IMG/VR virus record: IMGVR_UViG_3300038465_000068
Span: 3,053-67,052 of that record
Reading direction: 5' to 3' (one strand)
Length of the DNA: 64,000 nucleotides
DNA from: a virus
In this document: positions 1 to 64,000 of the stretch, piece after piece
Position numbering within the stretch: position 1 is the first letter of the stretch
Layout: each line of letters begins with the position of its first letter
The notes under the pieces: generated by a model
The model's database searches: none
Told to the model about the DNA's origin: nothing
What the model saw: the letters and a program-made list of their open reading frames with translations, nothing else
Program-made: the position numbers and the translations under genes

Positions 1-482
1 GGGAAAACGGCCTTGATGTAGAGGCGGCTTTCGGTCACTTCGCACGACACGACTTGCAGGTTTGTGTCGACAAAGGCCGCGAGCACCACCTGCGCGACGT
101 CGATATTGTCGATGCGCTGGTAGCGGTCGGACAGGAACGCGCGGGCGTCACCATCCAGCGTGCGGATCAGTCGGCGAACCGGCTTCACATGCAGCAGGGT
201 GTTGAAGTTTTGCACCAGAAGATTCGGCTGTTCGTCCTGCAATTTGCGGACGTATTTCAGCGGAATGTCGAGGTGCCCGGCGGTCTGGTCGATGGCGATG
301 GTGCGTAGGGGAAAAGACCCTACGCCTTCGGCTACGAGGGCAAGGCGGCTGCGCCCTTCCTCGACAACCCCTTCGACAACCTCGACCGATAGCTTGCTGG
401 TCGGGGCCGCAAAGTCACTCTTGCGAGTGGCTTGGCGATCCAGTTCGATCACCAAGTCTTGTAACGATCTGCCTGATTTCAT
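1..482 (-). CDS. DUF932-like phage protein, runs off left edge (not in ORF track)
   Basis: Manual translation MKSGRSLQDLVIELDRQ...RTLDGDARAFLSDRYQRIDN...CEVTESRLYIKAVF; AGGAGA RBS upstream; open to position 1. Confidence 0.75.
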   Translation of the reverse strand, partial: MKSGRSLQDLVIELDRQATRKSDFAAPTSKLSVEVVEGVVEEGRSRLALVAEGVGSFPLRTIAIDQTAGHLDIPLKYVRKLQDEQPNLLVQNFNTLLHVKPVRRLIRTLDGDARAFLSDRYQRIDNIDVAQVVLAAFVDTNLQVVSCEVTESRLYIKAVF

Positions 483-530
483 TGAGACATTCTCCTTTTT
501 GAGGCGGGCCAAAACGGCTCCGTCGCAAGA

Positions 531-559
531 GATATAGGCCATTCTGTCCTATGGAACAA
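531..559 (-). promoter_or_regulatory. sigma70-like promoter with palindromic operator (534-552) in the spacer
   Basis: TTGTTC-N17-TATATC on minus strand; ATAGGCC-ATTCT-GTCCTAT. Confidence 0.7.
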
Positions 560-1214
560 GGGCTCCATAGTCGATTTCGTCCGCCGCCGCGTCGACCTGA
601 CCGGCATAGCCGACCTCCCGGGCTGTGGCCGCCTCGTTCTGTTGGTTCACCAGCCACATGCTCAGGGCCTTTTCCTTGAGTGGTTCGCGGATAACCGATT
701 CCCGGCCGGGGATCGCCAGACTAGGCACGGGCTGGTTGTCTTTGATTTTCCAATACAGCCGCTCGGCGCGCGCCCTGTCCTGCATCAGCCGGTTGAGGTC
801 TATCGTCCCGGGCTGGAGGCCGGACAGAATTTGGCATTTCAGGGACCACGCCACACCCTTCTGGGCCGCGTCCTTGGCGATGGGCAGGTTGCGCACCCTC
901 TCCCAGTTTTTCCAGTTCTCGTTGGCTTTGCGGCCTTCTGTCGAGCCCTTGGTGATCCCTGCCGATGACATGCGCTCGTTTTTGTGCCGGGCCGCGAAGG
1001 TCACAAAAACGCCCGGCGATGGCCATGCCCGGCCTGTGTGGCTGTTGCGGGTCTGGGACCATGCGAACCGCAAGTCCTCGACCGAATAGCCGTCCAGCGC
1101 CTCGGCGTATTCCTTGAGGTTTTCCTTGACCAATTCCTCCGTGAACTGGCGCGGCGGCAGGTAAATCCCCTGCATCTTGGTCAGGATTTCGCGCTCGACG
1201 TCTTGCTGGCTCAT
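549..1214 (-). CDS. hypothetical protein, possible helicase loader/replication accessory
   Basis: Follows the replication initiator; EYAEALDGYS...WPSPG resembles phage loader-type N-termini. Confidence 0.5.
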   Translation of the reverse strand: MSQQDVEREILTKMQGIYLPPRQFTEELVKENLKEYAEALDGYSVEDLRFAWSQTRNSHTGRAWPSPGVFVTFAARHKNERMSSAGITKGSTEGRKANENWKNWERVRNLPIAKDAAQKGVAWSLKCQILSGLQPGTIDLNRLMQDRARAERLYWKIKDNQPVPSLAIPGRESVIREPLKEKALSMWLVNQQNEAATAREVGYAGQVDAAADEIDYGALVP

Positions 1215-2008
1215 TGGGATTGCTCACCTTCGGGGAAAAGTTTGACGATCTTGCCGGTCTCGAATAGCGAGCCGCCGTTCGGCCTCACAGGCTTCGGCGC
1301 TGCCAGCGCCCCCACCGCGCCGCCGCCACGGCCGCCGCGATCCTGTTCCTTGGACAGCCAGCCGTTGATGAACCGAAGGATGCCGTTTTTCGTCTTGCGC
1401 AGCTTCGGGTTCGTGATCGACCACACCCGCATGCCGACCATCTGTTGCGTGACGTCGACCGCCGGATAGGCTGCGGCAAACTCTGCGATCAGGTGGTCTG
1501 TGACGTTGAAAAAAGAACCGTCCACGAGAGGAATGGCCACGATGACGACAGGAGCGGGGGCCATAGGCGTGTCGGCAGAAAACAGTGAAGGAACTTCACT
1601 GTTTTGAGAGTCTGGTTCTGGTTCTAAAAGATGCTGTGGCAAAACGGTAGCATTTGCTACAGGCAGTTTGTTGCCTTTCAAAGCCTTAGCCTTACCTCCA
1701 GCACTTCCGGCGGCAGCACGAACCACAGATTTTTCGACAGCTTTTTGATACTCGGAAGTGAGTCGCTTCTGGGAAAGCTGGCCGTCCTTGGCCTCGAAAA
1801 GCGGCATGATGTCGGGTGCGATTTTACGCCAGCGCGCGACCGACAGGCGGGTGATGCGGGCCAGCTTGGCCTCGTCGTTCGGGAGCACCCCGCCCAGCCG
1901 CCACATGGTCAGCAGCATCAGCAGGTAGGCCCCGTGCTGTTCGGTGGTGAGGTGCTGGGTGTCGCCCAGATAGTCGGCCACATAAAGCTGCATGAATGGC
2001 TGGCTCAA
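1211..2008 (-). CDS. DUF1376/YdaU-family phage replication initiator
   Basis: PFMQLYVADYLGDTQHLTTEQHGAYLLMLLTMW; TTG start at 2008 preferred to 2122. Confidence 0.85.
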   Translation of the reverse strand: MSQPFMQLYVADYLGDTQHLTTEQHGAYLLMLLTMWRLGGVLPNDEAKLARITRLSVARWRKIAPDIMPLFEAKDGQLSQKRLTSEYQKAVEKSVVRAAAGSAGGKAKALKGNKLPVANATVLPQHLLEPEPDSQNSEVPSLFSADTPMAPAPVVIVAIPLVDGSFFNVTDHLIAEFAAAYPAVDVTQQMVGMRVWSITNPKLRKTKNGILRFINGWLSKEQDRGGRGGGAVGALAAPKPVRPNGGSLFETGKIVKLFPEGEQSQ

Positions 2009-2201
2009 GATGGTGCCCTGTCTGTTGGAGGAAATCGGCCGGGCCGAGGACAGGGCATGTGACCCGGTCCCGGCTCGATCCCTACGCATCAGCACCGTCG
2101 CGCTGACACCGTGACAGGACACGGAGTCCTAAAGCTGGACAAGCCGCTACAGCTTGTGGTCGTTTAATTTAGACCACAATCATCCCGGCAAGTTGTTGGA
2201 A

Positions 2202-2585
2202 TTATTGGCTGCGGTCGTGCGCGCGCCGGATATGGCGGCGGAAAATACGCTGGGCAATCGTGCCCATTTTCTCGACAAGCCTGTTGATCTTTCTGGCGAT
2301 GCGCTGGGCCTTGTTCTTTGCCCGGTTGATCCGGCGCTGGCGGCGCTCCAGCCGGAGGACGGACGGGCTGCGGCTGCGATTTCCCAACGTCGGCCGCACC
2401 ATGCGCTTGTAGGGCTCATTGGCCCATTCGGCGATCACGCAGGGGTGGACGCGGCTTCCGTCGGTATGTTGGTGGGTCGCCAGCACCACGCGCACCTGTT
2501 CGGCCGCCTTGCGCGCCGAGGCTTCGGTGCCGTCATAGATGCGATTGATGATCGGGGCGGCGATCCTGTTGGCTCTATTCGCCAT
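2202..2585 (-). CDS. basic hypothetical protein
   Basis: Co-oriented ORF, Arg-rich C-terminus. Confidence 0.5.
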   Translation of the reverse strand: MANRANRIAAPIINRIYDGTEASARKAAEQVRVVLATHQHTDGSRVHPCVIAEWANEPYKRMVRPTLGNRSRSPSVLRLERRQRRINRAKNKAQRIARKINRLVEKMGTIAQRIFRRHIRRAHDRSQ

Positions 2586-2745
2586 GTGCTTTCGGTCCTT
2601 TTTTCGCTTGTGGAAGGGTGATTTGGAGTTTGGTGGCGGCCTTGTAAACGAACCCGCGCCCGCAGCCGATCACGCCCGCGATCCGCACCCCGGTCCAGTC
2701 CGGGTGCGCGCGGTGGACGGTGGCGATGTCCTGCGCGGTAATCAT
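2575..2745 (-). CDS. small HTH-like protein (56 aa, not in ORF track)
   Basis: MITAQDIATVHRAHPDWTGVRIAGVIGCGRGFVYKAATKL; ATGA overlap with the methylase stop. Confidence 0.55.
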   Translation of the reverse strand: MITAQDIATVHRAHPDWTGVRIAGVIGCGRGFVYKAATKLQITLPQAKKGPKAHGE

Positions 2746-3824
2746 TCGTCTTTCCCAAAAAGCGGGCCGTGATCCTCGGGCTTGTCGGCGTTCTTTGCCT
2801 TAGCCGATTCCCTCTTGCGCTCGCCAGCGCCGGACGTCAGCAGGCGCACGCGGCGGTCGATGTCCTTGATGAATTTGGCCTCGCGCTCGATCAGGACCGA
2901 GTTGACGCCCTCGCGCCACGCGGCCTCGCCGGTCGTGCCGGTGCCCGCGAACGGGTCCAGCGTCGTCCCGCCCGGCGGCGTCACCAGCCGCACCAGATAT
3001 TGCATCAGGTCCACAGGCTTGACGGTCGGATGGCCGGAGCCGAGTCGGTCATCAGCGTCGGCCTTGGCGGTGTAGAAAAACCGGGCCGCATCAGGAAAGG
3101 CCGCCTGCACTTCCTCGCTGCCATCATGGATTATATCGGCAGGCCAGCGCCCTTCCGGTCTCACAACCTGCTGCGCACCGCCGACAACGGTGGACATGCC
3201 CCACCCATCACCACCTTCGCGCCGGGACCGCTGCATCGTCCGCACCTGCGATGCGTCGGCAGACTCATCAATCGGGACGCGGCACCCCTCTATGTTGATC
3301 GCGCCCGTCCCGTGCTCGGCCAAGTTTTCCGCCACCGTGCCGATCAGAGGTTTGCGCGCCATACAGATTGGCTCCCATGCGGGCTTGAGCGCGGTGCCCC
3401 AGCCTTTCCAGTCGCCCTTTTGATTGTGAGATTTCGGGAAGCCGCTGCCGAAAGCCCACCCGATCTGGTCGCGGATTTCAAAGCCAGCGTCGTCAATCGC
3501 TATGGCCATGCGGTGATAGGTGCGCGTGCCGCTAAACGCCAGCAGGAACGCGCCGGGCTTGAGCACGCGGTACACCTGCACCCAGAACAGTGGATCGAAG
3601 GCGGTGTCGCCATTGTCCCACTTTTCCCCCATGAAGCCGCGCGACAGGCGGGAGTATTGATGATTTTTTGGTTTCTCTTTCGCAGCGTCGGTGTTGCCGA
3701 ACCGCTTGAGCGTGCTGACCAGCGCGTAGGGCGGATCGGTGACGCAGGAGTCCAGCGAATTTTCGGCGATGGTCTTGAGCGCGTCTCGGCTGTCGGCGTG
3801 GATGACTTTGATGTCGGCGGTCAC
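2742..3824 (-). CDS. N6-adenine/N4-cytosine DNA methyltransferase (orphan)
   Basis: DPPY near N-terminus; HPTVKP and LDPFAGTGTTG near C-terminus. Confidence 0.92.
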   Translation of the reverse strand: MTADIKVIHADSRDALKTIAENSLDSCVTDPPYALVSTLKRFGNTDAAKEKPKNHQYSRLSRGFMGEKWDNGDTAFDPLFWVQVYRVLKPGAFLLAFSGTRTYHRMAIAIDDAGFEIRDQIGWAFGSGFPKSHNQKGDWKGWGTALKPAWEPICMARKPLIGTVAENLAEHGTGAINIEGCRVPIDESADASQVRTMQRSRREGGDGWGMSTVVGGAQQVVRPEGRWPADIIHDGSEEVQAAFPDAARFFYTAKADADDRLGSGHPTVKPVDLMQYLVRLVTPPGGTTLDPFAGTGTTGEAAWREGVNSVLIEREAKFIKDIDRRVRLLTSGAGERKRESAKAKNADKPEDHGPLFGKDE

Positions 3825-4417
3825 GCGGCTTTCTTTCTGGCGCGGCGGCGCGGCTTGGTGGCAAACAGCAACGGCTGCACCACGGCCAGCAGCAGCTTCC
3901 CAAGTTGGTAGGCACCGGCCAGCATGGCGTCACCAGCATGGTCATCGCAGACATACCAGTGGCGCGAGGTGCAGGCCAACATAACGCTGTCTTTCAAGGC
4001 TTTCCTGCGCTTTTCCTTGTCCTTGATCTTGCGGTCCACCTTGATGCCGAACTCGGCACGCACCGTCGGCTCATAGACCTCATAGACCGGGATATTGGCC
4101 GCGTGCGCCACCGCCATGGCCATACCGAACAGGCCGAACAGTAGCTTGATCGGATTGATGTCGGGTGTGACGCGGCCGAGCCCCGTCTTTGTCTTGAAGG
4201 CGAACGTGCCGATGAAAGGCGTGCAGAGCACGATGCCAGTCGGCTTGTGTTCCTCGATCAGGTCTTTGAGAAAATGGCCGAGGTGGTGGCAGGTCAGGCC
4301 CAACTCCTCGACGCTACCGGGTAATTGCTTCGACCCGGTGATGGGTGCCTTCCCACGCTCCACGACGGAAAAACCTGTAGTAAATCCGAGGTCTAACGTG
4401 AGAAGGCGCTCGTCCAT
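3821..4417 (-). CDS. RuvC-like Holliday junction resolvase
   Basis: LTLDLGFTTGFS N-terminus and DHAGDA C-terminal acidic motif. Confidence 0.7.
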   Translation of the reverse strand: MDERLLTLDLGFTTGFSVVERGKAPITGSKQLPGSVEELGLTCHHLGHFLKDLIEEHKPTGIVLCTPFIGTFAFKTKTGLGRVTPDINPIKLLFGLFGMAMAVAHAANIPVYEVYEPTVRAEFGIKVDRKIKDKEKRRKALKDSVMLACTSRHWYVCDDHAGDAMLAGAYQLGKLLLAVVQPLLFATKPRRRARKKAA

Positions 4418-5019
4418 CAGTGCGTGGTCTTGTTTTCGCCGCCGTCAGCAGCGATAGCATCGGCCGCCGCCTGCGCAACGGTTTTAATCGGAACGACCTT
4501 GTTGTCGGTGACGATCTCGGCGGTGGGCGCATCCTCCTCGACGGTGATGTCGCCCTGCGCGATGCACCACGCGCCGAACGGGGTGTCGGAGCCGAACGAT
4601 TGGCCAGCCGCGATCAGCCGGTCCATGTCGTCCTTTTCCTTTTTCTCGAACTCGGCCATCTGATCGGCCAGAGATTCCTGCGACTTGGCGATGCCGTAGA
4701 ACATGCGGCTGATCTTGCGCGAGACGCCGAACTTGGCCGCCATTTCGCCATAGATGCCCTTGATGTCGGACATGAAAGCGGCGTTCTTTTCCGCCTTCTC
4801 CTCGTGCAGCTTGTCCAGCCTGACCATGAAGCCGGACAGGTCTTTCTTGCTGGGGATTTTCGTGTTGTGGCCGATGCCGACATTGTCGCCCGTGACCTCG
4901 CCGCCCTTGGCCTCGGCCGCCACCTTGCCCTTCGCCGCCTTGGCGTCTTTCTTGAGCGGCTTTTTCTTTTTGCCCGCCGCTGCCACGGCCTTCTCGGCCC
5001 CCGTTTTCTTCGCTGCCAT
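4417..5019 (-). CDS. GapR/DUF2312-like DNA-binding protein with Lys/Ala-rich N-tail
   Basis: LSGFMVRLDKLHEEKAE...SDIKGIYGEMAAKFG resembles the DUF2312 core; GAGGA RBS before ATG 5019. Confidence 0.65.
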   Translation of the reverse strand: MAAKKTGAEKAVAAAGKKKKPLKKDAKAAKGKVAAEAKGGEVTGDNVGIGHNTKIPSKKDLSGFMVRLDKLHEEKAEKNAAFMSDIKGIYGEMAAKFGVSRKISRMFYGIAKSQESLADQMAEFEKKEKDDMDRLIAAGQSFGSDTPFGAWCIAQGDITVEEDAPTAEIVTDNKVVPIKTVAQAAADAIAADGGENKTTH

Positions 5020-5090
5020 GTGATCCTCTGAATATAGGTTGAGTCCCGAAAGCGGACATGCTGTCCTATCCCAGATAAGAGGATTTTCAA

Positions 5091-6401
5091 ATGGCCCCGG
5101 CCCACCTTTTGCTGATCGACTCGTCGGGCTTCGCTTATCGCGCATATCACGGCGGGTCGAAATTTCCCCGCTACCGGCAGTCGGACGGTGCCCCCACCGG
5201 CACCGTGATCGCCTTCCTCGAAATGATCCACAGGCTTATGAACGACGCGGCCAAAGACCCGGTCAGCCATGTCGCCGCCGTTTTCGACAATCGGGAAGCG
5301 CCCACCTTCCGGCACAAGATTTACCCGGCATACAAGGGCAACCGGACCCAGCGCGATCCCGAACTGTCGGTCCAGCTTCCGGTGATGCGTGACGCGGCGC
5401 GGGCGCTGGGCATCACCCCGGTCGAGGCTGTCGGCTATGAGGCTGACGACGTCATGGCCACGCTGGCCCGCTGGGGTGTCGAGGCTGGGCTGCGGGTGAC
5501 AATCGTGAGTTCGGACAAGGATATGGGCCAGCTTGTCGAGGACGACCGGATCGAGATTGTGGACGACCGCAAGGGCATCCGGGTGCTGGCCGCCGACGTC
5601 GAGGCCAAGTTCGGCGTGCCGCCCCATCTGGTCGCCGACGTGCAGGCACTCTCCGGCGACATGGTCGACAATATCCCGGGCGTGCCGGGCGTGGGCTCTG
5701 GCATGGCGGGCAAGCTGATTCGCAAGCTGGGCGACTTGGACGCGGTGCTGCGCGAGGCGGCGAAATCCACCGGCTACCGCATGACGGCAGGCGCAAAGCT
5801 GTCCATCAACAACCACCGGAAAGAGATCAAGATTTACAGGAAGTTGACCGGGCTGGCTGATGACGTGGCCTTGGGCGTCACGCTGGACGGCCTCGCTGCC
5901 GTGCCCATGAACCCGGTGCACCTCAAGGAATTGCTGCTGGCGCTGGAGGCCCCGGACGCGCTGCGCCGGATCATGTCGGGCGGCAAGATCGGCGGCACCT
6001 ATGAGGCGGTGGCCCGGATCGACGTCGAGGACAGGCTGGAGTGGCACACAAAGGCGCTGGCCGAGTATCAGGCCAAGCTGGCCCGGCCATCCCACAAGAT
6101 CACCCTGCCCGCCCCGGCCGAGCCCCAGTGCGGCTGGTACAAGCGCAAGCTGGTGCAGGACGGGCCGTGGGTGCCAGCCCGCATCTGGCGGGAGGGCTTC
6201 GGCGACAAGGATGCGCTGCTGTGCTCGGTCGGTGACACCCCGCGCAATCCGGCCGACCAGTGGGGCCGCCTGCTGTCATACCCCATCAGCGAAGTGGACT
6301 ATGAGACCATGATGGCCCGGCGGGCGGCGGTGGCGAACATGCCGCTGGAGCCTGAGGCCAACCCGGGCGAGCCGATAAATTATCGGACCATCCCAGTTTA
6401 A
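5091..6401 (+). CDS. 5'-3' exonuclease (Pol I N-terminal/FEN family) with extra C-terminal domain
   Basis: LLLIDSSG, FRHKIYPAYKGNR, GYEADDV, SSDKD, GDMVDNIPGVPGVG. Confidence 0.92.
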   Translation: MAPAHLLLIDSSGFAYRAYHGGSKFPRYRQSDGAPTGTVIAFLEMIHRLMNDAAKDPVSHVAAVFDNREAPTFRHKIYPAYKGNRTQRDPELSVQLPVMRDAARALGITPVEAVGYEADDVMATLARWGVEAGLRVTIVSSDKDMGQLVEDDRIEIVDDRKGIRVLAADVEAKFGVPPHLVADVQALSGDMVDNIPGVPGVGSGMAGKLIRKLGDLDAVLREAAKSTGYRMTAGAKLSINNHRKEIKIYRKLTGLADDVALGVTLDGLAAVPMNPVHLKELLLALEAPDALRRIMSGGKIGGTYEAVARIDVEDRLEWHTKALAEYQAKLARPSHKITLPAPAEPQCGWYKRKLVQDGPWVPARIWREGFGDKDALLCSVGDTPRNPADQWGRLLSYPISEVDYETMMARRAAVANMPLEPEANPGEPINYRTIPV

Positions 6402-6470
6402 TTCTTGCATCTGGTGCAGTACTGTCCATATTCACCCTATAGGACAATTCGTCCTCAAGGATAGGCCAGC

Positions 6471-7382
6471 ATGTCAGACCCCTCCCCACCCATCGGGCAC
6501 AATAGCGGCGATCCCGACGCCCTCCCGATCCTGCGTCAAGCGCCGGACCTTGAGACGCATCTGGCCGCCGTCTATGCGCCGATGCTCAAGCGCACCAAGG
6601 AATTGCTGGATAAGGGCCCGGCCAAGGCCAAGGTCTTTGATGACGAGGCGGACGGCAACGCCACCGAATTTCTGCTGGCGATCCGCGCCGAAATGGATGC
6701 GGTCAAGGTCGGCAAGAAAGACGAGAAGGCCCCATACGACACCCTAATCGAGATCATCGACGGGTTTTTCAACACGAATGTCTGGGAGCCGTTGAAGGCG
6801 CTGGGTCTCAAGGTCAACGAGGCCAGCACCGATTACAAGGTCGGCGTGATGCGCGCCGCCCAGATCACCACCGACATCAACGTCCGCGCCGCCCAGAAAA
6901 TCAAGGATGAAGCCGCCAAAAAGGCCCGCGAGGACAAAGAGGAGGCCGACCGCCTCGCACTCGCCGCCGCGCGCGCGCGCAAGCCGGAGAATGTCGAGCG
7001 CCTGACCGCCGCCGCCGAGGAAGCGCGCAACACCGCCAACGTCGCGCAAGCCGGGGCGATTGCCGTGGCCGTCGATCATGCCGAGGCCGTGAGCGAGGCG
7101 TCCACGTCGGCCGCCGACCTGACCCGGACGCATGGCAAGCGCGTCGGCGTTTCGTCCCTGCGCACCGCCGTCAAGGTGCTGGACCTGATCGACCGCAAGG
7201 CGCTGACCGGCGGTTACAATCTGCTGGGGCCCTACTTCACCGACGCCGCCATCCTCGCGGCCGCGCGCAAGTACGAGTCGGCCAACAAGGCCACGGTCGG
7301 CGAACACCTCGACAAAGGCACGCAGCCCATCGCCGGGCTGACCTTCGCAGAGGACTATTCCAACGTCGCCCGCAAGACATAA
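6471..7382 (+). CDS. coiled-coil phage protein associated with RecT
   Basis: Ala-rich helical ORF directly upstream of recT; IGHNS motif. Confidence 0.6.
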   Translation: MSDPSPPIGHNSGDPDALPILRQAPDLETHLAAVYAPMLKRTKELLDKGPAKAKVFDDEADGNATEFLLAIRAEMDAVKVGKKDEKAPYDTLIEIIDGFFNTNVWEPLKALGLKVNEASTDYKVGVMRAAQITTDINVRAAQKIKDEAAKKAREDKEEADRLALAAARARKPENVERLTAAAEEARNTANVAQAGAIAVAVDHAEAVSEASTSAADLTRTHGKRVGVSSLRTAVKVLDLIDRKALTGGYNLLGPYFTDAAILAAARKYESANKATVGEHLDKGTQPIAGLTFAEDYSNVARKT

Positions 7383-7390
7383 GGATTCCC

Positions 7391-8584
7391 ATGACCACCG
7401 AAACCACCGTCGACGACCGCCCGCAGGCTCCGCTGGAGGGTGAGGCCCAGACCGGCACCGCCGAGACACTGGCGCAGGAAGCCGCGCCCGCCCAGCCGCC
7501 AGTTTCCGCCGCGAAGGTGGCCAAGGAAAAATGGGACGCTTTTGAGGGTGAAATCCAGAGCCGGGCCGACAACCTCGCTTCGATGCTGCCGTCCACCGTC
7601 ACCCGCGACAGGTTCATCAATTCCACCATCGCGGCGGTGAAGCAGAACCCCGATCTTCTGTTCCTCAATCCGCGCACACTTTTCACCGCCATCGTCAAGA
7701 GCGCGCAGGATGGTCTCGTCCCCGATGGCAAGGAAGGCTACATCGGCGTCTATAACACCAAGGTATCGAAGCGCGGAGAGCCTGACCGCTACGAGGACAT
7801 CGCCCAGTGGAATCCGATGGTGCACGGTATCCGCAAGCGCGCGCGCGAGTGCGGCGGCATCCTGATCGACGCGCAGGTCGTCTACATGCAGGACCAATTT
7901 TTGTGGGAGCAAGGGGATAATCCCCGGATCGAGCATGCGCCAGCCAAGCTGGGAACGCCGCGCGGCACACCAATCGGTGCTTATGCCATTTTCAAGCTGG
8001 AGGACGGCACCATTTTGGGCCGCGAAGTGATGGACGCCGAAGCGATCAACGACGTCAAATCACAGTCGCGGGCGCAGCATAGCCTCATGTGGACGAAGTT
8101 CTGGACCGAGGGCTGGCGCAAATCGGTGATCCGGCGCGGTATCAAGGCGGTGCCAAGCATCGACCCCAAGCTGGCGCAGGTCATCATGCGCGAGGACGAC
8201 AATTTCGATTTCGGCGAACCGGCCCCGGCCCGCTTCATCGAGCACCAGCCGCCGGAATCCCGCCAGCAGCCCCAGACGCGGGGCAAGGCTTTCGAGCGCC
8301 GCCCGTCCGCCGCCGCCAAGTCAGAGCCCAAACCCGCCTCCAGCCTGCCACAGGACGTCCAGCAGACCGGTTCCGCCGCCCCGGCGGTACAGGACGCCGA
8401 ATTTGAGGTCGAGCCGCCCATGGAGCGCGGCAAGCGCCTGCTGGTTGCCTGTTCCAATGTGAACGACGTGGCCGACCTGCGGCAGAGTATCGCCGAGGAA
8501 CTGGCCAAGGACGAGGTCATGCTGGGGGCGTGGAGCGCCGCCTGCGACTTCCGGTCCCGGGAACTGACCGGGAGCGGCAAATGA
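7391..8584 (+). CDS. recT: RecT-family ssDNA annealing protein
   Basis: KSAQDGLVPDGKEGY, IGAYAI, W...WRKSVIRR. Confidence 0.85.
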   Translation: MTTETTVDDRPQAPLEGEAQTGTAETLAQEAAPAQPPVSAAKVAKEKWDAFEGEIQSRADNLASMLPSTVTRDRFINSTIAAVKQNPDLLFLNPRTLFTAIVKSAQDGLVPDGKEGYIGVYNTKVSKRGEPDRYEDIAQWNPMVHGIRKRARECGGILIDAQVVYMQDQFLWEQGDNPRIEHAPAKLGTPRGTPIGAYAIFKLEDGTILGREVMDAEAINDVKSQSRAQHSLMWTKFWTEGWRKSVIRRGIKAVPSIDPKLAQVIMREDDNFDFGEPAPARFIEHQPPESRQQPQTRGKAFERRPSAAAKSEPKPASSLPQDVQQTGSAAPAVQDAEFEVEPPMERGKRLLVACSNVNDVADLRQSIAEELAKDEVMLGAWSAACDFRSRELTGSGK

Positions 8585-8826
8585 GCCCTCCCATTGTCCG
8601 GGCCAGCCGCCCCGAGTCGGAACAGCGGTTTAACGAATGGGTCGGCGAGACGCTGAAAGCCCGGCGCGAGTCGTTGAAGCTGTCACGCGCCTTTGTCGGG
8701 AACGCTATCGCCATCGACGAGACCACCCTGCTGCGCAACGAGGAGGGCACCGTGCCACTGACCTGCGCGCGCGCCGCCATGCTTTGTCGCCTCTACAACA
8801 TGGACATGCGGGAGTTGTTTTCGTAA
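8581..8826 (+). CDS. XRE-family HTH protein
   Basis: VGETLKARRESLKLSRAFVGNAIAIDETTLLRNEEG. Confidence 0.75.
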   Translation: MSPPIVRASRPESEQRFNEWVGETLKARRESLKLSRAFVGNAIAIDETTLLRNEEGTVPLTCARAAMLCRLYNMDMRELFS

Positions 8827-9239
8827 TGACGTCACGAAACGAAAGGTTGCGGCCCAAACTCTACTACGCTTGGAGGGCTATGAAGGCCCGGTGCCATAGC
8901 CCCAACGCGACCGGCTATCATAATTATGGCGGGCGCGGCATTTCGGTTTTCCCGGAGTGGATAAAATCGTTTGAAGCATTTGCTCGTGATGTTGGGCCGC
9001 CGCCATCGAAGGCTCACTCCCTCGACCGCTTTCCTGATACAAATGGAAACTACCAGCCGGGAAACGTGCGCTGGGCGACCAAAAAAGAGCAGTTGAGAAA
9101 CCAGCGCAAAAACATATCTGTCACCGTTGACGGCAGAAAAATGTCACTCGCCGAAGCTGTTGAACTCAAGGGGCTTAAATACAACACGGTTCTGTATCGA
9201 ATCAGGCGTGGAAAAACACCGGCCGAGGCGCTGGCATGA
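8826..9239 (+). CDS. HNH homing-endonuclease-like protein
   Basis: WRAMKARC...YGGRGI...SLDR..DTNGNYQPGNVRWAT; visibly lower GC. Confidence 0.85.
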   Translation: MTSRNERLRPKLYYAWRAMKARCHSPNATGYHNYGGRGISVFPEWIKSFEAFARDVGPPPSKAHSLDRFPDTNGNYQPGNVRWATKKEQLRNQRKNISVTVDGRKMSLAEAVELKGLKYNTVLYRIRRGKTPAEALA

Positions 9240-9601
9240 GGCGGAAACGGTTTTCTGAATCTCAGGTGATAGAGACGCTGCACCATTGCGGCATCGACGT
9301 GCTTTGCTATCGCTGCAAACTCAAGCTGGAACCGGGACAAAAGATCGAGCGCGAGCACCTAACAGAGATCGCTATGGGTGGCGCTGACGAACCAAAAAAC
9401 TGTGCTTACTGCCACAAGGCTTGCCACGCCGTCGTCACTAACGGAACCAAGGCTACTAGCGCGGGAAGTTCAAAAAGCCGACTCGCCAAGATCGACCGCA
9501 TCACTGGCGTCACAAAGACCAAGGCTCCGGCAAAGATTGCTGGGCGCGGATTTCAGAAGGGCCACCGGCCAGTGGGAAATCGCCATGCCACTAAGCGGTG
9601 A
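9236..9601 (+). CDS. HNH endonuclease
   Basis: CYRC...EH...GGAD...N...CHKACH. Confidence 0.8.
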   Translation: MRRKRFSESQVIETLHHCGIDVLCYRCKLKLEPGQKIEREHLTEIAMGGADEPKNCAYCHKACHAVVTNGTKATSAGSSKSRLAKIDRITGVTKTKAPAKIAGRGFQKGHRPVGNRHATKR

Positions 9602-9803
9602 CGAGAAATATGTGATGGTGCAAGGCACGCTTAGAGGCCGCACGGCGCGCGGCGTCGAAATCGAGACGGTGTTCGGCACCGGCTGGGTCGGCCGCTCGTG
9701 CCTGCACTTCATCACAGATCAGGCCGTCGACAAGATGGACATTGGCGACGAGGGCGAGTTTCGGATCATGGAATGGGTCGCAACAAAGAACGGATTCATC
9801 TGA
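9585..9803 (+). CDS. hypothetical protein
   Basis: MPLSGDEKYV...; coupled to the next gene. Confidence 0.55.
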   Translation: MPLSGDEKYVMVQGTLRGRTARGVEIETVFGTGWVGRSCLHFITDQAVDKMDIGDEGEFRIMEWVATKNGFI

Positions 9804-10243
9804 TGGCCTTCGCAGAAAAAACTAAGGTCTCTGTCGACCAGAGCCGGGCCGAGGTCGAAAAGACCTTGCTGCGGTACGGCGCAAAGAGTTTCGCCTATTT
9901 CACCGAGACGCGCTCCGGCGCTGGCGATGCTGGCGAACTGGCCGTCATCATGTTTGAGGCTGGAGACCGCCGCATCCGTTTCGACCTGACCATGCCGATG
10001 CCGTCCGGCAGCAAGGACCGCGACGCGCAAGTCCGCCGCCAACGGTGGCGCGCGCTGCTGCTATGCATCAAGGCGAAGCTGGAAAGCGTCGCCAGCAAGA
10101 TCGAGACTTTCGAGGAGGCTTTTCTAGCGCATGTCGTCATGCCGGACGGATCGACCGTCGGCGCGCACACCAAGAACATCATCGCCCGGTCCTATGAGGA
10201 CGGCTCGATGCAGCCACTCCTGCCAGCGCCGAGCAAGCCATGA
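9803..10243 (+). CDS. conserved phage hypothetical protein
   Basis: MAFAEKTKVSVDQSRAE...WRALLLCIKAKLE...FEEAFLAH; TGATG coupling. Confidence 0.75.
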   Translation: MAFAEKTKVSVDQSRAEVEKTLLRYGAKSFAYFTETRSGAGDAGELAVIMFEAGDRRIRFDLTMPMPSGSKDRDAQVRRQRWRALLLCIKAKLESVASKIETFEEAFLAHVVMPDGSTVGAHTKNIIARSYEDGSMQPLLPAPSKP

Positions 10244-10410
10244 ACGCGCTGGCTGGGCTTGACTTCAAGAACCCGAACAATTCCTGCCAGTCACTCCGGC
10301 TGCTGGCAGAACTTGTGCGCCAGGGTGAGGTGGTGCTGATCGAGCCGCCGCTGATGCGCGACGGCGTGCGCCACGAATACCTCACCATCAACATGGAAAA
10401 GCGGAAATAG
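10240..10410 (+). CDS. small hypothetical protein
   Basis: ATGA overlap, 56 aa, fills the gap. Confidence 0.5.
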   Translation: MNALAGLDFKNPNNSCQSLRLLAELVRQGEVVLIEPPLMRDGVRHEYLTINMEKRK

Positions 10411-10413
10411 CCG

Positions 10414-10761
10414 ATGCCCATTCGGCCGGAGAACGCAAAGCGGTATCCGAAATCATGGCGCGACATGGTCAGTCAGGCGCGCGAGCGCAGCGGAAATCGG
10501 TGCGAGTGCAAGGGGCAGTGCGGCTTTCTGCACCCAGGCGTCAGGTGCAACGCGGAAAACGGCAAGCCGCATCCCATCACCGGATCAAAGGTCGTTCTGA
10601 CGCTGGCGCACGAGCATGGCGTCCCGCTGGAGGAAACAAGCATCGACCGCATGTTCCATGCCTGCCAGCGGTGCCATCTGGTCTATGACAAGCACATACA
10701 CCGCAAAAATCGCGAGGAGACCTTGCGCAAGCGAAAAGGCAATGGGGAATTATTCGAGTGA
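10414..10761 (+). CDS. HNH-like zinc-binding phage protein
   Basis: MPIRPENAKRYP, CEC..C, VVLTLAH, CQRCH..YD. Confidence 0.75.
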   Translation: MPIRPENAKRYPKSWRDMVSQARERSGNRCECKGQCGFLHPGVRCNAENGKPHPITGSKVVLTLAHEHGVPLEETSIDRMFHACQRCHLVYDKHIHRKNREETLRKRKGNGELFE

Positions 10762-10979
10762 AGCCGCGCGCGAACTGGACAGTCATTGGCCCTGGTGAGG
10801 CTTTCGCGATCCGCAGCGATGGCGTGCGCGCCGCCTATCTTTTCCCAGATCACCCGAAACCGTATGCCGTGAAGCGCAAGGACGGGTCGTGGCTGCGGCG
10901 CTGGGCTGTCAACCAGCCCCGCCTCTATAAGACGCTGGAACTGGCGATGATCGCCGCCGACGAGAATTGGCCCCTGTAA
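10758..10979 (+). CDS. hypothetical protein
   Basis: GTGA overlap with the previous gene. Confidence 0.55.
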   Translation: MKPRANWTVIGPGEAFAIRSDGVRAAYLFPDHPKPYAVKRKDGSWLRRWAVNQPRLYKTLELAMIAADENWPL

Positions 10980-10994
10980 TTTATTTTCAGGCCC

Positions 10995-11180
10995 GTGGTG
11001 AAGCGTGGATGGCTGGAGGTGGCGCAACCCAAGGCGCGTGAGCCGAAGGCAAAGCCGGACATCAAAGCCATCCGTCACCAGCGCGTGCTGGCGGCGATCA
11101 AGCGGTGGGAGACAAAGATGAAGCGGGCCGAGACCGCGCTGCGCAAACTGCGTCGTCAGAAGGCGCGCTATGAAAAGTGA
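10995..11180 (+). CDS. small basic hypothetical protein
   Basis: Last ORF before the terminator. Confidence 0.45.
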   Translation: MVKRGWLEVAQPKAREPKAKPDIKAIRHQRVLAAIKRWETKMKRAETALRKLRRQKARYEK

Positions 11181-11186
11181 GACCTG

Positions 11187-11219
11187 CCCCCGCCGGGAAA
11201 CTGGCGGGGGTTTTTCTTT
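11187..11219 (+). terminator. rho-independent terminator at the convergence of the rightward operon and the late operon
   Basis: CCCCCGCCG-GGAAAC-TGGCGGGGG-TTTTTCTTT. Confidence 0.85.
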
Positions 11220-11379
11220 ACCCGACCAGCACTAGGTCGACGGTGGCGATCAGCGCGATGCTGGTCAGCGCCACGGCGGCTGCGCGGCGGACCCAGAGCG
11301 GCAGCGGCAGAAGCCATACAACAGCCAGCGCCAGAGCGCAGATCACGGTGACTAGGATCACTTTGGCCAAGGTGTGCAT
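11218..11379 (-). CDS. small two-TM membrane protein (not in ORF track)
   Basis: MHTLAKVILVTVICALALAVVWLLPLPLWVRRAAAVALTSIALIATVDLVLVG. Confidence 0.55.
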   Translation of the reverse strand: MHTLAKVILVTVICALALAVVWLLPLPLWVRRAAAVALTSIALIATVDLVLVG

Positions 11380-11404
11380 GTTGGAATAATGGCCGTGCGC
11401 CGTG

Positions 11405-11812
11405 TTAGTTCCCGTCCGGGGATTTGTTGATCTGGCGGGACAGGGCCCGGATGCAGTCTTTTGCCTCGTCTAGTGATTCTTGCGCGATGTCAGAATGTGG
11501 GCTGCTTCTCACGTCGGCCGAGGCCGTCAACCGATCCTTCTGGCAGGCCCTAAGCTGGATTTGCAGAACAGTGACGCTTTCTGCGTTGAGTACGGTAAGC
11601 ATCGAATCGGCCCGCTTGTTGATGCGTTCATGGGCGGCATCATCATCGGCCTGCACCTTTTCGACTCGGCTGATGTTGGCGAGAGGCGGCGCATCGGACC
11701 CAGTCAGGGCGTAAACACCCGTTCCTGCGGCAAGAATTGCGCTGACAGCCAAACCATAAGCACCCCAACGCAGCAACGGATTGCGCGGAAGTTCGCTCGG
11801 AATATCCGACAT
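11405..11812 (-). CDS. single-TM protein, possible lysis regulator
   Basis: N-terminal TM then helical soluble domain with two Cys. Confidence 0.55.
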   Translation of the reverse strand: MSDIPSELPRNPLLRWGAYGLAVSAILAAGTGVYALTGSDAPPLANISRVEKVQADDDAAHERINKRADSMLTVLNAESVTVLQIQLRACQKDRLTASADVRSSPHSDIAQESLDEAKDCIRALSRQINKSPDGN

Positions 11813-11887
11813 CGCCGTCTCACAGCCCCATAACCCTGTCGCCAATCTGCCGAAAGCGGCCATCTGGCGCAAGAAGGCTGAACTGTC

Positions 11888-12178
11888 CTACTTCGGTACG
11901 GTGCCGCACCCGGTCAGCGCCGCCTCAACCACCGGGGTCCATCCGATATAGGCGAGAAGCTGTTCGGTGACGATCTTGACCTTGTCATCGAAGTTGATCG
12001 CAGCGGCGGTCGCGGCGGCGAGATCATCTTTGGTCATCAGCTTCGGGCGCGACGGCAGCTTCGGAGAGCACGGCGTTGCCACGGCTACATACGCCGTCTT
12101 GGTGACGATCTGTGGCTGGACATCACGGCTCGCGCAGGATGCCAGCAGCAGGCAGGTGGCGATGATGGCAATTCTCAT
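11888..12178 (-). CDS. o-spanin (Rz1-like lipoprotein)
   Basis: Lipobox LLASC, Pro-rich, overlaps the i-spanin end. Confidence 0.8.
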   Translation of the reverse strand: MRIAIIATCLLLASCASRDVQPQIVTKTAYVAVATPCSPKLPSRPKLMTKDDLAAATAAAINFDDKVKIVTEQLLAYIGWTPVVEAALTGCGTVPK

Positions 12179-12579
12179 TGGAAAGCCCTTTTGATGATGC
12201 TGTCGGCAACAGCGCATTTTTCATCGCCAGTTTTCATCTTGCTGACGGCGGCGATGTTGTCAGCGATGGACTTCTGCCCATTGGCGGCTTGATCGACAAG
12301 GCCCTGCGCCGCGCCGGTCAGCTTCTTTGTAGCATCGCCAAGCGCGTTGACCGAGGCGTTGCACTGGTTGAGGCCGCTGTTGAGGGACGCCACGCTGGAT
12401 CGCAGCGGAGCCATGTTGCGCTCGTCGGCGAGGTACAGCGGCTTGTAGCCGTCGATGGCATACCAGCCGAAGAAGGATACGCCGTTGATCCTCACAGTCT
12501 GGACACCGGCCGCGACGGCGAACAGCACCATCAGCACCGCGAAGGCGATGGCAAGAACCTTATCTGCAATCCCGAACAT
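12175..12579 (-). CDS. i-spanin (Rz-like)
   Basis: N-terminal TM plus coiled coil; lysis context. Confidence 0.75.
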   Translation of the reverse strand: MFGIADKVLAIAFAVLMVLFAVAAGVQTVRINGVSFFGWYAIDGYKPLYLADERNMAPLRSSVASLNSGLNQCNASVNALGDATKKLTGAAQGLVDQAANGQKSIADNIAAVSKMKTGDEKCAVADSIIKRAFQ

Positions 12580-12588
12580 GGTGTCCCC

Positions 12589-12834
12589 TTACGGCGCGTC
12601 CGCGCCCAGCTTGGATTTGATGCCGATGCCGCCAGCCACCGTTCCGATGATGGCGGCGGCCCCGGTGGCGAACCCGATATAGTCGAAAACGCCGTGGCTG
12701 ATGACGTGATAGGCGGACAGGCCGAGATAGCTGCCGAACCCACCAGCGCCGAATACGCGCACCGGACAATAGACCGAGTTGTTGGAATCCTCGGTCATCA
12801 GGTCACGCCAGAATTTCCCCAGCCCGGCAAGCAC
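12589..12834 (-). CDS. putative holin
   Basis: 81 aa, two hydrophobic segments, between endolysin and spanins. Confidence 0.6.
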   Translation of the reverse strand: MLAGLGKFWRDLMTEDSNNSVYCPVRVFGAGGFGSYLGLSAYHVISHGVFDYIGFATGAAAIIGTVAGGIGIKSKLGADAP

Positions 12835-12837
12835 AGC

Positions 12838-12972
12838 TTACAGAACCCACTTCACCACAGCGCCAGCGACGAACGACAGGCCGCAGGCGATAAAGGGGTG
12901 CAAGGCGACGAACGAGCGCACGATGCCCCATTCGGCCGTGATGCGGGTTTCGAGATTTGACAGCGATGCCAT
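12838..12972 (-). CDS. small single-TM protein
   Basis: MASLSNLETRITAEWGIVRSFVALHPFIACGLSFVAGAVVKWVL; GAGGAG RBS. Confidence 0.55.
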   Translation of the reverse strand: MASLSNLETRITAEWGIVRSFVALHPFIACGLSFVAGAVVKWVL

Positions 12973-12982
12973 GACTTTCTCC

Positions 12983-13627
12983 TCAGGTGAAAATGGTCGC
13001 GGCGCGCAGCCGCAGGGTTTTACGGTCGGCGAGCCCGTCCATTGCTGGCCCGTTGATCTTGCGAGTGACCCAAGCCACGTCATCGGCATCGGCCCCGTCG
13101 TTGCAGCCCAGCGAGTTCCAGAAGGCTATAGCGAGTCGCACCGCGCTGTCAGGTGCGGCGGCAAGGTCCGGGCGCGTGAAAATGTCCATCCCGGTAAGGG
13201 TGGCATAGTGGGTGTAATTCCACCGGCCGGTGATCTGGATAAGGCCGCGACCACGGTAAAGCCAGCCATTGCCGTTGCCTTCCGCGCCATTGCCGAGCGG
13301 ATCATGCGTCACCCCCGCCGTGTCGACATAGGAGGCATAAGCCGCGTTGGCCAGCGCCTCCGGGTTGTTGACGAGGCTGTCGGCCCGGCTGGCCAGACGT
13401 GGCCATGCCGCAGCGATGGCGCTGGCATGGCTGTAATTCAGGTTCTCGATCAGGCGGCGAAAGAAGCCGCTTTCGTAACAAATCTGCGCGAGGAAGTGCC
13501 AGCACCGCAGCGGCGTGTTGATGCTGCTGTTGAGGAGGAAGCTGTTGAGCGGGTTTGCAATTCCGGTCATCACCGTGCGGTCGCCTTCCAGCGCCAGCGC
13601 GGTCAGGCGGTCGTATGTGATCTGCAT
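12983..13627 (-). CDS. endolysin, glycoside hydrolase family 19
   Basis: HFLAQICYES, ENLNY, YRGRGLIQITGRWNY, TRKING. Confidence 0.92.
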   Translation of the reverse strand: MQITYDRLTALALEGDRTVMTGIANPLNSFLLNSSINTPLRCWHFLAQICYESGFFRRLIENLNYSHASAIAAAWPRLASRADSLVNNPEALANAAYASYVDTAGVTHDPLGNGAEGNGNGWLYRGRGLIQITGRWNYTHYATLTGMDIFTRPDLAAAPDSAVRLAIAFWNSLGCNDGADADDVAWVTRKINGPAMDGLADRKTLRLRAATIFT

Positions 13628-13631
13628 GCCC

Positions 13632-14039
13632 CTACCCCCAGACGATAGCGTCCAACCCCGCAGCATCAGAAGCAGAGTCCACGGCAGAGAGCAAGCCTGC
13701 ATACTTTGACAGGGTGAAGGCCCGAAATGCCATCCAGTCATCGACGGCCGTATCCACCATCGCGGCCTGCAATGTCGCCCGGCAGGCTTGCTCCAGCGCG
13801 CCACGCTTTTTCTCTTTGGCCGCCACAGGATCAAACGGCGTCGGCGGCTTGATTATCAGCCTTTTTGTGACGGGATGGATGGCGTGCCTTTCTGGATGCG
13901 GGGCTGGATGCTGGTCGGTGATGTCCACATAGTCGTGGTCCGGGAAAGCCTGATGCTGCCGATCCGCGTCGATCTCTCGGCACGTTACGATCTGGCGGAT
14001 AATGCCGGTGTCTTTGTGGAATACTGCAACCTTCATCAT
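13632..14039 (-). CDS. tail fibre assembly/chaperone-like protein
   Basis: Follows the tail tip gene; C-terminal LDAIVW typical of such chaperones. Confidence 0.5.
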   Translation of the reverse strand: MMKVAVFHKDTGIIRQIVTCREIDADRQHQAFPDHDYVDITDQHPAPHPERHAIHPVTKRLIIKPPTPFDPVAAKEKKRGALEQACRATLQAAMVDTAVDDWMAFRAFTLSKYAGLLSAVDSASDAAGLDAIVWG

Positions 14040-14043
14040 CCGA

Positions 14044-17000
14044 TCACCTCAACAGTTCCGTCACGCGCAAAGTGTTGGAGTTCGTAGTGACGGTAGCACC
14101 GATCATCTTGCCTTGTAGCGCATAGACATGACTGCCAGCGGACACGCCTGTATCAAGGCCGCCGCCAGACATATTGATCGCCAAAGGCACAGAACTTCCG
14201 CCGCCACCCTCCATCGGGAACAAGACGTTTCCGTCGCGCGTGACCTGATAGTTGACTTCCGGCCCGGTGCCGCTGCCGCTCCATGTCGCGAAACTGTAGA
14301 AGTCCACCATGACGTCGCCGCCGCTGGTCGTGACCGTGATAGTCGCGATGTTAGCGAACGAGGTGGTAAGCGTCGTCGTGCTGCCCTGCACCTCGTTAGG
14401 GACCGTGATGCTGTTGGCGACGATATGGCCGGTGACGATGATGTTGTTGACGATGATGTTTCCGGCATTGACCGCGCCAACAGCGATAGCACCGGCAATG
14501 ATGGCGTTGGCGGCGATCAGGCCAGAGGTCAGCGTAGCGGCGGCGATGTTCGTGCCGAGAATGGTCGCCGCTGCGATCTGTGTTGCGGTGATAGTCGCCG
14601 CTGCGATGTTTCCAGCAAGGATGGTGCCAGCGACGATATTGCCGCCAGTGATGGTCGCGGACGCGATCTGTGTGCCGGTGATGGTGGAGGAGGCGATATT
14701 TCCGGCAACGATGGTGCCCGCCGCGATGGCGGCAGAGTCAACCGCACCGGCCGACAGCAGCGGCGTGGTGATGCTGCTGTTGCTGATCTGTGTGGTGACG
14801 ATCTGCCCGGTAAGCTGGGCGGCCGTGATGGACGCGATCTGCGCAGCGGTTAGCTGTCCCGTGACCTTGGCTGCGGCGATGGCGGAAAGCTGGGCGTCGG
14901 TCAGTTGCCCAGTGATGGCGACAGCCGGGACTTCCAAAGACCATTGCGTGCCATCCCAGCGGTACAGAACGCCCGTGGTGGTGAGCACCACGACCTGCCC
15001 GACATAAGCGCCAGAACTGGGCAGGGACGAATACTGAAAGATCGGGGCGATGCCAGCCGCGAAGGCACCGTCATCCAGCGTACCGGGCGCGATGTCAGCG
15101 CCGGAAATATCGCCCGTCACGGTCGACTGTGCCGATGCAGCGGCGGCGGAATAGACGCCGCTGCTGTTGAGGGCTTTGACGAGGAAATAGAATGTCCCGG
15201 CCGGGACTTTGTTGGTGGTATAGGCACCAGCAAAGCCGCCGCTGCCATTGGGGATCGCCGCCGCCTGCCCAATCACCGTCGCGCCGCTCCAGCTATTGCT
15301 GGCGTTATAGCGGTACTCGTAACAGACAAGGTCGGTGTCGGTGATCGGCGAGCCTTGCAGGTTCACCGTCATGCCGTTCTCTGACACCGCGATGGAGGCG
15401 ATGTTGCTCGGGGCGTTGGTTTTGCCCAAGACCGTATAGCTGTCGACCTCGGCCTGCCACGGATGCACGCCGGTTATATCGGACACCGAGCCGATGGCGT
15501 TTCGCGAGCGAATGGCGACGTCATAGGAGCCGCCGATAGTGGCGTTTTCGATATATCCGATGGTCTGGTCGCCCGGCACTGTCGAGGCTGATTGCCAGTT
15601 ATTCGAGCCCGAGACCTGATAGGTGATTTCGATGAAGCCGCCATCCAGCACAAACTCGTCGACCGGCGACTCCCACGAGACCTCGATGCGCGAGACGAGC
15701 GTGCCATCCGGCTGCTGGACAATCAGCGATCCGCCAGACTGGAGAGTCAGGCTTGACGGCGGTGCGACCACGAACGGGTTAGGCAGGTTCGTGTTGCTCT
15801 GGCGCTTTGCGGCCGCTTCCTCGGCAGCGGTGTAGGCATAGACGGCTGGATCGGTCTGGCGCGCGGTGATGTCGACGTCGAGGGTCTGGTTTTCCTTCTG
15901 GTTGTTGATGCTGAATTGCCACGACTGGACCTCGAAGGATTCCCCAACCCAGCCCCACATGGCATTGTTGACGAGGATGGTGTCGGGCGAGCCGACCTGA
16001 AACGCCGTCAGCTTTAGCGCCATGGACAGCGTCAGTTCGCGCCGGATGCGCTCCAGTTCAATCTTGGCGAGGCGCTGCGCCATCGACGAGGAATTGGTGA
16101 ACGCCAGCGTGAGATCGCGCCAGACCACCTCAAACTGGTCTTGCTCGATGTAGGTCGTGTTTTGAAGCTGCGGATAGTCGGTCGGCTGGCCGCGATTGAA
16201 GGGATCAACAAACGTACCCTTCACCGAGTTGAAGGAGGCGTCGCCGCTTTGCAGCGCCACCACCTTGATCGGGCCGCGCAGGTCGCCCTCGTCCAGCGTG
16301 ACGGTGGGGGTGAGATACTGGGCCGGGTAGACATTGAGCAAGATGCCGGACGGCACCAGATAGCCGCCCATGCTGGTGAGCATTTTCTGGATGACGGACT
16401 GGCGCGATTCCGAGGTGTCGACCACGCCGTTGCAGGTGTAGCGAGGCTCGGCCTCAACGGCGACAAAGCTATTGCCGCTGCCATTATTGCTGAAGCCGAC
16501 CGCATTGTGTTCGCGCGCATTCTCCAGCGTGGTGGCGACTTTTATCACGGTGTCAGAAATAAAGATGGCGTAATAGCTGACACCGGCCGACAGCCCCAAA
16601 GGCAGCGCGCCGCCGCTGTTGGACAGCGTCACCTCGGTGCCCGTCGTGATGCGAAGGGCATTGTTGTAGACGTTAAGCTGGCTCGTGGTGAAGTCAGGCG
16701 TCAGCCCTTCCACGATGGTCATGGTCACGATGCCGGTTCCGGCGCTGCCGATAGTGATGCACGCGGGCGGCTGCTTGGCGGCGTCAACCGACGATAGCGA
16801 CAGGCCGCCGGTCGGGCCGCCACCGATCTGCGCCCAGAAGTACGGGAAATTTGCCGTCATGCCAGACGGCATCGTCCCCGTGGTGGTGAACATGACCTGA
16901 CAGAGGGCGGGCACCGCGCCCGCCGCCTGATTTTCGACATAAGTGATCTGGCTGTCGGCCGGGTTGACGGTGCAGGTGGTGCTGGGAATGACGCGCGGCG

Positions 17001-18057
17001 AGATTTCGTCGCAGAGGTTCGCGCCAGCTACCATCAGGCCGAGGTCGACCTCGGTGTCGAAAACCACGCCCATGCCGTGAACCGGCTCGACCAGATAGTC
17101 GTTCGCCACGAGGACTGAATTGTCCGACCACGTCATCTTGGTCACGGTGCCGCCGGAGCCGCCGACCGCCAGCGTCAGAATGTTGTGGCCGATGTCGTAA
17201 AGCTGGAACGTGTCCGTGCCGACGTTGGCGACCTCATATTCCTGCGCCACGGTGTTCTGCTGCGCCTGCGGCCAGAACGGCTGCGGCTTGGCAGGCTTCG
17301 CGCCAGAATGGTCCCTGATGAACACCATATCGCCAGCCACCAGAGGGTGAGGCGCATAGGTGGTGAACGTGCCGTCCGTCGTGCTGCCTGAGATCAGAAT
17401 GGCATTGTTGCGTGGATCGAGCACGCGGCGGCCGCTGACCACGCATGCGATGTTCGGCACGCCGGTCGATCCGAACAGATTATCGTTCCAGCCGAGTCGC
17501 ACATAGATTTTGGCGCGGCTGTATTGAAAGAAGTTCGGCCCCCACTTCGGGCTTTGCGCCTGCAATGCGGTGATAAGCCCAGCATCGCCAGCCACCGTGC
17601 CGAGGCCCATATAGGCTTGCAGATAGTTCGTGTAATTGGTCGGCGCGGTGCCGTCCGGCCAGTCGATAGGCTTTTCAGCCCAGCCCGCCGAGGTGAGCGG
17701 CACATAGGTGTCGTTGACATACAGCGCGTCGATGGACTCGACCGGGTGGCCCGCCAACGTGATGACGAGGAAAAGCGATTTGTTGTCCGACGTGGTGTCG
17801 ATGAACGTCACCGCGCCGCCGACCTTCATCTGACCATAGATCAGCTTGTGGGAGGCGATGGGGTCGCGCACCGAGAAGGTGCGCTTTTGCGCTGTAGCGA
17901 TCAGCCAGTCGCCCAGCGCCATGACGCCGGATGCCGCCAAGCTGCCAATGGCCGCCGCCGCCGGGAGGCCGATGAATGGCGTCAGCACGAGGGTGACGAC
18001 AATATCGACCGCCACCGCCGCGACGGTTACGCCAATTTGCTCGACCGCCTTACTCAT
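14044..18057 (-). CDS. tail tip/host-specificity protein (lambda J-like) with inserted domains and repeat stalk
   Basis: LIYGQMKVGG, RYTCNGVVD, NSVKGTF, DLTLAFTNS..MAQRLAKI; Fn3-like segments; 10-aa repeats. Confidence 0.85.
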   Translation of the reverse strand: MSKAVEQIGVTVAAVAVDIVVTLVLTPFIGLPAAAAIGSLAASGVMALGDWLIATAQKRTFSVRDPIASHKLIYGQMKVGGAVTFIDTTSDNKSLFLVITLAGHPVESIDALYVNDTYVPLTSAGWAEKPIDWPDGTAPTNYTNYLQAYMGLGTVAGDAGLITALQAQSPKWGPNFFQYSRAKIYVRLGWNDNLFGSTGVPNIACVVSGRRVLDPRNNAILISGSTTDGTFTTYAPHPLVAGDMVFIRDHSGAKPAKPQPFWPQAQQNTVAQEYEVANVGTDTFQLYDIGHNILTLAVGGSGGTVTKMTWSDNSVLVANDYLVEPVHGMGVVFDTEVDLGLMVAGANLCDEISPRVIPSTTCTVNPADSQITYVENQAAGAVPALCQVMFTTTGTMPSGMTANFPYFWAQIGGGPTGGLSLSSVDAAKQPPACITIGSAGTGIVTMTIVEGLTPDFTTSQLNVYNNALRITTGTEVTLSNSGGALPLGLSAGVSYYAIFISDTVIKVATTLENAREHNAVGFSNNGSGNSFVAVEAEPRYTCNGVVDTSESRQSVIQKMLTSMGGYLVPSGILLNVYPAQYLTPTVTLDEGDLRGPIKVVALQSGDASFNSVKGTFVDPFNRGQPTDYPQLQNTTYIEQDQFEVVWRDLTLAFTNSSSMAQRLAKIELERIRRELTLSMALKLTAFQVGSPDTILVNNAMWGWVGESFEVQSWQFSINNQKENQTLDVDITARQTDPAVYAYTAAEEAAAKRQSNTNLPNPFVVAPPSSLTLQSGGSLIVQQPDGTLVSRIEVSWESPVDEFVLDGGFIEITYQVSGSNNWQSASTVPGDQTIGYIENATIGGSYDVAIRSRNAIGSVSDITGVHPWQAEVDSYTVLGKTNAPSNIASIAVSENGMTVNLQGSPITDTDLVCYEYRYNASNSWSGATVIGQAAAIPNGSGGFAGAYTTNKVPAGTFYFLVKALNSSGVYSAAAASAQSTVTGDISGADIAPGTLDDGAFAAGIAPIFQYSSLPSSGAYVGQVVVLTTTGVLYRWDGTQWSLEVPAVAITGQLTDAQLSAIAAAKVTGQLTAAQIASITAAQLTGQIVTTQISNSSITTPLLSAGAVDSAAIAAGTIVAGNIASSTITGTQIASATITGGNIVAGTILAGNIAAATITATQIAAATILGTNIAAATLTSGLIAANAIIAGAIAVGAVNAGNIIVNNIIVTGHIVANSITVPNEVQGSTTTLTTSFANIATITVTTSGGDVMVDFYSFATWSGSGTGPEVNYQVTRDGNVLFPMEGGGGSSVPLAINMSGGGLDTGVSAGSHVYALQGKMIGATVTTNSNTLRVTELLR
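14440..14930 (-). repeat. coding 9-10 aa repeats (IAAATITATQ-like)
   Basis: IAAGTIVAGN IASSTITGTQ IASATITGGN IVAGTILAGN IAAATITATQ... Confidence 0.8.
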
Positions 18058-18537
18058 TTAGTCGCGCGCCGCCTTGATGCGCCAGCCGCAAAGGACGTTC
18101 GCGGGCAAGCCCGGCGTCTCGATGGTGCTAACCCCAATAAGCCCCTTGTCGCCGACGAACAGCGAGATTGTCCCGGCGCAGATGCCGACCGTGGCCTCCA
18201 GCCCGTGATCGCCACCCAGAACCGCCGGGCTACCGAGCACCACGTCACCGCGCTGGAGGCGCAGGACATTGTCGACCTTCTGCCAGCCGTGGGCTTCGGC
18301 GATCTTGTCCATGGTCGCGATCAGGCCAGCCCCGGCGTAATTGCGCAGCGCCAGCGCCGCCGTGGATGCGCTGTTGTACCGCTCGCGGAAGGCGGCCGCC
18401 GGATCGGTGCCCGTCATCGCCACCACGCAATCGGCTGCGAACATGCAGCAGTCGAAGCTGCCCCACGCAAACGGCTGGTGGCGGACGCTCTGGAGATAGG
18501 TGGCCATCAGGACTGGCCAATGTTCCTTTTTTTTCAT
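18058..18537 (-). CDS. NlpC/P60-like tail tip protein
   Basis: PFAWGSFDCCMFAADCV..MTG, RGDVV. Confidence 0.85.
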   Translation of the reverse strand: MKKKEHWPVLMATYLQSVRHQPFAWGSFDCCMFAADCVVAMTGTDPAAAFRERYNSASTAALALRNYAGAGLIATMDKIAEAHGWQKVDNVLRLQRGDVVLGSPAVLGGDHGLEATVGICAGTISLFVGDKGLIGVSTIETPGLPANVLCGWRIKAARD

Positions 18538-18541
18538 GCCC

Positions 18542-19099
18542 CTACCCGTGCCAGTTGATCGAGGCGTCTTGGATGGTGTCGACGAACGAGAAGCCGCCGT
18601 CACCGGGATGCTCAAGGCGCTGGTCGAGATCGGTATACCGGCGGGCGCGCGGGAAGCGCATGGCGACGAGGCGGCTTTCGGCCGTCACCGTGATGGTCGC
18701 GGTCTTTCCGGTTTGTGTGATGTCTGCGGTGTCGACGCGCCCGTTGAGGAACTGATACGGGGCGTTAATCAGGTTGAAGTTTTCGTCGATGGCACCGATC
18801 CACAGCCGCGCTGGCAGATACCGCTCCAAATCCTCCAGCGCCGCAGCGACGAGCGCGATGTCGACGCCGGACAGCGACAGCGCGCAGCCGGTGGCCATCA
18901 CCTTGTTCTGTTCGGTGACGGAGCCGATCTCGACGAGATTGCCGCCGCCGATCCAGACTTGGCCATTCCACGAGAAATTCCCGTAGCCATTCCACATATA
19001 GATATTGCCCGCTGCGGTGTCGATTTCGCAAAAAATGACCGGGCAGATCACGGCGGCCTGCGTCGCCGCCAGCATCCCTGATGTGAGGCTATGGGCCAT
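18542..19099 (-). CDS. minor tail protein (gpL-like position)
   Basis: RRYTDLDQRLEHPGDGGFSFV...INWH; synteny. Confidence 0.75.
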   Translation of the reverse strand: MAHSLTSGMLAATQAAVICPVIFCEIDTAAGNIYMWNGYGNFSWNGQVWIGGGNLVEIGSVTEQNKVMATGCALSLSGVDIALVAAALEDLERYLPARLWIGAIDENFNLINAPYQFLNGRVDTADITQTGKTATITVTAESRLVAMRFPRARRYTDLDQRLEHPGDGGFSFVDTIQDASINWHG

Positions 19100-19725
19100 T
19101 AGAGAAATTCCGTCACGCTGAACATGATCTCGTAGGCGCTCACCTCGTTGGCATCCCAGCCGAACGCCGCGTCGAGACGAAACTGCGACATCGCGCTGTT
19201 CACGGTGATCGGCGTACCGAGCGCGGGGGAATAGCGCAGCGTCGGCCAGAAGGTCAGCGTGGCATTTCCAGCGCCATCAGAGTTGGTATCAAACAGCAGC
19301 TTGTGCATGCGCGCCGTCGAGCCGCTGCCGATCTGGAAATAGTCGCCAGCCTTGAGGATGCCGTTGATGCCGATGGCCCAGCCGGTCGTGGCCAGCGTGT
19401 TGCCGGTCTGGCCTGCGCCGCTGACGATAGGCGTGCCGCGACCGTCGCCGCGCGGTTTCTTTGCGTCGGGATCGCCCAGCAAGAAAGACCCGGCGCGGCC
19501 GTTAAGCTGCGCCATTACCGCAAGCCAGACCTCGGCCTGCTGACGGTTCATCGTCGGCATCGTGACGACGCCTTTCCACCGCTGGCCTTGCCACTGGTAT
19601 GCCTGCTGTTCAAACGAGAATGGCGACTCCGAAATCGCCACGGCGTTGTCCATTGTCCACTTGACCTTTTTGACGCCGGGCACAGTCGGCAGGGACAGCG
19701 GATATGACGGAGTGAACACGCCCAT
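19099..19725 (-). CDS. distal tail protein-like
   Basis: SESPFSFEQQ, LNGRAGSF, LKAGDYFQIG; follows the tape measure gene. Confidence 0.75.
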   Translation of the reverse strand: MGVFTPSYPLSLPTVPGVKKVKWTMDNAVAISESPFSFEQQAYQWQGQRWKGVVTMPTMNRQQAEVWLAVMAQLNGRAGSFLLGDPDAKKPRGDGRGTPIVSGAGQTGNTLATTGWAIGINGILKAGDYFQIGSGSTARMHKLLFDTNSDGAGNATLTFWPTLRYSPALGTPITVNSAMSQFRLDAAFGWDANEVSAYEIMFSVTEFL

Positions 19726-19726
19726 T

Positions 19727-22003
19727 TTAGCCCATTCCCCCAAGCTGGAAGCCGCGCTTGACCGCGACGTTGAGCGCCTGCATCGCGCTGGACTGGATCG
19801 TCGGCATGGCCTTCACGATTTCGCCGCGCGCAATAGCCGACACGTCCGGGTGGACGCTAATCATCTGGGTGACGTGGGTTGGGCCGCTGGCCTGTCCGCC
19901 ACCCTTGACCTTGCTGCCCGCCGCCACAGAGCCATCGGCCGCGCTGCCGTCGCCGAACAGATCATCGAAAAAGCCCGCGATGCCGCCGCCACTGCCTTTC
20001 TTGCTGCCAGCCGCACCCTTGGGCGCGCTGCCGGACAGGATGCTAAATAGGTTCCCGGCGCTGGCGAAGGTCGGCAGCTTGTCCTTGGTGCCCGTGACGG
20101 AGCCGGTCAGCGCGTTTTCCAGCGGGTTGAGGATGGCCAGCTTCTCAAACATTTTCAGCAAGGACTGCTGGAGGTCGGGCAGCAGGGTCTTGAGACCCTT
20201 CGCGCCCTCGTTGGCGTGATCGAAAATCGAGCCGATCATGCCGGTGTATTCCTTGCCCACCGACAGTTCGCGCTGCTGTTCGTCGGTGATGTCGCGCTTA
20301 GACTTGGCGAGCGAGGCCGCCTGCGCAGCGTTGGCCATGCCCTGCTGATATTCTTTGTCGGTGGCGGTGAAGCCTTTTTCCTTCAATTCAAGTTCTTCGC
20401 GCATCAGGGCGACGCGGCGGTCACGGATGCTTTCGTCGGTGCGCAGCAGGGATACCTCCAGCGCCAGCACGGCGTTGGAATCGGAGGCTTTCAGGTTTTC
20501 CTTGATCTGCGCTTCGGTGCGCTCTGCCTCGGCGCTTTTCAGCAGCGCGTCGCGATAGGCGTTGATGTTGTTGATCGCGCCCTTGCGGTATTCGGCCTCG
20601 GCCTTGATCTGCGCGCCCATAGCCAGCCCGGCCGACGTGCTGGTGCGATAGGCTTCGGCGATCCTCTCCTGCCCCGCTGCCTCCTGCTGGACGACGGACA
20701 GGGCTTCCTTGCGGTCGGTGTTCTGCTTGGCCTGCGCCGCGCCGATGGTGGCGCTGCGGATTGCCCCGGCGCGCGGGGCCATGCCCGGCTCGTCGCTGTT
20801 GCTGTTGAGGGTGAACTGGCGGTTCGCCTCCAGCCGGGCCCGCAGCATTTCGCGGTCGCGCGGGCTGGCGCTGTTGACGCGCGCCTCGTCCCGGTACTTT
20901 TGCAGTTCCATGGCGGCGGGCGAGCGGGAGTCGGCCGACAGGTCATCTTTCTTTTTCGCTGCCTCGGCCGCCTGAGCCGCGCGCTGGCCAGCGCCGACCT
21001 GCCAGTGCAGATCGCCAGCCTTCTTTTCGGCCGCCTCGACCATGGCCGGGGTGACGCCCTTCGCATGCTGACCAAGGGCCCAGCGCATGCGCTGGGCTTC
21101 ATCGTTGGCCTGCGTGGCGCGCTGTTCCAGCGGCGCAGCACCGGAGATCGTCGAGCCGGTCTTGAACCACAGGTTTGAAATCCATGTGCCGAAGCCGTCG
21201 AAAGCCTTGGACAGCCACCACATGCTGTCCTCGACCTGCTTCCAGCGATCCGTCAGGGCCTTAAAGATGGCCATTTCCTGCGCGGCGCGATCCTTCATCT
21301 GCTTGATGTCGCGGACCTGCGCGTCCGTCAGCAGGTTGAAATTGTCGTGCAAATCCTGCGCGGCCTTGGCAGGATTTTTCATCATTTCCTCAAGGCCCTC
21401 GGCGGCCTTGTCGAGGCCGAGCCCGGACATCTTGGAATAGCCGTAGGTGGCCTTGACGCCCTCCTGCATGTCCTCGCCGGGGACGCGGCCGTGCGCCTGC
21501 AGCTTGGACTGCACGTCCATCGCGCCGCGCATCGAAATATCGGACCCGCCGCCAGCAAGGTTCTGGGCGATGCCATATGCCTGCCCCTTGGTCAGGCCAG
21601 CCGCGCTGCCGGTGGCGGCGATGGCCCGGCCGACGCGGTCGATGGCCATTTCCGCCTGATAGGCGCTGACGGCCATGGCGGCGAACGGGGCAAGCACCGC
21701 GCCGCCCATGAGGATGCCTTTGGACGTCAGGCCGGAGAGGTGGGTGCCGATCAGCAGCAGGGTGGACGGCAGGCGGGCAAGGTCGCCCGTCATCGCCTCG
21801 CGGCCGAAATACAGCAGTTCGCGCCGGTTGATCTCGATGCCGCGATGCAGTTCCTCGGCACCGGCCGCCGCGCGCTTGAAGTGGCTGGAGATATTGTCGC
21901 CAGCGGTCTTGGAAACGCCGTCAAGCTGCTTCGCCTTGGCCATGGCAGGGCCGAGGTCGTAATCGACCGTGTAATACAGGCGGTCCAGTTCCGTGCCAGC
22001 CAT
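19727..22003 (-). CDS. tail tape measure protein
   Basis: 758 aa, Ala-rich helical, after tail chaperones. Confidence 0.85.
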   Translation of the reverse strand: MAGTELDRLYYTVDYDLGPAMAKAKQLDGVSKTAGDNISSHFKRAAAGAEELHRGIEINRRELLYFGREAMTGDLARLPSTLLLIGTHLSGLTSKGILMGGAVLAPFAAMAVSAYQAEMAIDRVGRAIAATGSAAGLTKGQAYGIAQNLAGGGSDISMRGAMDVQSKLQAHGRVPGEDMQEGVKATYGYSKMSGLGLDKAAEGLEEMMKNPAKAAQDLHDNFNLLTDAQVRDIKQMKDRAAQEMAIFKALTDRWKQVEDSMWWLSKAFDGFGTWISNLWFKTGSTISGAAPLEQRATQANDEAQRMRWALGQHAKGVTPAMVEAAEKKAGDLHWQVGAGQRAAQAAEAAKKKDDLSADSRSPAAMELQKYRDEARVNSASPRDREMLRARLEANRQFTLNSNSDEPGMAPRAGAIRSATIGAAQAKQNTDRKEALSVVQQEAAGQERIAEAYRTSTSAGLAMGAQIKAEAEYRKGAINNINAYRDALLKSAEAERTEAQIKENLKASDSNAVLALEVSLLRTDESIRDRRVALMREELELKEKGFTATDKEYQQGMANAAQAASLAKSKRDITDEQQRELSVGKEYTGMIGSIFDHANEGAKGLKTLLPDLQQSLLKMFEKLAILNPLENALTGSVTGTKDKLPTFASAGNLFSILSGSAPKGAAGSKKGSGGGIAGFFDDLFGDGSAADGSVAAGSKVKGGGQASGPTHVTQMISVHPDVSAIARGEIVKAMPTIQSSAMQALNVAVKRGFQLGGMG

Positions 22004-22260
22004 CAGACGTCACCCGGCTTTGTGTCGGGAAAACGCTGCTTCATTTCTTCGATGGCCAGCACATCATCCTCCGACCACTGGTACTTGTCGTCCAGAGAGC
22101 CCTTGTCCCGCAGGTGCCCGATGTACCCGCACGACACTTCGTAGAAGGTCGATTTCCAGAAATCCTCCGGCGACCAATGCAACACACCGAGCGCGAAGGT
22201 TGCCCATTTCTCGACGTCTAGCTTGCTTGGGGCGGCGCGTCGGCCGCCACGGGAGGGGTC
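22003..22260 (-). CDS. tail assembly chaperone T segment (probably reached by -1 frameshift)
   Basis: LGVLHWSPEDFWKSTFYE motif in the -1 frame overlapping the end of G; no good own start. Confidence 0.65.
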   Translation of the reverse strand, partial: DPSRGGRRAAPSKLDVEKWATFALGVLHWSPEDFWKSTFYEVSCGYIGHLRDKGSLDDKYQWSEDDVLAIEEMKQRFPDTKPGDV

Positions 22261-22640
22261 GAGTCGGCGGTCGCGCCAGCCTCCTCGATCTCTTTCATGG
22301 CGGCGTTGACATGCTCGGTATTGCCTTTGATGGCGCGCGAGCACAGCAGGCCGAGGGGTTTCCAGAACGGGCCGCAGCCGTCGTTCATCAGAACCTCGCC
22401 GACCTTGGCCGGTGTCAGCTTGTCGCCCATGCTGGGCCGCAGCGCCCAATACAGGACGGTGCCGGTCTCAGAGAGAGACGCATAATTGCGGGGATCGTCG
22501 TCGAGAAATTTCCACGCCAGCGCGGCGCATGCCTGACCTGTGTTGGCCTCGATGGCGGAAATGACCTCGAAGGTCGGTCGGACGGAATACGACTTTCCGT
22601 CGAAGATGATGTCGATTTCTTGGCGGGCCGCATTAGCCAT
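22218..22640 (-). CDS. tail assembly chaperone G (GTA gp10-like)
   Basis: MANAARQEI...VRPTFEVISAIE; GGAGG RBS. Confidence 0.8.
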   Translation of the reverse strand: MANAARQEIDIIFDGKSYSVRPTFEVISAIEANTGQACAALAWKFLDDDPRNYASLSETGTVLYWALRPSMGDKLTPAKVGEVLMNDGCGPFWKPLGLLCSRAIKGNTEHVNAAMKEIEEAGATADSTPPVAADAPPQAS

Positions 22641-22670
22641 GCATGGCCTCCTCTATGGTGGTGGGTGGTT

Positions 22671-23093
22671 TTAACCCCCGGCGTTGAACACGATGGTGCC
22701 GGAGGATGCGAAGCTGAAATCGTAGGTTTCAGCGCCGTCATAGTTGCCGGTGCGCTTGAGGGTCACAACGACCCAGTTGCCGGTATAGGTGTCGCCATTG
22801 TCGAAAATCAGTTGGCCGCTGAACTGACTCTGCGGCGGGTTGGCGGCGAGGATCAGCGAGTCAAGCTGCGGGCCGTCGTCGAAAAGGCCCTGCGCGGTCA
22901 CGTCGTACTTGGTGACGCCCGCACCGGGCAGCATAGTCTGGAAGCCGCCGCTGTCCTTGTTGGTGACGTCGACCGGGCTCGCGCTGATCGTCATTTCGCA
23001 GTTTCGCAGGCCGCCCATGGCCGTATAGGATTCCGGGCTGGTCTGACTGCCGTACTTGAATAGGACCGTGCGGCCCTTGCGATACGTCGGCAT
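22671..23093 (-). CDS. major tail tube protein (TP901-1/GTA-like)
   Basis: GGLR, VDVTNKDSGG, TYDFSFASSG. Confidence 0.9.
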   Translation of the reverse strand: MPTYRKGRTVLFKYGSQTSPESYTAMGGLRNCEMTISASPVDVTNKDSGGFQTMLPGAGVTKYDVTAQGLFDDGPQLDSLILAANPPQSQFSGQLIFDNGDTYTGNWVVVTLKRTGNYDGAETYDFSFASSGTIVFNAGG

Positions 23094-23151
23094 GGAAAAC
23101 CCCCTTGGCCCAGTTCAGGCGCAAACTATTGCCCCACAAGGTCAGCCGCGT

Positions 23152-23766
23152 CTAGGCGGACAAGGCGTCCTCTGGTTTGCACATAGGCCAAACTGTCAGG
23201 GCTGAGTTCGGCGAGCCGTTGATGACGGTGACGCCCTTGGCCGCAAGGATCGGCGCAAGCGTGGAAAATGAGGCTTTCCAGCGTTCCATGGTCTCGGCTG
23301 GCGGCGGCGCGGTGTCATACCCGCTGTGGAAGTTGCGGTTCGCTTTGGTGCCGTCGTGCGTCAGGTCCACGCCCAGCAGGACGATGCGCTTCGCCCCCAG
23401 ATGGACGGCAAGGTGAGTCGCGGCATAGGCGCTATTCCAGCCGTGGCGCAAGTGTTCCGGGTGCTCGTCGAAGCCGTCCGGGCCGGTGAAAAGATACTGG
23501 GTCACTTCGGCCGGGAGTTCGTGCCGGTGATATTCGACGTTGCCCGTGGCCTTGAATGGCGCGGCGTGCGCCTGCAATGTCAGGCTGGCCCGCCGCCAGT
23601 AGCGCGCATCGGTCCACCACAGCACGTCGGCATCCGGCAGATATTCGTGGGCGCGGTTTATGGCGATGACGCGGCGGCCGCGCAGCAGGCCGAAATCGAA
23701 GCCCTTGAGGCTCGATCCACCGGCACAAATGATCGCCGTGTCGCCCTCGAAAATGCGCGGGATCAT
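23152..23766 (-). CDS. Rossmann-fold glycosyltransferase-like protein (CstII/Maf-like)
   Basis: IICAGGSSL, VIAINRA, NSAYAA..LA..LGAKRIVLLGVD; ATGA-coupled. Confidence 0.65.
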   Translation of the reverse strand: MIPRIFEGDTAIICAGGSSLKGFDFGLLRGRRVIAINRAHEYLPDADVLWWTDARYWRRASLTLQAHAAPFKATGNVEYHRHELPAEVTQYLFTGPDGFDEHPEHLRHGWNSAYAATHLAVHLGAKRIVLLGVDLTHDGTKANRNFHSGYDTAPPPAETMERWKASFSTLAPILAAKGVTVINGSPNSALTVWPMCKPEDALSA

Positions 23767-24167
23767 GCCGGGCTGCGCATCAGCTTGTAGTTTCTCGCTA
23801 GATTTGAACGGCGGTTCTCGTCCTGACCGAGCGACATCGGGGCCGACTGCTGGGCATAGCAATAGACATAATCGCCGCCGAACTGGATTTGCGCATTGCC
23901 CGCGTGCAGGAAGGCAAAAATTGCGGCCTCCTTTTCCTGCACCGCGTTGAAGTCGTTAGCCTGTCCCCGCACCCTGACCTGCACCTTGGGGTAGCCGACC
24001 GGGATAGCGGTCTCCGGCGGTGCGCCGCCCGCAAAATAGATGCAGATGGAGCGGTCTGGCGCTTCCTGCAAATAGCCGACGCGGATCATCCAGTCGGCGG
24101 ACTCCGTGGTGTCCTGCCCCAGTTCGGCCGTCACCAGCGCGGCGGCGATGTCATCCAGCACGCTCAT
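23763..24167 (-). CDS. tail terminator/minor capsid-3-like protein
   Basis: PKVQVRVRG, LGQDENRR; neck synteny. Confidence 0.75.
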   Translation of the reverse strand: MSVLDDIAAALVTAELGQDTTESADWMIRVGYLQEAPDRSICIYFAGGAPPETAIPVGYPKVQVRVRGQANDFNAVQEKEAAIFAFLHAGNAQIQFGGDYVYCYAQQSAPMSLGQDENRRSNLARNYKLMRSPA

Positions 24168-24616
24168 TCCACGTCTCCCGCGCCGCCGCTTTCGTCCTGC
24201 GTCGGCGCGCTGTCGGTTTTCATGCGCGCCGCGATCTTGGACCCGAAGTTCTGGGTGTGCTCGTCAAACGGAACTTCCAGATATTTGGCTTGGCCAACCT
24301 CGTGGTGCGCCTCAAGATTTTCATGGACCGCCAGCGCATAGGCCGTGGTCGGCTCCAGTGTCTTGGGATTGATCTTGGTGGCCACGCCGCCGTACCCGAC
24401 CTCGTCGATGACGTGATCGTCCTCCATCCACGGCTCGGCGACATAGCCCGACCCGCGCAGCGCGCCGGTATCCACCGGCACCAGCGGCAGGCTGTCCTTG
24501 AGCACGTCCTCCAATTCGGCGTAGGTGGCCTTCATCAGGCCGGGCGCGGCCACCCCGGTGATGTGATCCGAGAGTGTCGCCGTCATGGTCTTGCCGCTGG
24601 CGGTGCGCATGGCCAT
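24164..24616 (-). CDS. HK97 gp10-like neck protein
   Basis: VPVDTGALRGS, YALAVHE, GQAKYLE. Confidence 0.85.
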   Translation of the reverse strand: MAMRTASGKTMTATLSDHITGVAAPGLMKATYAELEDVLKDSLPLVPVDTGALRGSGYVAEPWMEDDHVIDEVGYGGVATKINPKTLEPTTAYALAVHENLEAHHEVGQAKYLEVPFDEHTQNFGSKIAARMKTDSAPTQDESGGAGDVE

Positions 24617-24948
24617 CAGCCGAAATCCACACGGGTAAATTGCTGCACGCCAGTCTCGTCCTCGGCACCGTTGACGGCAAGGATCGGCGGCGTGCTGCCG
24701 TCAGGCATCGTCACGCGCGAGGTTGGCGGGAACGGGGTCTGGCAGTTCAGCCATGCCGTGCCCTTTGTGGCGATCAGTTCGCCCTGCGGCCCGCGAATAT
24801 ACCCAGCCTTGTTGGAAACATGGCCCTTGTACGGCACGTCGGTGCCATAGGTGACGGCACCATATTTGTCGCTGTTGAGGCGCGGCGCGACCTTCACGAC
24901 GCTGGGCATCATGTCGGCAAAGTCAGCGATGAAGCTGTCGGCCATCAC
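24616..24948 (-). CDS. head closure protein
   Basis: DKYGAVTYG motif; synteny. Confidence 0.7.
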   Translation of the reverse strand: MMADSFIADFADMMPSVVKVAPRLNSDKYGAVTYGTDVPYKGHVSNKAGYIRGPQGELIATKGTAWLNCQTPFPPTSRVTMPDGSTPPILAVNGAEDETGVQQFTRVDFG

Positions 24949-25763
24949 GCGCTGTCCTCCGGCACATTGTTGTTCTGGAAGCCGCCATAGCTGCCGCCGC
25001 GATTGTCGAAAGCCTTGATGGTGGTGAACGCGCCGATGGCGTCGCGGTTGAAGCGCGGCGAATAGCTATGGCGATCCGACTTGCTGATGCCTGCGGTGTA
25101 CATGCCGCCGCCGTGCATGTCGGCCTGCGCCTGATAGTCGGCCGCCGCGTTGAAGAAGTTTTTGGAGATTTCGCCATAGTTGATCGACAGATCGCCGAGG
25201 CGCTTGGTCGCCTTCCCGGCATACTTCTGGCCAAGCATGCGGCAGACCTGCGCCGCGACGTACAGTGGGCCACCAAAATTTGCTGCCAGCCCGTCATAGA
25301 CCTGATCGGTATAGGTAGGGTTGTCCATGTCGGTATCGCCGACCAGCGCGCGGATCAGATCGCGGGTGCTGGTGCTGGGATCGCCGGAATATGTCGCCAT
25401 CGGCTTGGGCTTCACCGTCCACTGGCCATCGCCGACCGTGCTCGGATTGCCGGACTGATCGGTGATGACGGCCTTGTGATAATAGGCTTCTGTCAGCGCG
25501 GCCGTGTCGCCCGCAGTCACGCTGATGGCAAATATGCCGGTAGAGCCGTCACCGACAATGGTGATCTCAGACCGCGACAGCTTTTTGGTCAGAACGATGG
25601 GCGAGCCGGCGTCGAGATTGCGCTGTACCGTCCACACAATCTCGGTGACGTTGCCGCCGCCGATAGGCAGCGGGATGGTGCTGGCCTTATCGGAAAAGCA
25701 CTGGAACGAGACAAGGCCGCCGTCTCCGGCGTACATGGTGAAATCTTGGTTCGTCGTGCTCAT
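24945..25763 (-). CDS. head-tail adaptor fused to an N-terminal BppU-like beta-sandwich
   Basis: N-half NQDFTMYAGD...VTAGDTAAL; C-half TYSGDPSTSTRDLIRALVGDTD...LGDLSINY. Confidence 0.7.
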   Translation of the reverse strand: MSTTNQDFTMYAGDGGLVSFQCFSDKASTIPLPIGGGNVTEIVWTVQRNLDAGSPIVLTKKLSRSEITIVGDGSTGIFAISVTAGDTAALTEAYYHKAVITDQSGNPSTVGDGQWTVKPKPMATYSGDPSTSTRDLIRALVGDTDMDNPTYTDQVYDGLAANFGGPLYVAAQVCRMLGQKYAGKATKRLGDLSINYGEISKNFFNAAADYQAQADMHGGGMYTAGISKSDRHSYSPRFNRDAIGAFTTIKAFDNRGGSYGGFQNNNVPEDSA

Positions 25764-27616
25764 TTGATCTGCCCCACGAGAAGGATTTGCACCTTCGACC
25801 CCTCAAGATCGACCGCGACCTTGGACCCCTCAAGCTGTACCGCGACTTTGGACCCCTGCAAAGTGACCTGCGGAACCAGCGCATAACCGTAGAAAGCGAT
25901 GGGCTCGCCCTCGTCACGGTGGACGTCCATCGTGATTTCGATTCTGGCCGCCGTGGCGTCCAGCAGCAGCTTGGCCGCCCGCTCGGCAGGAACCGGCAGA
26001 TCAACCAGCAGCGCGCCGGTCCATTCCGCCGGGCCAGTGGCGTCGGCGTGCATAAGCTGTCCAACACGCTCAACAGCCACGGCCGCAGCAGCCGCCACGG
26101 CGGCCAGCACCTCGGCCGGTACTGAGCGGTCGACCGCCAGCGTGGCGCTGTAGGACGCTCCCAAGCCCGTCAGGCCGTAAACCGTACCGGCCGCCTCCAT
26201 TGGAACTGTCTGATCCTGCCTGATGGCCGCCAGCGCCTCGGCCAGAGCCGGGGTGCTTTGGGCCAGCCATGTGCGGAACTCGGTCGGAAACGCGCCGTCG
26301 ACCGCCATGGTTCCGCGCCACTCTGCCGGGCTCGGCTCGGTCGTGCTGACGCCGCCGCCAACCTCAACAGGCGCAAAGGACTGGCTTGGCGCGACCACGC
26401 CAGTCGTATCGCTCGGTGACTGGCTGTCGCGTTCCACCGTGGCCTTCTGGTCGCCATTGACTGGCATATCGGCAGCGAGCCCGCCAAGGCGCTCGGCCAC
26501 AGCCGACGCGGCCGCGCTGACGCCCAGCAGCCGCTCGACCGCTGCAAGGCTATCGACCAGCAGCAGGCCGGTCGCGCCAATGGGGAAGGTCGCGGTGTCG
26601 AATCGCAGATCGGTGGTGAACTGGATCGGCACAGCGAACATCGGCTTCACGTCAAATGTCTTTTCCAGTGGGACCGAGGCCAACGCCTTGACGTCCATGG
26701 TGATCTCGACCGGCGCGGCGGTCTGCACCGGCACGTCAACGGTATGCTCGGCGGCCAGCGGTGCGTCACGTTGCTCGGTGCCAATGTGCTCAAACGGCCC
26801 GGCGGCTGATTCTCCGATGCCGGAGCCGATGATCTCCATGGGAACCGAGGAATGGGCCCGGACCTCCATTGTCTCCTCGACCGGCTGCGCGCTGTCCCGG
26901 CCCTCGGCCGTCAGATGCTCGGCACCGGATTGACCGTCCTGCTGTAGCGTCGCCCGCCATTCGGTCAGGACGCCAAACAGGTTGATGACCTGCACAGCGA
27001 GGTCGATCAGCCATGCGGCGCTGTCGGCGTGAACGTCGTTGGTGATCTCGATTGGTGCGGTGGCGCTATCGACCCGCACCAGCGCAAAATCCTCAAACGG
27101 GATCATCCATGCGAAAGACGGCGCGGCTGACAAGATTTCCAGAGGCGAATATGTCAGAGGCTTTACGTCAACCGTGTGCTCCAGCGGCATGTCGTGGGAA
27201 TCGTCGACATAGATCGAGCCGCCAGTGTCAACGTTGGACTGGCTGTCTGCCAGTAGCCGACCCTTGAAGCCGAACGGGTCAATGGAAAGCACGAGGTCTG
27301 TTCCCAAGATTTCGGCCACGATTACCGGGCCGAAACTGACAGCGACACCGATCTCTGTCGGCGCAATAGTGTTTGACCGGACATCGTTCGTGATCTCGAC
27401 GTTGGAACTGCTGTCGCGCAGCACTGGCACAAAAAACTCAACCGGCTTCGGACTGTCTCGCAGTAGCAGGTTGATCCAGCCCGGCAACATCGGATTGTCG
27501 CCACCGACACCGCCGCCGACGATTAGCGGTGATGCGGAGTCACAAAAGATTGTCGAGCCACCAGCGCCCGGCAACTCGTTAAGTGCAGTTTCATTGAGCG
27601 CATCAAAGCCCAGCAT
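25760..27616 (-). CDS. virion fibre-like protein with ~14-aa repeats
   Basis: DSPKPVEFFVPVLR/DSSSNVEITNDVRS periodicity. Confidence 0.7.
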   Translation of the reverse strand: MLGFDALNETALNELPGAGGSTIFCDSASPLIVGGGVGGDNPMLPGWINLLLRDSPKPVEFFVPVLRDSSSNVEITNDVRSNTIAPTEIGVAVSFGPVIVAEILGTDLVLSIDPFGFKGRLLADSQSNVDTGGSIYVDDSHDMPLEHTVDVKPLTYSPLEILSAAPSFAWMIPFEDFALVRVDSATAPIEITNDVHADSAAWLIDLAVQVINLFGVLTEWRATLQQDGQSGAEHLTAEGRDSAQPVEETMEVRAHSSVPMEIIGSGIGESAAGPFEHIGTEQRDAPLAAEHTVDVPVQTAAPVEITMDVKALASVPLEKTFDVKPMFAVPIQFTTDLRFDTATFPIGATGLLLVDSLAAVERLLGVSAAASAVAERLGGLAADMPVNGDQKATVERDSQSPSDTTGVVAPSQSFAPVEVGGGVSTTEPSPAEWRGTMAVDGAFPTEFRTWLAQSTPALAEALAAIRQDQTVPMEAAGTVYGLTGLGASYSATLAVDRSVPAEVLAAVAAAAAVAVERVGQLMHADATGPAEWTGALLVDLPVPAERAAKLLLDATAARIEITMDVHRDEGEPIAFYGYALVPQVTLQGSKVAVQLEGSKVAVDLEGSKVQILLVGQIK

Positions 27617-27628
27617 GGCGAAACCTTT

Positions 27629-28369
27629 TTAAACCGGGACAAATACACCCGACCATGCGGTGCCAGCGTACATGGTGGTGGTGGTGGTGACGGCGGCGTT
27701 GATGCTGGCATCGTTGGCCTGTACCGTTTCGCTCGCCGCCAGCAAAATGGAATATGGCCTAAACATATTTATGTTGTTGATGGTGCTGTTCGGGGTAAGA
27801 CCACTTTCCAAATAAACAGTGCCCTGCACGCTTCCGTCCAGCGCGCATCTGATAAGATCCCAAGGCCCCGACGCATACATTTGGATGCCCAACATTCCCG
27901 AAAGAATACCGGCGCACGGTGCCTTAAATAAATTGGTGCTGAGATTGAAGTAGCCGCCGACGTTCTGTTGCGCCTGATTGAACGGTATAGCTTTCGTAGC
28001 GCCGGTGCCGTTGAAATTAGTTTGGTCGCCGGTCATGTTCACGAGGAACGCCGCCAACGGCACGCACTGGGCAGCTTGGGCGAGAAGGTCGCCCCACATC
28101 GTTATAGAGCCACTGAAATTGACCGCGCTGCCGCTGTTGCTGGAACCAAGAACTGTGGTTCTTGACAGCTTGTTGCCGCTGCTGACGTAAGTGCCGATCC
28201 CGACTTCCCAGTTACCGCTGGTGTCGTTGATGGTGTAGGACGGTGTGTCGCCGTTGGAGCAAACGGCGCTGAAAGCCTGAAACCCTGTGACCGCGCCGCC
28301 AAGCGTGATCTGCCCCGTGCCCGGTGCGGCGGCGGTCTCCTTTACGCGCGGTTTAAGAATGAACGCCAT
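27629..28369 (-). CDS. fibre/adhesin-like protein with C1q-like C-terminus
   Basis: RVKET...GTG..TL, WEVGIGT N-domain; IPFNQAQQNVGGYFN...FKAP. Confidence 0.7.
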   Translation of the reverse strand: MAFILKPRVKETAAAPGTGQITLGGAVTGFQAFSAVCSNGDTPSYTINDTSGNWEVGIGTYVSSGNKLSRTTVLGSSNSGSAVNFSGSITMWGDLLAQAAQCVPLAAFLVNMTGDQTNFNGTGATKAIPFNQAQQNVGGYFNLSTNLFKAPCAGILSGMLGIQMYASGPWDLIRCALDGSVQGTVYLESGLTPNSTINNINMFRPYSILLAASETVQANDASINAAVTTTTTMYAGTAWSGVFVPV

Positions 28370-28393
28370 CTGGTCCCCTTAGAGTAGCGGACC

Positions 28394-29671
28394 TTAGACG
28401 GTGGTGCCGTACTCGCGCAGCGTGAAACTGGTCTTGGCCGGAGCCAAGCCCGGCGTCAAGTGCAGATGCAGCCACACGCCCTGAGCGCCAGCCGCGTTCG
28501 GCGCAGCGCCGGACGGCAAGTTCTGCGGAGACGGCACGTTGATGGTCTGCGGCGCAGCACCATTGCTGATGTACTGGGTAACGGCCGTGCCATTGGTGTG
28601 CGTGGCGGCGGTCGAGCCGCACTGTCCACGCGCAACGGTCCAAGAGTTCGTGCCAGCGCCAGCCGTGACAAACAGTATTTCGCTGTCGATCTGGATGAAA
28701 AATCCGCCGTTCACGATGGTCTGCGGGAAGGCCGCGTTGGCCGTCATGGTCAGCGAGGTCGCGGTCGTGGTGGTGATCGCCGCGCCAAGTGTGTTGGCGG
28801 CAAGGCCGTTGAGCCCGGTGGTGGGGCCGGTCTGGCGCGCGGCGACGGTGCCGGTGTCGTTGAGCGCGGAGGTCAGCGCAAGGTCCAGCACGCCGGACGA
28901 CGGATCGACCTGCTTGCTGATCTGCACCGCCGTCAGGGCGATGGTGGTGTTGTTGTTGACCGCAAAGATTTTCTCGAAATAGTCCTTGTTCACGCCGCCA
29001 GCGATGTCGGCCGAGGCATTGTAGAACGGGCGGCGGACCTGCGTGACCTGATTGGGCGCGAGGTTGAACAGCATGCCCTGATTGACGTCATAGGTCGTCG
29101 AGGACGACGGCACGGTCGACCAGTCGGAGTCCACGGCGACATAATCGGTGCCATAGCCGGTGACGGCGATGATTTCCTTAAGAAGGTACTGCACGCCGCT
29201 CGGCGTGTTGTTGGTGATGCGGATAATGTCGCCGATGGCGCACGAGGCAGCATCGCCAGATTGAAGCTGGATCAGCGCCGGGGTGATGCCGGTCGAGTTG
29301 GCGGCCGCCTGCGCGGTGTGCGCGCTGATAAGGGCAGTATGGCTCAAGACGGCGATGACGCCGACGGCGGTGGTGCCACCCGCCACGGCCTTCAACAGGC
29401 GCTCGAAAGACTGCGAGCCCGTGACCTTGGTGGTGCCGTTGAGGGTCTTGGTCTCGGGCTGGATCGCGCCAGTGCTGTCGCGGCCGGTGGCGGTGATGGT
29501 GGTCGCGGTGTCCGACGAGGACGATGAGACATAGTCCACCGTGCCGGTCGGAGAGACGTCGACAAAGGTGATTTTCTTGGTCGTATCCAGCGCGCCGCCC
29601 GTGGTTGCGCCGTCGCCGTCCGGCATGTTGGCCGAACCATAGAAGCGAATGTCGCCCGGTTTCACGCTCAT
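28394..29671 (-). CDS. Thr/Ala-rich virion structural protein
   Basis: Beta-rich; IQIDSEILFVT...VARGQCGSTAATH module. Confidence 0.7.
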   Translation of the reverse strand: MSVKPGDIRFYGSANMPDGDGATTGGALDTTKKITFVDVSPTGTVDYVSSSSSDTATTITATGRDSTGAIQPETKTLNGTTKVTGSQSFERLLKAVAGGTTAVGVIAVLSHTALISAHTAQAAANSTGITPALIQLQSGDAASCAIGDIIRITNNTPSGVQYLLKEIIAVTGYGTDYVAVDSDWSTVPSSSTTYDVNQGMLFNLAPNQVTQVRRPFYNASADIAGGVNKDYFEKIFAVNNNTTIALTAVQISKQVDPSSGVLDLALTSALNDTGTVAARQTGPTTGLNGLAANTLGAAITTTTATSLTMTANAAFPQTIVNGGFFIQIDSEILFVTAGAGTNSWTVARGQCGSTAATHTNGTAVTQYISNGAAPQTINVPSPQNLPSGAAPNAAGAQGVWLHLHLTPGLAPAKTSFTLREYGTTV

Positions 29672-29683
29672 TTCAGACCCCCA

Positions 29684-30103
29684 TTAAGGCGCGCGCAGGC
29701 GCGCTCCCGCAGCATAGATACCAAGAGACGTGGCCCCCGCATAGGTGCCGACCGTCGTGTATTTCACGCGAAGCTGTCCGCCGATGATGCCGTCAACCGC
29801 CGTGTTGGCGGACAGCACGCCATCGCCCGGCGTCGCCTGCGATGTGATTGGGGTGGCGGACGACAGGTTGAACAGCTTTTTCAACGCCGACGTGGTGAAG
29901 TGGAAATTTGCAATGTCGATCCATGTGGCACCCTGATCCACTGTGGTCTGGACCCAAGCGTCGACCGACGTTCCGCTGGAGCCATAAGCAAACACGGCCT
30001 CCAGCAATAGATCGCGGTTGGGGCCCGGCTCAAGATCGAAAACGCTCCCGACGAGCGCCGTCATGGCAGTCGTGATCGGGTTTAGGGAGAGGATCAGCGG
30101 CAT
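29684..30103 (-). CDS. virion structural protein
   Basis: VQTTVDQGATWIDIANF; GGAGG RBS before ATG 30103. Confidence 0.65.
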   Translation of the reverse strand: MPLILSLNPITTAMTALVGSVFDLEPGPNRDLLLEAVFAYGSSGTSVDAWVQTTVDQGATWIDIANFHFTTSALKKLFNLSSATPITSQATPGDGVLSANTAVDGIIGGQLRVKYTTVGTYAGATSLGIYAAGARLRAP

Positions 30104-30120
30104 TGCGCTCGCGCCTCCCC

Positions 30121-31131
30121 TTAGCCGACTTCGACGGCGGTGATGTCCACGTTGGCGAGGCCGACATGCGAGGCGTTGGCAACCGACTTGGCGGCCAAGT
30201 CCAGCCACAGGGCCACGCCGAGAGTGACGGCCGAAGCGGGCACAAGGAACGTCATGCTGAATGGCACGTTGATGTCGGCCGCCGTGACGGTCGCCGGATT
30301 GGTGTATTCCTGCACCGCGCCGACCTGTGTGCCAGCCAGCGCAGCGGCATTGGCCGGAGCCGCGCCCGTGCCATAGCTGCCCTGCAACAGGATGCCATCG
30401 CCCGCCGTGGTGGACGAGCCGATCATGTTGCCGCGAACCGTGACGAGGGCGTTGCCGTACTTTTTCGGGGTGATCGCACCCGCGAGGCCCTGCATGAAAT
30501 AGGTCGAGGTATTGGCGGGGGCGGTCGGGTTGGACGGCTGCGATTCCGTCGCCGAGCCCAAGATGCCGCCGATGATGCCGCCATACCACTTGCCCGCGAC
30601 CGTCGAATAGAACAGGGCCGTCGCGCCATCAGGCAGATAAAAGGCGGTCGTGGTGAGGACATCGTTGATGGTGTCCGAGCCTGCGCCGTACAGGTCTGCG
30701 CCGTGCGCGCCGCCGTTGGTAACGACCACAAAGCCGCCAGCCGCAGAGGCGGGCAGCAACGCGCTGTCCAGTTCGGCGGCCACGGTCGAGAAGCGGTTGA
30801 CCTGCTTGGACAGCGCCAGCGCCGAGGTCTTGCCGCCGCCGGAGTGTGCCGTCAGCGCGTCGGCCGAGGAGAAGGTCACGGCACCGCCGGTCGACTCCAG
30901 CGTCGCCCAGACGGTCGCAGCCAGCGTGCCGGTGTTGATGTAGACCGCGCCGAGGACATGGTCGATGGCGATGGAGCCCGTACCGGCATAGCCGTTGCCG
31001 TCGCCGTTGGCAGGCTTGGTGTCGGTGTTCAGCAGCCAGACGTCATGCGCCGGGTCGATCAGCGCGTTCTTGAAGGCAGCGGCCCCCTGCGTGGTCTGGT
31101 TCGGCTGCGGCGAGTTGGCGGGAATGGTCAT
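30121..31131 (-). CDS. virion structural/head fibre-like protein
   Basis: Ala/Gly/Thr-rich ORF in the late operon. Confidence 0.65.
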   Translation of the reverse strand: MTIPANSPQPNQTTQGAAAFKNALIDPAHDVWLLNTDTKPANGDGNGYAGTGSIAIDHVLGAVYINTGTLAATVWATLESTGGAVTFSSADALTAHSGGGKTSALALSKQVNRFSTVAAELDSALLPASAAGGFVVVTNGGAHGADLYGAGSDTINDVLTTTAFYLPDGATALFYSTVAGKWYGGIIGGILGSATESQPSNPTAPANTSTYFMQGLAGAITPKKYGNALVTVRGNMIGSSTTAGDGILLQGSYGTGAAPANAAALAGTQVGAVQEYTNPATVTAADINVPFSMTFLVPASAVTLGVALWLDLAAKSVANASHVGLANVDITAVEVG

Positions 31132-31145
31132 CGGCTACTGCCCCT

Positions 31146-31454
31146 TTACTTGCGCTTTTTCGCGGCAGGCTTGCCGCCGAGCGCCACGTCCAGCTTGTCG
31201 TGAAGCGCGGCCATGTCTTTCGCATAGCCCTCGCGGAAGCGGTCGAAACTGCCGAGCATCTGGCCGATCAGTTCCTTGGTCGCGGCATCGACGCCAGCCG
31301 GAGCGCCCATGCCTTCGATTTCCATGATGCCATTCGACACCAAGGCGTCCAAGGTCTGCCGGGTGCAATGCCCCAGTTCATCGTCGTTGATGATGTCACC
31401 CGGCTTGCGATCCTTCCCGAGGAAGGGGCCCGCCACTTTCATCTTGCCCGCCAT
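31146..31454 (-). CDS. hypothetical protein after the capsid gene
   Basis: GAAGG RBS; basic C-terminus. Confidence 0.65.
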   Translation of the reverse strand: MAGKMKVAGPFLGKDRKPGDIINDDELGHCTRQTLDALVSNGIMEIEGMGAPAGVDAATKELIGQMLGSFDRFREGYAKDMAALHDKLDVALGGKPAAKKRK

Positions 31455-31508
31455 GCTTCACACCTTCATTGGGCACCTAGCCGGTCCCCGATGGCGACGC
31501 TACCCAGA

Positions 31509-32486
31509 TTAGTGGGTGGCGTCCTTGAACAGATAGCCGAGATCGGAGCCGGAAATCACCATGGCGAAGGCGAACTCGCCGCGCACCACGTCCTGCTTCT
31601 TTTTCTCGTCGTAATACTGGTCGATGCGGACGCCCGCGTCGTTCATGCCGGTCAGCTTCGACCAGCAGAAAATCGTCGCGGCGGTCGGCGACATCAGCGT
31701 CGGCGCACCTTCCTTGTAGGTCAGCAGCGCGTTGGCCGGGATCGCGAAAGCCTGCGTCTTGGTGACGGCACCTTCATTGGTGGACGAATAGGCCGCCTTG
31801 GAGACGTGGTACTCGTCCAGTTCAAAGAACTTGGCGATCAGCGCAGCGGTGATCGACTCCTGCGACGTGTACTTGATGCGGTCCTTGATGATCGGGTGAC
31901 GCTTGAGCGCCTGATGCACCGAATAGGCCACGGACAGCACGTTGCCCTCAAACCCGGTCGTCTTGACCATGTAGTTCTTGGCGTCGTCCATGTTCTTTTC
32001 CGGGTCCGATGCATAATCGTCCCACGAGGTAAAGTCGGAGCCGCCGCCAGCACTGCCGTTCTTGGTGGTCGCCCAGCCGGAGGTCGACAGCATGAAGTTG
32101 GTGGCGAACAGGCGCTCGCGACGGATCAACATGCGCTGCGTCACAAGCTGCGCGGCCGCCTTGTCCAGCGCCACACCCGGATCGGCGTTTGCCGTCACCA
32201 TCTGGGACAGCGGCACGGCGGTCCACCACGGGGTCGCGTTGTAGGACTGCTTGGAGAGCGTAAAGCCGGACTGCGGGGCTTCCTCGTTCTCGGCGCGAAC
32301 CTTCACCGCGTCATCGCGCATCCAGTCGTCCTTGTTGAACACGAAATACAGGTCGGACTTGTGCTCAACCGGGAAGGTCGGGATGGCGTTGCCGCCGATG
32401 AAACTCGCGTTGTCCTGAATGTAGGCCAGCGAGAAATCGGTCAGCGCCGCATCGGCGTGGACGTCGGAACTGGTAGGTTGCGCCAT
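31509..32486 (-). CDS. major capsid protein (lambda gpE-like)
   Basis: DVHADAALTDFSLAY, LKRHPIIKDRIKYT, DLGYLFKDA. Confidence 0.9.
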   Translation of the reverse strand: MAQPTSSDVHADAALTDFSLAYIQDNASFIGGNAIPTFPVEHKSDLYFVFNKDDWMRDDAVKVRAENEEAPQSGFTLSKQSYNATPWWTAVPLSQMVTANADPGVALDKAAAQLVTQRMLIRRERLFATNFMLSTSGWATTKNGSAGGGSDFTSWDDYASDPEKNMDDAKNYMVKTTGFEGNVLSVAYSVHQALKRHPIIKDRIKYTSQESITAALIAKFFELDEYHVSKAAYSSTNEGAVTKTQAFAIPANALLTYKEGAPTLMSPTAATIFCWSKLTGMNDAGVRIDQYYDEKKKQDVVRGEFAFAMVISGSDLGYLFKDATH

Positions 32487-32545
32487 GGCGATACTTCCCT
32501 TTCAAAAAGGGGCCCCCAGCCCCAGTAAAAAACTGTGCAGACCGA

Positions 32546-32989
32546 TTAAGCCTGCAAATAGAACGGCGACAACAGCAGCACCGTCAGCAGTTCGCCGACC
32601 GCGCCACCCTGCAAACATTCCGCAGCAACCCAGTGCGTCGCGTCACCGCCGCCTGACGTCACAACGCGAACCGCGCCTCGACCATTGGCGTCCGGGCCGA
32701 GCATCTGCCCGAAGGTCGTGGTCGCGGCCGCAACCAGCTTGGACACGCCAAGCTGACGGACTTCGACGCCGACGTTGGTGTAGCCGGTGGCCCACTTCGG
32801 ATTCGTCTGGATGACGCCGATGGGATTGTCGGTCAGGGCCGCGCACGGCTCGATTACCAATTCCGCCGTGTATTTGGCGAAAAGGAACTGGCCCGTCGAG
32901 TTATAGCCCTCGGTCGTTCCGGTCGTGCCCGACAGATCGACGTCGGTGGTAAGACCCGGAATGTCGAATAGCTGTTTTTCCCATGCCAT
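32546..32989 (-). CDS. capsid cement/decoration protein (DUF2190-like)
   Basis: IGVIQTNP, LGVSKLVA, DANGRG; immediately upstream of the capsid gene. Confidence 0.75.
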   Translation of the reverse strand: MAWEKQLFDIPGLTTDVDLSGTTGTTEGYNSTGQFLFAKYTAELVIEPCAALTDNPIGVIQTNPKWATGYTNVGVEVRQLGVSKLVAAATTTFGQMLGPDANGRGAVRVVTSGGGDATHWVAAECLQGGAVGELLTVLLLSPFYLQA

Positions 32990-33046
32990 GACGGCAACCC
33001 CCACTAAAAACGCCGGTTCGATACCCGGCAAAAAGCCCTGCCGCTG

Positions 33047-34543
33047 TTAGGCGGCCCTACGCGCCTCGCGCGCTTCGATTTCTTCCTGCTTCGCCAGTTC
33101 CGGGTTCTGGTCGCGTGCCATCACGCGAGCCTTTGCCAGAGTCAGCTTGGCGTCCTTCTGCATCAGAACATTGGCGGCGGCGTTGATGCCTTCGATGGCC
33201 TTGGAGAAGCCGCCGTTGCCGCCGTTGCCGCCGATTTCCTTCAACAGGACGTCGGACTTTCCGATCAGCGTGTTGGCGCTGACCAGCACCTTTTCGATAG
33301 CGTCGGCATCGGCCTTTGTGGCCTTACCGATGCTCACGCGATAGAGGATGGCGGCAGTCTCGTCGGCCTTGCCGATCAGCAGCTTGAGCGGCGAGACGCG
33401 CTTCTCGATCACGCCGATGGCGGTCTCGCGCTCGGCCTTCTGGATGGCGGCCTGCTGGGACTTCACGACGGAAAACATGCTGTCGCCGACCGACTTGCGC
33501 AGAACCTTGACGCCGTCGACCTTGATGCAATTCTTCTGCGCACCGTCGCTGTCGTCCTCGTCCTCGTCCTCGTCTTTCTCCTTGGCGGCCTTCTCGATGG
33601 GGTTCTTTTCCATGTGCTTGTCGCGCTGGTCGGCGGACATATCGGCAAAGGCTTCCTTGCCGCCTTCCGGCATCTTGGCCTTCTCGTTGGCCATGAACGC
33701 GGAGTGCTTGCCGGACATTTTCAGGATTGCATCGGCCCGCTTGGCCAGAACGGCCTGCGCGTCAAGAGCCTTCTGGACCTCGGCCTCGGTGGCCGTCTCG
33801 GCCAGACCCAGCGACTTTGCGATGACTTTCTGCATGTCAGCATCCCCATGTTCGGCACCGTGCGGCGCGAGCCCTACGATGTGATCTTTGTACTCGCTGA
33901 AAGTTTTGCGCAAGAGTGACGGCTTGTCCTCCCCGGACGTACTGTCCGCGATGCTCCATGCGGAGGAGATCAGCGCCGCCTTTGCGACACGCAGACCGTG
34001 CTGCTTTTGCTTGCGGATTTTGGGGTCCGCCAGCTTGGCAATCTCGTCCTCAATTTCCTCGGCTTTTGTGACGTTTTCCAGCAAGTCCGGCAGGGCGCGC
34101 GGGGCCACCCGCATGATCTCCATAACTAGGTCGCCGCCGATGCTTTTTCCAGCCTTCCATTCGGCAGGCAACAGGCTCGTCGCATCGAGCGAACGGGCCC
34201 GCGCGGTGATGTGAGATTTGGCCTTGGCCGGGTCTTTTGCGCGGCCATGTGCGCGAATCGCGTTCTCAAGATCGGTGCGGTCCTTGATCGGAAAGCTGCC
34301 GTCCGGCATCGCTGCACCTGACGCCGCGTCCTCTTTGCGCTGGTCAGCCGTGAACGTCCGCTTGAGATACGCCTCGACAGCGGCGGGCAGGTCAGTCGCC
34401 CCGGCCGCCTTGGCCAGATACAGGTCAAGGTCGCCCGTGCCAGCGTCGCGCTTGGCGATCAAGGCGAGCGCGCCCTTCTGGGCTGGCTTGTCCACACCGG
34501 AAATCTCGTTCATCTTGAAGCTGCGCATGATTTTCTTGGCCAT
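33047..34543 (-). CDS. capsid scaffolding protein carrying the protease C-terminal strand and an internal domain
   Basis: Starts NEISGVDKPAQKGA; AMPDGSFPI..DLENAI domain; many hxK-A/S motifs. Confidence 0.75.
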   Translation of the reverse strand: MAKKIMRSFKMNEISGVDKPAQKGALALIAKRDAGTGDLDLYLAKAAGATDLPAAVEAYLKRTFTADQRKEDAASGAAMPDGSFPIKDRTDLENAIRAHGRAKDPAKAKSHITARARSLDATSLLPAEWKAGKSIGGDLVMEIMRVAPRALPDLLENVTKAEEIEDEIAKLADPKIRKQKQHGLRVAKAALISSAWSIADSTSGEDKPSLLRKTFSEYKDHIVGLAPHGAEHGDADMQKVIAKSLGLAETATEAEVQKALDAQAVLAKRADAILKMSGKHSAFMANEKAKMPEGGKEAFADMSADQRDKHMEKNPIEKAAKEKDEDEDEDDSDGAQKNCIKVDGVKVLRKSVGDSMFSVVKSQQAAIQKAERETAIGVIEKRVSPLKLLIGKADETAAILYRVSIGKATKADADAIEKVLVSANTLIGKSDVLLKEIGGNGGNGGFSKAIEGINAAANVLMQKDAKLTLAKARVMARDQNPELAKQEEIEAREARRAA

Positions 34544-34545
34544 GG

Positions 34546-35226
34546 TTATGCGACCTCCTCGTCCTCACCGCGTTCCCCGCCGATGGAGAATCCGGTGTAT
34601 TCGCCAGAAACGAACTTTGCCAGCATGTCGGGCGGCGGGGCATAGCCCAGCAGAAGCCCGGTTTTCTCGGTCTTGATCCCGAGCGCCTTGGCGATCTCGG
34701 TGGTCAGCGGGAACATGAAAACATGCTGCCCGACGTCGGAACCGGAGTGCATGTCCTTGCCCGGTCGTGCGCCCTTGGCGAAGTCGGCCGCAGCCGAAAG
34801 CATTGATTCCTCGGGGATATGGTCGCCCTGCACGTCGAAATAGTCCTTGCCGTCCTCTTTGCAGACGATGCCGTAGCCGAACACGATGCCGTGGCTGATG
34901 CCCTCGACCTTGGCGAACTTGCGCGTTTCTGTCGTCACGACATCACCCCCGACCTTGGTTTTGGTCTTTTGCTGCCCGGCAGGAGCGCCGGGCTTTTTGC
35001 CTTCACCGTCCACGCCAAGCGTGGCATCGGCGACAATCTCGCTAAAATCCTGATGTGGCGTGGCATTTCCACCGCCGGTCGTGTGGACGTCCGCGCCGCC
35101 GAAGCGGTCGCCATCGTCGTTCTCGTCGCCGAACCCGACGGCCAGTTCGCCGATCTGACGTTGCGCGCCTGCGCCATTGGCCATTCTGGCCTTGGCGGCA
35201 GCGACGGCATCGGAATATGCGGTCAT
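34546..35226 (-). CDS. XkdF-like prohead serine protease
   Basis: IVFGYG, DVQGD, KDMH, GEYTGFSIGG. Confidence 0.8.
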   Translation of the reverse strand: MTAYSDAVAAAKARMANGAGAQRQIGELAVGFGDENDDGDRFGGADVHTTGGGNATPHQDFSEIVADATLGVDGEGKKPGAPAGQQKTKTKVGGDVVTTETRKFAKVEGISHGIVFGYGIVCKEDGKDYFDVQGDHIPEESMLSAAADFAKGARPGKDMHSGSDVGQHVFMFPLTTEIAKALGIKTEKTGLLLGYAPPPDMLAKFVSGEYTGFSIGGERGEDEEVA

Positions 35227-35273
35227 GGCGACTCCCCAGCTTTTGCCGTTGTACGGCCAAACGGGGGCGCGAC

Positions 35274-35480
35274 TCAAGGTTTGAACAGGTCTCCGGTATC
35301 CGGGCAGCGCGGCGGCAGCTTCTCGGCCGGGCCGTACAATTCCTCAAGGCAGTCGGCGCAGGGCTCGCAATCCTCGACGAGGCTATGGCAGGACGGCTCG
35401 CCCATGTCACCGCAGCGGCCGGTGCAGGCGGCTTTCAGCGCCTCGGTCCAGCCCCGCTTTTGGTTTGGACCGTGCACCAT
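35274..35480 (-). CDS. small Cys-rich protein
   Basis: CTGRC, CEPCADC; TGATG coupling. Confidence 0.5.
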   Translation of the reverse strand: MVHGPNQKRGWTEALKAACTGRCGDMGEPSCHSLVEDCEPCADCLEELYGPAEKLPPRCPDTGDLFKP

Positions 35481-36055
35481 CAATTCATTTCCTTCGGCAG
35501 GGCGGCTGGCGGGATAGCGATAGTCTGGTCGCCAAGGATGATCTTGGTGCCGCTGTCCCAGCCCGCCTTGAGCATGTTGGTGCCCCACCGCTCGGCCCAC
35601 CATTTGATGTAATCGGTATCAGGGTTGAGTTTGCCGTCGACGATGTCCTCGGCTGTTTTCAGCACGCGGTCGCGCGCCATGCCGTCACTGGCGGCGATGA
35701 ACTGGGCACCGAAATTTTTTGGCGTCAGATATTGCATGTTGCCGCTGATGATCTGCGGCTGGCGCGGCTTGTCGGGGGCGAGCGCCATCAGCCAAAGTTC
35801 ATGCGTCGCGGACTCCAGATAGAATTTTGTCTCCAGCGGCTTGCCGTCTCTGATGATCGGCCGCAGGTGCGTGCAGAATAGCCAATAGCTGTGCCAGATC
35901 GGATGGGCGTAAGGCGCTTCGACCAAGATGCTGGTGACGGTGCCGTCCTGATCGCGCTGGCCCCCGATATGGGCAATCGCCCTCTCGACGTCGACCTCCC
36001 AGAATTTCCCATGCGGGCCGGTGCCCGTCGGGTGAATGTCTATCTTGTCGATCAT
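35480..36055 (-). CDS. conserved phage hypothetical protein
   Basis: APYAHPIWHSY, ATHEL; typical codon use. Confidence 0.7.
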   Translation of the reverse strand: MIDKIDIHPTGTGPHGKFWEVDVERAIAHIGGQRDQDGTVTSILVEAPYAHPIWHSYWLFCTHLRPIIRDGKPLETKFYLESATHELWLMALAPDKPRQPQIISGNMQYLTPKNFGAQFIAASDGMARDRVLKTAEDIVDGKLNPDTDYIKWWAERWGTNMLKAGWDSGTKIILGDQTIAIPPAALPKEMN

Positions 36056-39000
36056 TTTGGGCCACTCCTTACAGGGATTTTAAGCCGCGCTCGCGCGCCA
36101 GCTTCACGGCCCGTTCCAGCGCAGCGCCGGTCAGTGGCTTCATGTTTAATTTTCGCGTGTCGATCTTGTGGATCGCGCGGCGCTTCTGCTTTGCGGGCTT
36201 GTGGGTTTTTCTGGGCATAACGCTCCTTATCGTGAAAGTGAAATGCGGCGCTTGTTGCCATTATCGCGTTCCCACGCATCCGTTCGCAACTCCTGCACCG
36301 CGTCGGTCATGGCCTTGAAATCTCCGATGGTCGTCACCCAGCCGCGCTCTGCCAGCAACTTGTCAGCGAAGGCGCGCATGTTTGCCGGGCGACTATCGGG
36401 ATCGGCAATCATCCGCTTGACATTCTGTAATTGTTCCTCGCGTCGTGTCAGCATTGCGGCTCCTTTACAGGCTCATTGTTTCTGGAAAGTTTTTGTATTC
36501 GACGCCATCTGTTGGTCGCGCTCCACTTCTTAGTCATAGCGTCCCCTAGAAGTCGAGTTGGCGACAGCGACGGGCGCTGGCGCGAAAGAAACCGGCATTG
36601 GTGTATGGCCCATCGCTTTCGGTGATCGACGCCAAATCCTCAAAACGATCAGCGGCCATACGAAGGCACTTGGCCTGTTTGTCCAGAGTGTCGGCGGCGT
36701 TGATAAGCAGCACTCGCAAATCCGGGTCGCCGTCGCGCCCATTGAAATGTTCGGCCCGCTCTCTCAGTAAATCGGCGTAGGTCTTATCCATTTCTGCGGC
36801 TCCTCAGGTTTCGTAAATTGCAATGATGTCATTAAGCAGCTTCATCCGGTACTCGACTGTCTCCATCTCAGCTTCAAGGGCCGCCTTCGCTTGTCGCACC
36901 ACCGTAATGAAGTCTGGTGCGGGCGCGCGGCGCGGCTTCTCGCGCGCATAGCATGGCGCGTTAGGGTCAAGAGCTATGCGCGGATACCGTTTCACCTACC
37001 GCTCCATTTAATCCAGTTGCTTTGTGGCGAAGCGGTACAACTCGGCGGCAACCGCTTCTCCGGTTGAAGGAATGTGAGCGGCGGCCTGTGGCCCTACGGT
37101 CGTGCCGTTCCTAATGGTGCTGGGGGCCTCGCGAGCCGTACCAGACCGCTCTGGGGTATTCTGTAAGAACCTGCCCGCATCGCGGTGGCAGGACATGCAC
37201 TGATAGGTTTCGTCATAGCCGTCACCCACCAGTGCCAGCGTGTGCTTGCCGCAGAACGGACAGTCGCGGGTATTTTCAGTATGGCGATAATTGTCCATTC
37301 AGGCGCTCGCTTTCAGTTAGTCGCTGCAATGGCAGCATCTAGTTTTTCAATGGCGGCTATCGCGCCGTCGCGGGCGGCTACCATGTCCTCGCGGTATGCG
37401 GCGGCTGGCGCAGCCGTGACCTCGCCCCAGCTTTCGGCGGCATAGGCTTTGGCTTCGTCCTTCGGCCAGAACCCGGCCTCCGCGATGTACGCGGTGTAGC
37501 CTTGGTTGTTTGGCCGATAGAACATGCCGCGCTTCCGCTTTACCCACGGGCCGGGCATGGCATCCCACTTGGCTTGCAGTTCGGCGTCTGTCCTTGGTGC
37601 CATCAGATGCTCCCCTCTTAGTCAGTTTCAGGTTGTAGAACATTCACCACTTCGGCAAGGCAATGAGACCAACAACAATCCAGATAATAAGCAGGATGCA
37701 GCCGACCTTGAAGCGGTGTATCGCCCATGCCGCTTCGCTGATATGTTCTGACCGCTTCTTCGTCATGACTTGAAATCTCCCTTTGTGCGGACCCAGCCCC
37801 ACTTGCCATCGCGGTTGACCCAGCAGGCTTGCCCCTTACGCTCTAAGACCTTGAGGATGCGGCTGGCCGCCGCGCCAGCGCCCTGCGCCTTCATCTGGTG
37901 ATCGGGCCAGATAAACCCGGCGATGTGCGAAGCCGGGTTCGGTGTCACGCGGGACAGCACAGCGAAGGCGCGACTTTCCGCCGTCGCCATGTCCAATCGG
38001 TGTCCGCGTTCCAGCTTCAAAACAGGCTCCTAAATATCTTCGCCGTGAACTGGGCAGTTTGCGGGACCGGGGCATTGGCCGGGCCAATCAGGATAACCGC
38101 ATAGGCAGGTATTGCGCCGACGCGCCTGCTTCGCTTCCCACGCCTCGCGGCGCTCATCGTCATCAGGCTCACGCCGTCCGTATTCATCGCGGTCACTCAT
38201 GCTCAGTCTCCTAAACGCCGCCGGGTTCTTCCAAGATTGCCGCTTCGTGTGCAGCCTTCTTAGAACCTTCGCCCCAGCGGCAAAGATAGTATGTTTCTCT
38301 GACGCTGAACCTATCGAGCAGGGACAAAAAATAGGTGTGCGCCCCTCCGTCGCTGGGAAACTCGCGTTCTTCCTCATGGTGAGCAACGCCGATGTATTGC
38401 CCGTTGGGCCTGTCGTAGGCGATGTCGAAATAGAATTGCATCAGGCGCTCGCTTATTTTTCTGGTTTCTGTTGGCAGGCTTCCGCGTAGCGCATCTTCCA
38501 TTCCGCTTTTGGGAATGACCGCGCGTAGAGGAACGGGACAATCTCGCCCAAGCTGAACCCGCCGCGACAACCGCGCCCGGCTAGATCGACCATTGCCGGT
38601 TGCGCGCTCCAAACGTGGGCATAGACCTCATAGGCGCGGCGCGTCACGGCGTCGGGCATGGGCGACAGTTTATCCGCGCCATGGGTCTGTACCGGGTGAA
38701 ACTCACCGCGCGGGATCAGGTCTTTGGGATCAGCGTCCATAGGGCTCCCCTATTGTTTAAGAACTTTGCGGATTGTTCCAGCACATTCGCCAGTGCAAAT
38801 TGTTCTCCGTCCATTCCAACACGTCGCGCATCCTCGCCACTTCGATACGCGCGTCGTCTCGTTCCTTCATCGCCTTGCGGCACTCAAACATCCAATCAAT
38901 CACCGGCTCATCTCCAGCGCCGTAGACACTTCATACAGCGGGACCGGCTCATAGGACATCAGAGCGTTGTCTCCAGAAGCGCGCCATTCATCCGCCTTGG

Positions 39001-39300
39001 GCTTTAGTCCTAAAGGTCAGTCCATTTATCGGCACGCCACGCGGCTGCTCTACCCAATAGCAAACAAGAGCAGCCGCACCCGCACGCTCGTCCTGCTGCC
39101 GGGACATTTCTGAAACGTCATCGCGTAATGTCATTGGTTTGTCTCTCCTAGCATCCACGCAAGTTCGCGTTTCCAAATGTTGCTGTGCTTTGCCTTATGC
39201 CTGACCCATTCGAGGTAGGTAACTCGGCCAAGTAAAAGCCTGATGGTGAACCACATTGAAATTCGCTCCAAAATTGGGGGCGGGGCTTTGACACCCCGCC
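36052..39300 (-). other. run of short lower-GC hypothetical ORFs (e.g. 36227-36454, 36546-36791, 36804-36995, 37008-37298, 37313-37603, 37763-38020, 38030-38200, 38453-38740)
   Basis: Tightly packed co-oriented small ORFs, several with RBS; individual boundaries uncertain. Confidence 0.55.
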
Positions 39301-39306
39301 ACCCGG

Positions 39307-39456
39307 TTACTTCTGCTGTCCGATTGTCTCGGACGACTTCACGGCGCACATGGCGTTCGCCACGTTGCACGCCGCCTGAGAGAACTTCATCGAATCGTCG
39401 GCCTTATCGGCTTTCGCTGCTTTGTCGTTCAGGGTTTTGACGTTCTCAGCACTCAT
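39307..39456 (-). CDS. 49-aa protein flanked by hairpins (not in ORF track)
   Basis: MSAENVKTLNDKAAKADKADDSMKFSQAACNVANAMCAVKSSETIGQQK; GGAG RBS. Confidence 0.65.
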   Translation of the reverse strand: MSAENVKTLNDKAAKADKADDSMKFSQAACNVANAMCAVKSSETIGQQK

Positions 39457-39510
39457 CGGGTTCTATCTCCGATTAAAAAGCCGGGAACCGCCCGGCGCGG
39501 TAAAACGCTC

Positions 39511-40515
39511 CTATTCCTGTTCGACCGGCTGACCGTCAGCGCCCAGCACATACCAAACTTCCGGCTTGATGCCGTTCTGCCCGACAATGCCAGCCCACAC
39601 ATGAATAATCGGGCCGTTCCAAACTTCGTGATAGATCAGGAACAGCGCGCAGCCTTCTTTGCCCATTGCGCGGCCCCTGTAGCCCGTCGCGCTGGCTGCG
39701 CCACTGGTGCCCGTCGCGCTGGCTGCGCCCCTGTAGCCCGTCGCGCTGGCTGCGCCACTGGTGCCCGTCGCGCTGGCTGCGCCACTGGTGCCCGTCGCGC
39801 TGGCTGCGCCACTGTCGCCCGTCGCGCTGGCTGCGCCACTGGTGCCCGTCGCGCTGGCTGCGCCCCTGTAGCCCGTCGCGCTGGCTGCGCCACTGTCGCC
39901 CGTCGCGCTGGCTGCGCCCCTGTAGCCCGTCGCGCTGGCTGCGCCACTGTCGCCCGTCGCGCTGGCTGCGCCACTGTAGCCCGTCGCGCTGGCTGCGCCA
40001 CTGGTGCCCGTCGCGCTGGCTGCGCCACTGTCGCTCGTCGCGCTGGCTGCGCCCCTGTAGCCCGTCGCGCTGGCTGCGCCACTGTAGCCCGTCGCGCTGG
40101 CTGCGCCACTGGTGCCAACGGCGTGTGAACTTGTGCCTTCCGGCTTTGCGCGATCAAAGACCCATTTGACCGCAGCGGCGATGATTTCCGGCAATTTGAT
40201 TTCAGCCTCAATGGTGATCTTGCCGGATGCGATCTTGGTATCGCCTTCGTGGCGAGACAGTTCACCAGACTGGACTACGCGCGCAAAGCGGCTTTCCGCT
40301 GGCGCATAGTAATTGAAAATATCCAGCGGGTGTTCGCAAGCATGGAAGCCGCTTTCGCAGGCGACAACCGGACCTTCGTGGGTGTAAGAGCCGCCAATCT
40401 CAAACTTGAAGCCGCGACAGGAAAAATCCTTGTCGAAGCCCTTGTAGCTGATGACCTGTTCGCTGGCGCTTTCCAGCAACTTTGCCTTCTGGCTGCGGTT
40501 CGGGTGGTTAATCAT
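39511..40515 (-). CDS. DUF7666-like phage protein with 9-aa repeats
   Basis: YKGFDKDFSCRGF, CESGFHACEHPLD; GAASATGxx repeats; GIKPEVWY. Confidence 0.85.
   Translation of the reverse strand: MINHPNRSQKAKLLESASEQVISYKGFDKDFSCRGFKFEIGGSYTHEGPVVACESGFHACEHPLDIFNYYAPAESRFARVVQSGELSRHEGDTKIASGKITIEAEIKLPEIIAAAVKWVFDRAKPEGTSSHAVGTSGAASATGYSGAASATGYRGAASATSDSGAASATGTSGAASATGYSGAASATGDSGAASATGYRGAASATGDSGAASATGYRGAASATGTSGAASATGDSGAASATGTSGAASATGTSGAASATGYRGAASATGTSGAASATGYRGRAMGKEGCALFLIYHEVWNGPIIHVWAGIVGQNGIKPEVWYVLGADGQPVEQE
39673..40116 (-). repeat. 27-bp coding tandem repeat, 16 full units plus a partial
   Basis: Invariant GGCGCAGCCAGCGCGACG core with variable TS/YS/YR/DS codons. Confidence 0.95.
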
Positions 40516-40643
40516 CGTCTTTACTCCTGCCCCAGAAAACCGCCGAGGCGCGCGGTGAGCAAACGCTCCTCACTTAAATAGTCTAGCTGCTAGAAAGCAG
40601 CCGATAGCACTTCCAAACAAAACACTTACAATCCAACTGAGCG

Positions 40644-42491
40644 TCATCTGTTGATCCTGCAAATGCTGTCCATGACGTTTTCGTGTTCAACTTTCAGTTC
40701 GTGAAAGGCCAGGGCGTGATCGAGCGTCACCACAAGTTCATCGCGCAATCTGGTAGGCGGCTGGTCTAACCCATGCTTCTCGAACAAGTTGACGATGCGA
40801 AGCCACAGGGGGTGTTCCGTCGCCGTCAGGGCGGTGTGCATCGTGGCAATGGGCTCTCGCATGGTCGCTCCAATCTATTTCGGTTTTGCTTTGAGACGGC
40901 GCAGTTCTTGCTCCACACACAGGTCGAAGGCAGGAACATCGCTCGACCCGCGCACCCGCAGTACCGTGTCGTATGCCTGTTCACGCAATGTCTTTTTCTT
41001 CTTAGGCATGGCGCTCCTATGATCCCAGCAGGGTGCAGAGACGGTAGTGGGGGTCCGACTTGTCGGCCTTCTCGATCACCGTCAGGCGCTGGGTGTCGGA
41101 AATAGTCAGCCGCATACCTTCCGGGCCGATCAGTTCGCGGGCAGCCGCCTCGATCTTGCGAAGGCGCACGATCTCATCGACCATGACATTGGCCTCGCCG
41201 CGAGACAGCACCAAGCATTCCCGCTTAGCGTCCCTGATGATGCGATCTATGCTGGGCTTCGTCATTGGGGCTCGCTATTTGTTGGGGGTTGAATTGATGG
41301 TGATAACTTTCGCATGGGCCGGGATACCGTCCATCGGGTGCATGGCTGTCAGGCCACTTCCATGACGGATGCGCTGTACCGGGCCGACTTCGGCCTCAAT
41401 CCCCGCCAGCTTGGCGAGGTAATTGTCCTTGGTGCAGCCTTCAATCTCTGTCGGCATACCGGGACACTGTTCCAAGATCGCCGCCTGCATCTGGGCCGAT
41501 AGCGCCTTGTCTGAAAAGTGGTGCGTCCAGATTGGATGCCCCATGAGATACTCAGCAGCTTCGTGCATCTTGCCGAACTCACAAAGCAGGACGCCTGTTG
41601 AGATAGAGGCGATGACGGCGGTGGGAAATACGCGGGTATCGGTGGTCATGTTCATGGGCTCCCCTACGCTGCATCTTGTTTTGATGCTTCGACAATTCCG
41701 ATAGCCGGATTTTGCCCAACAAAGTCCGCACCAGAAAACGCGCGGACAAGCTCTTTGAACTCTTCGCCTTTCCTCACGACAAAATCTCCACACTTGCCAA
41801 ACGGCAAGCCTCGCGTAGGCGTGACATAGAGCGTGCAGTAAACATGCGCACCCTCGATCTGAAATCTAATTCTGAATTGGCTCATGAAATTCGCTCCTTA
41901 GTTTCTAGGCCGTCCGCGACGGCCCCGCTTCAGTTCTGCTTCCACCAATGCGCGTTCTTCCACAATAGCCGCTATGGCCTTATCTAGCTGAGCAAGTTCT
42001 CTCCGCATCCTCGTAGCCCGATCCTGCAACCGTGTGAGAGCTACGCCGTAAGATTGAAATAGCGAGAATGCGGTCTGCTTTTTCACCAAAAGATTACGCT
42101 CCCCTACAATCTCGGTTTAATCTCAAGTTTCATATTCCCTGCTCCCGCAGCGTCCTTGCGTACTGTTCTGCAATGGTTTTGTTTCGGAAGTCCTCGACGC
42201 ACTTGCCGTCGCGCATGACTTTCCACCAGCCGTCGTCCCGCTCGTAGTATTGAACCGTGATTTTTGGTTTAGGCATAATCCGCTCCAATCCTATTCGTTG
42301 TCCGCAATGATGCGCTCTGCATCGTCGCGGCGTTGCTGGTATGGCGCGCTGGGCTTGCGCGCGAGATCATCACGCCCACTTTGAAAGCCATGCCGATACG
42401 CCTTCGATCTGTTGGCGTTAGGCTCCGGGTTGTTGGCGTCGCGCCCGTCTCTATAGCCCTCGACCATTTCATCATCGGCTCGATTCGTCAT
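40644..42491 (-). other. run of short hypothetical ORFs (40644-40862, 41017-41265, 41664-41885, 41898-42089, 42291-42491)
   Basis: Co-oriented small ORFs with GGAG-type RBS. Confidence 0.55.
41275..41655 (-). CDS. DUF7736-like phage protein
   Basis: SISTGVLLCEFGKMHEAAEYLMGHPIWTH. Confidence 0.6.
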   Translation of the reverse strand: MNMTTDTRVFPTAVIASISTGVLLCEFGKMHEAAEYLMGHPIWTHHFSDKALSAQMQAAILEQCPGMPTEIEGCTKDNYLAKLAGIEAEVGPVQRIRHGSGLTAMHPMDGIPAHAKVITINSTPNK

Positions 42492-42534
42492 TTCAATACC
42501 AATTGCCTGTCGGCGTGCCCGACGCTTTTGACAA

Positions 42535-44001
42535 TCATAGCCGATATTCCTTGTCGATAAAGCCGAGGTCGGGATCACCGCGAAAATGCCATTTGATCCA
42601 GACCTTGCGGTTTGTGTAATGCCGCCAGTGGCCGCGAACCGCGTGCAGGCGGCGGTGCCGGCGCTCGTCCTCGATGTCACCGGGCGCGACGGGCACGGGC
42701 GCGTACCGCTTGCGGTGGGCGAGGTCGACGACGTGATATTCATAGATCGGCAGCTTGCCATGGCGCTCTCTCTTGGAGTTCAGCTTGTGCGGCGCTGCGA
42801 CCACCGACGTCGTGGCAACCTCGGCCTCCAGCGAAATGCAGACCGCGCGCACCTGCTTCCAGCACAGGTCGGTGATGAGTCTCTGCGTAACTAGCTTGAC
42901 GTCATAAGGCGCGTTTTTCGCGTGGACAAGGTCGCCGTTCACAACCTCGTATCCGGCGAACATCACCCAGCCATCGGACTTGGTCTCGATGTAGACGATG
43001 CAGTTTGACTCGATAATGCCGTTCTCGCCGCGTGCGCCAATGGTCAGGATGACGCGATGGCCGGAGACGCGAAATTCAAAGACGGTATTCGGATACGGGG
43101 TGTGCCATTCGCCGCCCTCGAAGTCGGTGGCGTTTTTCATGGCCGCAGCCCAATCGTGCTGCACCACAAAGATGCCGGGGTCATGGCGGCCGAGCATCAC
43201 TTCGCGCACGGTGTCCAGAATTTCCGGGTTGATCGCGCCCGGCACCACAATGCTTTCATCGGCGAACGCCTCGACCAGCTTATGATAGCCGGTCTCGGTG
43301 AGACGCTGGAGGCGCGGGTCATCACCCATCGTTGCAATCTCCAGCGCAATGCGGTCGGCCTTCTGCTCCAGCTTTAGATATTCCTCCTCCTCGACAAGGC
43401 GACGGCGCTCGCCCTTGATTTCGCCACGGCGCTTGTCGATGCCGGTCAGCACCTCGCGCGCCATCTGGAGAAGTTCTGGCGGCGCGTGGCCGCTCTGGCT
43501 GTAGGCTTTGGCGAAACGCTGTTGCTGGTGCGGCTTCAATCCGCCGAGCACCTGTAGCCGGGTCGCCTCGCTGGCCTGCATTTCAGGCGGCAGTTCCTTC
43601 ATGTACGCATTGGCGGCATCCATGGTCAGCGCGCCGTGTGACATCGCGTTGACGAGACCGCGCTTGCTTTCTAGCGACAGGCCGTCCAGCGCCGCGTCCA
43701 TGCTCTTTGCAGCATCGGCCTCCATGCTGGACGGCCATCTTGCCGGGAGGGCACCGAAGTCGTTGGCGTCGAGCGCGGCGGCCGTCTGTTCGGCTACCTC
43801 GTGCGGTGGGGCTGCGGTTGCGCTATGCGGTAGCGCGGTGTCAGCCTTCTCGGCAAACGGATAGATGGCGTCGGTCTCTGCTTGCTTGGTCCCAAAGCTG
43901 GTAGCGAAGGGTGCGCCTTTCTTGGCGTGGACAGAATCGCGCGACGCCTTTGCGCCAGCTATCTCACCGCGCAACTTTCCAATGGCTTTGTCCTTTCCCA
44001 C
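42535..44001 (-). CDS. phage hypothetical protein with C-terminal HxVRGHWR motif
   Basis: RLHAVRGHWRHY...VWIKWHFRGDP; 488-aa ORF. Confidence 0.75.
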   Translation of the reverse strand: MGKDKAIGKLRGEIAGAKASRDSVHAKKGAPFATSFGTKQAETDAIYPFAEKADTALPHSATAAPPHEVAEQTAAALDANDFGALPARWPSSMEADAAKSMDAALDGLSLESKRGLVNAMSHGALTMDAANAYMKELPPEMQASEATRLQVLGGLKPHQQQRFAKAYSQSGHAPPELLQMAREVLTGIDKRRGEIKGERRRLVEEEEYLKLEQKADRIALEIATMGDDPRLQRLTETGYHKLVEAFADESIVVPGAINPEILDTVREVMLGRHDPGIFVVQHDWAAAMKNATDFEGGEWHTPYPNTVFEFRVSGHRVILTIGARGENGIIESNCIVYIETKSDGWVMFAGYEVVNGDLVHAKNAPYDVKLVTQRLITDLCWKQVRAVCISLEAEVATTSVVAAPHKLNSKRERHGKLPIYEYHVVDLAHRKRYAPVPVAPGDIEDERRHRRLHAVRGHWRHYTNRKVWIKWHFRGDPDLGFIDKEYRL

Positions 44002-44004
44002 CGA

Positions 44005-44547
44005 TCACCGCGCCAGCACGAGCCCAACGCCGAGCACAAAACCGCCGCTGGCATGGCCAGCGAAATTCGTTGACCTGTAGCCGCCGTCAGCGCGGATCGC
44101 CAGCGGGCCCCAGATCGACACCGATGATCCAAGTCCAGCGCCCCAGTCATTGCTGGAGCCGTGGAAAAGCAGGCTGGCTGGCTGCGGGAAATTGTTGACC
44201 GCGATGGCGCTGTAGGCCGAGCGGCCGCCGTCGATCTGGGCAAAGGTGTCGATGCCCGGGATCAGCGTGACGTGATAGGAGGCGGTGATGGCGTACCGGG
44301 TGTCGGACAGGCTGTTTCCGTTCTGGTTGGCCGAGGTGCTGGCGAACTGGCCGCCAAGCGCGACAGGGCCGAACTGCCAGCCGGTGTCCAGCGCGATGCC
44401 GGTCAGGTCGTGCGGCACCCGGTTTGCGGTCGCGGTGTCGAGGCTGACCGACTGAAACGCGCCGTCGACGCCAAGATAGGGCCCGGCGGCTGCGGGCGAT
44501 GCGATGGCCAATAGCCCGGCCGCCAAGGCGATTTTAAGACTTTTCAT
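44005..44547 (-). CDS. outer-membrane beta-barrel protein (OmpX/Ail/Lom-like)
   Basis: Signal peptide, GPYLGV start, alternating beta strands; own promoter. Confidence 0.75.
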   Translation of the reverse strand: MKSLKIALAAGLLAIASPAAAGPYLGVDGAFQSVSLDTATANRVPHDLTGIALDTGWQFGPVALGGQFASTSANQNGNSLSDTRYAITASYHVTLIPGIDTFAQIDGGRSAYSAIAVNNFPQPASLLFHGSSNDWGAGLGSSVSIWGPLAIRADGGYRSTNFAGHASGGFVLGVGLVLAR

Positions 44548-44574
44548 GGTGATTCCTTCCGTTGTTCATTGTGA

Positions 44575-44603
44575 GATATAGGACGGCCTGTCCTATTTGT
44601 CAT
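44575..44603 (-). promoter_or_regulatory. promoter with perfect operator 44578-44596
   Basis: ATGACA-N17-TATATC; ATAGGAC-GGCCT-GTCCTAT. Confidence 0.8.
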
Positions 44604-44642
44604 CAGGCGGGTCGGCCTCGGTGGTCAGGTTGAACTTGGCCA

Positions 44643-44855
44643 TCAGGCACCGCCTTTCAGCACGTCGTCCAGCGTCGAGGTCACATAGACCGTCTCGCTG
44701 GCGATGACGTGATAGTGCCGGTCGGGCTGGCCGTTCGCCACGGCGGCGGCGCGCAGGTCATCTGCCGCCGCCTTGGCTTGGGAAAAGTGCAAGTTTCTCG
44801 AAACATGCGGGATCGCGGTGCCGTCCGCTTGGATAACTGTGTGGGTCTTGTTCAT
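44643..44855 (-). CDS. hypothetical protein
   Basis: GAGGAGAG RBS; downstream of a promoter. Confidence 0.65.
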   Translation of the reverse strand: MNKTHTVIQADGTAIPHVSRNLHFSQAKAAADDLRAAAVANGQPDRHYHVIASETVYVTSTLDDVLKGGA

Positions 44856-44894
44856 TCGTCTCTCCTCGGTGGCGGCCCAACACGGGCCAAGGTG

Positions 44895-44923
44895 GATATA
44901 GGACAGAATGTCCTACGGTTCAA
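44895..44923 (-). promoter_or_regulatory. promoter with operator 44898-44916
   Basis: TTGAAC-N17-TATATC; ATAGGAC-AGAAT-GTCCTAC. Confidence 0.8.
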
Positions 44924-45165
44924 GCCATGCCCAGCAACTCGCGCAGGGCGTCATAGATCGGGTCTCCGGTCGTGTGGACCTTGGTGGCGGCGCATTGCCG
45001 GGCGTTTTCCTCGGCCCGGGCGAAGCTATCCTCGCCAACGCCGCACCCCGGGCAGACATGCGCGGCGTCGACGGTTTCGGCCGTGATGTCGCGCCCGTCA
45101 TGGCTCCAGATATGCCAGCACTCCGGGCAAACGTGGTGGTGGAAGCCATCGCGCAGGCTGCTCAT
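44920..45165 (-). CDS. small zinc-finger protein
   Basis: HVCPEC...HVCPGC. Confidence 0.65.
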   Translation of the reverse strand: MSSLRDGFHHHVCPECWHIWSHDGRDITAETVDAAHVCPGCGVGEDSFARAEENARQCAATKVHTTGDPIYDALRELLGMA

Positions 45166-45166
45166 A

Positions 45167-45343
45167 TCAGCACCCCGTCACGGAATCATACGTCACCTGA
45201 CGCTCGGTCTTGGCGCGCGCATAGGCGGCAACCTTTTCGGCCAGCGGCAGGTTTTTGGCGCGGGCGCGGGCGCGGGCATACCGTCTATCGGCGGCGCGCA
45301 GGATCGCGGCAGCATCAGGGTCGTTTGTCAGCCAGCCGATCAC
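45167..45343 (-). CDS. small basic protein
   Basis: GTGA-coupled start, GGAGG RBS. Confidence 0.5.
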   Translation of the reverse strand: MIGWLTNDPDAAAILRAADRRYARARARAKNLPLAEKVAAYARAKTERQVTYDSVTGC

Positions 45344-45435
45344 AGGTGGCCTCCAGCGATGATCCCCGCCACGATGAACGTGGCGGCGGCGGCGAAGTGA
45401 AGCGCCAGGATGGGGAAGGTGGCTGTTTTCGACAT
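45340..45435 (-). CDS. 31-aa hydrophobic peptide, first gene of the leftward operon (not in ORF track)
   Basis: MSKTATFPILALHFAAAATFIVAGIIAGGHL; GGAGAG RBS. Confidence 0.55.
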   Translation of the reverse strand: MSKTATFPILALHFAAAATFIVAGIIAGGHL

Positions 45436-45480
45436 TTTGTCTCTCCGGTTGAGCGGGCCAAAACGGCCCTTGACCCAACT

Positions 45481-45597
45481 GATATAGGACAGTCCGTCCT
45501 ATCCTTCAATGGCTATTTTTACGAAATGTTAGTGCCGTTTTTGGCGGAATACCGCCTTTTCTTGGCTCTTGAATAGGACGGCCTGTCCTACTATATT
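45481..45597. promoter_or_regulatory. divergent promoter pair, each with an operator (45484-45502, 45573-45591)
   Basis: Minus: TTGAAG-N17-TATATC; plus: TTGAAT-N17-TATATT; the coding strand switches here. Confidence 0.85.
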
Positions 45598-45643
45598 TGA
45601 CCTGTAAGAGGCCCGTTCTGGGCCGCCACTTTGGAGAGAGAAA

Positions 45644-46048
45644 ATGTCAGCCTTCCTAGTTTCCAACGAGACCATGCAGCGTGCCGTCGAGGCGATCTTT
45701 GTCGCCGAGGCCGGTTACGGTGACGTGGTCGAAGTCAATCCCAAGGCCGCCACCGAACTTGGCCAGCAGCTTTTCGAGATCAATCAGGCCGCGCTGGCGG
45801 CGCGCTACGGCGACAATGACGAGCCGCCGAAGTTTGTCGGCAAGGGCTTCACGGCCCGGATCAAGGCCGGTCCCGCGCAAGTCCTGAATGTCCAGCGACT
45901 CAAGTCGCTGCAATGCCTGACCTACCAGTGCGCCGAGGGCGACGTGCCCGAGACCGCGCTGTTCAAGCGGGCCGAGGCGGCCGAGGGCAAGCTGGCGCAA
46001 AAGATTGTCGCCCAGACCCCGGAATACGAGAAAGCGGCATGGAGTTGA
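45644..46048 (+). CDS. conserved phage hypothetical protein
   Basis: MSAFLVS...N..AL.ARYGD...CLTYQCAEG; GGAGAG RBS. Confidence 0.8.
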   Translation: MSAFLVSNETMQRAVEAIFVAEAGYGDVVEVNPKAATELGQQLFEINQAALAARYGDNDEPPKFVGKGFTARIKAGPAQVLNVQRLKSLQCLTYQCAEGDVPETALFKRAEAAEGKLAQKIVAQTPEYEKAAWS

Positions 46049-46050
46049 AC

Positions 46051-46230
46051 ATGACCCAGTTTCGCGTGCTGATCGGCGTGGGCAACGCCGCGTTTGATCC
46101 CGAGCCCGGCTATGAGATCGCCCGCATCCTGCGGGAGGTCGCAGACAAGATCGAGGGCGGCCAGACCGACGGCGGCGCGCTCGACATCAACGGCAACAGC
46201 GTCGGCAAGTTTGGATTCAGGAGCGAGTGA
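46051..46230 (+). CDS. small conserved phage protein
   Basis: NAAFD...EIARILREVADKI...DINGNSVG. Confidence 0.75.
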   Translation: MTQFRVLIGVGNAAFDPEPGYEIARILREVADKIEGGQTDGGALDINGNSVGKFGFRSE

Positions 46231-46231
46231 C

Positions 46232-46498
46232 ATGAAGATCGAGCATATTCAGGTTTACGGATCGGCTGGCGGCGTCGAGCGCAAAGGCGACATCACCGCG
46301 CACCTCGTACTGTCCCAGTGTGACACGGTCGAGGCCGTTCGCCAGCAGCTTGCGGCGTCCGATGATTTGGTCGAGGCGCTGCTGACCGCGCTACCGTTCG
46401 TCGAGGATGCCGGGGCTGATCCGGCGTACAAGCCGCGCTCGGTTTCCGAGGCTATCAGGAAAATCAGGGCGGCGCTGTCGAAGGCTGGGGCAATCTGA
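46232..46498 (+). CDS. hypothetical protein
   Basis: AGGAG RBS; LAASDDLVEAL motif. Confidence 0.65.
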   Translation: MKIEHIQVYGSAGGVERKGDITAHLVLSQCDTVEAVRQQLAASDDLVEALLTALPFVEDAGADPAYKPRSVSEAIRKIRAALSKAGAI

Positions 46499-46722
46499 TG
46501 CCTAAATCCTACCAGCAGATCATCGAGCAATTCCTGTACGCCACCCTGACGCCAGAACAGGCTGGGTGCGCGGCGCTGCTGGCCACGCTGGGGCCGACCG
46601 AGATATTCCAGTGGGGCGTGAACGCTGCGAAGCAACGCCTGCAAGACATCGCAACCGAAAACGGCAAAGATACCGGCGGCGTCCCGCCCGCCGCACCGCC
46701 AGCACCAGAGGAGTTAGCATGA
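46498..46722 (+). CDS. hypothetical protein
   Basis: TGATG coupling. Confidence 0.6.
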   Translation: MPKSYQQIIEQFLYATLTPEQAGCAALLATLGPTEIFQWGVNAAKQRLQDIATENGKDTGGVPPAAPPAPEELA

Positions 46723-46964
46723 TGGACAAGATGGAATTGAGACGGCCGCAGCAGGCCGCGCCGACCGAGCCCGGCTGGTATTATGGGCGCTTCCTGCTGG
46801 GCAATACCAGCAGATCAATCGAGCCGTACTGGGTCGGTGGACCGACGCTCGGCCCGGACCAATATCGCCTGTCCATCATGGTGGGCGACAGCGAGTATTT
46901 CCGTCCTGACTTCGACTGGTTCGGGCCAGTGCCGGAGTGCATCGAGGCGACGGTGCCAGCATGA
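46719..46964 (+). CDS. hypothetical protein
   Basis: PTEPGWYY...WFGPVPE; GAGGAG RBS. Confidence 0.65.
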   Translation: MMDKMELRRPQQAAPTEPGWYYGRFLLGNTSRSIEPYWVGGPTLGPDQYRLSIMVGDSEYFRPDFDWFGPVPECIEATVPA

Positions 46965-47332
46965 AAACCCGCGTCCTGCTGATCCCGCCGCTTGGCCAGC
47001 CCAGCATCACCGTGGTCGACCTGCCGGAGGAGCCGAACCACACCGCCATCGCCAAACTTGTCATCCCGCTGATCGGGGGCGGAAAGCACGTCTACATGGA
47101 GCGCGTTCGCGTGCTGGCCGACTTCGACGGCGGCACCAATTACCAGCCGACCGACATGATCGTCGACGAGGATTTCCTACGGAAGCGCCTGCCGCGCAAC
47201 GAATACGCCACCACCATTTATCGGCGGGCCACGATGCTCGGCCGGACAGGCGTGCCAGCGCCGAGCGATCCTGAAACTCTGCCTCCCATACTGGGCACGG
47301 CGGTGCTGTTTGATAGGAGGATTTGGTTTTGA
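46961..47332 (+). CDS. DUF3846-like protein
   Basis: MIVDED...LPRNEYAT...ILGTAVL. Confidence 0.6.
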   Translation: MKTRVLLIPPLGQPSITVVDLPEEPNHTAIAKLVIPLIGGGKHVYMERVRVLADFDGGTNYQPTDMIVDEDFLRKRLPRNEYATTIYRRATMLGRTGVPAPSDPETLPPILGTAVLFDRRIWF

Positions 47333-47493
47333 GCAACACAAAGAAAATACGGTCGAAGGCGCAAAAGAAGCGCCACGCCACGCGACAGGTCCGTCGTGGC
47401 AAGCAGAGCAAGGTCAAGATCGGCGGCAACAGACGGCCGCGCGTGAACCCGGAGTTCGACTATCTGGGCATCGGCGAAATTCTCGGCTTCTAG
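47329..47493 (+). CDS. 54-aa Arg/Lys-rich protein (not in ORF track)
   Basis: AGGAGG RBS, TTG start, MSNTKKIRSKAQKKRHATRQVRRGKQ... Confidence 0.55.
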   Translation: MSNTKKIRSKAQKKRHATRQVRRGKQSKVKIGGNRRPRVNPEFDYLGIGEILGF

Positions 47494-47576
47494 TGCCAGC
47501 CAGACATAGGACCACTAGACCTAGCGGACAGCCCGTCCCCCGTGCTATATGCGGACAAACGGGGAGTCCGAGCAAC

Positions 47577-47864
47577 ATGACCGACGACACACAGACCGAT
47601 TTTTACCGCACCGCCATCACCAAGCTGAATCTGTCCCAGAAGCGGGCGGCCGAGTTCTTGGGGTTCTCGCACCGGCAGTCCCGCCGCGTGGCTGGCTCGC
47701 ATGCCAAGCTGGACACTGGCGCGGAGAAGTTGCTGCGGGTGATGATGCACCTCGGGCTAACCGTTGCGGCGGTGGACAAGATTTGCGGCACTACGCCAGC
47801 CGCCAAGATGGCCGCAGCGCCAGCCGTGAAAGCATCGGCCGCCAAAAAGAAAAAGGCCGCCTGA
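47577..47864 (+). CDS. XRE-like HTH regulator with Ala/Lys tail
   Basis: YRTAITKLNLSQKRAAEFLGFSHRQSRR; GGGGAG RBS. Confidence 0.8.
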   Translation: MTDDTQTDFYRTAITKLNLSQKRAAEFLGFSHRQSRRVAGSHAKLDTGAEKLLRVMMHLGLTVAAVDKICGTTPAAKMAAAPAVKASAAKKKKAA

Positions 47865-47925
47865 CCTATCAATACGGCCAGCCAGTTCCCATATCAGAAC
47901 CGAGGAGGTTCTTCTGAGCCAGAAG

Positions 47926-48138
47926 TTGAGATACGCCTATTTGGACGAGGCCCCTGTCGTGTTCACGCTGAATGAGGCGTGGCATTTCGTCGGCGGGGAG
48001 TGGAAGTCGCTGCATCCGGCGGACGCGCACAGCAAGGCGCGGCTGCTATCGAGGGCAGAGTTTGATGCCTATGCGGCCGCAGCCGGTGCCGGGAAGTTGC
48101 CCACCGCCGCTTTCCAGCCCGCCGACAGCGAGTCGTAG
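47926..48138 (+). CDS. small protein overlapping the 3' end of the polyprotein, candidate immunity/antitoxin
   Basis: GAGGAGG RBS at 47902-47908 (in-frame CTG at 47914 or TTG at 47926); globular-looking 70 aa. Confidence 0.6.
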   Translation: MRYAYLDEAPVVFTLNEAWHFVGGEWKSLHPADAHSKARLLSRAEFDAYAAAAGAGKLPTAAFQPADSES

Positions 48139-51100
48139 GCCGGGCGATACACCGCCTGCTGGGCGGCGAACAATTCCGCAGCGCGCGGCGTCTTGGGATC
48201 AAGGCTTCGCCATTCCTTGTATAGATTATGCCCGCCGCCGCCCTTGGGGCTTTTCGCCTCGATCAGGGCAGGCGGTGCGATCAGCACCTCACCGATCTGG
48301 CCGTTCTTGAACTGGACGTTGACGGCGCGGTCGAAATATCCCTCGGCCTTCATCTTGTAGCCCTCGTCAGTTGCCGGGAATTTCTCGGCGAGCGCCTTGG
48401 CGACGGCATTGGCCTGTTCCAGCGTGTCGACGGCGAAGGTGCCGCGCACGATGTCGGTCACACCAGCAGGCGCGCGACCGGCCGCCATCTTGCGCAGCGT
48501 GGCGTGAAAATCTTTCACCAGAACGCGGGGCATTTCCTTGACGCCTGCCGCGCGCCATTGCGTGCCGGTCTCGTCGGCGATCTTGCTGGCGGTCTCGTCC
48601 AGCGTCGCCTTGTTGGCCTCGGCTCCTGCATAGACTTGCTCGATGCTGTGGAGCGGGCTGTTCTTGATCCATATGTCCTTGACGTTGCGCGAGTCGAGCG
48701 GGCCCACACCCTTGTTGCCGGGATTGTTGAGGTGGTCGGCCATGCGCTCATAGGCGTCATCCTCGTCAAGGCTTTCGAGATACGTCGGGCCTTGGTGCGC
48801 GCCATCACCCCACGATTCTGATGAACCGGCGTTGTTGCCACCGCCGGTCCAGCGGCCATCCTCGTCACGCGGCTCGGTCTCGCTGTACTTGGCGAACTGC
48901 TTGGCGAAGGCGCGCGCCAGCATCTTGCGCAGGCCCTTCTCCTCGGCCCAGCCGTCGTTGATCGGCGCGTGCACCTCCGGCCCGAACACCAGCGGGAAAG
49001 CTGGCGGCGTGGTCCCGGTCAGGTCTTTGCCGCCGCTGTCATAGGACAGGGTGACGTGGGTGAGATATTGCGGCCAGTCGTGCGATGCGCCCGCCGCCAT
49101 GGCTTCCTTGTGCCGGGCTTGCAGGTCATCGCTGTGGAAGTGCAGCACGACCGCACCCTTGTCGCCCAGCCCCATGATACCGCGCCGACCGCCGACCGCC
49201 GACACGGTGTCATCGTTCGGCTCCAGCGCCACCGGCTTGCGGCTATAGACCTGCGTGACGTGCATTTCGTGGGGCGGCACGAGATTTGGGATACCAGCGC
49301 GGGACGCCCATGCGTGCAGGCGCTCGGCATTGGCTAGTGGGCGATGGACGTACAGGCTGTCTGGCACGGCCAGCTTGCGCACCGCAGCCAGCGCGCCGTC
49401 GAAGGTGATCGACTTGGTCATGTCCGGGTCGGTGGAGGAAAAACGGCCATGCTCGTCATGGCTGGGGTTGAACTTCGCGACAGCGCCTAGCGCCTCGCCG
49501 AAGGTCAGCGCGCGCTTTTGCGCTTCAAGCTGGGAAGCCCACCGATCCCTAATCCCCCGCCATAGGTCTCCGGCGCTGCGTCCTTGATATTGGGATGGAT
49601 CGGATGCAATGGCCGCTTCGTAAGCGGCGCGTCCTCGTGCCCGCTGGTCGGCGTCGGTTCCTGTCCCTTCGTGGTCTCCGATGAACTCTGCATGACCGGC
49701 GGTCCTTGTGGCGTCGACATTGTGGGCAGCGGCAAAATCACCGACAGCGTGCCCAAGGGAGCCGTCAGTGTCCACCACCAGAACGCGGGTGCCGGAGGTG
49801 CTGGGAACTAAGGTGTGGAACCCGATGCCTGCTTTCAAGAGGGCGGCATGGGTTTCGGCAGGCTGGCCGGGCACCGTCAGGTCATACAGGGCGTGTGGCC
49901 CGTCCTGCGCCTTGTTGAACACAAGGACGGCCTTCTGGTTGGCGAGGTGGCCCTTCATCACCGTGGCCAGCCGCAAGGCTGCTGGGCTCGCTGTGTCGCT
50001 CTCCGTGAGGGTGGCGTTCTCTGCACCGTCCGACCATGCCCCGATCACCCCGGCCTGCTGGCTGACCAGCCCCAGCCGGTTGTCGATGTCCCGGGACATT
50101 GCCTCAAAAACCTTCTGGCGCGGCCCGGACAGGTCGTGCACCGCGCCGCCGAAATCCTTGTCGTGGATGCTGGCGCTGGCGAACGCCATGCCTGTCCACT
50201 TCCCGTCCTCGTCGCGGGGCTGATCCGGGTCGAATTTCTCGATGTGCCCGTCCACCGGGATCACGATGTAGAACGTAAGCGGCGGCCCGACCTTGCCGAA
50301 CAACAGCTTCTCGGCCTCCTTCGCTGACAGCGGCTTGATCCATTCCGGCTTAATCGGGCCAATGTGCCGCCACGCCGGATTTTCCCCAGTGAACGGATTG
50401 GGCTCAAACCTTTCGTCGGGTTTGACGTTGGGCGATTCCTCCGGCGGCAGGGTGACGCGCAGCAGCACAGGCTTCGTTCCGGTTTGCTCGGCCGCGTATT
50501 CGGCAAAGCGCGCTGCAACATCGGGGTACGGCGACATATAGACGGACATCTTGCGGTCGCCTGCCATCATGGTCTCGCGGGGCATGCCGCGCTCAATTCC
50601 CCACTTGTCAGCACCTTCGCCCTTGTGCGGGATCAAGCCCTCTTTCTTGATCGCCGCCAGCGCAGCCTTCGCGGTGCCGTGATAGAACGTGCCGCCGCCA
50701 GCCCAGCGCCCATGGTCATCCCGCTCCTCGTCGGGGTTGAACTTGCGCACGGCCGCCAGCGCAGTAGCGAAGTCCATGGCAGGCGTCGGGCTGGGCGGCG
50801 GCTTTGACAGCCAGTGCGGCAGCTTGTGCGCCATTTCCATTTCCAGCACGTCGATATTCAATTTGCCGCCGCTCTCCCACACGCCGCCATCAGCCTTGGT
50901 GATCGGCGAACTTTTGAAGTCCGGCGCGGCATCCTTCCATGCGTCCCACTTCTGCCAAGCCGTGCCCATCACCACAATCTCGCGCTCGCTCTGCACATTC
51001 TGGCCATAGACCGGGACGGACAGGATCGCGGTGCGCGGCACGCTGGCGCGCAGCACAACGCGGGTTTCATTGTCCGGGTGGAAGCCGACGCCACCCCAGC

Positions 51101-53282
51101 CGTTTGCCACGCTGCGGGTCGCTGTGGTGGACATCGCGCCGTTTCGCATGACGTTGATCTCGGGCAGCTTGGTGAAGCCATCGACCCGGACCTTCGGTGT
51201 CGCAGCAATGTCTTTGCCAGACAGCATGACGCCGCGATAGACCTGCACCACCGGCTTGTCGGCCTTGGCGAGGAGATACTGGGTGGTCTCCCACTTCGCG
51301 CGGACATAAGCCTTCACGCCGTCATAGCCGCCGACGTTGGCAAAGATGGAGTTGGCGTCGCTCTTGATCGAGTTGAGGTCATCGGTGTCGAAGTGCGCGA
51401 CGTTCAACCGGCCGCCCATTTCCTCGGCGGCGGCGACTTGCAGGATGCGGCCGTTGGTGCCGCTCGACGATTCCTTCCAGCCGCCCCAGACCTTTTCGTC
51501 GGTGTTTTTGATGTCCTGCATCGTCGGCTCGTCATCGCTGGCCGACCCTGACAGCGCGATCTTTTTGATCCCGCGCGCGCGCATCAGTTCCTTCGTCCGG
51601 CTCTGCGACAGCGCCTCGGCGAGGTCATGGGTGCGGCTGTAATCCTCGGAGTCGACGCTGCCGTCCTCGCTGTCACCGCTGGATGATGTCAGATATTCGT
51701 CGGACAGATTGTTCTGGGCGAACTTGTATTTATCGTCGTCGTCCGTGCTGTCCCAGCTTTCTTGAATCGAGGACTTGGCGGCATCGGCAAGATAGTCTGG
51801 CGGGTCCATGTTACCGGCGCGCTTGTCGCGCTCGATGGCGAAGGCGTCTCTGATCTTGGTGTCGAGACCTTCGCGCATTTCCTGCGTCAGGCGGTCCTGC
51901 GGCTTCTCCGGCTCGACGCCAACAAAGTTCGGATCGGGGTCAAAGCCTTCCGGGCTGTCGAGGGAACTGCCGCCGAACTCCACGCCACTATGCTTGTCGA
52001 GCCTGTCGCCACTGGTATTGAGCGTGATGGCGTCGTCCAGTTGCTCGACCGTGAACGGGATTTTCTTTTCGCCATCCTCCTCGCGGTCATCGAAGTGCTC
52101 TTGGATCGCATCGCGCAACCACTGGCGGCCCTTGTCGCCGCCGGTTTCGTTGTCGGCGATGTCGGTGGCCGCGTCCTCTGGCGCTTGGTTCTCGCGCCAC
52201 TGGTTTTCCTGATAGTCCACCTCCTGCTGGAGATTGTTTTCGAGGTACGCCTCCTCGGCCTTCGTCTGCGCATCACCTGTCAGGCCATCCCAGTCCGTCG
52301 CCTTGCCATCGCTATCGCCAACAGCGTCGCCGATGGGCTCGACGTGCTCCGGCATGTCGACGTGCAGCGTTTCCTTGCTGGGAAAGAACTCTGGAAATCG
52401 CTGGTCGACCTGCGCAAATTTCATGTCGTCAGAAAATGCGTCAAAGTGCACCCCAGCCTTCAACTCTGCCGCATCGGTGAAGTCTGGAACTTTCATGTTG
52501 AACACATTCTCGGCAGCGGCATGGTCAAAGGCGATTTTCGCCGCGCTCGCCAACGCAATGCGGTCATGCGGGTCCATGCCAGGATAGGCGTTAGGATCGA
52601 GTGTGATGTTGCCGGAAGTGTCGACCGATAGCGCGCTGCCGAGCGTTTTATAATCCGCCAGTTGTATATTGTTGCCGTTCGTAACAGTCAGCATATTCGC
52701 CCCGCCGCTGGACATGCCGGTGCCACCACCACGCGCAGCAGTCAGCGCGCGCATTTTCCAGTCATCAATCTGAAATTCTGCTCCCGGTACTACGCCTTGG
52801 AGCGTCTGCATCCTCGGGTTTTTCACGAGATCGGCGATAGCAACAGCCTTGCCTGGGCCGCGCTGCCAGTCGGCGTTCATTTGATATTGAAAGTCGGTTA
52901 TGTTGCGGGCGATGTAGTTAATGCGGACAGCCGCCTTTTGCGGCGCGGTCAAATCGCCAAAACCTTTCGGGTCTTTGCTGAAATCGGCGGGTGCGGTAAG
53001 CCGCGCGGTCAGCTTTTCGAGGTCAGGTTTCACGCCCTGAAACTGGCGCTCCATGCGGACAGCGGCGTTCTTGTTCCACTCGTCGCCGCCGACGTCGGTG
53101 ACGCGGGCATCCAGCGCAGGCTCGCCACCAAGGCCGGTGGCCGCCGCCACGGCAGCACCGCCTGCGCCGCCGCCGCTGGCAAATTCGCCGCCCTGCGACG
53201 TCCCAGCAGGCTCGTGGTTCGGGTTATACTTGTGGAGAAGGGACGCGGCGGCCATGGCCTCGTCGAATGTCATCGCCCCCAC
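48069..53282 (-). CDS. multi-effector polyprotein (two ART-like domains, unknown domain, Acb1-like 2H phosphoesterase, RelA/SpoT-like domain)
   Basis: YRG/MSTT/EREIVV; FYHGT..IKKEGL; HVTQVYS/HVTLSY; DIVRG/GYFD/GEVLI/HNLY; repeated linker motif. Confidence 0.85.
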   Translation of the reverse strand: MGAMTFDEAMAAASLLHKYNPNHEPAGTSQGGEFASGGGAGGAAVAAATGLGGEPALDARVTDVGGDEWNKNAAVRMERQFQGVKPDLEKLTARLTAPADFSKDPKGFGDLTAPQKAAVRINYIARNITDFQYQMNADWQRGPGKAVAIADLVKNPRMQTLQGVVPGAEFQIDDWKMRALTAARGGGTGMSSGGANMLTVTNGNNIQLADYKTLGSALSVDTSGNITLDPNAYPGMDPHDRIALASAAKIAFDHAAAENVFNMKVPDFTDAAELKAGVHFDAFSDDMKFAQVDQRFPEFFPSKETLHVDMPEHVEPIGDAVGDSDGKATDWDGLTGDAQTKAEEAYLENNLQQEVDYQENQWRENQAPEDAATDIADNETGGDKGRQWLRDAIQEHFDDREEDGEKKIPFTVEQLDDAITLNTSGDRLDKHSGVEFGGSSLDSPEGFDPDPNFVGVEPEKPQDRLTQEMREGLDTKIRDAFAIERDKRAGNMDPPDYLADAAKSSIQESWDSTDDDDKYKFAQNNLSDEYLTSSSGDSEDGSVDSEDYSRTHDLAEALSQSRTKELMRARGIKKIALSGSASDDEPTMQDIKNTDEKVWGGWKESSSGTNGRILQVAAAEEMGGRLNVAHFDTDDLNSIKSDANSIFANVGGYDGVKAYVRAKWETTQYLLAKADKPVVQVYRGVMLSGKDIAATPKVRVDGFTKLPEINVMRNGAMSTTATRSVANGWGGVGFHPDNETRVVLRASVPRTAILSVPVYGQNVQSEREIVVMGTAWQKWDAWKDAAPDFKSSPITKADGGVWESGGKLNIDVLEMEMAHKLPHWLSKPPPSPTPAMDFATALAAVRKFNPDEERDDHGRWAGGGTFYHGTAKAALAAIKKEGLIPHKGEGADKWGIERGMPRETMMAGDRKMSVYMSPYPDVAARFAEYAAEQTGTKPVLLRVTLPPEESPNVKPDERFEPNPFTGENPAWRHIGPIKPEWIKPLSAKEAEKLLFGKVGPPLTFYIVIPVDGHIEKFDPDQPRDEDGKWTGMAFASASIHDKDFGGAVHDLSGPRQKVFEAMSRDIDNRLGLVSQQAGVIGAWSDGAENATLTESDTASPAALRLATVMKGHLANQKAVLVFNKAQDGPHALYDLTVPGQPAETHAALLKAGIGFHTLVPSTSGTRVLVVDTDGSLGHAVGDFAAAHNVDATRTAGHAEFIGDHEGTGTDADQRARGRAAYEAAIASDPSQYQGRSAGDLWRGIRDRWASQLEAQKRALTFGEALGAVAKFNPSHDEHGRFSSTDPDMTKSITFDGALAAVRKLAVPDSLYVHRPLANAERLHAWASRAGIPNLVPPHEMHVTQVYSRKPVALEPNDDTVSAVGGRRGIMGLGDKGAVVLHFHSDDLQARHKEAMAAGASHDWPQYLTHVTLSYDSGGKDLTGTTPPAFPLVFGPEVHAPINDGWAEEKGLRKMLARAFAKQFAKYSETEPRDEDGRWTGGGNNAGSSESWGDGAHQGPTYLESLDEDDAYERMADHLNNPGNKGVGPLDSRNVKDIWIKNSPLHSIEQVYAGAEANKATLDETASKIADETGTQWRAAGVKEMPRVLVKDFHATLRKMAAGRAPAGVTDIVRGTFAVDTLEQANAVAKALAEKFPATDEGYKMKAEGYFDRAVNVQFKNGQIGEVLIAPPALIEAKSPKGGGGHNLYKEWRSLDPKTPRAAELFAAQQAVYRPAYDSLSAGWKAAVGNFPAPAAAA

Positions 53283-53388
53283 CGCTAGTCTCCCCCCATG
53301 GCCAACGATTCCCCGCTGGACAAGTTATGCGACGAGGACAGGGCGTTCGTCTATGCCATTGCCGGGATATGGCGGCGGATCGAGGCGC

Positions 53389-53745
53389 TCAAGCTGGTAT
53401 TTGCGGAAGGTCCGAAACGGGTTGCTCTTGAGGTTGCGCTGGAGAACCTGACAGCCATCGTCCGGTCAACGGTCGTCGTGCCGGGTCGCGAAGGTCAGCA
53501 GGATCATCGGGATAGTACGTCCAATGCGTCCAGCCAGTCCGCTCGCCCCGCTCCACATACCCCCCACCCTTGACGTGGACGCGGTCGCCGGGCTGGGCCC
53601 AGCGTATCCGGCGCTCGACAAAGGCCATCAGCACAACGTCGTTGCCCTTGAGCACCGGCCAGACGATGTCGCCGTCATAGCCGATGCTGGCCAAGAATTT
53701 GTCCATGGTCTCGTCCATGCGGCGCTTCACGTCGGCGTAATTCAC
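53389..53745 (-). CDS. hypothetical protein
   Basis: GTGA-coupled; competing + strand ORF at 53298-53573. Confidence 0.5.
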   Translation of the reverse strand: MNYADVKRRMDETMDKFLASIGYDGDIVWPVLKGNDVVLMAFVERRIRWAQPGDRVHVKGGGYVERGERTGWTHWTYYPDDPADLRDPARRPLTGRWLSGSPAQPQEQPVSDLPQIPA

Positions 53746-54032
53746 GTCTTTGGCTTCCTGATTTTGCGCGCGACCGCCAACTGCGCCGCCACCAGCTTGC
53801 CGCGCTCGGTCAGCGTGACGTGCACCTTGACCATGCCGCGCCCGGCCAGCGCGCGCAGGCTGATGTTGGGCGCTATGTCGGTGAAATCTGCCACCCGACC
53901 GCGCACCGCGCCGATCTTGGTCAGCGCATATCGCTGGGTCTCGCTAAGGCGCGGCTCGCCCCGGTGACTCATAAATCGGCCCGGATGCTTCCGGCGTGGA
54001 TCGTATAATCTTTTGGCGGCGGCTCGATCCAT
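53742..54032 (-). CDS. winged-helix-like protein
   Basis: LSETQRYAL...LRALAGRGMV...LTERGK. Confidence 0.55.
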   Translation of the reverse strand: MDRAAAKRLYDPRRKHPGRFMSHRGEPRLSETQRYALTKIGAVRGRVADFTDIAPNISLRALAGRGMVKVHVTLTERGKLVAAQLAVARKIRKPKT

Positions 54033-54331
54033 TCAACATAGGCTGAATTGTTGCGCATCGCGGCGGTGTGCTGCGGCTCGGCCTTCGCCACCGACATCAC
54101 GACAAAGCCGTCCTTGAGGCCCTGCGGGTTGTCCTCCGGCCGGGCGATATAGGTGATGGTGCGGCCGAGACTGTCGCCGGTCAGCGCGCCGGTCGCGTGG
54201 TCAAATTCCTGCAACAGCAGCAAGTCGCCGGGCTGGAAATCCCGGTCGGCCTTGCGCAGTTCGTGGACCTTGAGACCAGACCGCGCGGCGGCGAATTGAT
54301 CGGGCCAGATTTTCAGGCGGTGTGCGCGCAT
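53969..54331 (-). CDS. DUF3850/ASCH-domain protein
   Basis: HRLKIWPDQF...G.K.HELRKADRDFQPGDLLLLQEF. Confidence 0.85.
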   Translation of the reverse strand: MRAHRLKIWPDQFAAARSGLKVHELRKADRDFQPGDLLLLQEFDHATGALTGDSLGRTITYIARPEDNPQGLKDGFVVMSVAKAEPQHTAAMRNNSAYVEWIEPPPKDYTIHAGSIRADL

Positions 54332-54861
54332 CAGGTTCCTACCTTGTGGATTTCTTGGCCATCGTTTTCCAACCAGATGAAATCACCATCCTCACCAATC
54401 GGGAAGTGCTTGCAGCAGGTGGAACAGAATGTGCCTTGGTAAAAGAACGGATCGCGGGCGATTGTCTCGCACAGCGCACGGCTCATGGTGGTGACAGCAC
54501 CGCACTTGCCATGCCTGTAGGCGCTGCGCACAGGCCGCACAAAACCCTTGGCGCGCTCCTCGGCCGACAGCACGACATAATCCTGCTGCTGGCCATTGGG
54601 CTTGAGTTCTTTGTGCTTGGGGTCGTTGGGATCGCCGCCGCCGATCAGTTCGCGCGCGTTGCGGTCGACTGGGATGCTGGCGTTCTGCTTCATGCGCCAC
54701 GCCTCGATGGCGCTTGTGGCACGGGTCACGCGCCTCACGGCTGAATCGTACAGGTCTTTGGCCTTCGTCAGTTCGCGCGACGCGGCGGCGACATTCTCCT
54801 GCGCATCAGACCATTCGTTGTGAAGGTCGTACTCCTCGTCCGAAACGGAATCCTCTGGCAT
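54331..54861 (-). CDS. conserved phage zinc-binding protein
   Basis: YVVLSAEERAKGFVRPVR..Y.H..CG...TFC..C. Confidence 0.75.
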   Translation of the reverse strand: MPEDSVSDEEYDLHNEWSDAQENVAAASRELTKAKDLYDSAVRRVTRATSAIEAWRMKQNASIPVDRNARELIGGGDPNDPKHKELKPNGQQQDYVVLSAEERAKGFVRPVRSAYRHGKCGAVTTMSRALCETIARDPFFYQGTFCSTCCKHFPIGEDGDFIWLENDGQEIHKVGT

Positions 54862-55031
54862 CAGCGTTTGGCCTTTTTCTTTTTCGACCCGGCGCTGGCG
54901 GCCTTGGCCGTGATCTCGGTGATGTTGAGCGGGCCCATGCAGCGGTGATTCCATTCTGCCGTGCCGCAATGTCGGCACTTCGGCGCGGCGCACGCCTTGG
55001 TCCGCTTTTCTTGTGGTTCGGGCTTGCCCAT
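54861..55031 (-). CDS. small Cys/His protein
   Basis: PKCRHCG...HRC; TGATG coupling. Confidence 0.5.
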   Translation of the reverse strand: MGKPEPQEKRTKACAAPKCRHCGTAEWNHRCMGPLNITEITAKAASAGSKKKKAKR

Positions 55032-55206
55032 CAGCCTATTGGTCCTTCGTATTGCGCCAGCCGCGCCTCTGCGGCCAGCGCCCGTTTGAGATAGTAGCAC
55101 GCGAGGCCGCGCCAGAAGTCATTGACCTTGGCAAAAGCCTTGGCCGCCATTTCCTCCCGCGTCGGGGCATAAGCGTAGTTTTTCCGACCCTTCGGCGTCA
55201 CGCGAG

Positions 55207-55518
55207 TTAGCCCTGCGTGATGGTGGCAGGCTCAAGGCTGGCCAGCAGCGCGGCAAAGTCCTTGGCCTGCTGTTCCAGCGTGGCGGGCTGCACGCGCTTG
55301 TCGAAATCGAATATGCCCTTGATTTGGCGGCCGACGAACGAACCGAGGCTGGGCGCTTCCAACATCGCGGCCCATACCTCTGGCGGCACGTTGAGATAGG
55401 CATAGAGGCAAGGCGACGAGGCGTATTTGAAAACGACGCGCAATTCCCGGCTCTCGGGGAAATAGACCGCGCTGGAAAGCTGGCTGCTGGCCTCGATGCG
55501 CTTGGCGAAGGTGTCCAT
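55207..55518 (-). CDS. KTSC-domain protein
   Basis: SSQLSSAVY...LRVVF...YAYLNVPPEVW..MLEAPSLGSF...IKG. Confidence 0.85.
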   Translation of the reverse strand: MDTFAKRIEASSQLSSAVYFPESRELRVVFKYASSPCLYAYLNVPPEVWAAMLEAPSLGSFVGRQIKGIFDFDKRVQPATLEQQAKDFAALLASLEPATITQG

Positions 55519-55544
55519 GGTATTGTCCTGTTCGGGTTGGCCGA

Positions 55545-55576
55545 TTGCATATAGGCCAATCCGTCCTATATGACAA
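55545..55576. promoter_or_regulatory. overlapping bidirectional promoter centred on operator 55551-55569
   Basis: Minus TTGTCA-N17-TATATG; plus TTGCAT-N16-TATATG. Confidence 0.7.
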
Positions 55577-55597
55577 GGAACCGCAGAGGAGAAAACG

Positions 55598-55762
55598 ATG
55601 ACCGACTTCGAGAAAATCCGCCAGCGCCGCGAAATTATCAAGCAGCAAATACAGGCCCTCAAGGCCGAGGATCACGACCTCGGATGCGCCGAGGAGACCC
55701 TGAGACGACTCAGCCATACCGAGGTGGCCGTGCGCGCGCCGCTGGCCGTCGCCAAGGGATAG
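55598..55762 (+). CDS. 54-aa coiled-coil protein (not in ORF track)
   Basis: GAGGAG RBS; MTDFEKIRQRREIIKQQIQALKAEDHDL. Confidence 0.6.
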   Translation: MTDFEKIRQRREIIKQQIQALKAEDHDLGCAEETLRRLSHTEVAVRAPLAVAKG

Positions 55763-55830
55763 AATCAGCTTATAGGTGGAAACGGCACCCGGTCCCCTGA
55801 TTGGTCGTGCCTCGCCAACGGCGATAACTT

Positions 55831-55857
55831 GGCCCGGAGCGATCCGGGCCTTTTTTC
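55831..55857 (+). terminator. rho-independent terminator
   Basis: GGCCCGGA-GCGA-TCCGGGCC-TTTTTT. Confidence 0.85.
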
Positions 55858-56034
55858 TTAGCCCGGGCCGCCGCTGAGATAGACAAGCCCGACGGCACAG
55901 CCGATTGCGATAGCGGTCGCGCCAGCAAAGCCAAAGATGGCCGACAGCACCAAGCCAGCGCCCAGCATGTGCAGCGTGAACATAATAGCCAGCCAGATGG
56001 CCGCCCAGATCGCGACAGCTATCGCCTCGATCAT
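55858..56034 (-). CDS. small two-TM membrane protein (not in ORF track)
   Basis: MIEAIAVAIWAAIWLAIMFTLHMLGAGLVLSAIFGFAG...; ATGA coupling. Confidence 0.55.
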   Translation of the reverse strand: MIEAIAVAIWAAIWLAIMFTLHMLGAGLVLSAIFGFAGATAIAIGCAVGLVYLSGGPG

Positions 56035-56471
56035 GCCGTTTTCTCGGCAGCTTTATTTTTCTCGGCAACGCCTTCAAGCCGCGCCGCCTCGTGCCCGGCG
56101 CTGATGCGCGCCTGCTTCTCCAGTGCGAGACGGCTGGCCTCACTCTCGTCATGGAGTAGCTGCGCCTTCTCGACCAGCTTTTCCACATGCGGGCCTTGCG
56201 CGGCATGGCGTTCGTCAAGCTGACGCTCGGCCCACGCTTGCAGGCAATCGAAGTCGCAAAAGTGGTGCTGGAGGATCACGTCATGCCGGTCATGGTGCGT
56301 AATGTCGATGTTGCCCAGCGTCGGGTGGGCGAGCACGTCCACGACCTCGGTGCCAGCCTTCACCGGGATGCGGACACCCTGCGCCATCAGGTGAAAGCTA
56401 CGGCCTTCACCCTCGCTGATGTTCTTGCCGCAGTTCGGCGCGTCGCAGGTGATGACTTGTTCGCGTGCCAT
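56031..56471 (-). CDS. zinc-finger protein
   Basis: ITCDAPNCG...HFCDFDCL; true start at 56471 (upstream is RNA genes). Confidence 0.7.
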   Translation of the reverse strand: MAREQVITCDAPNCGKNISEGEGRSFHLMAQGVRIPVKAGTEVVDVLAHPTLGNIDITHHDRHDVILQHHFCDFDCLQAWAERQLDERHAAQGPHVEKLVEKAQLLHDESEASRLALEKQARISAGHEAARLEGVAEKNKAAEKTA

Positions 56472-56531
56472 TGGTGTCCCGCTCTGGAAAGTGATGCGGA
56501 CAATCTGGCCTGATTTGGCTGGCCGAGCAAG

Positions 56532-56604
56532 TGGTGGACGGGCCGAGGAGTCGAACCTCGTTTCCCCGCGCCGATGGCGTGGGGCGCGTCCCGCCGCGCC
56601 CGCC
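56532..56604 (-). ncRNA. 73-nt tRNA-like RNA with aberrant D and anticodon arms
   Basis: Acceptor GGCGGGC/GCCCGTC, T arm CGAGG-TTCGACT-CCTCG, 3' ACCA. Confidence 0.7.
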
Positions 56605-56613
56605 TTGAATTTC

Positions 56614-56696
56614 TGGTGCGGCGAACTTCGCCATTTCCACCCTGCGCGCGCTTCCGGCCGGATCATGCGCAAAGGCCCGCCTTGCGGCTGGCACCA
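56614..56696 (-). ncRNA. unidentified structured RNA (multi-way junction, ends CCA)
   Basis: TGGTGC/GCACCA closing stem with three internal hairpins. Confidence 0.5.
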
Positions 56697-56701
56697 CCTC
56701 G

Positions 56702-56790
56702 TTGGTGGGCGCTCGACCATCTGCGCCTCCTCCGGTTTCCCGGCACCTGTTTGCCGCCTTCACGCAGCGGGTCTAAATCGGCGACACCAA
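56702..56790 (-). ncRNA. unidentified structured RNA
   Basis: TTGGTG/CACCAA closing stem; CCGG-GAAA-CCGG hairpin. Confidence 0.5.
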
Positions 56791-56801
56791 ACTGAAATAG
56801 T

Positions 56802-57102
56802 TGGCGGCTTTCTGTTGCCCGGAGGCCGCCTGCACCGCGCATCAACGCCGTTAGGCGGCGATGCGGACTTCTTCGTTGTCGTTGACCTTTACGGTCCTGC
56901 TCGCCTTGGCTTGCGCCGTTTCGATCCGTATCCAGCCGTCGATCCTGTTTCGCCCCCGTGCGCCGCGCATAGGCATCGAACCTATCTCCCTGCCCAGCAT
57001 GGCGGGGCCGCCTCACCTTGAGGCTTGTTCGCGGCTTGGTGGAGGCGGCGGGCATCGCATCCCGCGTCCGGTCAAGTCGTAATCGAAAACATCAGCTTGC
57101 AG
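56802..57102 (-). ncRNA. ssrA: two-piece (circularly permuted) tmRNA
   Basis: Acceptor piece ends GGACGCGGG..CCCGCCGCCTCCACCA (57037); coding piece starts GGGGGCGAAACAGGATCGAC (56957); G3-U Ala pair; tag VNDNEEVRIAA* at 56886-56851. Confidence 0.92.
56961..57035 (-). ncRNA. tRNA-like element inside the tmRNA intervening segment
   Basis: GCCGCG/CGCGGC acceptor, D arm GCCT-CAAGGTG-AGGC, T arm ATAGG-TTCGATG-CCTAT. Confidence 0.7.
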
Positions 57103-57109
57103 TTCGTGA

Positions 57110-57138
57110 GATATAGGACCGGATGGCCTATGCGTCAA
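57110..57138 (-). promoter_or_regulatory. promoter of the RNA operon with operator 57113-57131
   Basis: TTGACG-N17-TATATC; ATAGGAC-CGGAT-GGCCTAT. Confidence 0.8.
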
Positions 57139-57422
57139 TACCGAGGCTGGCGCGTTATACGCGGGTACCTCGCTCGCCGGGCCGTTGTCATAAGCCCCCC
57201 AGCCCCTCGATGGCGGTGGACGAGCGAGGTTCATATCACCACAAATTCAAAGCCTTGGGATGACATGCACAAATCGGCATACGAAATATGCGCCGGATTA
57301 TGCGTCAGGCCGCTTTTGCCGACGGGTGCTGAATACCAGTAGCGCGACGATGATCCAGAACGTGTGCATGACATTTCGCCCACCCAGAGGCCGTATAACG
57401 CGGGCCGGGCAGTTATCGGCAC

Positions 57423-57454
57423 AAAGAAAAAGCCCGGCAGTTTCCCGCCGGGCC
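57423..57454 (-). terminator. rho-independent terminator ending the terminase-portal-MuF operon
   Basis: GGCCCGGCG-GGAAAC-TGCCGGGCT-TTTTCTTT on the minus strand. Confidence 0.85.
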
Positions 57455-57482
57455 TTCTCTCCGATGTCCCACCCGCAAAAAC

Positions 57483-57881
57483 TTAGACGACGGTGATGGT
57501 GCCGGTCGTGTCCTCTGGATCGACGACAGCGCCAGCGAAATTGACGACGTCGGCGTCGGTGTCGGGATAGGTGGTAGTCGCGGTCAGCGTGAAATCGCCG
57601 TCGGTCGTGCCAGCCACAAAAGCGCAGGTCATGCCGTCAGCGGCAGGCGACAGTGTCAAGGCGGCAGGCGGCGTGACCGACCAGACCGGCACAACGCCAG
57701 CAGGCAGCGGGCGCGAGACGCCATTAGCGTCGGCAAGAGCGAGGGTCGCCACATGGCTAGAGCCCTGAACGTAGTTATTCGTCATGGTTATCATTCCCTG
57801 CCCGACGAAAATGAACCCAAAGCGGCGCGCGGGCGTCTCGCGACAAAGGGCTTTCAAAATCCTGCATAGGAAGCAGCGCAT
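57483..57881 (-). CDS. Ig-like domain protein (start may be 57794)
   Basis: PVWSV..P...LSPAADG..C...TLTAT beta-sandwich pattern. Confidence 0.65.
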   Translation of the reverse strand: MRCFLCRILKALCRETPARRFGFIFVGQGMITMTNNYVQGSSHVATLALADANGVSRPLPAGVVPVWSVTPPAALTLSPAADGMTCAFVAGTTDGDFTLTATTTYPDTDADVVNFAGAVVDPEDTTGTITVV

Positions 57882-57921
57882 GGCGCGAACCTATGCCGAA
57901 AACCGGATGGGACGCAATGTC

Positions 57922-58146
57922 CTATTCACCGCCTTCGCTGCCGTGGTTCTTGCAGCATGGCCCGCGCCACATGCCGCCAGTGATCCGGGCCCAGCCGCCC
58001 TTGGTGGCGTTGCTGCGCAGCACGATATAATCCGCGCCCTCGAATGTCTCCGTCACATGCCCACCGCACAGGTCGCAGGTCAGCACCATGCGAAGGTTCA
58101 TCAGCGGCCCATCGGGATTGTAAATTGGACGGATGCTCTGGCCCAT
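57922..58146 (-). CDS. small zinc-ribbon protein
   Basis: LTCDLCG...GW...GPCC. Confidence 0.5.
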   Translation of the reverse strand: MGQSIRPIYNPDGPLMNLRMVLTCDLCGGHVTETFEGADYIVLRSNATKGGWARITGGMWRGPCCKNHGSEGGE

Positions 58147-58195
58147 CAGGCGGTCTCCGGCGATAGGACAGCCCGTCCGGTTTTGCCCGGTCCCT

Positions 58196-59338
58196 TTATG
58201 ACTGCTTTTGCTTCTCCCGCGCAATAGCGGCCTCGCGGTCGGTGATCTCCTCGTGCTGAATATCGTCGTCGTCGCCGATGTCATCCTCCTCCTCTTGGTC
58301 GATATAGGTGATGCAGCGGCAGTTCGGGTGCAGCGGCGGCGCGAGGATGGGGCCAAAAGGCGTTTGGAAATAGCCGTCTAGCATGACGCCATCCGGGTTC
58401 ATGTCGGGCACTTGCTCGCAGTATTCGCACAGCCTGTCGTCCGGCGTCACCAGCCAGTAGCGCCGCGTGTCCTGCCCAGCCAGCAGGCCGTTATCCACAG
58501 CCTGTCGCCACGCAAGCTGCATCGCCGTGTTGGAGGCACGCATGGTCTCGGTGCGGGAGATTGTCTCGGCTCGATCCCTAATGGTGTTGTTGCGGTAGCG
58601 GTTGACCATGGTGGTGATCTGTTCGTCGGTCAGTTCGCGGTCGGCGTTGGGGCCAAGCGCGCGGTTGAGCGTCGGATCATGGCGGCGGTCGCGCCGAGCC
58701 CGGGTCAGCGCCGTGCGGTCCTTGTTCCGCAGCATGCGCTCGAAATTGTCCACAGCCGCAGCTTGGTTCTCGGTCAGGCCGAGGCTTTCGCGGATTTTGC
58801 GCGCTTGCTCATAGGGATGGCCGCCCATCTTGAAGGCGTCCTCGATCACCCGGCGGATACCGTCGCGGGTGTCCTGCGAAACCTGTTGGATCAGGCCAAA
58901 GTCGTAATTGCGCAAGAATGTTGCGGCGTGGGGGTTTGTCAGGTTGAAGGACATACCAGCGCGCACGCCCAGAGTCCGTGCCGTGGTCTTGCGCCCGGCT
59001 TGGATAAACACGTCCTCCAGCGGCGTGGTCAGGCCCGGCTTGAGCGCATCGGTCAGTTCGGCCTCGACGCCCAGCGCGCGCATCGCGCCAGCCACGTCGC
59101 CGCGCTCGATGGCGTCGCGCAGCATTTCCTCTTTGATGGTGTTGCGCACGCGGCGCAGCGCCTCAAGGAAGGCAGCGGCAACGGTCGGCCCGGCCTTGTC
59201 GGCGATGGCCAGCAGCCAGTCTGGGTCCGGCGGCGGGGGTGGACCGTCCGCCTTGCTGATCGGCCGGTTCCAAGTTTGCCGGAGCGGCGCTGTCCCCAGC
59301 AGGCGTTGCCGGTGCTTACAGGCGCTAGGGACGATCAC
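58196..59338 (-). CDS. MuF/SPP1 gp7-family minor head protein
   Basis: RAETISRTE, W...DDRLC..C, PPLHPNCRC. Confidence 0.92.
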   Translation of the reverse strand: MIVPSACKHRQRLLGTAPLRQTWNRPISKADGPPPPPDPDWLLAIADKAGPTVAAAFLEALRRVRNTIKEEMLRDAIERGDVAGAMRALGVEAELTDALKPGLTTPLEDVFIQAGRKTTARTLGVRAGMSFNLTNPHAATFLRNYDFGLIQQVSQDTRDGIRRVIEDAFKMGGHPYEQARKIRESLGLTENQAAAVDNFERMLRNKDRTALTRARRDRRHDPTLNRALGPNADRELTDEQITTMVNRYRNNTIRDRAETISRTETMRASNTAMQLAWRQAVDNGLLAGQDTRRYWLVTPDDRLCEYCEQVPDMNPDGVMLDGYFQTPFGPILAPPLHPNCRCITYIDQEEEDDIGDDDDIQHEEITDREAAIAREKQKQS

Positions 59339-60819
59339 AGAGGCTTGCGCCTCCGGCGCTTGCCGACCGTGCCGCCCGCCGTGGAACCGCCGCCACCGCC
59401 TGCGGCTGTGCCACCAGAGGCCGGTTTCGCCCCGGGCATGCCGGGAGGCAGCTTTTCCTTGGCCTTGATCTCGGCCTCTTGGTTCTGCTGGTCCTGTTCC
59501 TGCCCGTCTGACACAGCGGTCGGATTGTCGGCGGCTGGCAGGCCAGCCTCCTCGCGCAGGTGGGCCTCCAGCGTATCGTCGGGAACCAGCGCGCCAGCGG
59601 TGGCGATGTCGGTGATGTACTGGCCAAGCTGCATCAGGTCCGACTTGGCGATGTCGCCGTGCGTGACCGTGACCTGCCCCTTCATGGCGTTGAGGCGCAG
59701 CAGTTCCGTCGCGCCGCGCTGGACCTCGCTGCTGATGATGTCGAGGTAGCCGATCACCGCGTTGTTGAACATTTCGGTCTTGTTCTGGGATTGCGCGCCG
59801 TGCCCGCCCATCCCGCCGCCACCGCCGTGCTGCTGACCCAGTGTGATGAAGTCGGCCATCATGCAGGCCGTCATGCCGTGGTCATAGCGTCCGATAATCT
59901 CGGTGGTGGCGAACTGGCGGCGGCCGCCGGTCGCCAGCAACTCGACCTTGAAAATGAGGTTCTTGTTGGCGTCATAGATCGCCGGGACGATCATGCCGCT
60001 TTGCTCGTTGTTGTTGACGAGATTGACCATTTCCTTGACGTAGGCCAGCGCGGCCTTGTCGTCCTCGCTGGCGTCTTTCTTGAACCACGCGGACGGCACC
60101 GTCACCACCGGCATGCCGCAGAGGTCGCGGCTCACGCCGATGGCCTCGATCTGCTGCACGCGCTTTTTCAGATAATAATACTCGTACATCGACCGCAGGA
60201 TGCTTCGGCCTTCCGGGTTGTTCTTGTACGGCGTGGTGCGGAAATGCAGGCACTTCGACAGCGGCACGTTCAACAGCGGGCCGCCGGTCGGCAATAGCTG
60301 CACCATGGAGATCGGATCGCCGTTTGGCTGAAACGTCCAGTGCAGCAGCGTCTCTTGCGCGCGCCCGGCGAACTTGCGCCAGCCCAGCTTGCCATCGGTG
60401 TACTGGGATCGCTGCGACGGGTCATCACCATCCGGCCCGCGCCGATATTTGTAGACCACCTCGTAAACGCCAAAGCCGTATTGCAGGAACGACAGCGCGT
60501 CGGCCATGAAGTCGGCCCAGCTATGCTCCATGTCGGCAAAGCAGCTTTGAACGAAATCGGCGGCGTCCTCGTCCTCCTGCTTGCCATCGGTGACGGCCTT
60601 GACCCGGAACGGCACCGGGCGCAGCAGCATTTCGACAGCCATCAGGATCGCGGAAATGATCGGGTCGTTGTCCCGCATTTCGCGCAGCATGAGCATGCCG
60701 CGACGGCCGATAAGGCTGCGCAGCCACTCCTCGCGGACATAGCCCGAGAATTGGCGCAGGCCGGTCGCGCCGAACTCCAGCACCGCGTCGCCGACTCCAT
60801 ACGGTTTCTTGCTGGCCAT
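59335..60819 (-). CDS. portal protein (DUF935-like)
   Basis: EMRDNDPII, NPEGRSILR, IEAIGVSRDLCGMP; between TerL and MuF. Confidence 0.9.
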   Translation of the reverse strand: MASKKPYGVGDAVLEFGATGLRQFSGYVREEWLRSLIGRRGMLMLREMRDNDPIISAILMAVEMLLRPVPFRVKAVTDGKQEDEDAADFVQSCFADMEHSWADFMADALSFLQYGFGVYEVVYKYRRGPDGDDPSQRSQYTDGKLGWRKFAGRAQETLLHWTFQPNGDPISMVQLLPTGGPLLNVPLSKCLHFRTTPYKNNPEGRSILRSMYEYYYLKKRVQQIEAIGVSRDLCGMPVVTVPSAWFKKDASEDDKAALAYVKEMVNLVNNNEQSGMIVPAIYDANKNLIFKVELLATGGRRQFATTEIIGRYDHGMTACMMADFITLGQQHGGGGGMGGHGAQSQNKTEMFNNAVIGYLDIISSEVQRGATELLRLNAMKGQVTVTHGDIAKSDLMQLGQYITDIATAGALVPDDTLEAHLREEAGLPAADNPTAVSDGQEQDQQNQEAEIKAKEKLPPGMPGAKPASGGTAAGGGGGSTAGGTVGKRRRRKPL

Positions 60820-60848
60820 TTTACCCCTCGCCCCGATTCACCCGCACC

Positions 60849-62585
60849 CTACCGGATCACGAACGGATTGTCCTGTTGCAGGTCTTTGTTGGCCTTTCCG
60901 ATCTCAAGCCCGGTGCCGTGGTCGACCGGCTCCTCGATGAAAGTCAGGACAAAGGCGTCCGCGTCGTCCGGGCTGGCGATGTGGCGCACGGCAAGTTGTT
61001 TCTTGGTCTCGATCACAATTTTGCCCTTCTCGTTGCGGAACCACTTGGGGGTGGAAAGCTGCATGGCCAGCGTGGCGTCGTCGGGGATGACCAGCACCTC
61101 GTTCCACTTTTGCTCGATGCCGCCAGCCTGCTTTGTCAGCCATTGATAGTGCAGATACGACCGCTGGAAGGCGGCGCGCGCCAGCCACCAGATTTCGGCC
61201 TTGAGGTTGCCGAATTTGGCGTCGCTGGTGGTCTCGTCCGGCCAGACCCGGTCGCTCGGCGGGTTGCCGGTATTGATCGGCACCGCTCCGGTCAGGGTGG
61301 GATATTTGGCGCGGTCCAGATGGGTGAAGGCCGAAAGCACGCCAGCGCCGACGCCCGGCACGTCGAAATTCAGCAGGTGCGAGCCCGCCGTCACCATGCA
61401 GTCCAGCATCCAGATGGCGGTGTCGGTGGTATCGGCTTCCTGCCTGCGCTCTGGCTCCAGCACCAGCGGGCCGAAGCGGTGAACGATGACGCTGTTGGCC
61501 TTGCCCGCTCCCACGTCGCCGCCGCTGATGCCGCGCTTGGCCCTCGGGACCATCACGCCGAAGTCGCGGCCTAAGTCCACCGCCGCCTGAACCCATTTGG
61601 CTGGGATGGCGACGCCCTCTTGCGCGCCCGTATAACTGATCTCGTATTCGACGTCCCAAGTGGATGGGTCGGCCAAGGTGGCCTTTTTCTCGGTGGCCCA
61701 TGCGTCGTTCTTGCGTGGATCATCGCGCCAGTGCAGCCGGAACAGCGCGCCCGGGATTTTGGCGAACATCGCCCGCTTCTGCGCAAAAAAATTGGCCAGC
61801 CCGCCGTTTTCAGGGTTTGGGGTCGAGACCCAGCCGACGCAATCGGTGTTGCCGGATACCGCCGCCTCAACACGCTTGGCGTTGGCGATGTAAGCCGCCT
61901 CGTCGGCAACAAACCACGATGACCGTCCGCCACGGCCGGGATTTTCGCCTGTCACGCCGGTTATGACCGCCCCGTTTATCGGATTGGTCAGTTGCATAAC
62001 AAGGTCGTGTTTCCGCTCGACAACCCCCTCCGGCATCATCCATAGGGGCAGGCGGCGAACGATGATGCGCATTTTCTCGAAAATGCTGTCCGGGTTGCCC
62101 TTGCTATCGACGTTCTCGGCGTCGTTGGAGCAAAACGTGGTTTTGAAGCCGGGGCAGAACAGCCAGCGCCAGATGGCATAGCCCACCAGCAGGTAGGTCG
62201 CGCCTTGGTCGCGGGACTTCTCCAACAGGAACGGCTTGCCAGCCGAGACGCGCACATGCAGCGCCCGCAGAAATTCCTCCTGCTTCGGCCATGGGATAAA
62301 CCGGACATAGGGGGTTTTGTTTTCGGCAATCAGGCGCGGGTCGAAGGTCCACGCCCAGTTGCGGAACCAATGGATCAGCCCGTCAGCGCCGTTGGCGCAC
62401 TTGGCTATTTCCTTGGCGTGGCTGGCCTTGTCGCCATGCAGGATTTTGAAGTCGATCTCAGCTTTGGCGCGCTGGTGTTGGGCCTCGATCTGGTCGAGGT
62501 GGGTTTGCAGCAGCCGGTCGAGATAGTCAGCAGCCTTACGGGAATTGACCAGCCGCGATAGCTGCCTTGGCAAGTCGGATGGCAT
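60849..62585 (-). CDS. terL: terminase large subunit (start uncertain)
   Basis: EKSRDQGAT Walker A, FVADEAA Walker B, GGDVG and SPDDADA nuclease motifs. Confidence 0.93.
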   Translation of the reverse strand: MPSDLPRQLSRLVNSRKAADYLDRLLQTHLDQIEAQHQRAKAEIDFKILHGDKASHAKEIAKCANGADGLIHWFRNWAWTFDPRLIAENKTPYVRFIPWPKQEEFLRALHVRVSAGKPFLLEKSRDQGATYLLVGYAIWRWLFCPGFKTTFCSNDAENVDSKGNPDSIFEKMRIIVRRLPLWMMPEGVVERKHDLVMQLTNPINGAVITGVTGENPGRGGRSSWFVADEAAYIANAKRVEAAVSGNTDCVGWVSTPNPENGGLANFFAQKRAMFAKIPGALFRLHWRDDPRKNDAWATEKKATLADPSTWDVEYEISYTGAQEGVAIPAKWVQAAVDLGRDFGVMVPRAKRGISGGDVGAGKANSVIVHRFGPLVLEPERRQEADTTDTAIWMLDCMVTAGSHLLNFDVPGVGAGVLSAFTHLDRAKYPTLTGAVPINTGNPPSDRVWPDETTSDAKFGNLKAEIWWLARAAFQRSYLHYQWLTKQAGGIEQKWNEVLVIPDDATLAMQLSTPKWFRNEKGKIVIETKKQLAVRHIASPDDADAFVLTFIEEPVDHGTGLEIGKANKDLQQDNPFVIR

Positions 62586-62934
62586 CGGCACCGCCCTTGG
62601 CGATTGCCGCCGCGAGCCCTTCGAGGCCCGCCGTGTCGAGGCCGATTTCAATACGAGCCCCATACTTGTCCCTCATTTTGCGCTCGGCATACCAGCGCAC
62701 GGTCGCCATGTCCCCGGCCTTGAGCGCCTTGGCGATGGCCCCCTCGGCATGATCCTTCATGTCATCGTCGATTTCGGCCATGACGGCCTGCAACTGCGGT
62801 GAGCGGGCGATGCGCTCGTGCACGTTCTGCCGGGCCAGCCCCAGCGCCTCGGCGGCGCGCGGCACGATGCCGTCAGCAGCCCGCAGCGCAGCGGCAACCT
62901 TGGCGATTGTGTGATTGGTCTTACCCTTGGCCAC
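62536..62934 (-). CDS. terS: terminase small subunit
   Basis: N-terminal HTH (AAEALGLARQNV); directly upstream of TerL. Confidence 0.75.
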   Translation of the reverse strand: MAKGKTNHTIAKVAAALRAADGIVPRAAEALGLARQNVHERIARSPQLQAVMAEIDDDMKDHAEGAIAKALKAGDMATVRWYAERKMRDKYGARIEIGLDTAGLEGLAAAIAKGGADAIRLAKAAIAAGQFP

Positions 62935-63006
62935 GTCATTGCCCGTAATTACAACGGCTTGAAGCTATGACAGGACAGATCGGCCTACAAGATGGGACAA
63001 AGCGTC

Positions 63007-63714
63007 CTAATCTAGTGGCTCCATCATCAGCCGGACATACTCGACCGCAAGGTCGCGGTCCAGTTGTATCAAGGCGACGTCGTAGGTGGCGTCTTTAGGC
63101 CATTGGCGGACGCCGCGTTCCAGCACCATCCTTATCGCCGCGCGATTGGTGATGCCAAGTCTGTGAAGTTCCCACAGCATTAGGGTGTCGGCGCAGACCT
63201 CGGTGTCATACGAGCACCGGCCGCCTGACCCGGGACTTTCTCTGCCGAAGCCACCAAGTTTCCGAATGTTGCGCAGCCACGCCTTAAATGCAGGCGCGCG
63301 GCGCGGCTTGATCTCGCAAACGCGGATCATCGTTTTCTCAAATTCGCCGTCGAGTTCGCCATCGGTGACACCGAAGGCGCGGTCATCGCTGCTGGCAAGT
63401 TTGGGGGAATCCCGCCTAATGCTGTCCAGAACGTCAGCATCATCACCGCTGTCGAAATACTCGGCCGTGCTGACGCCGCTATTTAATATCTCGATACTAG
63501 CCCGTGGCGGGCTACCGCCGGAAGGCTCGTGGCAGATGTGCGCGACGCGACGCGCGGCGTCAGCGGTATCAAATTCGTATGCCTCCTCGCGTTGCGTCGA
63601 CCACCGTGTGAGATCATCGCTGTCAGCCAGATAGAGCACGGTGCCAGCATCCAGCCTGCGCGAATAGTCATGCTGCGAAAGGGTGCCTTTCGCTATGTAT
63701 TTGATTTCGCTCAT
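63007..63714 (-). CDS. hypothetical protein
   Basis: 235-aa ORF, GGAG RBS, ATGA coupling. Confidence 0.6.
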   Translation of the reverse strand: MSEIKYIAKGTLSQHDYSRRLDAGTVLYLADSDDLTRWSTQREEAYEFDTADAARRVAHICHEPSGGSPPRASIEILNSGVSTAEYFDSGDDADVLDSIRRDSPKLASSDDRAFGVTDGELDGEFEKTMIRVCEIKPRRAPAFKAWLRNIRKLGGFGRESPGSGGRCSYDTEVCADTLMLWELHRLGITNRAAIRMVLERGVRQWPKDATYDVALIQLDRDLAVEYVRLMMEPLD

Positions 63715-64000
63715 GCCGTCTCCGTTTTCGTGGTTTCGTCAGATTTTGGCGCGGCCGGTTGACGTTCCGCATCTTGCTTGACGTCCGGGGCCAAACGCTC
63801 TTTGGCGTCATGGTGCCATTGCCGGATGGTGGCGTAATCGCCAGCCTCGGTCAGGATCGCCCACGCGCGGCGGCAATCCTCCAGCGAGCACTCGCCGCTA
63901 TGAAAGCTGGGCAGGCCCATCTTGTGCGCCAGATAGGCATAGACCCGGCCGCGCGCCGCCTGCTGGATCACCTTGCGGGCTGCATCGTCGAGCGGGCGGC
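63711..64000 (-). CDS. DUF3268-like protein, 5' part outside the window
   Basis: RGRVYAYLAHKMGL...HSGE. Confidence 0.55.
   Translation of the reverse strand, partial: RPLDDAARKVIQQAARGRVYAYLAHKMGLPSFHSGECSLEDCRRAWAILTEAGDYATIRQWHHDAKERLAPDVKQDAERQPAAPKSDETTKTETA

Follow-up and report, generated by a model that had tools for sequence, protein, structure and literature searches.

The window analysed here, 64,000 nucleotides in length, comes from the ~67 kb record of an uncultured phage that has MuF and a portal of the Mu type. It contains the gene of a long multi-enzyme protein, which shares its strand with the terminase-portal-MuF genes on one side and the protease-scaffold-capsid genes on the other and is separated from both by accessory genes:

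31509..32486, minus strand: major head protein (phrog_1005, E=3.6e-63)
33047..34543, minus strand: scaffold protein, 498 aa, rich in hydrophobic-x-Lys, with an EISGVDKPA motif at its N-terminus
34546..35277, minus strand: XkdF-like (Peptidase_S78_2) prohead protease candidate, the ORF ending after GFSIGG
48069..53282, minus strand: polyvalent cargo protein gene
58196..59338, minus strand: MuF-like head morphogenesis protein without extension, 380 aa
59335..60819, minus strand: Mu-type portal protein without extension, 494 aa

ORF 48069-53282 is a real gene. Counted from GTG 53282 it has 1737 open codons; translation probably begins at ATG 53273, which yields the 1734 aa of the database gene call P0002. 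The gene is not within a contiguous late operon: MuF is ~4.9 kb away, across a run of small genes, and the protease ~13 kb away, the unit is flanked by palindrome-bearing promoter regions, and a terminator-like site directly follows its stop codon. As the first-pass annotation had it, MuF carries no toxin extension; neither does the portal protein, and the cargo protein therefore stands alone.

The cargo protein is a stand-alone phage polyvalent protein of five modules. A Pfam match, an AlphaFold model and alignments bear out its earlier description: several enzymes joined in modular fashion, with a related motif repeated wherever one module meets the next. From the N-terminus its parts are:

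53181..53273 (aa 4-34), minus strand: header 1, N-terminal leader helix MTFDEAMAAASLLHK, then the long tag form YNPNHEPAGTSQGGEF
50778..53180 (aa 35-835), minus strand: module A, a long acidic N-terminal part, then a C-terminal domain at ~aa 600-800
50703..50777 (aa 836-860), minus strand: header 2, leader helix MDFATALAAVRK and tag FNPDEERDDHGRW
50247..50702 (aa 861-1012), minus strand: module B, FYHGT...SVYMS domain
50196..50246 (aa 1013-1029), minus strand: header 3, HIEK and tag FDPDQPRDEDGKW, without leader helix
49509..50195 (aa 1030-1258), minus strand: module C, confidently folded alpha/beta domain, no family assigned
49440..49508 (aa 1259-1281), minus strand: header 4, leader helix LTFGEALGAVAK and short tag FNPSHDEHGRF
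49374..49409 (aa 1292-1303), minus strand: half linker, leader helix only ITFDGALAAVRK, then L, without the GRW half
48942..49358 (aa 1309-1447), minus strand: module D, Acb1 anti-CBASS 2H phosphoesterase
48849..48908 (aa 1459-1478), minus strand: header 5, FAKQFAK and tag YSETEPRDEDGRW
48072..48848 (aa 1479-1737), minus strand: module E, RelA/SpoT-superfamily pyrophosphokinase related to Tas1

Judged by sequence, module D is Acb1, matching Pfam Acb1 (PF23474) well above the curated cut-off (E=1.7e-34, 119 bits against 27, model positions 2-143 of 144) and possessing both HxT motifs of the 2H fold (H1341-V-T and H1409-V-T). No other Pfam family, peptidase and MuF domains included, appears in the cargo protein at E<=0.1, and the Pfam RelA_SpoT model finds no match there. 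Module E is nevertheless assigned as a Tas1-like RelA/SpoT kinase by a significant match in the catalytic domain: a 10-row profile of it finds Tas1 (6OX6), a Pseudomonas aeruginosa toxin that synthesises (p)ppApp, at E=4.2e-20 over Tas1 residues 242-435, and the small alarmone synthetase SaSAS (8VX3) at E=0.002 (a search with the one sequence reached E=3.1e-6 across 35 residues). The two would thus be a destroyer of an immune signal and a toxin-like nucleotide kinase. Modules A and B show no significant link to any named enzyme family in sequence and profile searches. Module B is probably an ADP-ribosyltransferase (ART) fold of the H-Y-E (Tpt1/PARP-type) kind, because its homologous modules in P0041 and P0025 have weak Pfam matches to Tpt1/KptA and PARP. 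The C-terminal domain of module A is a probable R-S-ExE ADP-ribosyltransferase; R683 (100%), S718 (93%) and E766/E768 (80%/97%) are conserved in its family, a tag-masked iterative search stays inside that family of 33 domains, no Pfam or PDB sequence match was found, and the AlphaFold model (pLDDT 46) is unusable.

The modules look like independent units when related phages are compared. In the complete relative G009 (66.8 kb), module C is a separate gene of 257 aa with its own leader and tag, and the Acb1 and kinase modules share a second gene. Elsewhere, homologues of module C are stand-alone headed proteins or are fused to portal, MuF, Acb1, NUDIX or Zeta toxin domains (portal in 4/42, MuF in 1/42). 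The homologues of module A in P0004 and P0005 lie downstream of a portal domain, and where the Acb1 match falls in cultured phages the underlying annotated features include portal protein or prohead protease.

Related linkers had been noticed before the domains in six places, and all six are there, five of them complete and one reduced to a half copy. The pattern K[FY][NDS][PE]x(2-12)G[RKE][WF] has five matches in the cargo protein, against a mean of 0.00095 in 20000 shuffles of the protein (19 of which had at least one), and a profile of the five linkers run against the whole 67-kb record finds six matches, all inside the cargo ORF. A header is a ~22-residue peptide made up of a hydrophobic-x-Lys junction (present at all five full copies and at the half copy), then [F/Y]-x-P-x-x-x-R-D-x-x-G-[R/K]-[W/F] and a Gly-rich spacer; in header 1 the Gly-rich run extends as far as ~53148. 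In the six local linkers the junction Lys is followed by Y, F, F, F, L and Y. Four junctions of this lineage have an amphipathic leader helix (x-T-F-x-x-A-L...) in front of them, among them the one at the N-terminus of the protein, where the helix ends in hydrophobic-x-Lys. Header 4 heads no module, because only ~10 residues separate it from the next leader. That next leader belongs to the half linker. There, the segment MTKSITF...RKLAVPDSLYV aligns with the beginning of P0204, a stand-alone protein, and has the look of a fossil gene start.

That the linkers mark domain boundaries, as first proposed, is confirmed on several sides. Acb1 fits between the half linker and the last one, the last strand of module B comes before header 3, and local alignments with homologues begin and end at linkers. 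In the AlphaFold model of aa 1003-1304 the domain at 1031-1258 has pLDDT >90 and the flanking linkers <50; the header peptides are accordingly predicted to be disordered.

The survey of linker profiles that the first-pass annotation had called for shows the motif at module boundaries in homologues and far beyond them. A profile of the five local tags matches 1891 protein cluster representatives at E<=1e-3, of which 431 reach E<=1e-10. The best 150 of the 1891 yielded 728 tags in 149 proteins, and the following figures refer to that set. The median spacing between tags is 238 aa, with 10 of 579 spacings shorter than 100 aa. A module comes after the last tag in 147 of the 149 proteins (<=40 residues follow it in the other two), and the tag is for that reason to be regarded as a module header. 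The first tag lies inside the first 40 residues in 76 of the 149. A systematic sample of 33 of the best 150 contained ART (9), MuF (4) and Zeta toxin (3) domains together with other enzyme families. The 'TFxxAL' helix was considered as part of the general tag and rejected: it occurs in 7 of the 728 and is a lineage-specific leader. We found no description of the tag in the literature and no Pfam model of it; it is common in phages, seemingly undescribed, and probably marks where head cargo is recognised and cut.

The first-pass annotation had also pointed to hydrophobic-x-Lys motifs in the head proteins, and this holds for the scaffold but not for MuF, where 'ISKA' is no enrichment (1 hydrophobic-x-Lys against 2.5 expected). 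In the scaffold, 29 such triplets were counted where shuffling gives 13.3 +/- 3.0 (z 5.1, a count reached by 0/2000 shuffles), and 14 followed by Ala or Ser against 3.0; no excess appears when Lys is replaced by R, E, D or Q in the test (hydrophobic-x-Glu, 8 against 8.7). Among the real ORFs of at least 120 aa in the window the scaffold is the sole one with z>=4. The XkdF-like protease stands as a candidate whose match to Peptidase_S78_2 is near the family cut-off yet weak: 22.6 bits against 24, and in a second run 23.3, or 24.7 with its frame neighbours. The protease domain seems to be divided between two ORFs.

Junction and scaffold vary together. Four of nine near-complete tagged records have mostly hydrophobic-x-Lys junctions (5/5, 2/2, 9/10 and 7/7), and all four, which represent two lineages only (G000/G009 and G003/G015), encode a hydrophobic-x-Lys-rich scaffold or protease-scaffold (z 4.6-6.1). 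The other five (1/9, 0/1, 0/4, 0/2 and 3/5 junctions) have no clear hydrophobic-x-Lys-rich scaffold.

The reading that we prefer, at a probability of about one half, is that the stand-alone cargo is loaded into the prohead and cut after Lys, and that the tagged modules are injected with the DNA. The N-terminal header would take the protein into the prohead, much as T4 internal proteins enter by a capsid targeting sequence; the prohead protease would cut after the Lys of each junction, at the same hydrophobic-x-Lys sites as in the scaffold; the released modules would retain the F/Y...GRW tag as their new N-terminus; and they would pass with the DNA into the host, acting ahead of any phage gene expression. 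Cutting, capsid loading, injection and a reader of the conserved core are what we infer. Fusions of homologues of modules A, C and D with portal, MuF or prohead protease back the link to the capsid at the level of gene architecture, and so does the polyvalent protein that proteomics detected in phi24B virions. Since the cargo here stands alone, the task that such a fusion performs elsewhere would fall to the header.

A cleavage site alone is insufficient to explain the motif, because its strongest conservation lies downstream of the Lys. Over the 728 tags, R (82%), D (86%), G (100%) and W/F (100%) are conserved and Lys is the commonest residue of its column at only 48%; the position after it is Y or F in 74%, and in 426 of 697 tags (61%) a Lys directly precedes the aromatic residue. 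The conserved part, Y/F-x-P-x-Q-P-R-D-x-x-G-R-W, sits 1-13 residues downstream of the proposed cut. To judge from these columns, the core must be read by something besides a P1 pocket. The same pattern lends some credit to virion cargo that is never cut, the header being a docking or spacer peptide kept between modules, like beads on one string. The predicted disorder of the tags and the Gly-rich spacers after them suit this alternative, as do the full-length transfer noted for polyvalent proteins (Iyer et al. 2017, PMC5512222) and the reported presence of gp47 (2811 aa), a polyvalent protein found by proteomics, in phi24B virions (10.64898/2026.04.10.717836). Uncut cargo leaves unexplained, however, why 381 of 697 tags have hydrophobic-x-Lys in front of them when its background is 0.0136 per position, why such junctions accompany Lys-site-rich scaffolds, and why leaders of 3-36 residues, of a kind suiting a propeptide, come before all but one of the 76 N-terminal tags; relatives, moreover, have the same modules as separate genes. 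We regard it as possible, though rather doubtful.

The protein might instead be an unpackaged early or middle anti-defence polyprotein of the cytoplasm, with linkers that serve folding or processing in the cell. Its gene does belong to a block of accessory genes that lies between those of MuF and the protease and has promoter-like, palindrome and terminator-like sites of its own, neither MuF nor portal is fused to it, and T4 Acb1 is an ordinary expressed gene. This is unlikely in view of the covalent fusions of module A, C and D homologues to head proteins, of MuF in 4 of the 33 sampled tagged proteins, and of the protease domains in tagged phages that share open frames with tags.

Prohead loading and cutting could also be followed by disposal, a much more speculative extension of the preferred reading to which we give little credence. 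Phe, Tyr and Leu are bacterial N-end-rule residues read by ClpS. The header would then be a two-step label: the leader and hydrophobic-x-Lys would bring the cargo into the prohead and be removed, and the R-D-x-x-G-R-W core with its Gly spacer would be an unstructured degradation handle (or the part read in the head). Because the cut would expose Phe, Tyr or Leu at the N-terminus of every module, the Tas1-like kinase and other toxic modules would, once injected, be destroyed on a timer by the ClpAP of the host, making for a short, self-limiting strike by the phage.

That the linker is a mere scar or joint of DNA-level module shuffling, as the reshuffling of modules among relatives and the internal stretch resembling a former gene start might suggest, is very improbable and largely refuted by core columns holding 2.5-4.6 bits over 728 tags in 149 protein clusters and by linker copies that have the same residues with only 72-75% DNA identity, so that their likeness must be maintained in the protein and is not that of recent duplication.

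Proteins carried in phage heads act before phage genes are read and decide the first minutes against bacterial immunity. Outside T4, we know of no general address for head cargo. If the tag, present in at least 1891 protein clusters, is an address or processing label, injected arsenals would be readable straight from sequence, and chosen proteins could be loaded into phage heads by a portable handle. The Lys-site bias of the scaffold points to an exact position for the proposed cut, and the close relative with the same modules as separate headed genes adds to the case. Acb1 and the Tas1-like kinase are, on this evidence, probable pre-made, injected weapons.

Polyvalent proteins, for which DNA-coupled delivery was proposed by Iyer, Burroughs, Anand, de Souza and Aravind (2017, PMC5512222), are the nearest known relatives of this arrangement: a single phage polypeptide, encoded near head genes, combines many effector domains unrelated to one another, in a repertoire that includes 2H phosphoesterase, RelA/SpoT and ART domains. 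With at least two distinct effector or enzyme domains, and encoded by a phage among its virion and packaging genes, the cargo protein is one of them. The same paper proposes processing by internal zincin-like or assemblin-like peptidase domains, whereas the cargo protein has no peptidase of its own; a word search of its main text did not turn up a repeated header peptide. The MuF polymorphic toxins (Jamet et al. 2017, PMC5576092) likewise link toxin-like domains to phage head morphogenesis genes, but are defined by an N-terminal MuF domain, which the cargo protein lacks, MuF here being a separate gene. Free Acb1 is here one bead in a protein of 1737 aa, and module E, which resembles Tas1 in sequence, differs from it in being phage-borne and headed by a tag. 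Encapsulin cargo-loading peptides, each a short disordered peptide with a flexible Gly-rich spacer, occur on varied enzymes inside an HK97-fold shell; they resemble the header in layout but not in sequence. In T4, the prohead protease cleaves off the capsid targeting sequence at hydrophobic-x-Glu. As described for the T4 internal proteins and Alt (PMC3012670), a shared short N-terminal address leads diverse anti-defence proteins into the scaffolding core. The header has no sequence likeness to that signal, and its junction is hydrophobic-x-Lys, in which the scaffold here is rich, without an excess of hydrophobic-x-Glu; the protease candidate is of the HK97/XkdF kind and T4 gp21 is S77. In contrast to T4, the address here is bipartite, its larger conserved part would remain on the mature protein, and several cargoes share one chain.

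The polyprotein gene (ORF 48069-53282, minus strand, on an IMG/VR virus contig) has 1737 open codons; the database gene call (P0002) starts at the ATG at 53273 and gives a product of 1734 amino acids. The first-pass annotation described six related linkers ahead of its domains, and all six are present where it placed them. In five the form is complete, K-[F/Y]-x-[P/E]-...-G-[R/K/E]-[W/F] (the tag, a peptide of ~22 residues), while the sixth, at amino acids 1292-1303, consists of only the amphipathic helix that lies upstream of some tags. The full pattern is expected 0.00095 times per shuffled polyprotein and occurred at least once in 19 of 20,000 shuffles. A profile of the five copies, run against the whole 67,052-base virus record, finds six matches, every one of them in the polyprotein frame. 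Since the copies are only 72-75% identical as DNA, their likeness is evidently maintained at the protein level. The observation on the polyprotein is thus confirmed. The idea that the leader helix is a site common to structural proteins was rejected, the pattern being confined within the window to the polyprotein ORF.

How far the tag extends beyond this virus was surveyed with the profile of the five local copies, in a database of 1.84 billion cluster representatives. It matches 1891 representatives at E<=1e-3, 431 at E<=1e-10 and 25 at E<=1e-30, and 37 loci in viral contigs: the tag is widespread. Among the best 150 of the 1891 proteins, 728 tags could be located in 149. Conservation begins 13 residues ahead of the Gly and ends 8 residues past it, with none further upstream; the consensus is hydrophobic, x, K (48%), Y/F (74%), S/D/N, P/E, D/N, Q/E, P, R (82%), D (86%), E/D, x, G, R/K, W/F, T/A/S, x, G-G-G. 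Successive tags are spaced at a median of 238 amino acids (5-95% range, 133-536), with only 10 of 579 spacings below 100. A survey of this kind had been proposed in the first-pass annotation, and its outcome is that the tag marks module boundaries in homologues: in 147 of 149 proteins the final tag has a module downstream of it. In 76 of the 149 the first tag falls inside the initial 40 residues, behind a leader with a median length of 20 residues (range 3-36; one N-terminal tag, cut off by the start of its protein, falls outside). It follows that the tag heads modules and does not trail them.

What follows the header is diverse. Thirty-three proteins drawn systematically from the best 150 with tags include ART (9), MuF (4) and Zeta toxin (3) domains, and 2H, GNAT, histidine phosphatase, topoisomerase IB and others as single cases; among the nine proteins with placeable matches, no Pfam model covers the tag. 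A tblastn search of cultured phages with one 23-residue tag returned a single weak match (E=0.8), at the N-terminus of a "capsid maturation protease" of Nocardia phage P3.1, tags this short being below the reach of tblastn.

The modules of the polyprotein (A to E from the N-terminus) are also met as separate units. Module C is present in 42 shorter proteins, in some of which it stands alone behind an N-terminal header and in others is fused to Acb1 (4), portal (4), MuF (1), NUDIX (1) or Zeta toxin (1). The virus record G009 is a complete syntenic relative of 66.8 kb with terminal repeats. At its cargo locus (L013, 9938-12634) module C is a separate 257-residue gene, 80% identical and equipped with its own leader and tag; a second gene, of 599 residues, combines an N-terminal domain of unknown type, a leader helix, Acb1, a tag and a kinase, and modules A and B are absent from that locus. 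The N-terminus of a stand-alone protein, P0204 (MTKAISF...TKLAVPDSLYV), matches the internal stretch 1288-1310 of the polyprotein, for which reason this junction looks, by sequence, like a former gene start.

Two of the five modules can be identified. Module D (amino acids 1309-1447) is Acb1 (PF23474, E=1.7e-34), with both HxT motifs. Module E is, by sequence comparison, a relative of Tas1, a toxin of the RelA/SpoT type: the single sequence matches it over 35 residues (E=3.1e-6), and with a 10-row profile the match extends over Tas1 residues 242-435 (E=4.2e-20), with another to a small alarmone synthetase (E=0.002). Sequence searches against solved structures gave no matches for modules A, B and C. 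Many modules homologous to B were found, and since those in the collected protein P0041 score for Tpt1/KptA (27.5 bits, cut-off 26) and PARP (24.5 bits, cut-off 26.7), module B probably has an ART fold of the H-Y-E type. Module C is confidently folded in an AlphaFold model from 23 rows (mean pLDDT 81, residues of the domain above 90); Foldseek returned only loose matches to it (TM 0.14-0.29; monooxygenase-like, ACT-like and designed ferredoxin folds), and a search of the ESM Atlas no usable one.

Module A, of ~800 residues, is shared with P0003-P0005 at 33-36% identity. The C-terminal 200 residues of module A fall into a family of 33 domains from 25 of the ~200 collected proteins, across which R683, S718 and E766-x-E768 are 80-100% conserved; these residues read as an R-S-ExE signature and make module A a candidate ART. 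All attempts to tie it to known ARTs, by statistics or by structure, failed: a profile built from module A and homologues of it fused to portals matched portals only, hhalign against Pfam-verified ART modules aligned the tag region alone (E=0.29), and the AlphaFold model of its C-terminal part (amino acids 560-835, 4 rows) had a pLDDT of 46. An unmasked iterative search with module A had grown to 338 domains because tags contaminated the profile; that family was rejected when the search with tags masked converged at 33. Near-identical tags falsely join unrelated modules in iterative profile searches (seen with P0012-P0161), and automated domain clustering of tagged proteins risks the same error.

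The polyprotein gene lies in a block of accessory genes, with MuF on one side and the protease candidate on the other. The packaging and head genes, on the strand of the polyprotein gene, are:

60849-62663, minus strand, large terminase
59335-60819, minus strand, Mu-type portal
58196-59338, minus strand, MuF
34546-35277, minus strand, XkdF-like protease candidate (Pfam 22.6 bits, cut-off 24)
33047-34543, minus strand, scaffold, 498 amino acids
32546-33031, minus strand, scaffold-like small protein
31509-32486, minus strand, major head protein

MuF had been described as lacking a toxin extension, and extra domains are indeed absent from it, as they are from the portal. A palindrome, ATAGGAC-N5-GTCCTAT, occurs in 14 copies in the window (at most 2 mismatches; 534 to 62992) with 0.05 expected. 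It sits mostly at gene boundaries and clusters at 44578-47524 and 55551-58181, flanking the polyprotein unit; the copy at 55551 is the closest upstream of the gene, and a terminator-like hairpin (47867-47854) follows its stop codon. A small ORF (47926-48138, plus strand) overlaps the 3' end of the polyprotein gene on the opposite strand. The upstream genes of the unit, at 53969-54331 and 55207-55662 (minus strand), include a DUF3850 protein (ASCH-like, E=2.2e-21), and a small ORF among them resembles, by eye only, a KTSC domain. ARAGORN called one odd tRNA-like gene (56536-56604, minus strand; Asp, anticodon ATC) and no tmRNA in 55800-57600. Elsewhere, a 334-residue ORF (39511-40515, minus strand) repeats the heptad G-A-A-S-A-T-G/S-x ~20 times in tandem; its matches are phrog_4433 (E=8e-108) and families of tail-fibre or collagen-like type.

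The protease candidate scores 23.3 bits in the genome search, and 24.7 when neighbours in frame are included. Its ORF ends directly after GFSIGG...EEVA, and the scaffold ORF begins 2 nt further on (junction 34480-34620, minus strand) with MAKKIMRSFKMNEISGVDKPA, which contains the strand motif that is usually terminal in protease domains of the HK97/XkdF type. Judged from this arrangement, the XkdF-like ORF probably is without the last conserved protease strand, and the protease may be in two pieces, or the scaffold may complete it. A single ORF holds protease and scaffold in the tagged records G003 and G015.

The scaffold has 29 hydrophobic-x-Lys sites against 13.3 +/- 3.0 in shuffles (none of 2000 equals it), 14 of the form hydrophobic-x-Lys-[Ala/Ser] where 3.0 are expected, and is the only real ORF in the window with z>=4 for hydrophobic-x-Lys. 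A general amphipathic-helix effect was rejected as the source of this bias, because counts with R, E, D or Q in place of Lys, or with other spacings, are flat. By analogy the scaffold looks like a multi-site protease substrate. Hydrophobic-x-Glu sites occur in the T4 scaffold proteins, to which the hydrophobic-x-Lys-[Ala/Ser] sites of this scaffold are analogous.

The first-pass annotation likened the junctions of the polyprotein to the scaffold motif, and the likeness holds, with hydrophobic-x-Lys at all six junctions. Where the aromatic start of the tag is clear (697 tags), the residue directly before the aromatic is K in 426 and R in only 12, and in 381 a hydrophobic-x-K triplet ends no more than 3 residues from the aromatic (background, 0.0136 per position). 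Among nine near-complete tagged records, junctions are mostly hydrophobic-x-Lys in G000 (5/5), G009 (2/2), G015 (9/10) and G003 (7/7), each with a Lys-site-rich scaffold or protease-scaffold ORF (z 4.6-6.1). The other five (G002, 1/9; G017, 0/1; G010, 0/4; G019, 0/2; G021, 3/5) have no clear ORF of that kind, although G010 has an ambiguous one of 1436 residues, nor any ORF enriched in other junction patterns. The proposed cleavage after the Lys just before the tag gains indirect statistical support from the junction and scaffold counts. Against it, the four positive records represent two lineages only (G000/G009 and G003/G015), the Lys is far less conserved than the downstream tag core, and a protease subsite would be neither as long nor as constant as that core is. 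Among tagged phages the protease belongs to no fewer than two families (XkdF-like in 6 of 32 records, HK97-type S78 in 8 of 25, ClpP in none of 25), which also counts against the Lys cut; a single family as the sole partner of the tag was accordingly dropped. MuF as an obligatory reader of the tag was likewise rejected, since 13 of 25 tagged records have MuF, as do 4 of the 9 with a completeness of 90% or more.

The polyprotein belongs to an already known class, the polyvalent proteins, which carry 2H, RelA/SpoT and ART domains (Iyer et al. 2017, PMC5512222). The accessible portion of the main text of that paper contains no statement on a linker or conserved motif, its supplementary domain alignments might show one, and the accessible portion of Jamet et al. 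2017 (PMC5576092) makes no mention of either. A full-text literature search with tag peptide strings gave nothing relevant, and the tag appears to be undescribed so far. Its closest model is to be found in T4, in which, according to the accessible part of the source, diverse internal defence proteins have only a capsid targeting sequence in common (PMC3012670).

What the first reader, a model, noticed from the sequence alone, without database searches (positions are those of the whole stretch)
56532..57138. Phage small-RNA operon: five consecutive structured RNAs, most ending in CCA
Seen: behind one operator-controlled promoter lie the tmRNA acceptor piece (CCA at 57037), a tRNA-like element, the tmRNA coding piece (ends GCCGCCA at 56802), two unknown closed-stem RNAs (CCA at 56703 and 56614) and a second tRNA-like RNA (CCA at 56532), with short spacers. 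Inference: a polycistronic precursor cut by tRNA-processing nucleases into a set of translation-machinery mimics or decoys. I know of no described equivalent.
Basis: partly seen in the sequence, partly recalled or inferred. Interest (0 to 1): 0.88.

Follow-up and report, generated by a model that had tools for sequence, protein, structure and literature searches.

The report
Phage tmRNA gene with tRNA-like modules
A peat-soil phage carries its own two-piece ribosome-rescue RNA (tmRNA) gene whose cut-out spacer and trailer hold tRNA-shaped but non-decoding elements and one conserved RNA of unknown role; phage tmRNAs are known, the add-ons are unusual, and the evidence rests on only two phage genomes.

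Summary
The core is real. An alpha-type two-piece tmRNA gene lies on the minus strand at 57142-56799 (Rfam RF01849, 74.7 bits), between phage head genes. Its promoter carries a 19-bp palindrome found 5 times in the window against 0.06 expected.

- **Spacer:** the 79-nt spacer folds as a cloverleaf with a canonical T arm. No tRNA model accepts it (best hit 15.9 bits).
- **Last unit (56604-56532):** a paralog of the spacer element (z 5.2). ARAGORN calls it tRNA-Asp(AUC), but it lacks U33, its anticodon loop can zip shut, and it is absent from the only relative.
- **Unit 1 (56790-56702):** a conserved stem-closed junction RNA. All 15 tested pairs are kept in both phages, 6 through double changes. 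No match in Rfam.
- **Unit 2:** no support.
- **"Ending in CCA":** not supported. The unit-1 CCA lies inside its closing stem and is absent from the relative.

Tmrna-tRNA clusters are common in phages: 17 of 78 loci. A tRNA inside a permuted tmRNA spacer is in print once (PMC11915505). Earlier unchecked notes of this scan report it in other phages.

Verdict: a new variant of a known kind. A precursor punctuated by tRNA-like handles is plausible; decoy roles are untested.

The parts
57422..57454 (-). Intrinsic-terminator-like hairpin (GGCCCGGC / GCCGGGCU) followed by a U run. It closes the upstream head-gene unit.
   Evidence: Read directly from the sequence. The consensus scan did not list it.
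57110..57138 (-). Promoter with operator-like palindrome: -35 TTGACG (57138-57133), 19-bp palindrome ATAGGCCATCCGGTCCTAT (57131-57113), -10 CTATAT/TATATC (57116-57110).
   Evidence: Aligned to the promoter part of the Rfam alpha_tmRNA model. The palindrome class occurs at 5 sites against 0.06 expected, and the flanks are shown. In L002 the left arm is imperfect.
57037..57104 (-). tmRNA acceptor piece: P2 3' strand, T arm GCGGG/CCCGC, acceptor 3' strand CGCCUCC, ACCA. The 5' end is approximate.
   Evidence: Rfam RF01849 at 74.7 bits and RF04321 at 70.0 bits. Near-identical in L002 (87% over 102 nt).
56958..57036 (-). Intervening segment holding a tRNA-like cloverleaf (57035-56962): acceptor GCCGCG/CGCGGC, 6-bp D-like arm, closed 'anticodon' arm, T arm AUAGG-UUCGAUG-CCUAU, and no encoded CCA.
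   Evidence: Fold z -2.0. Weak full-length tRNA-Sec-like hit at 15.9 bits. The closing stem and T-arm hairpin are kept in L002 through double changes. A strict T arm occurs in only 2 of 63 distinct phage spacers.
56799..56957 (-). tmRNA coding piece: G1 at 56957; tag frame 56886-56851 (GUC resume codon, VNDNEEVRIAA, UAA); final hairpin GGCGGC/GCCGCC.
   Evidence: Rfam alignment. L002 encodes VNDNEEVRLAA, and its final hairpin changes to GGCCGG/CCGGCC.
56791..56798 (-). AU-rich linker (AUUUCAGU) between the tmRNA and unit 1.
   Evidence: Sequence. L002 has a U-rich linker at the same place.
56702..56790 (-). Unit 1, a conserved stem-closed junction RNA. It comprises a closing stem UUGGUG/CACCAA, an invariant 15-nt joining strand, a variable hairpin, the invariant strand AAACAGGUG, a GNRA hairpin, and a 5-bp hairpin with the invariant 10-nt loop AGAUGGUCGA that abuts the closing stem.
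   Evidence: All 15 tested pairs form in both phages, 6 with changes on both sides. 13 of 500 shuffles reach this, and slid controls give 0-1. No Rfam match at E <= 10. A covariance model finds no other copy in 169 sources. MFE alone is not better than shuffles (z -0.66).
56605..56701 (-). Unit 2: unsupported filler or a variable module. It ends in the hairpin GGCGA-AGU-UCGCC, then GCACCA and the AU-rich linker GAAAUUCAA.
   Evidence: Fold z +0.28 and -0.07. Only marginal similarity to a relocated L002 stretch. The linker aligns with GAAUUUCAU in L002.
56532..56604 (-). Unit 3, a tRNA-like RNA and paralog of the spacer element. It has acceptor GGCGGGC/GCCCGUC, a 3-bp D arm with GG, an 'anticodon' loop CCAUCGG without U33 that can close to a triloop, T arm CGAGG-UUCGACU-CCUCG, and tail CACCA.
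   Evidence: ARAGORN calls tRNA-Asp(atc) at 56536-56604. Fold z -2.0. A 41-nt alignment to the spacer element scores 26, z 5.2, with 0 of 200 shuffles as good. Best Rfam clan hit is only 6.8 bits. Not present in L002.
56498..56540 (-). Conserved box, promoter-like: TTGCTC (56530-56525), 17-nt spacer, CAGATT (56507-56502). It overlaps the 3' tail of unit 3.
   Evidence: Best local alignment between the two trailers: score 43 against a null of 19.3 +/- 2.4. The hexamers and spacing are read. The consensus scan did not call it.
56031..56471 (-). First downstream protein gene (146 aa, cysteine/histidine-rich, no family). The in-frame upstream extension to ATG 56720 is not coding.
   Evidence: GC by codon position is 0.73/0.39/0.75 in the gene but a flat 0.65/0.67/0.69 in the extension. 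Homologs exist in L002 and P0002.

Best explanation
This is a phage-borne, alpha-proteobacterial-type two-piece tmRNA gene. It is driven by one of the phage's own palindrome-bearing sigma-70-type promoters and embedded in a non-coding array of stem-closed, tRNA-shaped modules that I read mainly as processing punctuation.

Inferred steps:
1. One precursor is made from about 57104 rightwards on the minus strand, to at least 56532.
2. RNase P cuts at the 5' side of each tRNA-like coaxial acceptor/T-type helix. The first cut is 1 nt after the acceptor piece's CCA, at the spacer cloverleaf.
3. The second cut is at G1 of the coding piece.
4. The third cut is at unit 3.
5. A further cut is possibly at unit 1. 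Unit 1 begins 167 nt after G1, the place where marine phages carry tRNA-Arg.
6. Exonucleases trim the short tails, and RNase E may cut the AU-rich linkers.

The products would be a functional Ala-accepting two-piece tmRNA that uses the host's SmpB, plus released by-products.

Unit 1 is under selection of its own and probably has an added role, as a ligand- or protein-binding element or a stabiliser of the tmRNA 3' end. Unit 3 is a recent duplicate of the spacer element. Unit 2 is filler.

Shown: the tmRNA identity, the folds, the paralogy, the unit 1 covariation and the promoter family. Inferred: co-transcription, every cleavage, and any function of the by-products.
For: - **tmRNA identity:** Rfam 74.7 and 70.0 bits here and 85.3 and 72.6 bits in the relative. 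G3:U70, ACCA and the tag frame are read.
- **Phage context:** terminase, Mu-type portal and MuF upstream; major head and tail genes further on.
- **Promoter family:** 5 sites against 0.06 expected. No terminator-like site lies between 57138 and 56472.
- **Stem-closed spacers are the rule:** 57 of 63 distinct phage alpha-type spacers.
- **tRNA geometry in this spacer:** here the closing stem plus T arm gives 7+5 stacked positions.
- **Selection on the spacer fold:** its T-arm hairpin and closing stem keep pairing in L002 through double changes.
- **Precedent for punctuation by tRNAs:** 17 of 78 phage tmRNA loci have tRNA-Arg(UCU) starting 150-165 nt after G1. Unit 1 starts at +167.
- **Unit 1:** 15 of 15 pairs are kept, with 6 compensatory changes.
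- **Unit 3:** a paralog of the spacer element.
- **Trailer is not coding:**
- **Established knowledge (recalled, not read here):** RNase P separates some polycistronic tRNA transcripts in E. coli and recognises the stacked acceptor/T helix.
Against: - No RNA data exist. No listed run holding this DNA is on record as RNA.
- Only two distinct phages carry the array, so covariation rests on two sequences. 13 of 500 shuffles reach the observed value for unit 1.
- Unit 3 is missing from the relative, whose spacer has a 48-nt insertion after the T arm and is not tRNA-shaped. The tRNA-like shape is therefore not strictly required.
- 57 of 63 phage spacers manage with a plain stem-loop.
- Unit 1 has an 11-bp rather than a 12-bp stack and a 10-nt, not 7-nt, loop. 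Its MFE is not better than shuffles.
- A promoter-like conserved box lies after unit 3. The downstream gene may therefore be a separate unit, and in L002 a unit-2-like piece lies behind that box.
Confidence: 0.5

Rival explanations
1. The array yields five or six discrete, stable, CCA-ended small RNAs that act as mimics or decoys of the translation machinery, for example for tRNA-targeting defence nucleases, aminoacyl-tRNA synthetases, the CCA-adding enzyme or SmpB.
For: - Three cloverleaf-type folds lie beside the tmRNA.
- In a 4-nt slipped register, unit 3 would present G3:U70, A73 and CCA like the tmRNA acceptor. That is why the one-piece tmRNA model gives a weak 6.8-bit hit.
- A tag-less tmRNA-like RNA of phage DS6A is reported to inhibit host tmRNA (PMC11915505, passage read).
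- CCACCA occurs 3 times in 643 nt against 0.43 expected from the window's rate (my arithmetic on the counts).
Against: - The unit 1 CCA is inside its closing stem and absent from L002.
- Unit 2 has no support.
- The spacer element encodes no CCA.
- The best register of unit 3 leaves a 5-nt CACCA tail with G2:U71 rather than G3:U70.
- Both 'anticodon' arms are closed rods, so they cannot bait anticodon nucleases.
- Unit 3 is not conserved in the relative.
- The phage record encodes no SmpB, Ro60/TROVE or CCA-adding enzyme.
Confidence: 0.12
2. Unit 1 is a cis-acting sensor or leader (riboswitch-like aptamer or protein-binding site) in the 3' domain of the phage ssrA transcript. It would control read-through, stability or translation of what follows, as proposed for the glutamine riboswitch in the 3' domain of ssrA in phage Melnitz. 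The tRNA-like elements are incidental.
For: - Unit 1 has the signature of an aptamer: variable, compensated stems around invariant joining strands and an invariant 10-nt loop.
- A GAGG...AUG (SD-like plus start codon) sits in its last hairpin in both phages.
- There is precedent for a structured sensor fused to phage ssrA (PMC9004378, passages read).
Against: - No Rfam riboswitch family matches at E <= 10, glnA included.
- The frame opened by that AUG is not conserved and shows no coding periodicity.
- The next real gene is 230 nt (window) to 460 nt (L002) away, behind its own promoter-like box.
- No terminator-like expression platform follows.
Confidence: 0.2
3. The tRNA-like elements are decaying remnants of real tRNA genes that once sat in the spacer and behind the tmRNA, as in other phages. 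They are now neutral passengers. Only the tmRNA, and perhaps unit 1, is functional.
For: - Other phages carry real tRNAs behind the tmRNA (17 of 78 loci).
- One published case (PMC11915505) and earlier unchecked notes of this scan report real tRNAs inside the spacer.
- Both elements fail every tRNA model threshold and lack a 7-nt U33 loop.
- Unit 3 is absent from L002, and the L002 spacer is disrupted by an insertion.
Against: - Acceptor stems and T arms remain fully paired with canonical T loops.
- The spacer T-arm hairpin changed by two compensated pairs between the two phages.
- Unit 3 arose by duplication of the already non-decoding element (shared closed-arm sequence). That argues for reuse of the shape rather than decay of an independent tRNA.
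Confidence: 0.15

Closest known systems
Phage-encoded two-piece (circularly permuted) tmRNA genes, e.g. OM43 phage Melnitz and pelagimyophages (PMC9004378, passages read). 53 of 133 unique phage tmRNAs were called two-piece there.
   Same: Same gene order (acceptor piece, spacer, coding piece). Alpha-proteobacterial type, placed behind a sigma-70-type promoter in a phage, with an extra structured RNA directly after the coding piece and tRNA genes nearby.
   Different: - Those phages are mostly marine or aquatic myophages. This is a peat-soil siphovirus-like genome at 62% G+C.
- Their 3' add-on is a glnA-type glutamine riboswitch or a real tRNA-Arg. Here it is an unmatched junction RNA (unit 1) plus non-decoding tRNA-like elements.
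Intact tRNA-Ala gene inside the intervening sequence of one permuted tmRNA, called a unique feature in the 2025 tmRNA database paper (PMC11915505, passage read). Earlier unchecked notes of this scan report tRNA-Glu, Tyr, Asn and Asp in phage tmRNA spacers.
   Same: A tRNA-shaped element fills the stem-closed spacer, so that tRNA-processing cuts would free both tmRNA pieces.
   Different: - Here the element is not a tRNA: ARAGORN does not call it, its best Rfam score is 15.9 bits, its anticodon arm is closed and it has no CCA.
- It has a paralog at the end of the array.
Polycistronic bacterial tRNA operons separated by RNase P, and the tRNA punctuation model of mitochondrial transcripts (recalled; no paper read here).
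   Same: tRNA-shaped units serve as cleavage signposts that define the ends of neighbouring RNAs.
   Different: The signposts here would be non-decoding mimics flanking a tmRNA and an unknown RNA. No cleavage has been shown.
Tag-less tmRNA-like RNA of mycobacteriophage DS6A (as cited in PMC11915505, passage read).
   Same: A small phage RNA made only of a tRNA-like domain with an Ala-type acceptor. Unit 3 could present G3:U70/A73/CCA in a slipped register.
   Different: The thermodynamically best register of unit 3 is not Ala-type. The Rfam tmRNA score is only 6.8 bits, and this phage also has a complete tmRNA.
Bacterial Y RNAs (YrlA) with tRNA-like domains (PMC4201824; only the search listing and the start of the abstract were seen).
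   Same: Non-decoding RNAs that mimic the tRNA elbow and acceptor.
   Different: No Rfam Y-RNA match and no Ro60/TROVE gene in the phage record.

Membership tests
Alpha-proteobacterial two-piece tmRNA (Rfam RF01849 / RF04321) | Covariance-model score at or above the curated gathering score | tested here: met
   74.7 bits (gathering 50) and 70.0 bits (gathering 47). The relative scores 85.3 and 72.6 bits.
Alpha-proteobacterial two-piece tmRNA (Rfam RF01849 / RF04321) | Permuted order: acceptor piece ending CCA, intervening segment, then the coding piece starting with the 5' acceptor strand | tested here: met
   ACCA at 57040-57037, spacer 57036-56958, G1 at 56957 (alignment, sequence).
Alpha-proteobacterial two-piece tmRNA (Rfam RF01849 / RF04321) | Alanine identity (G3:U70) and a tag reading frame ending in hydrophobic-Ala-Ala plus a stop | tested here: met
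   GGGGGCG/CGCCUCC gives G3:U70. The tag is VNDNEEVRIAA-UAA (56886-56851), and L002 has ...RLAA. The resume codon is GUC, not the usual GCN.
Alpha-proteobacterial two-piece tmRNA (Rfam RF01849 / RF04321) | Processing into two pieces, charging by AlaRS, and SmpB-dependent trans-translation | not testable with these tools
   No RNA run holds the locus. No SmpB gene is in the phage record, so the host's SmpB would be needed.
tRNA (ARAGORN / Rfam clan CL00001), for unit 3 (56604-56532) | Recognised by tRNA finders at their thresholds | tested here: inconclusive
   ARAGORN calls tRNA-Asp(atc). The best Rfam clan hit over the unit is 6.8 bits to RF00023, and no tRNA hit survives.
tRNA (ARAGORN / Rfam clan CL00001), for unit 3 (56604-56532) | Seven-nucleotide anticodon loop with U33 and a purine at position 37, usable for decoding | tested here: not met
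   The loop CCAUCGG has C at position 33. The MFE closes it to a triloop on a 9-position stem. An A34 Asp anticodon is not a normal bacterial decoder (general knowledge).
tRNA nested in a permuted tmRNA spacer (PMC11915505 case) | [quoted passage not shown] | tested here: not met
   ARAGORN makes no call. The best Rfam hit is tRNA-Sec at 15.9 bits against a gathering score of 47, E 0.4. Only the cloverleaf shape and the T arm are kept.
Glutamine riboswitch (glnA motif) in the 3' domain of phage ssrA (Melnitz type) | Match to the glnA RNA or any riboswitch covariance model directly after the coding piece | tested here: not met
   A permissive Rfam scan (E <= 10) of 56300-57400 lists no riboswitch family. 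The same holds for the L002 trailer.
   No SRP family appears among the matches at E <= 10. The 3' side of the GNRA hairpin differs between the two phages.
Tag-less tmRNA-like RNA (DS6A type), for unit 3 | tRNA-like domain with G3:U70, A73 and CCA, recognised by a tmRNA model | tested here: inconclusive
   RF00023 scores 6.8 bits, E 2.8, far below its gathering score of 47. The Ala-type register needs a 4-nt slip and a C.C mismatch. The MFE register gives G2:U71 and tail CACCA.

The most novel reading that the evidence does not exclude
The phage makes, from one regulated promoter, a set of non-decoding tRNA-shaped RNAs together with its tmRNA: the spacer element, unit 1 and unit 3. These are released by RNase P and act in trans on the host's tRNA and ribosome-rescue machinery or on tRNA-directed defence systems. 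Possible actions are titrating a processing or modifying enzyme, SmpB or AlaRS. Unit 1 would be a new class of tRNA-elbow mimic.
Probability: 0.15. Interest if true: 0.8.

Novelty: new variant of a known kind. Interest (0 to 1): 0.5.

Why it matters
How the two pieces of permuted tmRNAs are cut out of their precursor is poorly defined. A spacer that is itself tRNA-shaped, a duplicate of it at the end of the array, and real tRNAs at the matching places in other phages all point to one testable rule. Under that rule, phages use tRNA-type handles to let RNase P do the cutting.

Unit 1 is a compact, covarying junction RNA with long invariant single strands and no database match. It is a candidate new RNA motif attached to a ribosome-rescue gene.

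The promoter/operator family ties the array into the phage's own regulatory programme. All of this is cheap to test: an in vitro RNase P assay, Northern blots, and probing.

Tried and rejected
**Searches for more relatives**
- A MuF protein scan of viral contigs gave 2 loci of one phage type.
- A portal scan gave 101 relatives, of which 80 were kept. blastn with the 751-nt RNA region matched only the L002-type loci.
- An Rfam scan of 11 of the 80 portal loci, the closest relatives plus two more, found no tmRNA. It found only a Proteo-phage-1 RNA in L008.
- A scan with the downstream protein found nothing. A scan with a 3-sequence alignment of it found only the L002 type.
- Exact two-anchor patterns of unit 1 found only L002-type contigs in viral contigs. 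In metagenome contigs they found 2 stretches that are 100% and 99.97% identical to L002. In 185,579 species genomes they found nothing.
- A second genome scan with the acceptor-piece pattern hit the 3' ends of ordinary one-piece tmRNAs of many phyla and told nothing about the host.
- A BLAST of the tmRNA gene against 401 sampled genomes of one phylum gave only matches of 22-55 nt to conserved tmRNA cores in 98 of 401. No close host gene appeared and no taxonomy was shown.
- Cultured phage records gave no match to the whole region or to unit 1. For unit 3 there were only 4 chance-level partial hits.
- The protein database holds a third lineage of the downstream protein (P0002), but its contig could not be fetched.

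**Expression and natural variation**
- No RNA holder is listed for this stretch.
- Four DNA runs were laid. Their contigs are identical to the window, so they give no natural variants for covariation.

**Readings considered and rejected**
- SRP-helix-8 likeness of unit 1: no Rfam support.
- A coding N-terminal extension from ATG 56720: GC is flat across codon positions and the frame is not conserved.
- Unit 1 as a duplicate of part of the tmRNA: no significant local similarity.
- Further copies of the tRNA-like element elsewhere in the window or in L006: only loose chance hits inside genes.
- A regulator for the palindrome: no Pfam family in 10 small ORFs tested.

**Papers and supplements**
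- Searches for an equivalent array found only the single tRNA-in-spacer remark and the Melnitz riboswitch case.
- Supplementary tables of PMC11915505 (sequence database) and PMC9004378 (Table S1 of phage tmRNAs) could bear on novelty.
Full report
**What the window is.** The window is 64 kb of a 67-kb IMG/VR virus record. On the minus strand, the genes upstream of the finding are a large terminase (60849-62663), a Mu-type portal (59335-60819) and a MuF-like head morphogenesis protein (58196-59338). Further along lie a major head protein, tape measure, tail fibre, RecT, an exonuclease and methylases. The RNA cluster is therefore inside a tailed-phage genome, not at a prophage-host junction. Public runs that hold the stretch are DNA runs labelled peat, permafrost and, for one small-share holder, freshwater metagenomes. 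None is on record as RNA.

**The tmRNA.** Rfam places an alpha-proteobacterial two-piece tmRNA at 57142-56799 (74.7 bits, E 1.8e-18). The general permuted model matches at 57091-56851 (70.0 bits).
- The alignment and the sequence give the acceptor piece ending ACCA at 57040-57037, a 79-nt intervening segment, and G1 of the coding piece at 56957.
- The acceptor stem carries G3:U70.
- The tag frame GUC AAC GAC AAC GAA GAA GUC CGC AUC GCC GCC UAA spans 56886-56851.
- ARAGORN did not call this tmRNA, probably because of the long spacer.
- The record has no SmpB gene, so the RNA would depend on the host's.

**Promoter.** TTGACG (57138-57133) and CTATAT/TATATC (57116-57110) align with the promoter part of the Rfam model. 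The strict consensus scan did not list it.
- The spacer and -10 region form a 19-bp palindrome, ATAGG-N9-CCTAT.
- This palindrome occurs at five places in the window (534, 44578, 45484, 55551, 57113) against 0.06 expected.
- Each site has a TTGnCn hexamer one base upstream and AT(C/G) downstream on the minus strand.
- In the relative, the left arm of the tmRNA site is imperfect. No DNA-binding family was found in ten small ORFs tested.

**Relatives.** Every search route led to a single other phage type: L002 and its duplicates. Its MuF is 69% and its portal 74% identical.
- It has the same tmRNA (85.3 bits) in the same genomic slot.
- The next portal relatives (about 50% identity) have no tmRNA. 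One of them, L008, carries the orphan Rfam motif Proteo-phage-1 in the same slot.
- All comparative statements below therefore rest on two sequences.

**The intervening segment.** It folds almost entirely into a cloverleaf (-37.0 kcal/mol, z -2.0, 6 of 200 shuffles as good).
- The stem GCCGCG/CGCGGC starts one base after the CCA.
- A 6-bp arm is capped by AGG, and a closed arm has a C.A mismatch.
- The T arm AUAGG-UUCGAUG-CCUAU touches the 3' acceptor strand, so 7+5 positions can stack as in a tRNA.
- Scanned alone, it gives a full-length but far sub-threshold tRNA-Sec-like match (15.9 bits against a gathering score of 47).
- It encodes no CCA; it ends GCAC before G1.
- In L002 the closing stem is different but paired (CAGCACACC/GGUGUGCUG). 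The T-arm hairpin is kept as GGGG-UUCGAUU-CCCC with two compensated pairs. A 48-nt insertion follows it, and the whole is no longer tRNA-shaped.

**Spacers in other phage tmRNAs.** I collected 91 viral stretches with the alpha-type coding-piece start.
- Of 63 distinct spacers, 57 are closed by an uninterrupted stem of at least 6 bp next to the CCA and G1.
- Only 2 of the 63, this one and L091, have a strict T-arm hairpin.
- ARAGORN found no tRNA inside any of the spacers in the 78 flank-extended loci.
- Stem-closed spacers are thus the rule and a tRNA-shaped one is rare.
- In print, one intact tRNA-Ala in a permuted tmRNA spacer is called a unique feature (PMC11915505, passage read).
- Earlier notes of this scan report real tRNAs in the spacers of other phages. 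I did not check them.

**What follows the coding piece in other phages.** In 17 of the 78 loci a tRNA-Arg(UCU) gene starts 150-165 nt after G1, usually followed by tRNA-Ile(UAU). The Melnitz paper reports 53 two-piece forms among 133 unique phage tmRNAs, and a glutamine riboswitch in the 3' domain of ssrA (PMC9004378, passages read). A tmRNA at the head of a small-RNA cluster is therefore not new.

**Unit 1.** The stretch after the tmRNA is the only part of the trailer, apart from a box near the next gene, that aligns well with L002.
- The closing stem is UUGGUG/CACCAA (56790-56785 with 56707-56702). In L002 it is GACGUG/CACGUC.
- A GNRA-capped hairpin changes from CCGG-GAAA-CCGG to CGGC-GCAA-GCCG.
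- A 5-bp hairpin changes from GGCGC/GCGCC to GGUGC/GCACC. It abuts the closing stem and carries an invariant 10-nt loop.
- On the alignment, all 15 pairs form in both phages and all 6 variable pairs changed on both sides. 13 of 500 shuffles reach this, and slid controls give 0-1.
- A variable hairpin sits between two invariant strands (15 nt and 9 nt).
- In the window's MFE these two strands pair (CGCC with GGUG), giving a four-way junction.
- GGUC in the loop could pair with GACC in the 15-nt strand. Both are invariant, so this is untested.
- Energy alone does not distinguish unit 1 from shuffles (z -0.66 and -0.97).
- It has no Rfam match at E <= 10. A covariance model finds nothing else in the window or in 168 loci (next best 16.5 bits). 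The exact anchors are absent from the species genome collection.
- The 'CCA at 56703' is part of the closing stem and is not conserved.

**Unit 2.** Neither border choice folds better than shuffles. The only similarity to L002 is marginal (score 24; null 19.3 +/- 2.4, maximum 27) and lies behind the conserved box there. I treat it as variable filler. Its AU-rich end (GAAAUUCAA) does align with GAAUUUCAU in L002.

**Unit 3.** ARAGORN calls a 69-nt tRNA-Asp(AUC) at 56604-56536, and the cloverleaf has z -2.0.
- It has a full 7-bp acceptor stem, GG in a short D loop and a canonical T arm.
- The 'anticodon' loop CCAUCGG lacks U33 and closes to a triloop in the MFE.
- The tail is CACCA.
- Rfam gives at best 6.8 bits, to the one-piece tmRNA model, which uses a slipped register with G3:U70.
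- A 41-nt local alignment shows it is a paralog of the spacer element (score 26, z 5.2, 0 of 200 shuffles).
- L002 has no counterpart.

**After unit 3.** A 43-nt box (56540-56498) is the best-conserved piece of the trailer (score 43). It reads TTGCTC-N17-CAGATT in both phages, a promoter-like arrangement for the 146-aa gene at 56471-56031. The long in-frame extension up to ATG 56720 shows no codon periodicity and is not conserved.

**The CCA claim.** The 643-nt stretch holds 17 CCA against 12.9 +/- 3.0 in shuffles. CACCA occurs 4 times against 1.5 expected from the window's rate (my Poisson estimate is about 0.06). Only the tmRNA acceptor end is a bona fide CCA terminus.

**Reading.** The best-supported picture is a phage tmRNA gene inside a modular non-coding array whose tRNA-shaped modules mark processing sites.
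- RNase P would cut one base after the acceptor CCA, at G1, at unit 3, and possibly at unit 1.
- Unit 1 begins 167 nt after G1, where marine phages have tRNA-Arg.
- Unit 1 is additionally selected for something unknown.
- Co-transcription, cleavage and any trans-acting role are inferences.
- The decoy reading remains possible but has no positive evidence.

**Dead ends.** These are listed under Tried and rejected.

Noticed in passing
window 534-552, 44578-44596, 45484-45502, 55551-55569, 57113-57131: A 19-bp palindrome ATAGG-N9-CCTAT occurs five times against 0.06 expected. Each copy sits in a -35/-10 promoter frame. It is probably the operator of an unidentified phage regulator. No Pfam family was found in ten small ORFs tested (eight of them at 44-48 kb).
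   Followed up: partly
L008 7625-7713: A phage whose portal is 53% identical carries the orphan Rfam motif Proteo-phage-1 RNA (67.9 bits) directly after its MuF-like gene. This is the same genome slot that holds the tmRNA array here.
   Followed up: partly
L091, L092, L103, L109, L115, L122, L135, L145, L146, L157, L159, L162, L168-L171, L173 (about 150-165 nt after the coding-piece start): In 17 of 78 viral alpha-type tmRNA loci a tRNA-Arg(UCU) gene abuts the tmRNA coding piece and overlaps ARAGORN's predicted tmRNA 3' end. It is usually followed by tRNA-Ile(UAU). RNase P may set the coding piece's 3' end there.
   Followed up: partly
window 48069-53282 (-): A 1737-aa open frame has an Acb1-like 2H phosphoesterase domain (Pfam PF23474, E 1.7e-34, residues 1309-1447). 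It lies 3 kb downstream of the RNA array. Earlier notes of the scan describe further domains in it.
   Followed up: no
window 56602-56631 and 57224-57253: A 30-nt inverted repeat, 77% complementary, links the end of unit 2 and its linker with a stretch upstream of the tmRNA promoter. Nearby, 57215-57225 repeats the 3' acceptor strand of unit 3 at 91% identity. This is unexplained.
   Followed up: no
window 57298-57369 (-): A 23-codon frame encodes a hydrophobic peptide (MHTFWIIVALLVF...). It lies between the upstream terminator and the tmRNA promoter, and the surrounding DNA is partly conserved in L002.
   Followed up: no
protein P0002 (Logan contig of 2767 nt, not fetched): A third lineage of the 146-aa downstream protein exists. 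By the alignment it is 62% identical to the window's protein, and it differs from the L002 protein. Its contig may hold a third copy of the RNA array.
   Followed up: no
L091 spacer (93 nt before its coding-piece start): An unrelated, AT-richer viral contig (tmRNA locus L091) has a spacer that also folds into a stem-closed cloverleaf with a T-arm-like hairpin (CAGGG-UUUGAGU-CCCUG). It is the only other such case among 63 distinct spacers.
   Followed up: partly

What the first reader, a model, noticed from the sequence alone, without database searches (positions are those of the whole stretch)
56532..56604. tRNA mimic with a zipped-up anticodon arm
Seen: canonical T arm and acceptor stem but a minimal D arm and a long CCCCACGCC-ATC-GGCGCGGGG stem with no 7-nt U-turn loop. 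CAU lies at the apex, and the CCCC(A)CGCCAT sequence is shared with the element inside the tmRNA. Inference: non-decoding tRNA(CAU)-like decoys rather than functional tRNAs.
Basis: partly seen in the sequence, partly recalled or inferred. Interest (0 to 1): 0.7.

Follow-up and report, generated by a model that had tools for sequence, protein, structure and literature searches.

The report
Anticodon-less tRNA look-alike beside phage tmRNA
A peat-soil phage carries, just after its own ribosome-rescue RNA gene, one tRNA-shaped sequence that cannot read codons; it is most likely a cutting signal or mimic for tRNA-handling enzymes, but the nearest relative lacks it and its role is unproven.

Summary
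At 56532-56604 (minus strand) there is a 69-73 nt cloverleaf: a 7-bp acceptor stem, a canonical T arm, a 3-bp D arm, and an 8-pair closed hairpin with an AUC triloop where the anticodon loop should be. ARAGORN calls it; it made 1 call in 60 shuffled windows. The Rfam tRNA model finds nothing.

The window is a 67-kb peat phage contig. The element lies 195 nt downstream of a phage-borne two-piece alpha tmRNA, at the end of an RNA island, directly before an operator-like site of the next gene.

I found no homologue. The closest relative (complete, 66.8 kb) has the tmRNA, a covarying RNA motif (X) and the operator block, but unrelated DNA in place of the element. No relative has a normal tRNA there.

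The element is non-decoding. The "CAU" link and the shared-motif argument are not supported, and the decoy role is untested.

It is not a DS6A-type TLD-only tmRNA: 6.8 bits against 34.7 for DS6A. Its best sub-threshold Rfam match is mascRNA.

- **Best reading (0.35):** a t-element-like processing handle cut by RNase P and tRNA 3'-end enzymes.
- **Rivals:** an inert acquired relic, an alanine/SmpB mimic, a nuclease decoy.

Earlier notes of this scan describe similar anticodon-less tRNA mimics in other phages.

The parts
56532..56604 (-). tRNA-like element: acceptor 56604-56598 / 56543-56537, D region 56597-56585, closed hairpin 56584-56564 (AUC triloop), AAA 56563-56561, T arm 56560-56544, C56536, encoded ACCA 56535-56532. 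If A56605 is counted as position 1, the encoded ACCA sets a register with A1.C72, G2-C71, G3.U70 and A73.
56799..57142 (-). Phage-encoded two-piece (permuted) alpha-type tmRNA gene. It lies upstream of the element on the same strand.
   Evidence: Rfam RF01849 74.7 bits and RF04321 70 bits, both over their gathering scores. The relative L002 has it too, at 85.3 bits.
56958..57036 (-). tRNA-like fold that fills the tmRNA intervening segment: acceptor-like GCCGCG/CGCGGC and T-arm-like ATAGG-TTCGATG-CCTAT.
   Evidence: Direct reading. The T-arm-like hairpin recurs in L002's intervening segment as GGGG-TTCGATT-CCCC. ARAGORN does not call it, and its acceptor is only 6/7 paired by my reading.
56703..56789 (-). 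Motif X: a covarying three-way-junction RNA between the tmRNA and the tRNA-like element, absent from Rfam.
   Evidence: 18 pairs, 9 with changes on both sides, 0 of 500 shuffles as good, slid controls at most 1.
56605..56702 (-). 98-nt spacer between X and the element. Like the element itself, it has no counterpart in the relative phage.
   Evidence: blastn of window 56800-56440 against L002 9370-9960 gives no collinear match for window 56704-56535.
56498..56534 (-). Block conserved with the relative, starting inside the element's CCA (CCACTTGCTC...). It contains a one-mismatch copy (AGGCCAGATTGTCC, 56498-56511) of the phage's repeated operator-like palindrome.
   Evidence: AGGAC-N5-GTCC with up to 1 mismatch gives 56 matches against 12.0 expected, 0 of 100 shuffles as many.
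56031..56471 (-). Next gene downstream: a 146-aa Cys/His-rich protein of unknown function.
   Evidence: Start confirmed by alignment with two homologues. No PHROG match; only a sub-threshold Pfam DUF7576 match.

Best explanation
The element is a real, tRNA-shaped but non-decoding RNA module at the 3' end of the phage's RNA island (tmRNA, motif X, spacer, tRNA-like). Most likely it is a substrate for the host's tRNA-end enzymes. RNase P would cut at its 5' side (56604/56605). The 3' tRNA-maturing nucleases would trim to the encoded CCA (56532) or to the discriminator. This would separate the upstream structured RNAs from whatever transcription runs on into the next gene, and would release a roughly 70-nt stable tRNA-like by-product. 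In short, it works like a t-element or mascRNA-type 'punctuation' signal. Shown: the fold, its non-random nature, its position, and its non-decoding architecture. Inferred: transcription through it, cleavage by RNase P and 3' enzymes, and any benefit to the phage.
For: (1) It has the intact part that tRNA-end enzymes recognise: a 7-bp acceptor stacked on a 5-bp T stem, with a canonical UUCGACU loop, a G53-C61 pair and an encoded CCA. (2) The anticodon arm is closed and the D arm is minimal. (3) On the 131-nt stretch, the best Rfam matches are all tRNA-like mimics and all below their thresholds: mascRNA 21.8 bits (E 0.014), tRNA-Sec 16.2, tymovirus tRNA-like 15.6. mascRNA is the RNase P/Z-released archetype; that statement is from my own knowledge. 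(4) Position: it is the last structure of an RNA island. Its CCA overlaps the start of a block conserved with the relative, and that block holds a copy of the phage's operator-like palindrome. (5) The simple scan finds no intrinsic terminator between the tmRNA promoter region and the next gene (0 sites in 56200-57400). (6) The same locus already depends on tRNA-type processing. Permuted tmRNA precursors are cut by tRNA-processing enzymes (PMC11915505, passage read), and here the intervening segment itself folds as a tRNA-like. (7) t-elements are an established precedent for tRNA-like cis-signals for RNase P/Z at mRNA ends (PMC1920247, abstract read).
Against: No RNA data exist, so neither transcription nor cleavage is shown. 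The nearest relative (G001, complete, 66.8 kb) lacks the element and has unrelated DNA there, so it is dispensable for this phage type and there is no covariation support. The encoded CCA is one base out of register with the 7-bp acceptor (C-ACCA). The next gene appears to have its own operator/promoter block, which lessens the need for punctuation. The mascRNA match is far below its gathering score (21.8 against 42.5) and is an analogy only.
Confidence: 0.35

Rival explanations
1. Inert relic. The element is a tRNA-like piece brought in with the 170-bp replacement segment (56704-56535), by recombination or as a decayed phage tRNA gene, and has no present function.
For: It is absent from the only relative with this locus, where the same slot holds unrelated DNA. 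That DNA includes a 61-nt, 79%-identical fragment of a small Zn-ribbon gene with stops in frame, so the slot collects scraps. Phage alpha-type tmRNA genes often have tRNA genes just downstream: 27 of 78 viral loci have an ARAGORN tRNA within 2 kb on the same strand. A former tRNA gene here would therefore be unremarkable. RF00005 finds nothing.
Against: 23 of 24 predicted pairs are intact, and the T loop is canonical. Compared with a tRNA, the D arm is about 5 nt shorter and the anticodon arm 4 nt longer and fully zipped. That is a redesign, not a few decay mutations (direct reading). The sequence is identical in contigs of 4 public runs from 4 studies, but this only shows that the phage is widespread.
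Confidence: 0.25
2. Alanine-type acceptor or tmRNA-TLD mimic, working like the TLD-only tmRNA of mycobacteriophage DS6A. It would be charged by AlaRS and/or bind SmpB or EF-Tu, modulating host trans-translation alongside the phage's own tmRNA.
For: The overall design matches the DS6A molecule, which I located at JN698994 28478-28556: acceptor, unpaired or minimal D region, a closed helix instead of an anticodon arm, and a T arm. Counted back from the encoded ACCA, the end reads A73, C72, C71, U70, with G opposite U70 (G3.U70), as in the phage's own tmRNA. It lies next to a tmRNA gene. A TLD-only RNA was reported to inhibit tmRNA, perhaps by titrating SmpB (PMC4131195, passage read).
Against: The Rfam tmRNA model gives 34.7 bits (E 5.7e-13) for the DS6A control in a 131-nt search. 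The element scores only 6.8 bits, and tmRNA is not even the best clan member in the equal-size search. The G3.U70 register needs an A.C mismatch at 1:72 and an 8-bp acceptor; in the 7-bp register the G.U sits at 2:71. The TLD D-loop signature (GG..UCGAC in the window's tmRNA and in DS6A) is not present: the element has GGGACGCG. No SmpB gene is found in G000 or G001.
Confidence: 0.15
3. One reading: a decoy that soaks up a host tRNA-targeting nuclease or toxin (VapC/PrrC-type, or a CCA-end modifying enzyme).
For: It is a tRNA shape that cannot decode, carried by a phage. The same phage encodes a RelA/SpoT-like domain on its large virion protein; this comes from first-stage note e1-6181164 and was not tested here.
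Against: Anticodon nucleases need the anticodon loop, which is missing here (inference). There is a single copy, no strong own promoter was found, and it is not conserved in the relative. One full-text search for phage tRNA-like decoys (listing seen only) gave no paper on such an element.
Confidence: 0.12
4. Chance fold in GC-rich non-coding DNA, or an att-type copy of the 3' end of a host tRNA or tmRNA gene.
For: The looser structural test is met by chance in 33 of 200 shuffles. The region is 62% G+C.
Against: ARAGORN made 1 call in 60 shuffles, and the element sits within 200 nt of the only other tRNA-type gene of the window. Against att: the pattern TTCGANTC-N6-CCCGTCCACCA gave 24 matches in 185,579 species genomes. 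Only one of them is a tRNA (a Streptomyces tRNA-Trp), and none is in an alphaproteobacterial tRNA or tmRNA. No tyrosine integrase is found in the 67-kb record, which is 70% complete. The 5' half also pairs perfectly, which an att copy does not need.
Confidence: 0.08

Closest known systems
t-elements of plant mitochondrial mRNAs and tRNA punctuation (Forner et al. 2007, PMC1920247; abstract read); mascRNA from MALAT1 (Rfam RF01684)
   Same: A tRNA-like fold that keeps the acceptor/T-arm half, has a reduced D arm and anticodon arm, and sits at the boundary of transcripts. It is expected to be cut by RNase P and RNase Z. mascRNA is the best sub-threshold Rfam match (21.8 bits).
   Different: This one is bacterial and phage-borne, has an encoded CCA, and no RNA ends have been mapped. 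The score is far below the mascRNA threshold (42.5), so this is an analogy of mechanism and not membership.
TLD-only (CDS-less) tmRNA of mycobacteriophage DS6A (PMC4131195, PMC11915505; passages read; located at JN698994 28478-28556)
   Same: A phage-encoded, ~70-80 nt tRNA-like with a closed helix in place of the anticodon arm and a weak D region. In one register it has an Ala-type 3' end.
   Different: DS6A scores 34.7 bits on the Rfam tmRNA model, has a clean G1-C72/G2-C71/G3.U70 stem and has the GGUCGAC D-loop motif. The element scores 6.8 bits, lacks the motif, and has its G.U in an ambiguous register. DS6A has no full tmRNA beside it; this phage does.
tRNA gene inside the intervening sequence of a permuted tmRNA gene, reported as unique (tRNA-Ala; PMC11915505, passage read)
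   Same: tRNA-type structures are coupled to the processing of a permuted tmRNA precursor. In this window the intervening segment holds a tRNA-like, and a second one follows the gene.
   Different: [quoted passage not shown] Here both structures are non-canonical, and the one under study lies outside the tmRNA gene.
Ordinary phage tRNA genes downstream of phage alpha-type tmRNA genes
   Same: Same gene neighbourhood: 27 of 78 viral loci have an ARAGORN tRNA within 2 kb downstream on the same strand.
   Different: Most of those are standard cloverleaf tRNAs with 7-nt anticodon loops, e.g. tRNA-Arg(UCU) and tRNA-Gln(UUG), but the tally also counts an atypical 88-92 nt 'tRNA-Ile(UAU)' with a minimal D arm and a long variable arm. 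This element fails the tRNA model.

Membership tests
Canonical tRNA (Rfam RF00005) | Covariance-model score at or above the gathering score (29 bits) | tested here: not met
   0 matches at E<=10 in the whole record G000; real tRNAs in G002 and G004 score 63.6 bits in the same call
Canonical tRNA (Rfam RF00005) | 5-bp anticodon stem with a 7-nt loop and U33 | tested here: not met
   The arm is 8 pairs with an AUC triloop, pair probabilities 0.98-1.0. Opening two pairs gives CCAUCGG, with C at position 33
Canonical tRNA (Rfam RF00005) | 7-bp acceptor stem, 5-bp T stem, T loop UUCRANN with G53-C61 | tested here: met
   GGCGGGC/GCCCGUC and CGAGG-UUCGACU-CCUCG
Canonical tRNA (Rfam RF00005) | Standard D arm (U8, A14, 3-4 bp stem, 7-11 nt loop with GG) | tested here: not met
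   No U8 and a 3-bp stem with a 5-6 nt loop; only the GG is present
TLD-only / CDS-less tmRNA (DS6A type) | The Rfam tmRNA model (RF00023) matches both ends with a clear score | tested here: not met
   Element 6.8 bits, E 2.8, and not the best clan member in a 131-nt search. The DS6A positive control scores 34.7 bits, E 5.7e-13, in a 131-nt search
TLD-only / CDS-less tmRNA (DS6A type) | Alanine identity: G3.U70, A73, CCA | tested here: inconclusive
   Present only if the helix is counted from the encoded ACCA (A1.C72 mismatch, 8 positions). In the 7-bp ARAGORN/MFE register the G.U is at 2:71 and position 73 is C
TLD-only / CDS-less tmRNA (DS6A type) | D-loop analogue with GG..UCGAC | tested here: not met
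   Window tmRNA has CAGGAUCGAC and DS6A has GGUGGUCGAC; the element has GGGACGCG
TLD-only / CDS-less tmRNA (DS6A type) | Alanylation, SmpB binding | not testable with these tools
   No RNA-protein tool is available. No SmpB gene in G000 or G001
t-element / tRNA-punctuation signal | Acceptor/T-arm half of a tRNA kept, decoding half lost | tested here: met
t-element / tRNA-punctuation signal | Sits at a boundary between transcript units | tested here: met
   It is the last structure of the RNA island. Its CCA abuts the conserved operator-like block, 60 nt before the next start codon
t-element / tRNA-punctuation signal | RNA ends map to the element (RNase P/Z cleavage) | not testable with these tools
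   No RNA reads of this phage were available
att-type copy of a host tRNA/tmRNA 3' end | Identity with the 3' part of a host tRNA or tmRNA gene, and an integrase nearby | tested here: not met
   24 pattern matches in the species genomes; 1 is a tRNA (Streptomyces tRNA-Trp) and none is alphaproteobacterial. No PF00589 match in G000. Limits: exact pattern only, and the record is 70% complete

The most novel reading that the evidence does not exclude
The phage makes two tRNA-type products beside its tmRNA, and this one is a chargeable or CCA-bearing acceptor mimic with G3.U70/A73 in the register set by its encoded CCA. It would engage AlaRS, EF-Tu or SmpB and so retune host ribosome rescue in favour of the phage's own two-piece tmRNA. 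That would be a second, structurally distinct solution to what the DS6A TLD-only RNA does.
Probability: 0.12. Interest if true: 0.7.

Novelty: new variant of a known kind. Interest (0 to 1): 0.4.

Why it matters
Phage-borne tRNA look-alikes that cannot decode are barely described in print. The named precedents are the DS6A TLD-only RNA and one tRNA inside a tmRNA intervening sequence. If this element is cut by RNase P, then together with the tRNA-like that fills the tmRNA intervening segment it would show a phage using tRNA-type punctuation to mature a whole island of non-coding RNAs (two-piece tmRNA, motif X, tRNA-like). If instead it is charged or binds SmpB, it would link a mimic to a phage's own tmRNA. 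Either result is directly testable with a northern blot, end mapping and an RNase P assay. The caveat is that this is a single copy with no conserved homologue, so it may be an inert passenger.

Tried and rejected
**Homologue searches that found nothing for the element**
- blastn (distant mode) of 56480-57200 against 50,697 phage records: no match.
- Exact 29-mer of the T arm and 3' end in IMG/VR: 0 stretches.
- Relatives by head-morphogenesis protein: 2 loci, one phage type.
- Relatives by portal alignment: 6 loci, none with a tRNA-like.
- Relatives by the downstream protein: 2 proteins in 5.8 billion, one of them the window's own.
- Relatives by an alignment of 3 such proteins in IMG/VR: 2 loci, the same phage again.
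- My structural scan of all held loci found ordinary tRNAs, recurrent copies of an atypical 88-nt 'tRNA-Ile(UAU)'-like with a minimal D arm and long variable arm (it still has an anticodon loop), and a few uncalled hits that look like chance; none has a closed anticodon arm.

**Public sequencing runs**
- No RNA holder listed.
- Contigs of 4 DNA runs were laid. They are identical to the window wherever they cover it, so they give no variants for covariation.

**Readings rejected**
- Coding: the long ORF 56031-56720 crosses the element, but homologues start at 56471.
- 9/4 'tRNA-Sec-like' fold: -22 to -29.6 kcal/mol against -40.4 for the cloverleaf.
- Paralogy with the intervening-segment element: only generic tRNA-like similarity, and no blastn match inside the window beyond 14 nt.
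- L002's 285-nt replacement segment: no Rfam match at E<=10 in it, and fold z -0.38.
- Motif X model R1: finds only its 3 founders in 100 sources, 0.96 Mb.

**Papers and limits**
- Supplements of papers were closed. The tables of PMC11915505 may list further phage or CDS-less tmRNAs that bear on novelty.
- Mao et al. 2009 was not read; I know it only through PMC4131195.
- That no paper describes closed-arm tRNA-like decoys in phages rests on one search (listing only).

Full report
**What the window is.** The window is bases 3053-67052 of a 67,052-base IMG/VR virus record (linear, CheckV completeness 70%). On the minus strand the order is as follows.
- Large terminase, 62663-60849.
- Portal, 60819-59335.
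- Head-morphogenesis protein, 59338-58196 (PHROG 3517, E 1.4e-55).
- Two small ORFs.
- A two-piece alpha-type tmRNA gene, 57142-56799 (RF01849 74.7 bits, RF04321 70 bits).
- The element under study, 56604-56532.
- A 146-aa Cys/His-rich protein starting at 56471.

Contigs identical to this stretch occur in 4 public peat or permafrost DNA runs from 4 studies. The sequence is therefore not an assembly accident.

**The observation.** The element reads GGCGGGC / GCGGCGGGACGCG / CCCCACGCC-AUC-GGCGCGGGG / AAA / CGAGG-UUCGACU-CCUCG / GCCCGUC / C / ACCA.
- ARAGORN calls it tRNA-Asp(atc).
- ViennaRNA gives the same cloverleaf as the minimum-free-energy fold: -40.4 kcal/mol, z -2.26, 6 of 200 shuffles as good. 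The fold is kept in a 276-nt context.
- The arm at the anticodon position is closed. Its 8 pairs have probability 0.98-1.0, with one internal A.C mismatch and a 3-nt loop.
- ARAGORN made 1 call in 60 dinucleotide shuffles of the window.
- A looser test of my own (T loop, 5/5 T stem, 7/7 acceptor) is met once in the window and in 33 of 200 shuffles.

Because the element lies within 200 nt of the only other tRNA-type gene, inside about 1 kb of non-coding DNA, chance is unlikely. The motif said to be shared with the element inside the tmRNA occurs 6 times against 3.45 expected.

**It is not a tRNA.** The Rfam tRNA model finds nothing at E<=10 in the whole record, while it scores 63.6 bits on real tRNAs of two other viral records in the same call. 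Searching only 131 nt, the best matches are all tRNA mimics and all below threshold: mascRNA 21.8 bits (E 0.014), tRNA-Sec 16.2, tymovirus tRNA-like 15.6. The tRNA-Sec-type 9/4 fold is much less stable than the cloverleaf: -22 to -29.6 against -40.4 kcal/mol.

**Relatives.** One related phage type was found: L002/L003 and duplicates, record G001, 66,819 bases with terminal repeats, 100% complete. Identity is 76% for the portal and 69% for the head-morphogenesis protein. It has:
- the tmRNA (85.3 bits);
- a conserved structured RNA just downstream, motif X;
- a conserved block that begins exactly at the element's CCA (CCACTTGCTC...) and contains the operator-like core AGGAC-N5-GTCC.

Between X and that block the window has 170 nt, namely the 98-nt spacer plus all of the element except its CCA, which already lies in the conserved block. 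G001 has 285 unrelated nt. Those 285 nt give no tRNA call, no Rfam match and an unremarkable fold (z -0.38). Part of them is a 61-nt, 79%-identical fragment of a small Zn-ribbon gene that the window carries at 37008-37298. More distant relatives hold other cargo after the head-morphogenesis gene, for example a Proteo-phage-1 RNA in L010 (67.9 bits).

The odd arm is therefore not shown to be conserved, and no relative has a normal tRNA at this place. No further homologue was found in the phage records, IMG/VR, one metagenome scan or the protein-guided searches.

**Att-site reading.** A scan of 185,579 species genomes for the T loop plus the exact 3' end gave 24 matches, about what chance predicts by my own estimate. 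Only one lies in a tRNA, a Streptomyces tRNA-Trp, and none lies in an alphaproteobacterial tRNA or tmRNA. No tyrosine integrase is present in the record. The perfectly complementary 5' strand is also not what an att copy needs.

**tmRNA-TLD reading.** Two papers describe a "TLD-only" tmRNA in mycobacteriophage DS6A and report that a similar RNA inhibits tmRNA, perhaps by titrating SmpB (PMC4131195 and PMC11915505, passages read). I located the DS6A molecule at JN698994 28478-28556.
- In favour: its plan is the same as here, with an acceptor, a weak D region, a closed helix and a T arm. Counted back from the encoded ACCA, the element has A73 and G3.U70, like the phage's own tmRNA.
- Against: as a positive control, DS6A scores 34.7 bits on the Rfam tmRNA model in a 131-nt search. 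The element scores 6.8 bits and is beaten by tRNA-Sec within the clan.
- Against: the G3.U70 register needs an A.C mismatch at 1:72.
- Against: the D-loop signature GG..UCGAC is missing.
- Neither phage encodes SmpB.

I therefore do not file it as a TLD-only tmRNA. A mimic function remains possible (0.15).

**Processing reading.** The locus already relies on tRNA-type processing. Permuted tmRNA transcripts are cleaved by tRNA-processing enzymes (PMC11915505). Here the intervening segment folds as a tRNA-like whose T-arm-like hairpin recurs with a different stem in G001: ATAGG/CCTAT against GGGG/CCCC, with the same TTCGAT loop.

The element is the last structure of the island. The simple scan finds no terminator-like site in 56200-57400. 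The tail after the tmRNA's 3' hairpin is U-poor in the window (AACUAUUUCAGUUU), whereas G001 has U7 (direct reading). Immediately after the CCA comes a copy of the phage's operator-like palindrome; the core with up to 1 mismatch gives 56 matches against 12.0 expected, 0 of 100 shuffles as many.

What the element keeps is the acceptor/T-arm stack that RNase P and the 3' tRNA nucleases recognise (this specificity is from my own knowledge). What it loses is the decoding half. That is the definition of a t-element or a mascRNA-like signal (PMC1920247, abstract read). I take this as the most likely mechanism (0.35), while stressing that transcription and cleavage are inferred.

**Relic reading.** The slot is variable and collects fragments, and tRNA genes are common after phage alpha-type tmRNA genes (27 of 78 loci). 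An acquired piece with no function is therefore a serious rival (0.25). Against it, 23 of 24 pairs are intact, and the architecture differs from a tRNA by coordinated length changes rather than by scattered mutations.

It was not testable here. An element without an anticodon loop is a poor substrate mimic for anticodon nucleases (0.12).

**Earlier notes of this scan (unchecked leads).** They describe several anticodon-less alanine-type tRNA mimics and tRNA-like punctuation elements in other phage genomes, with the same two closest-known systems. I reached DS6A from the papers before seeing these notes. The t-element paper came from the notes, and I read its abstract.

**Verdict.** This is a real, single-copy, non-decoding tRNA-like gene at the end of a phage RNA island. 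It is a new variant of a known kind, its function is unproven, and interest is moderate.

Noticed in passing
window 56703-56789 (-); L002 9383-9472; L004 234-344: Motif X: a ~90-110 nt three-way-junction RNA with a conserved single strand UCGCCGAUUUAGACC, a GNRA hairpin, and a 5-bp hairpin with loop AG(A/G)UGGUCG(A/G). It has 18 pairs, 9 with changes on both sides, 0 of 500 shuffles as good. No Rfam match at E<=10. In L004 (a provirus record) it lies about 90 nt upstream of the small terminase gene; in the window and L002 it follows the tmRNA. Model R1 finds only these three in 100 sources.
   Followed up: partly
window 56958-57036 (-); L002 ~9090-9215: The tmRNA intervening segment folds as a tRNA-like in the window. 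In L002 it is 130 nt, closed by a 9-bp helix, and keeps a T-arm-like hairpin with a different stem but the same TTCGAT loop. PMC11915505 calls a tRNA inside such a segment unique.
   Followed up: partly
L048, L049, L061, L064, L067, L072, L073, L094, L103, L111, L118, L120, L131 (low-GC viral contigs): Downstream of alpha-type tmRNA and tRNA-Arg(UCU) lies a recurrent 88-92 nt 'tRNA-Ile(UAU)' with a minimal D arm, a long variable arm and an encoded ACCA. Its identity was not examined.
   Followed up: no
L002 9482-9542 vs window 37104-37163: The DNA that replaces the tRNA-like in the relative contains a 61-nt, 79%-identical piece of the small Zn-ribbon ORF 37008-37298 (weak Lar-like Pfam match), with stop codons in frame. 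It looks like a gene fragment.
   Followed up: partly
window, 56 sites incl. 56498-56511, 57115-57129, 44580-45589: The operator-like core AGGAC-N5-GTCC (up to 1 mismatch) occurs 56 times against 12.0 expected, 0 of 100 shuffles as many. This confirms the first-stage note on a genome-wide palindrome. One copy abuts the tRNA-like element.
   Followed up: partly
L010 7625-7713: A more distant relative (portal 53% identical) has a Proteo-phage-1 RNA (RF03044, 67.9 bits) in the slot after the head-morphogenesis gene, where the window has its tmRNA island. The slot seems to be a site for non-coding RNA cargo.
   Followed up: no
window 53969-54331 (-): A DUF3850 / ASCH-like protein (Pfam 76.3 bits; PHROG 986, 'RNA-binding protein') lies 2.2 kb downstream of the RNA island.
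   Followed up: no
window 56300-57300: Contigs identical to this stretch are present in peat and permafrost metagenome runs of 4 studies (X2, X4, X5, X6), so the phage is widespread in such habitats.
   Followed up: yes
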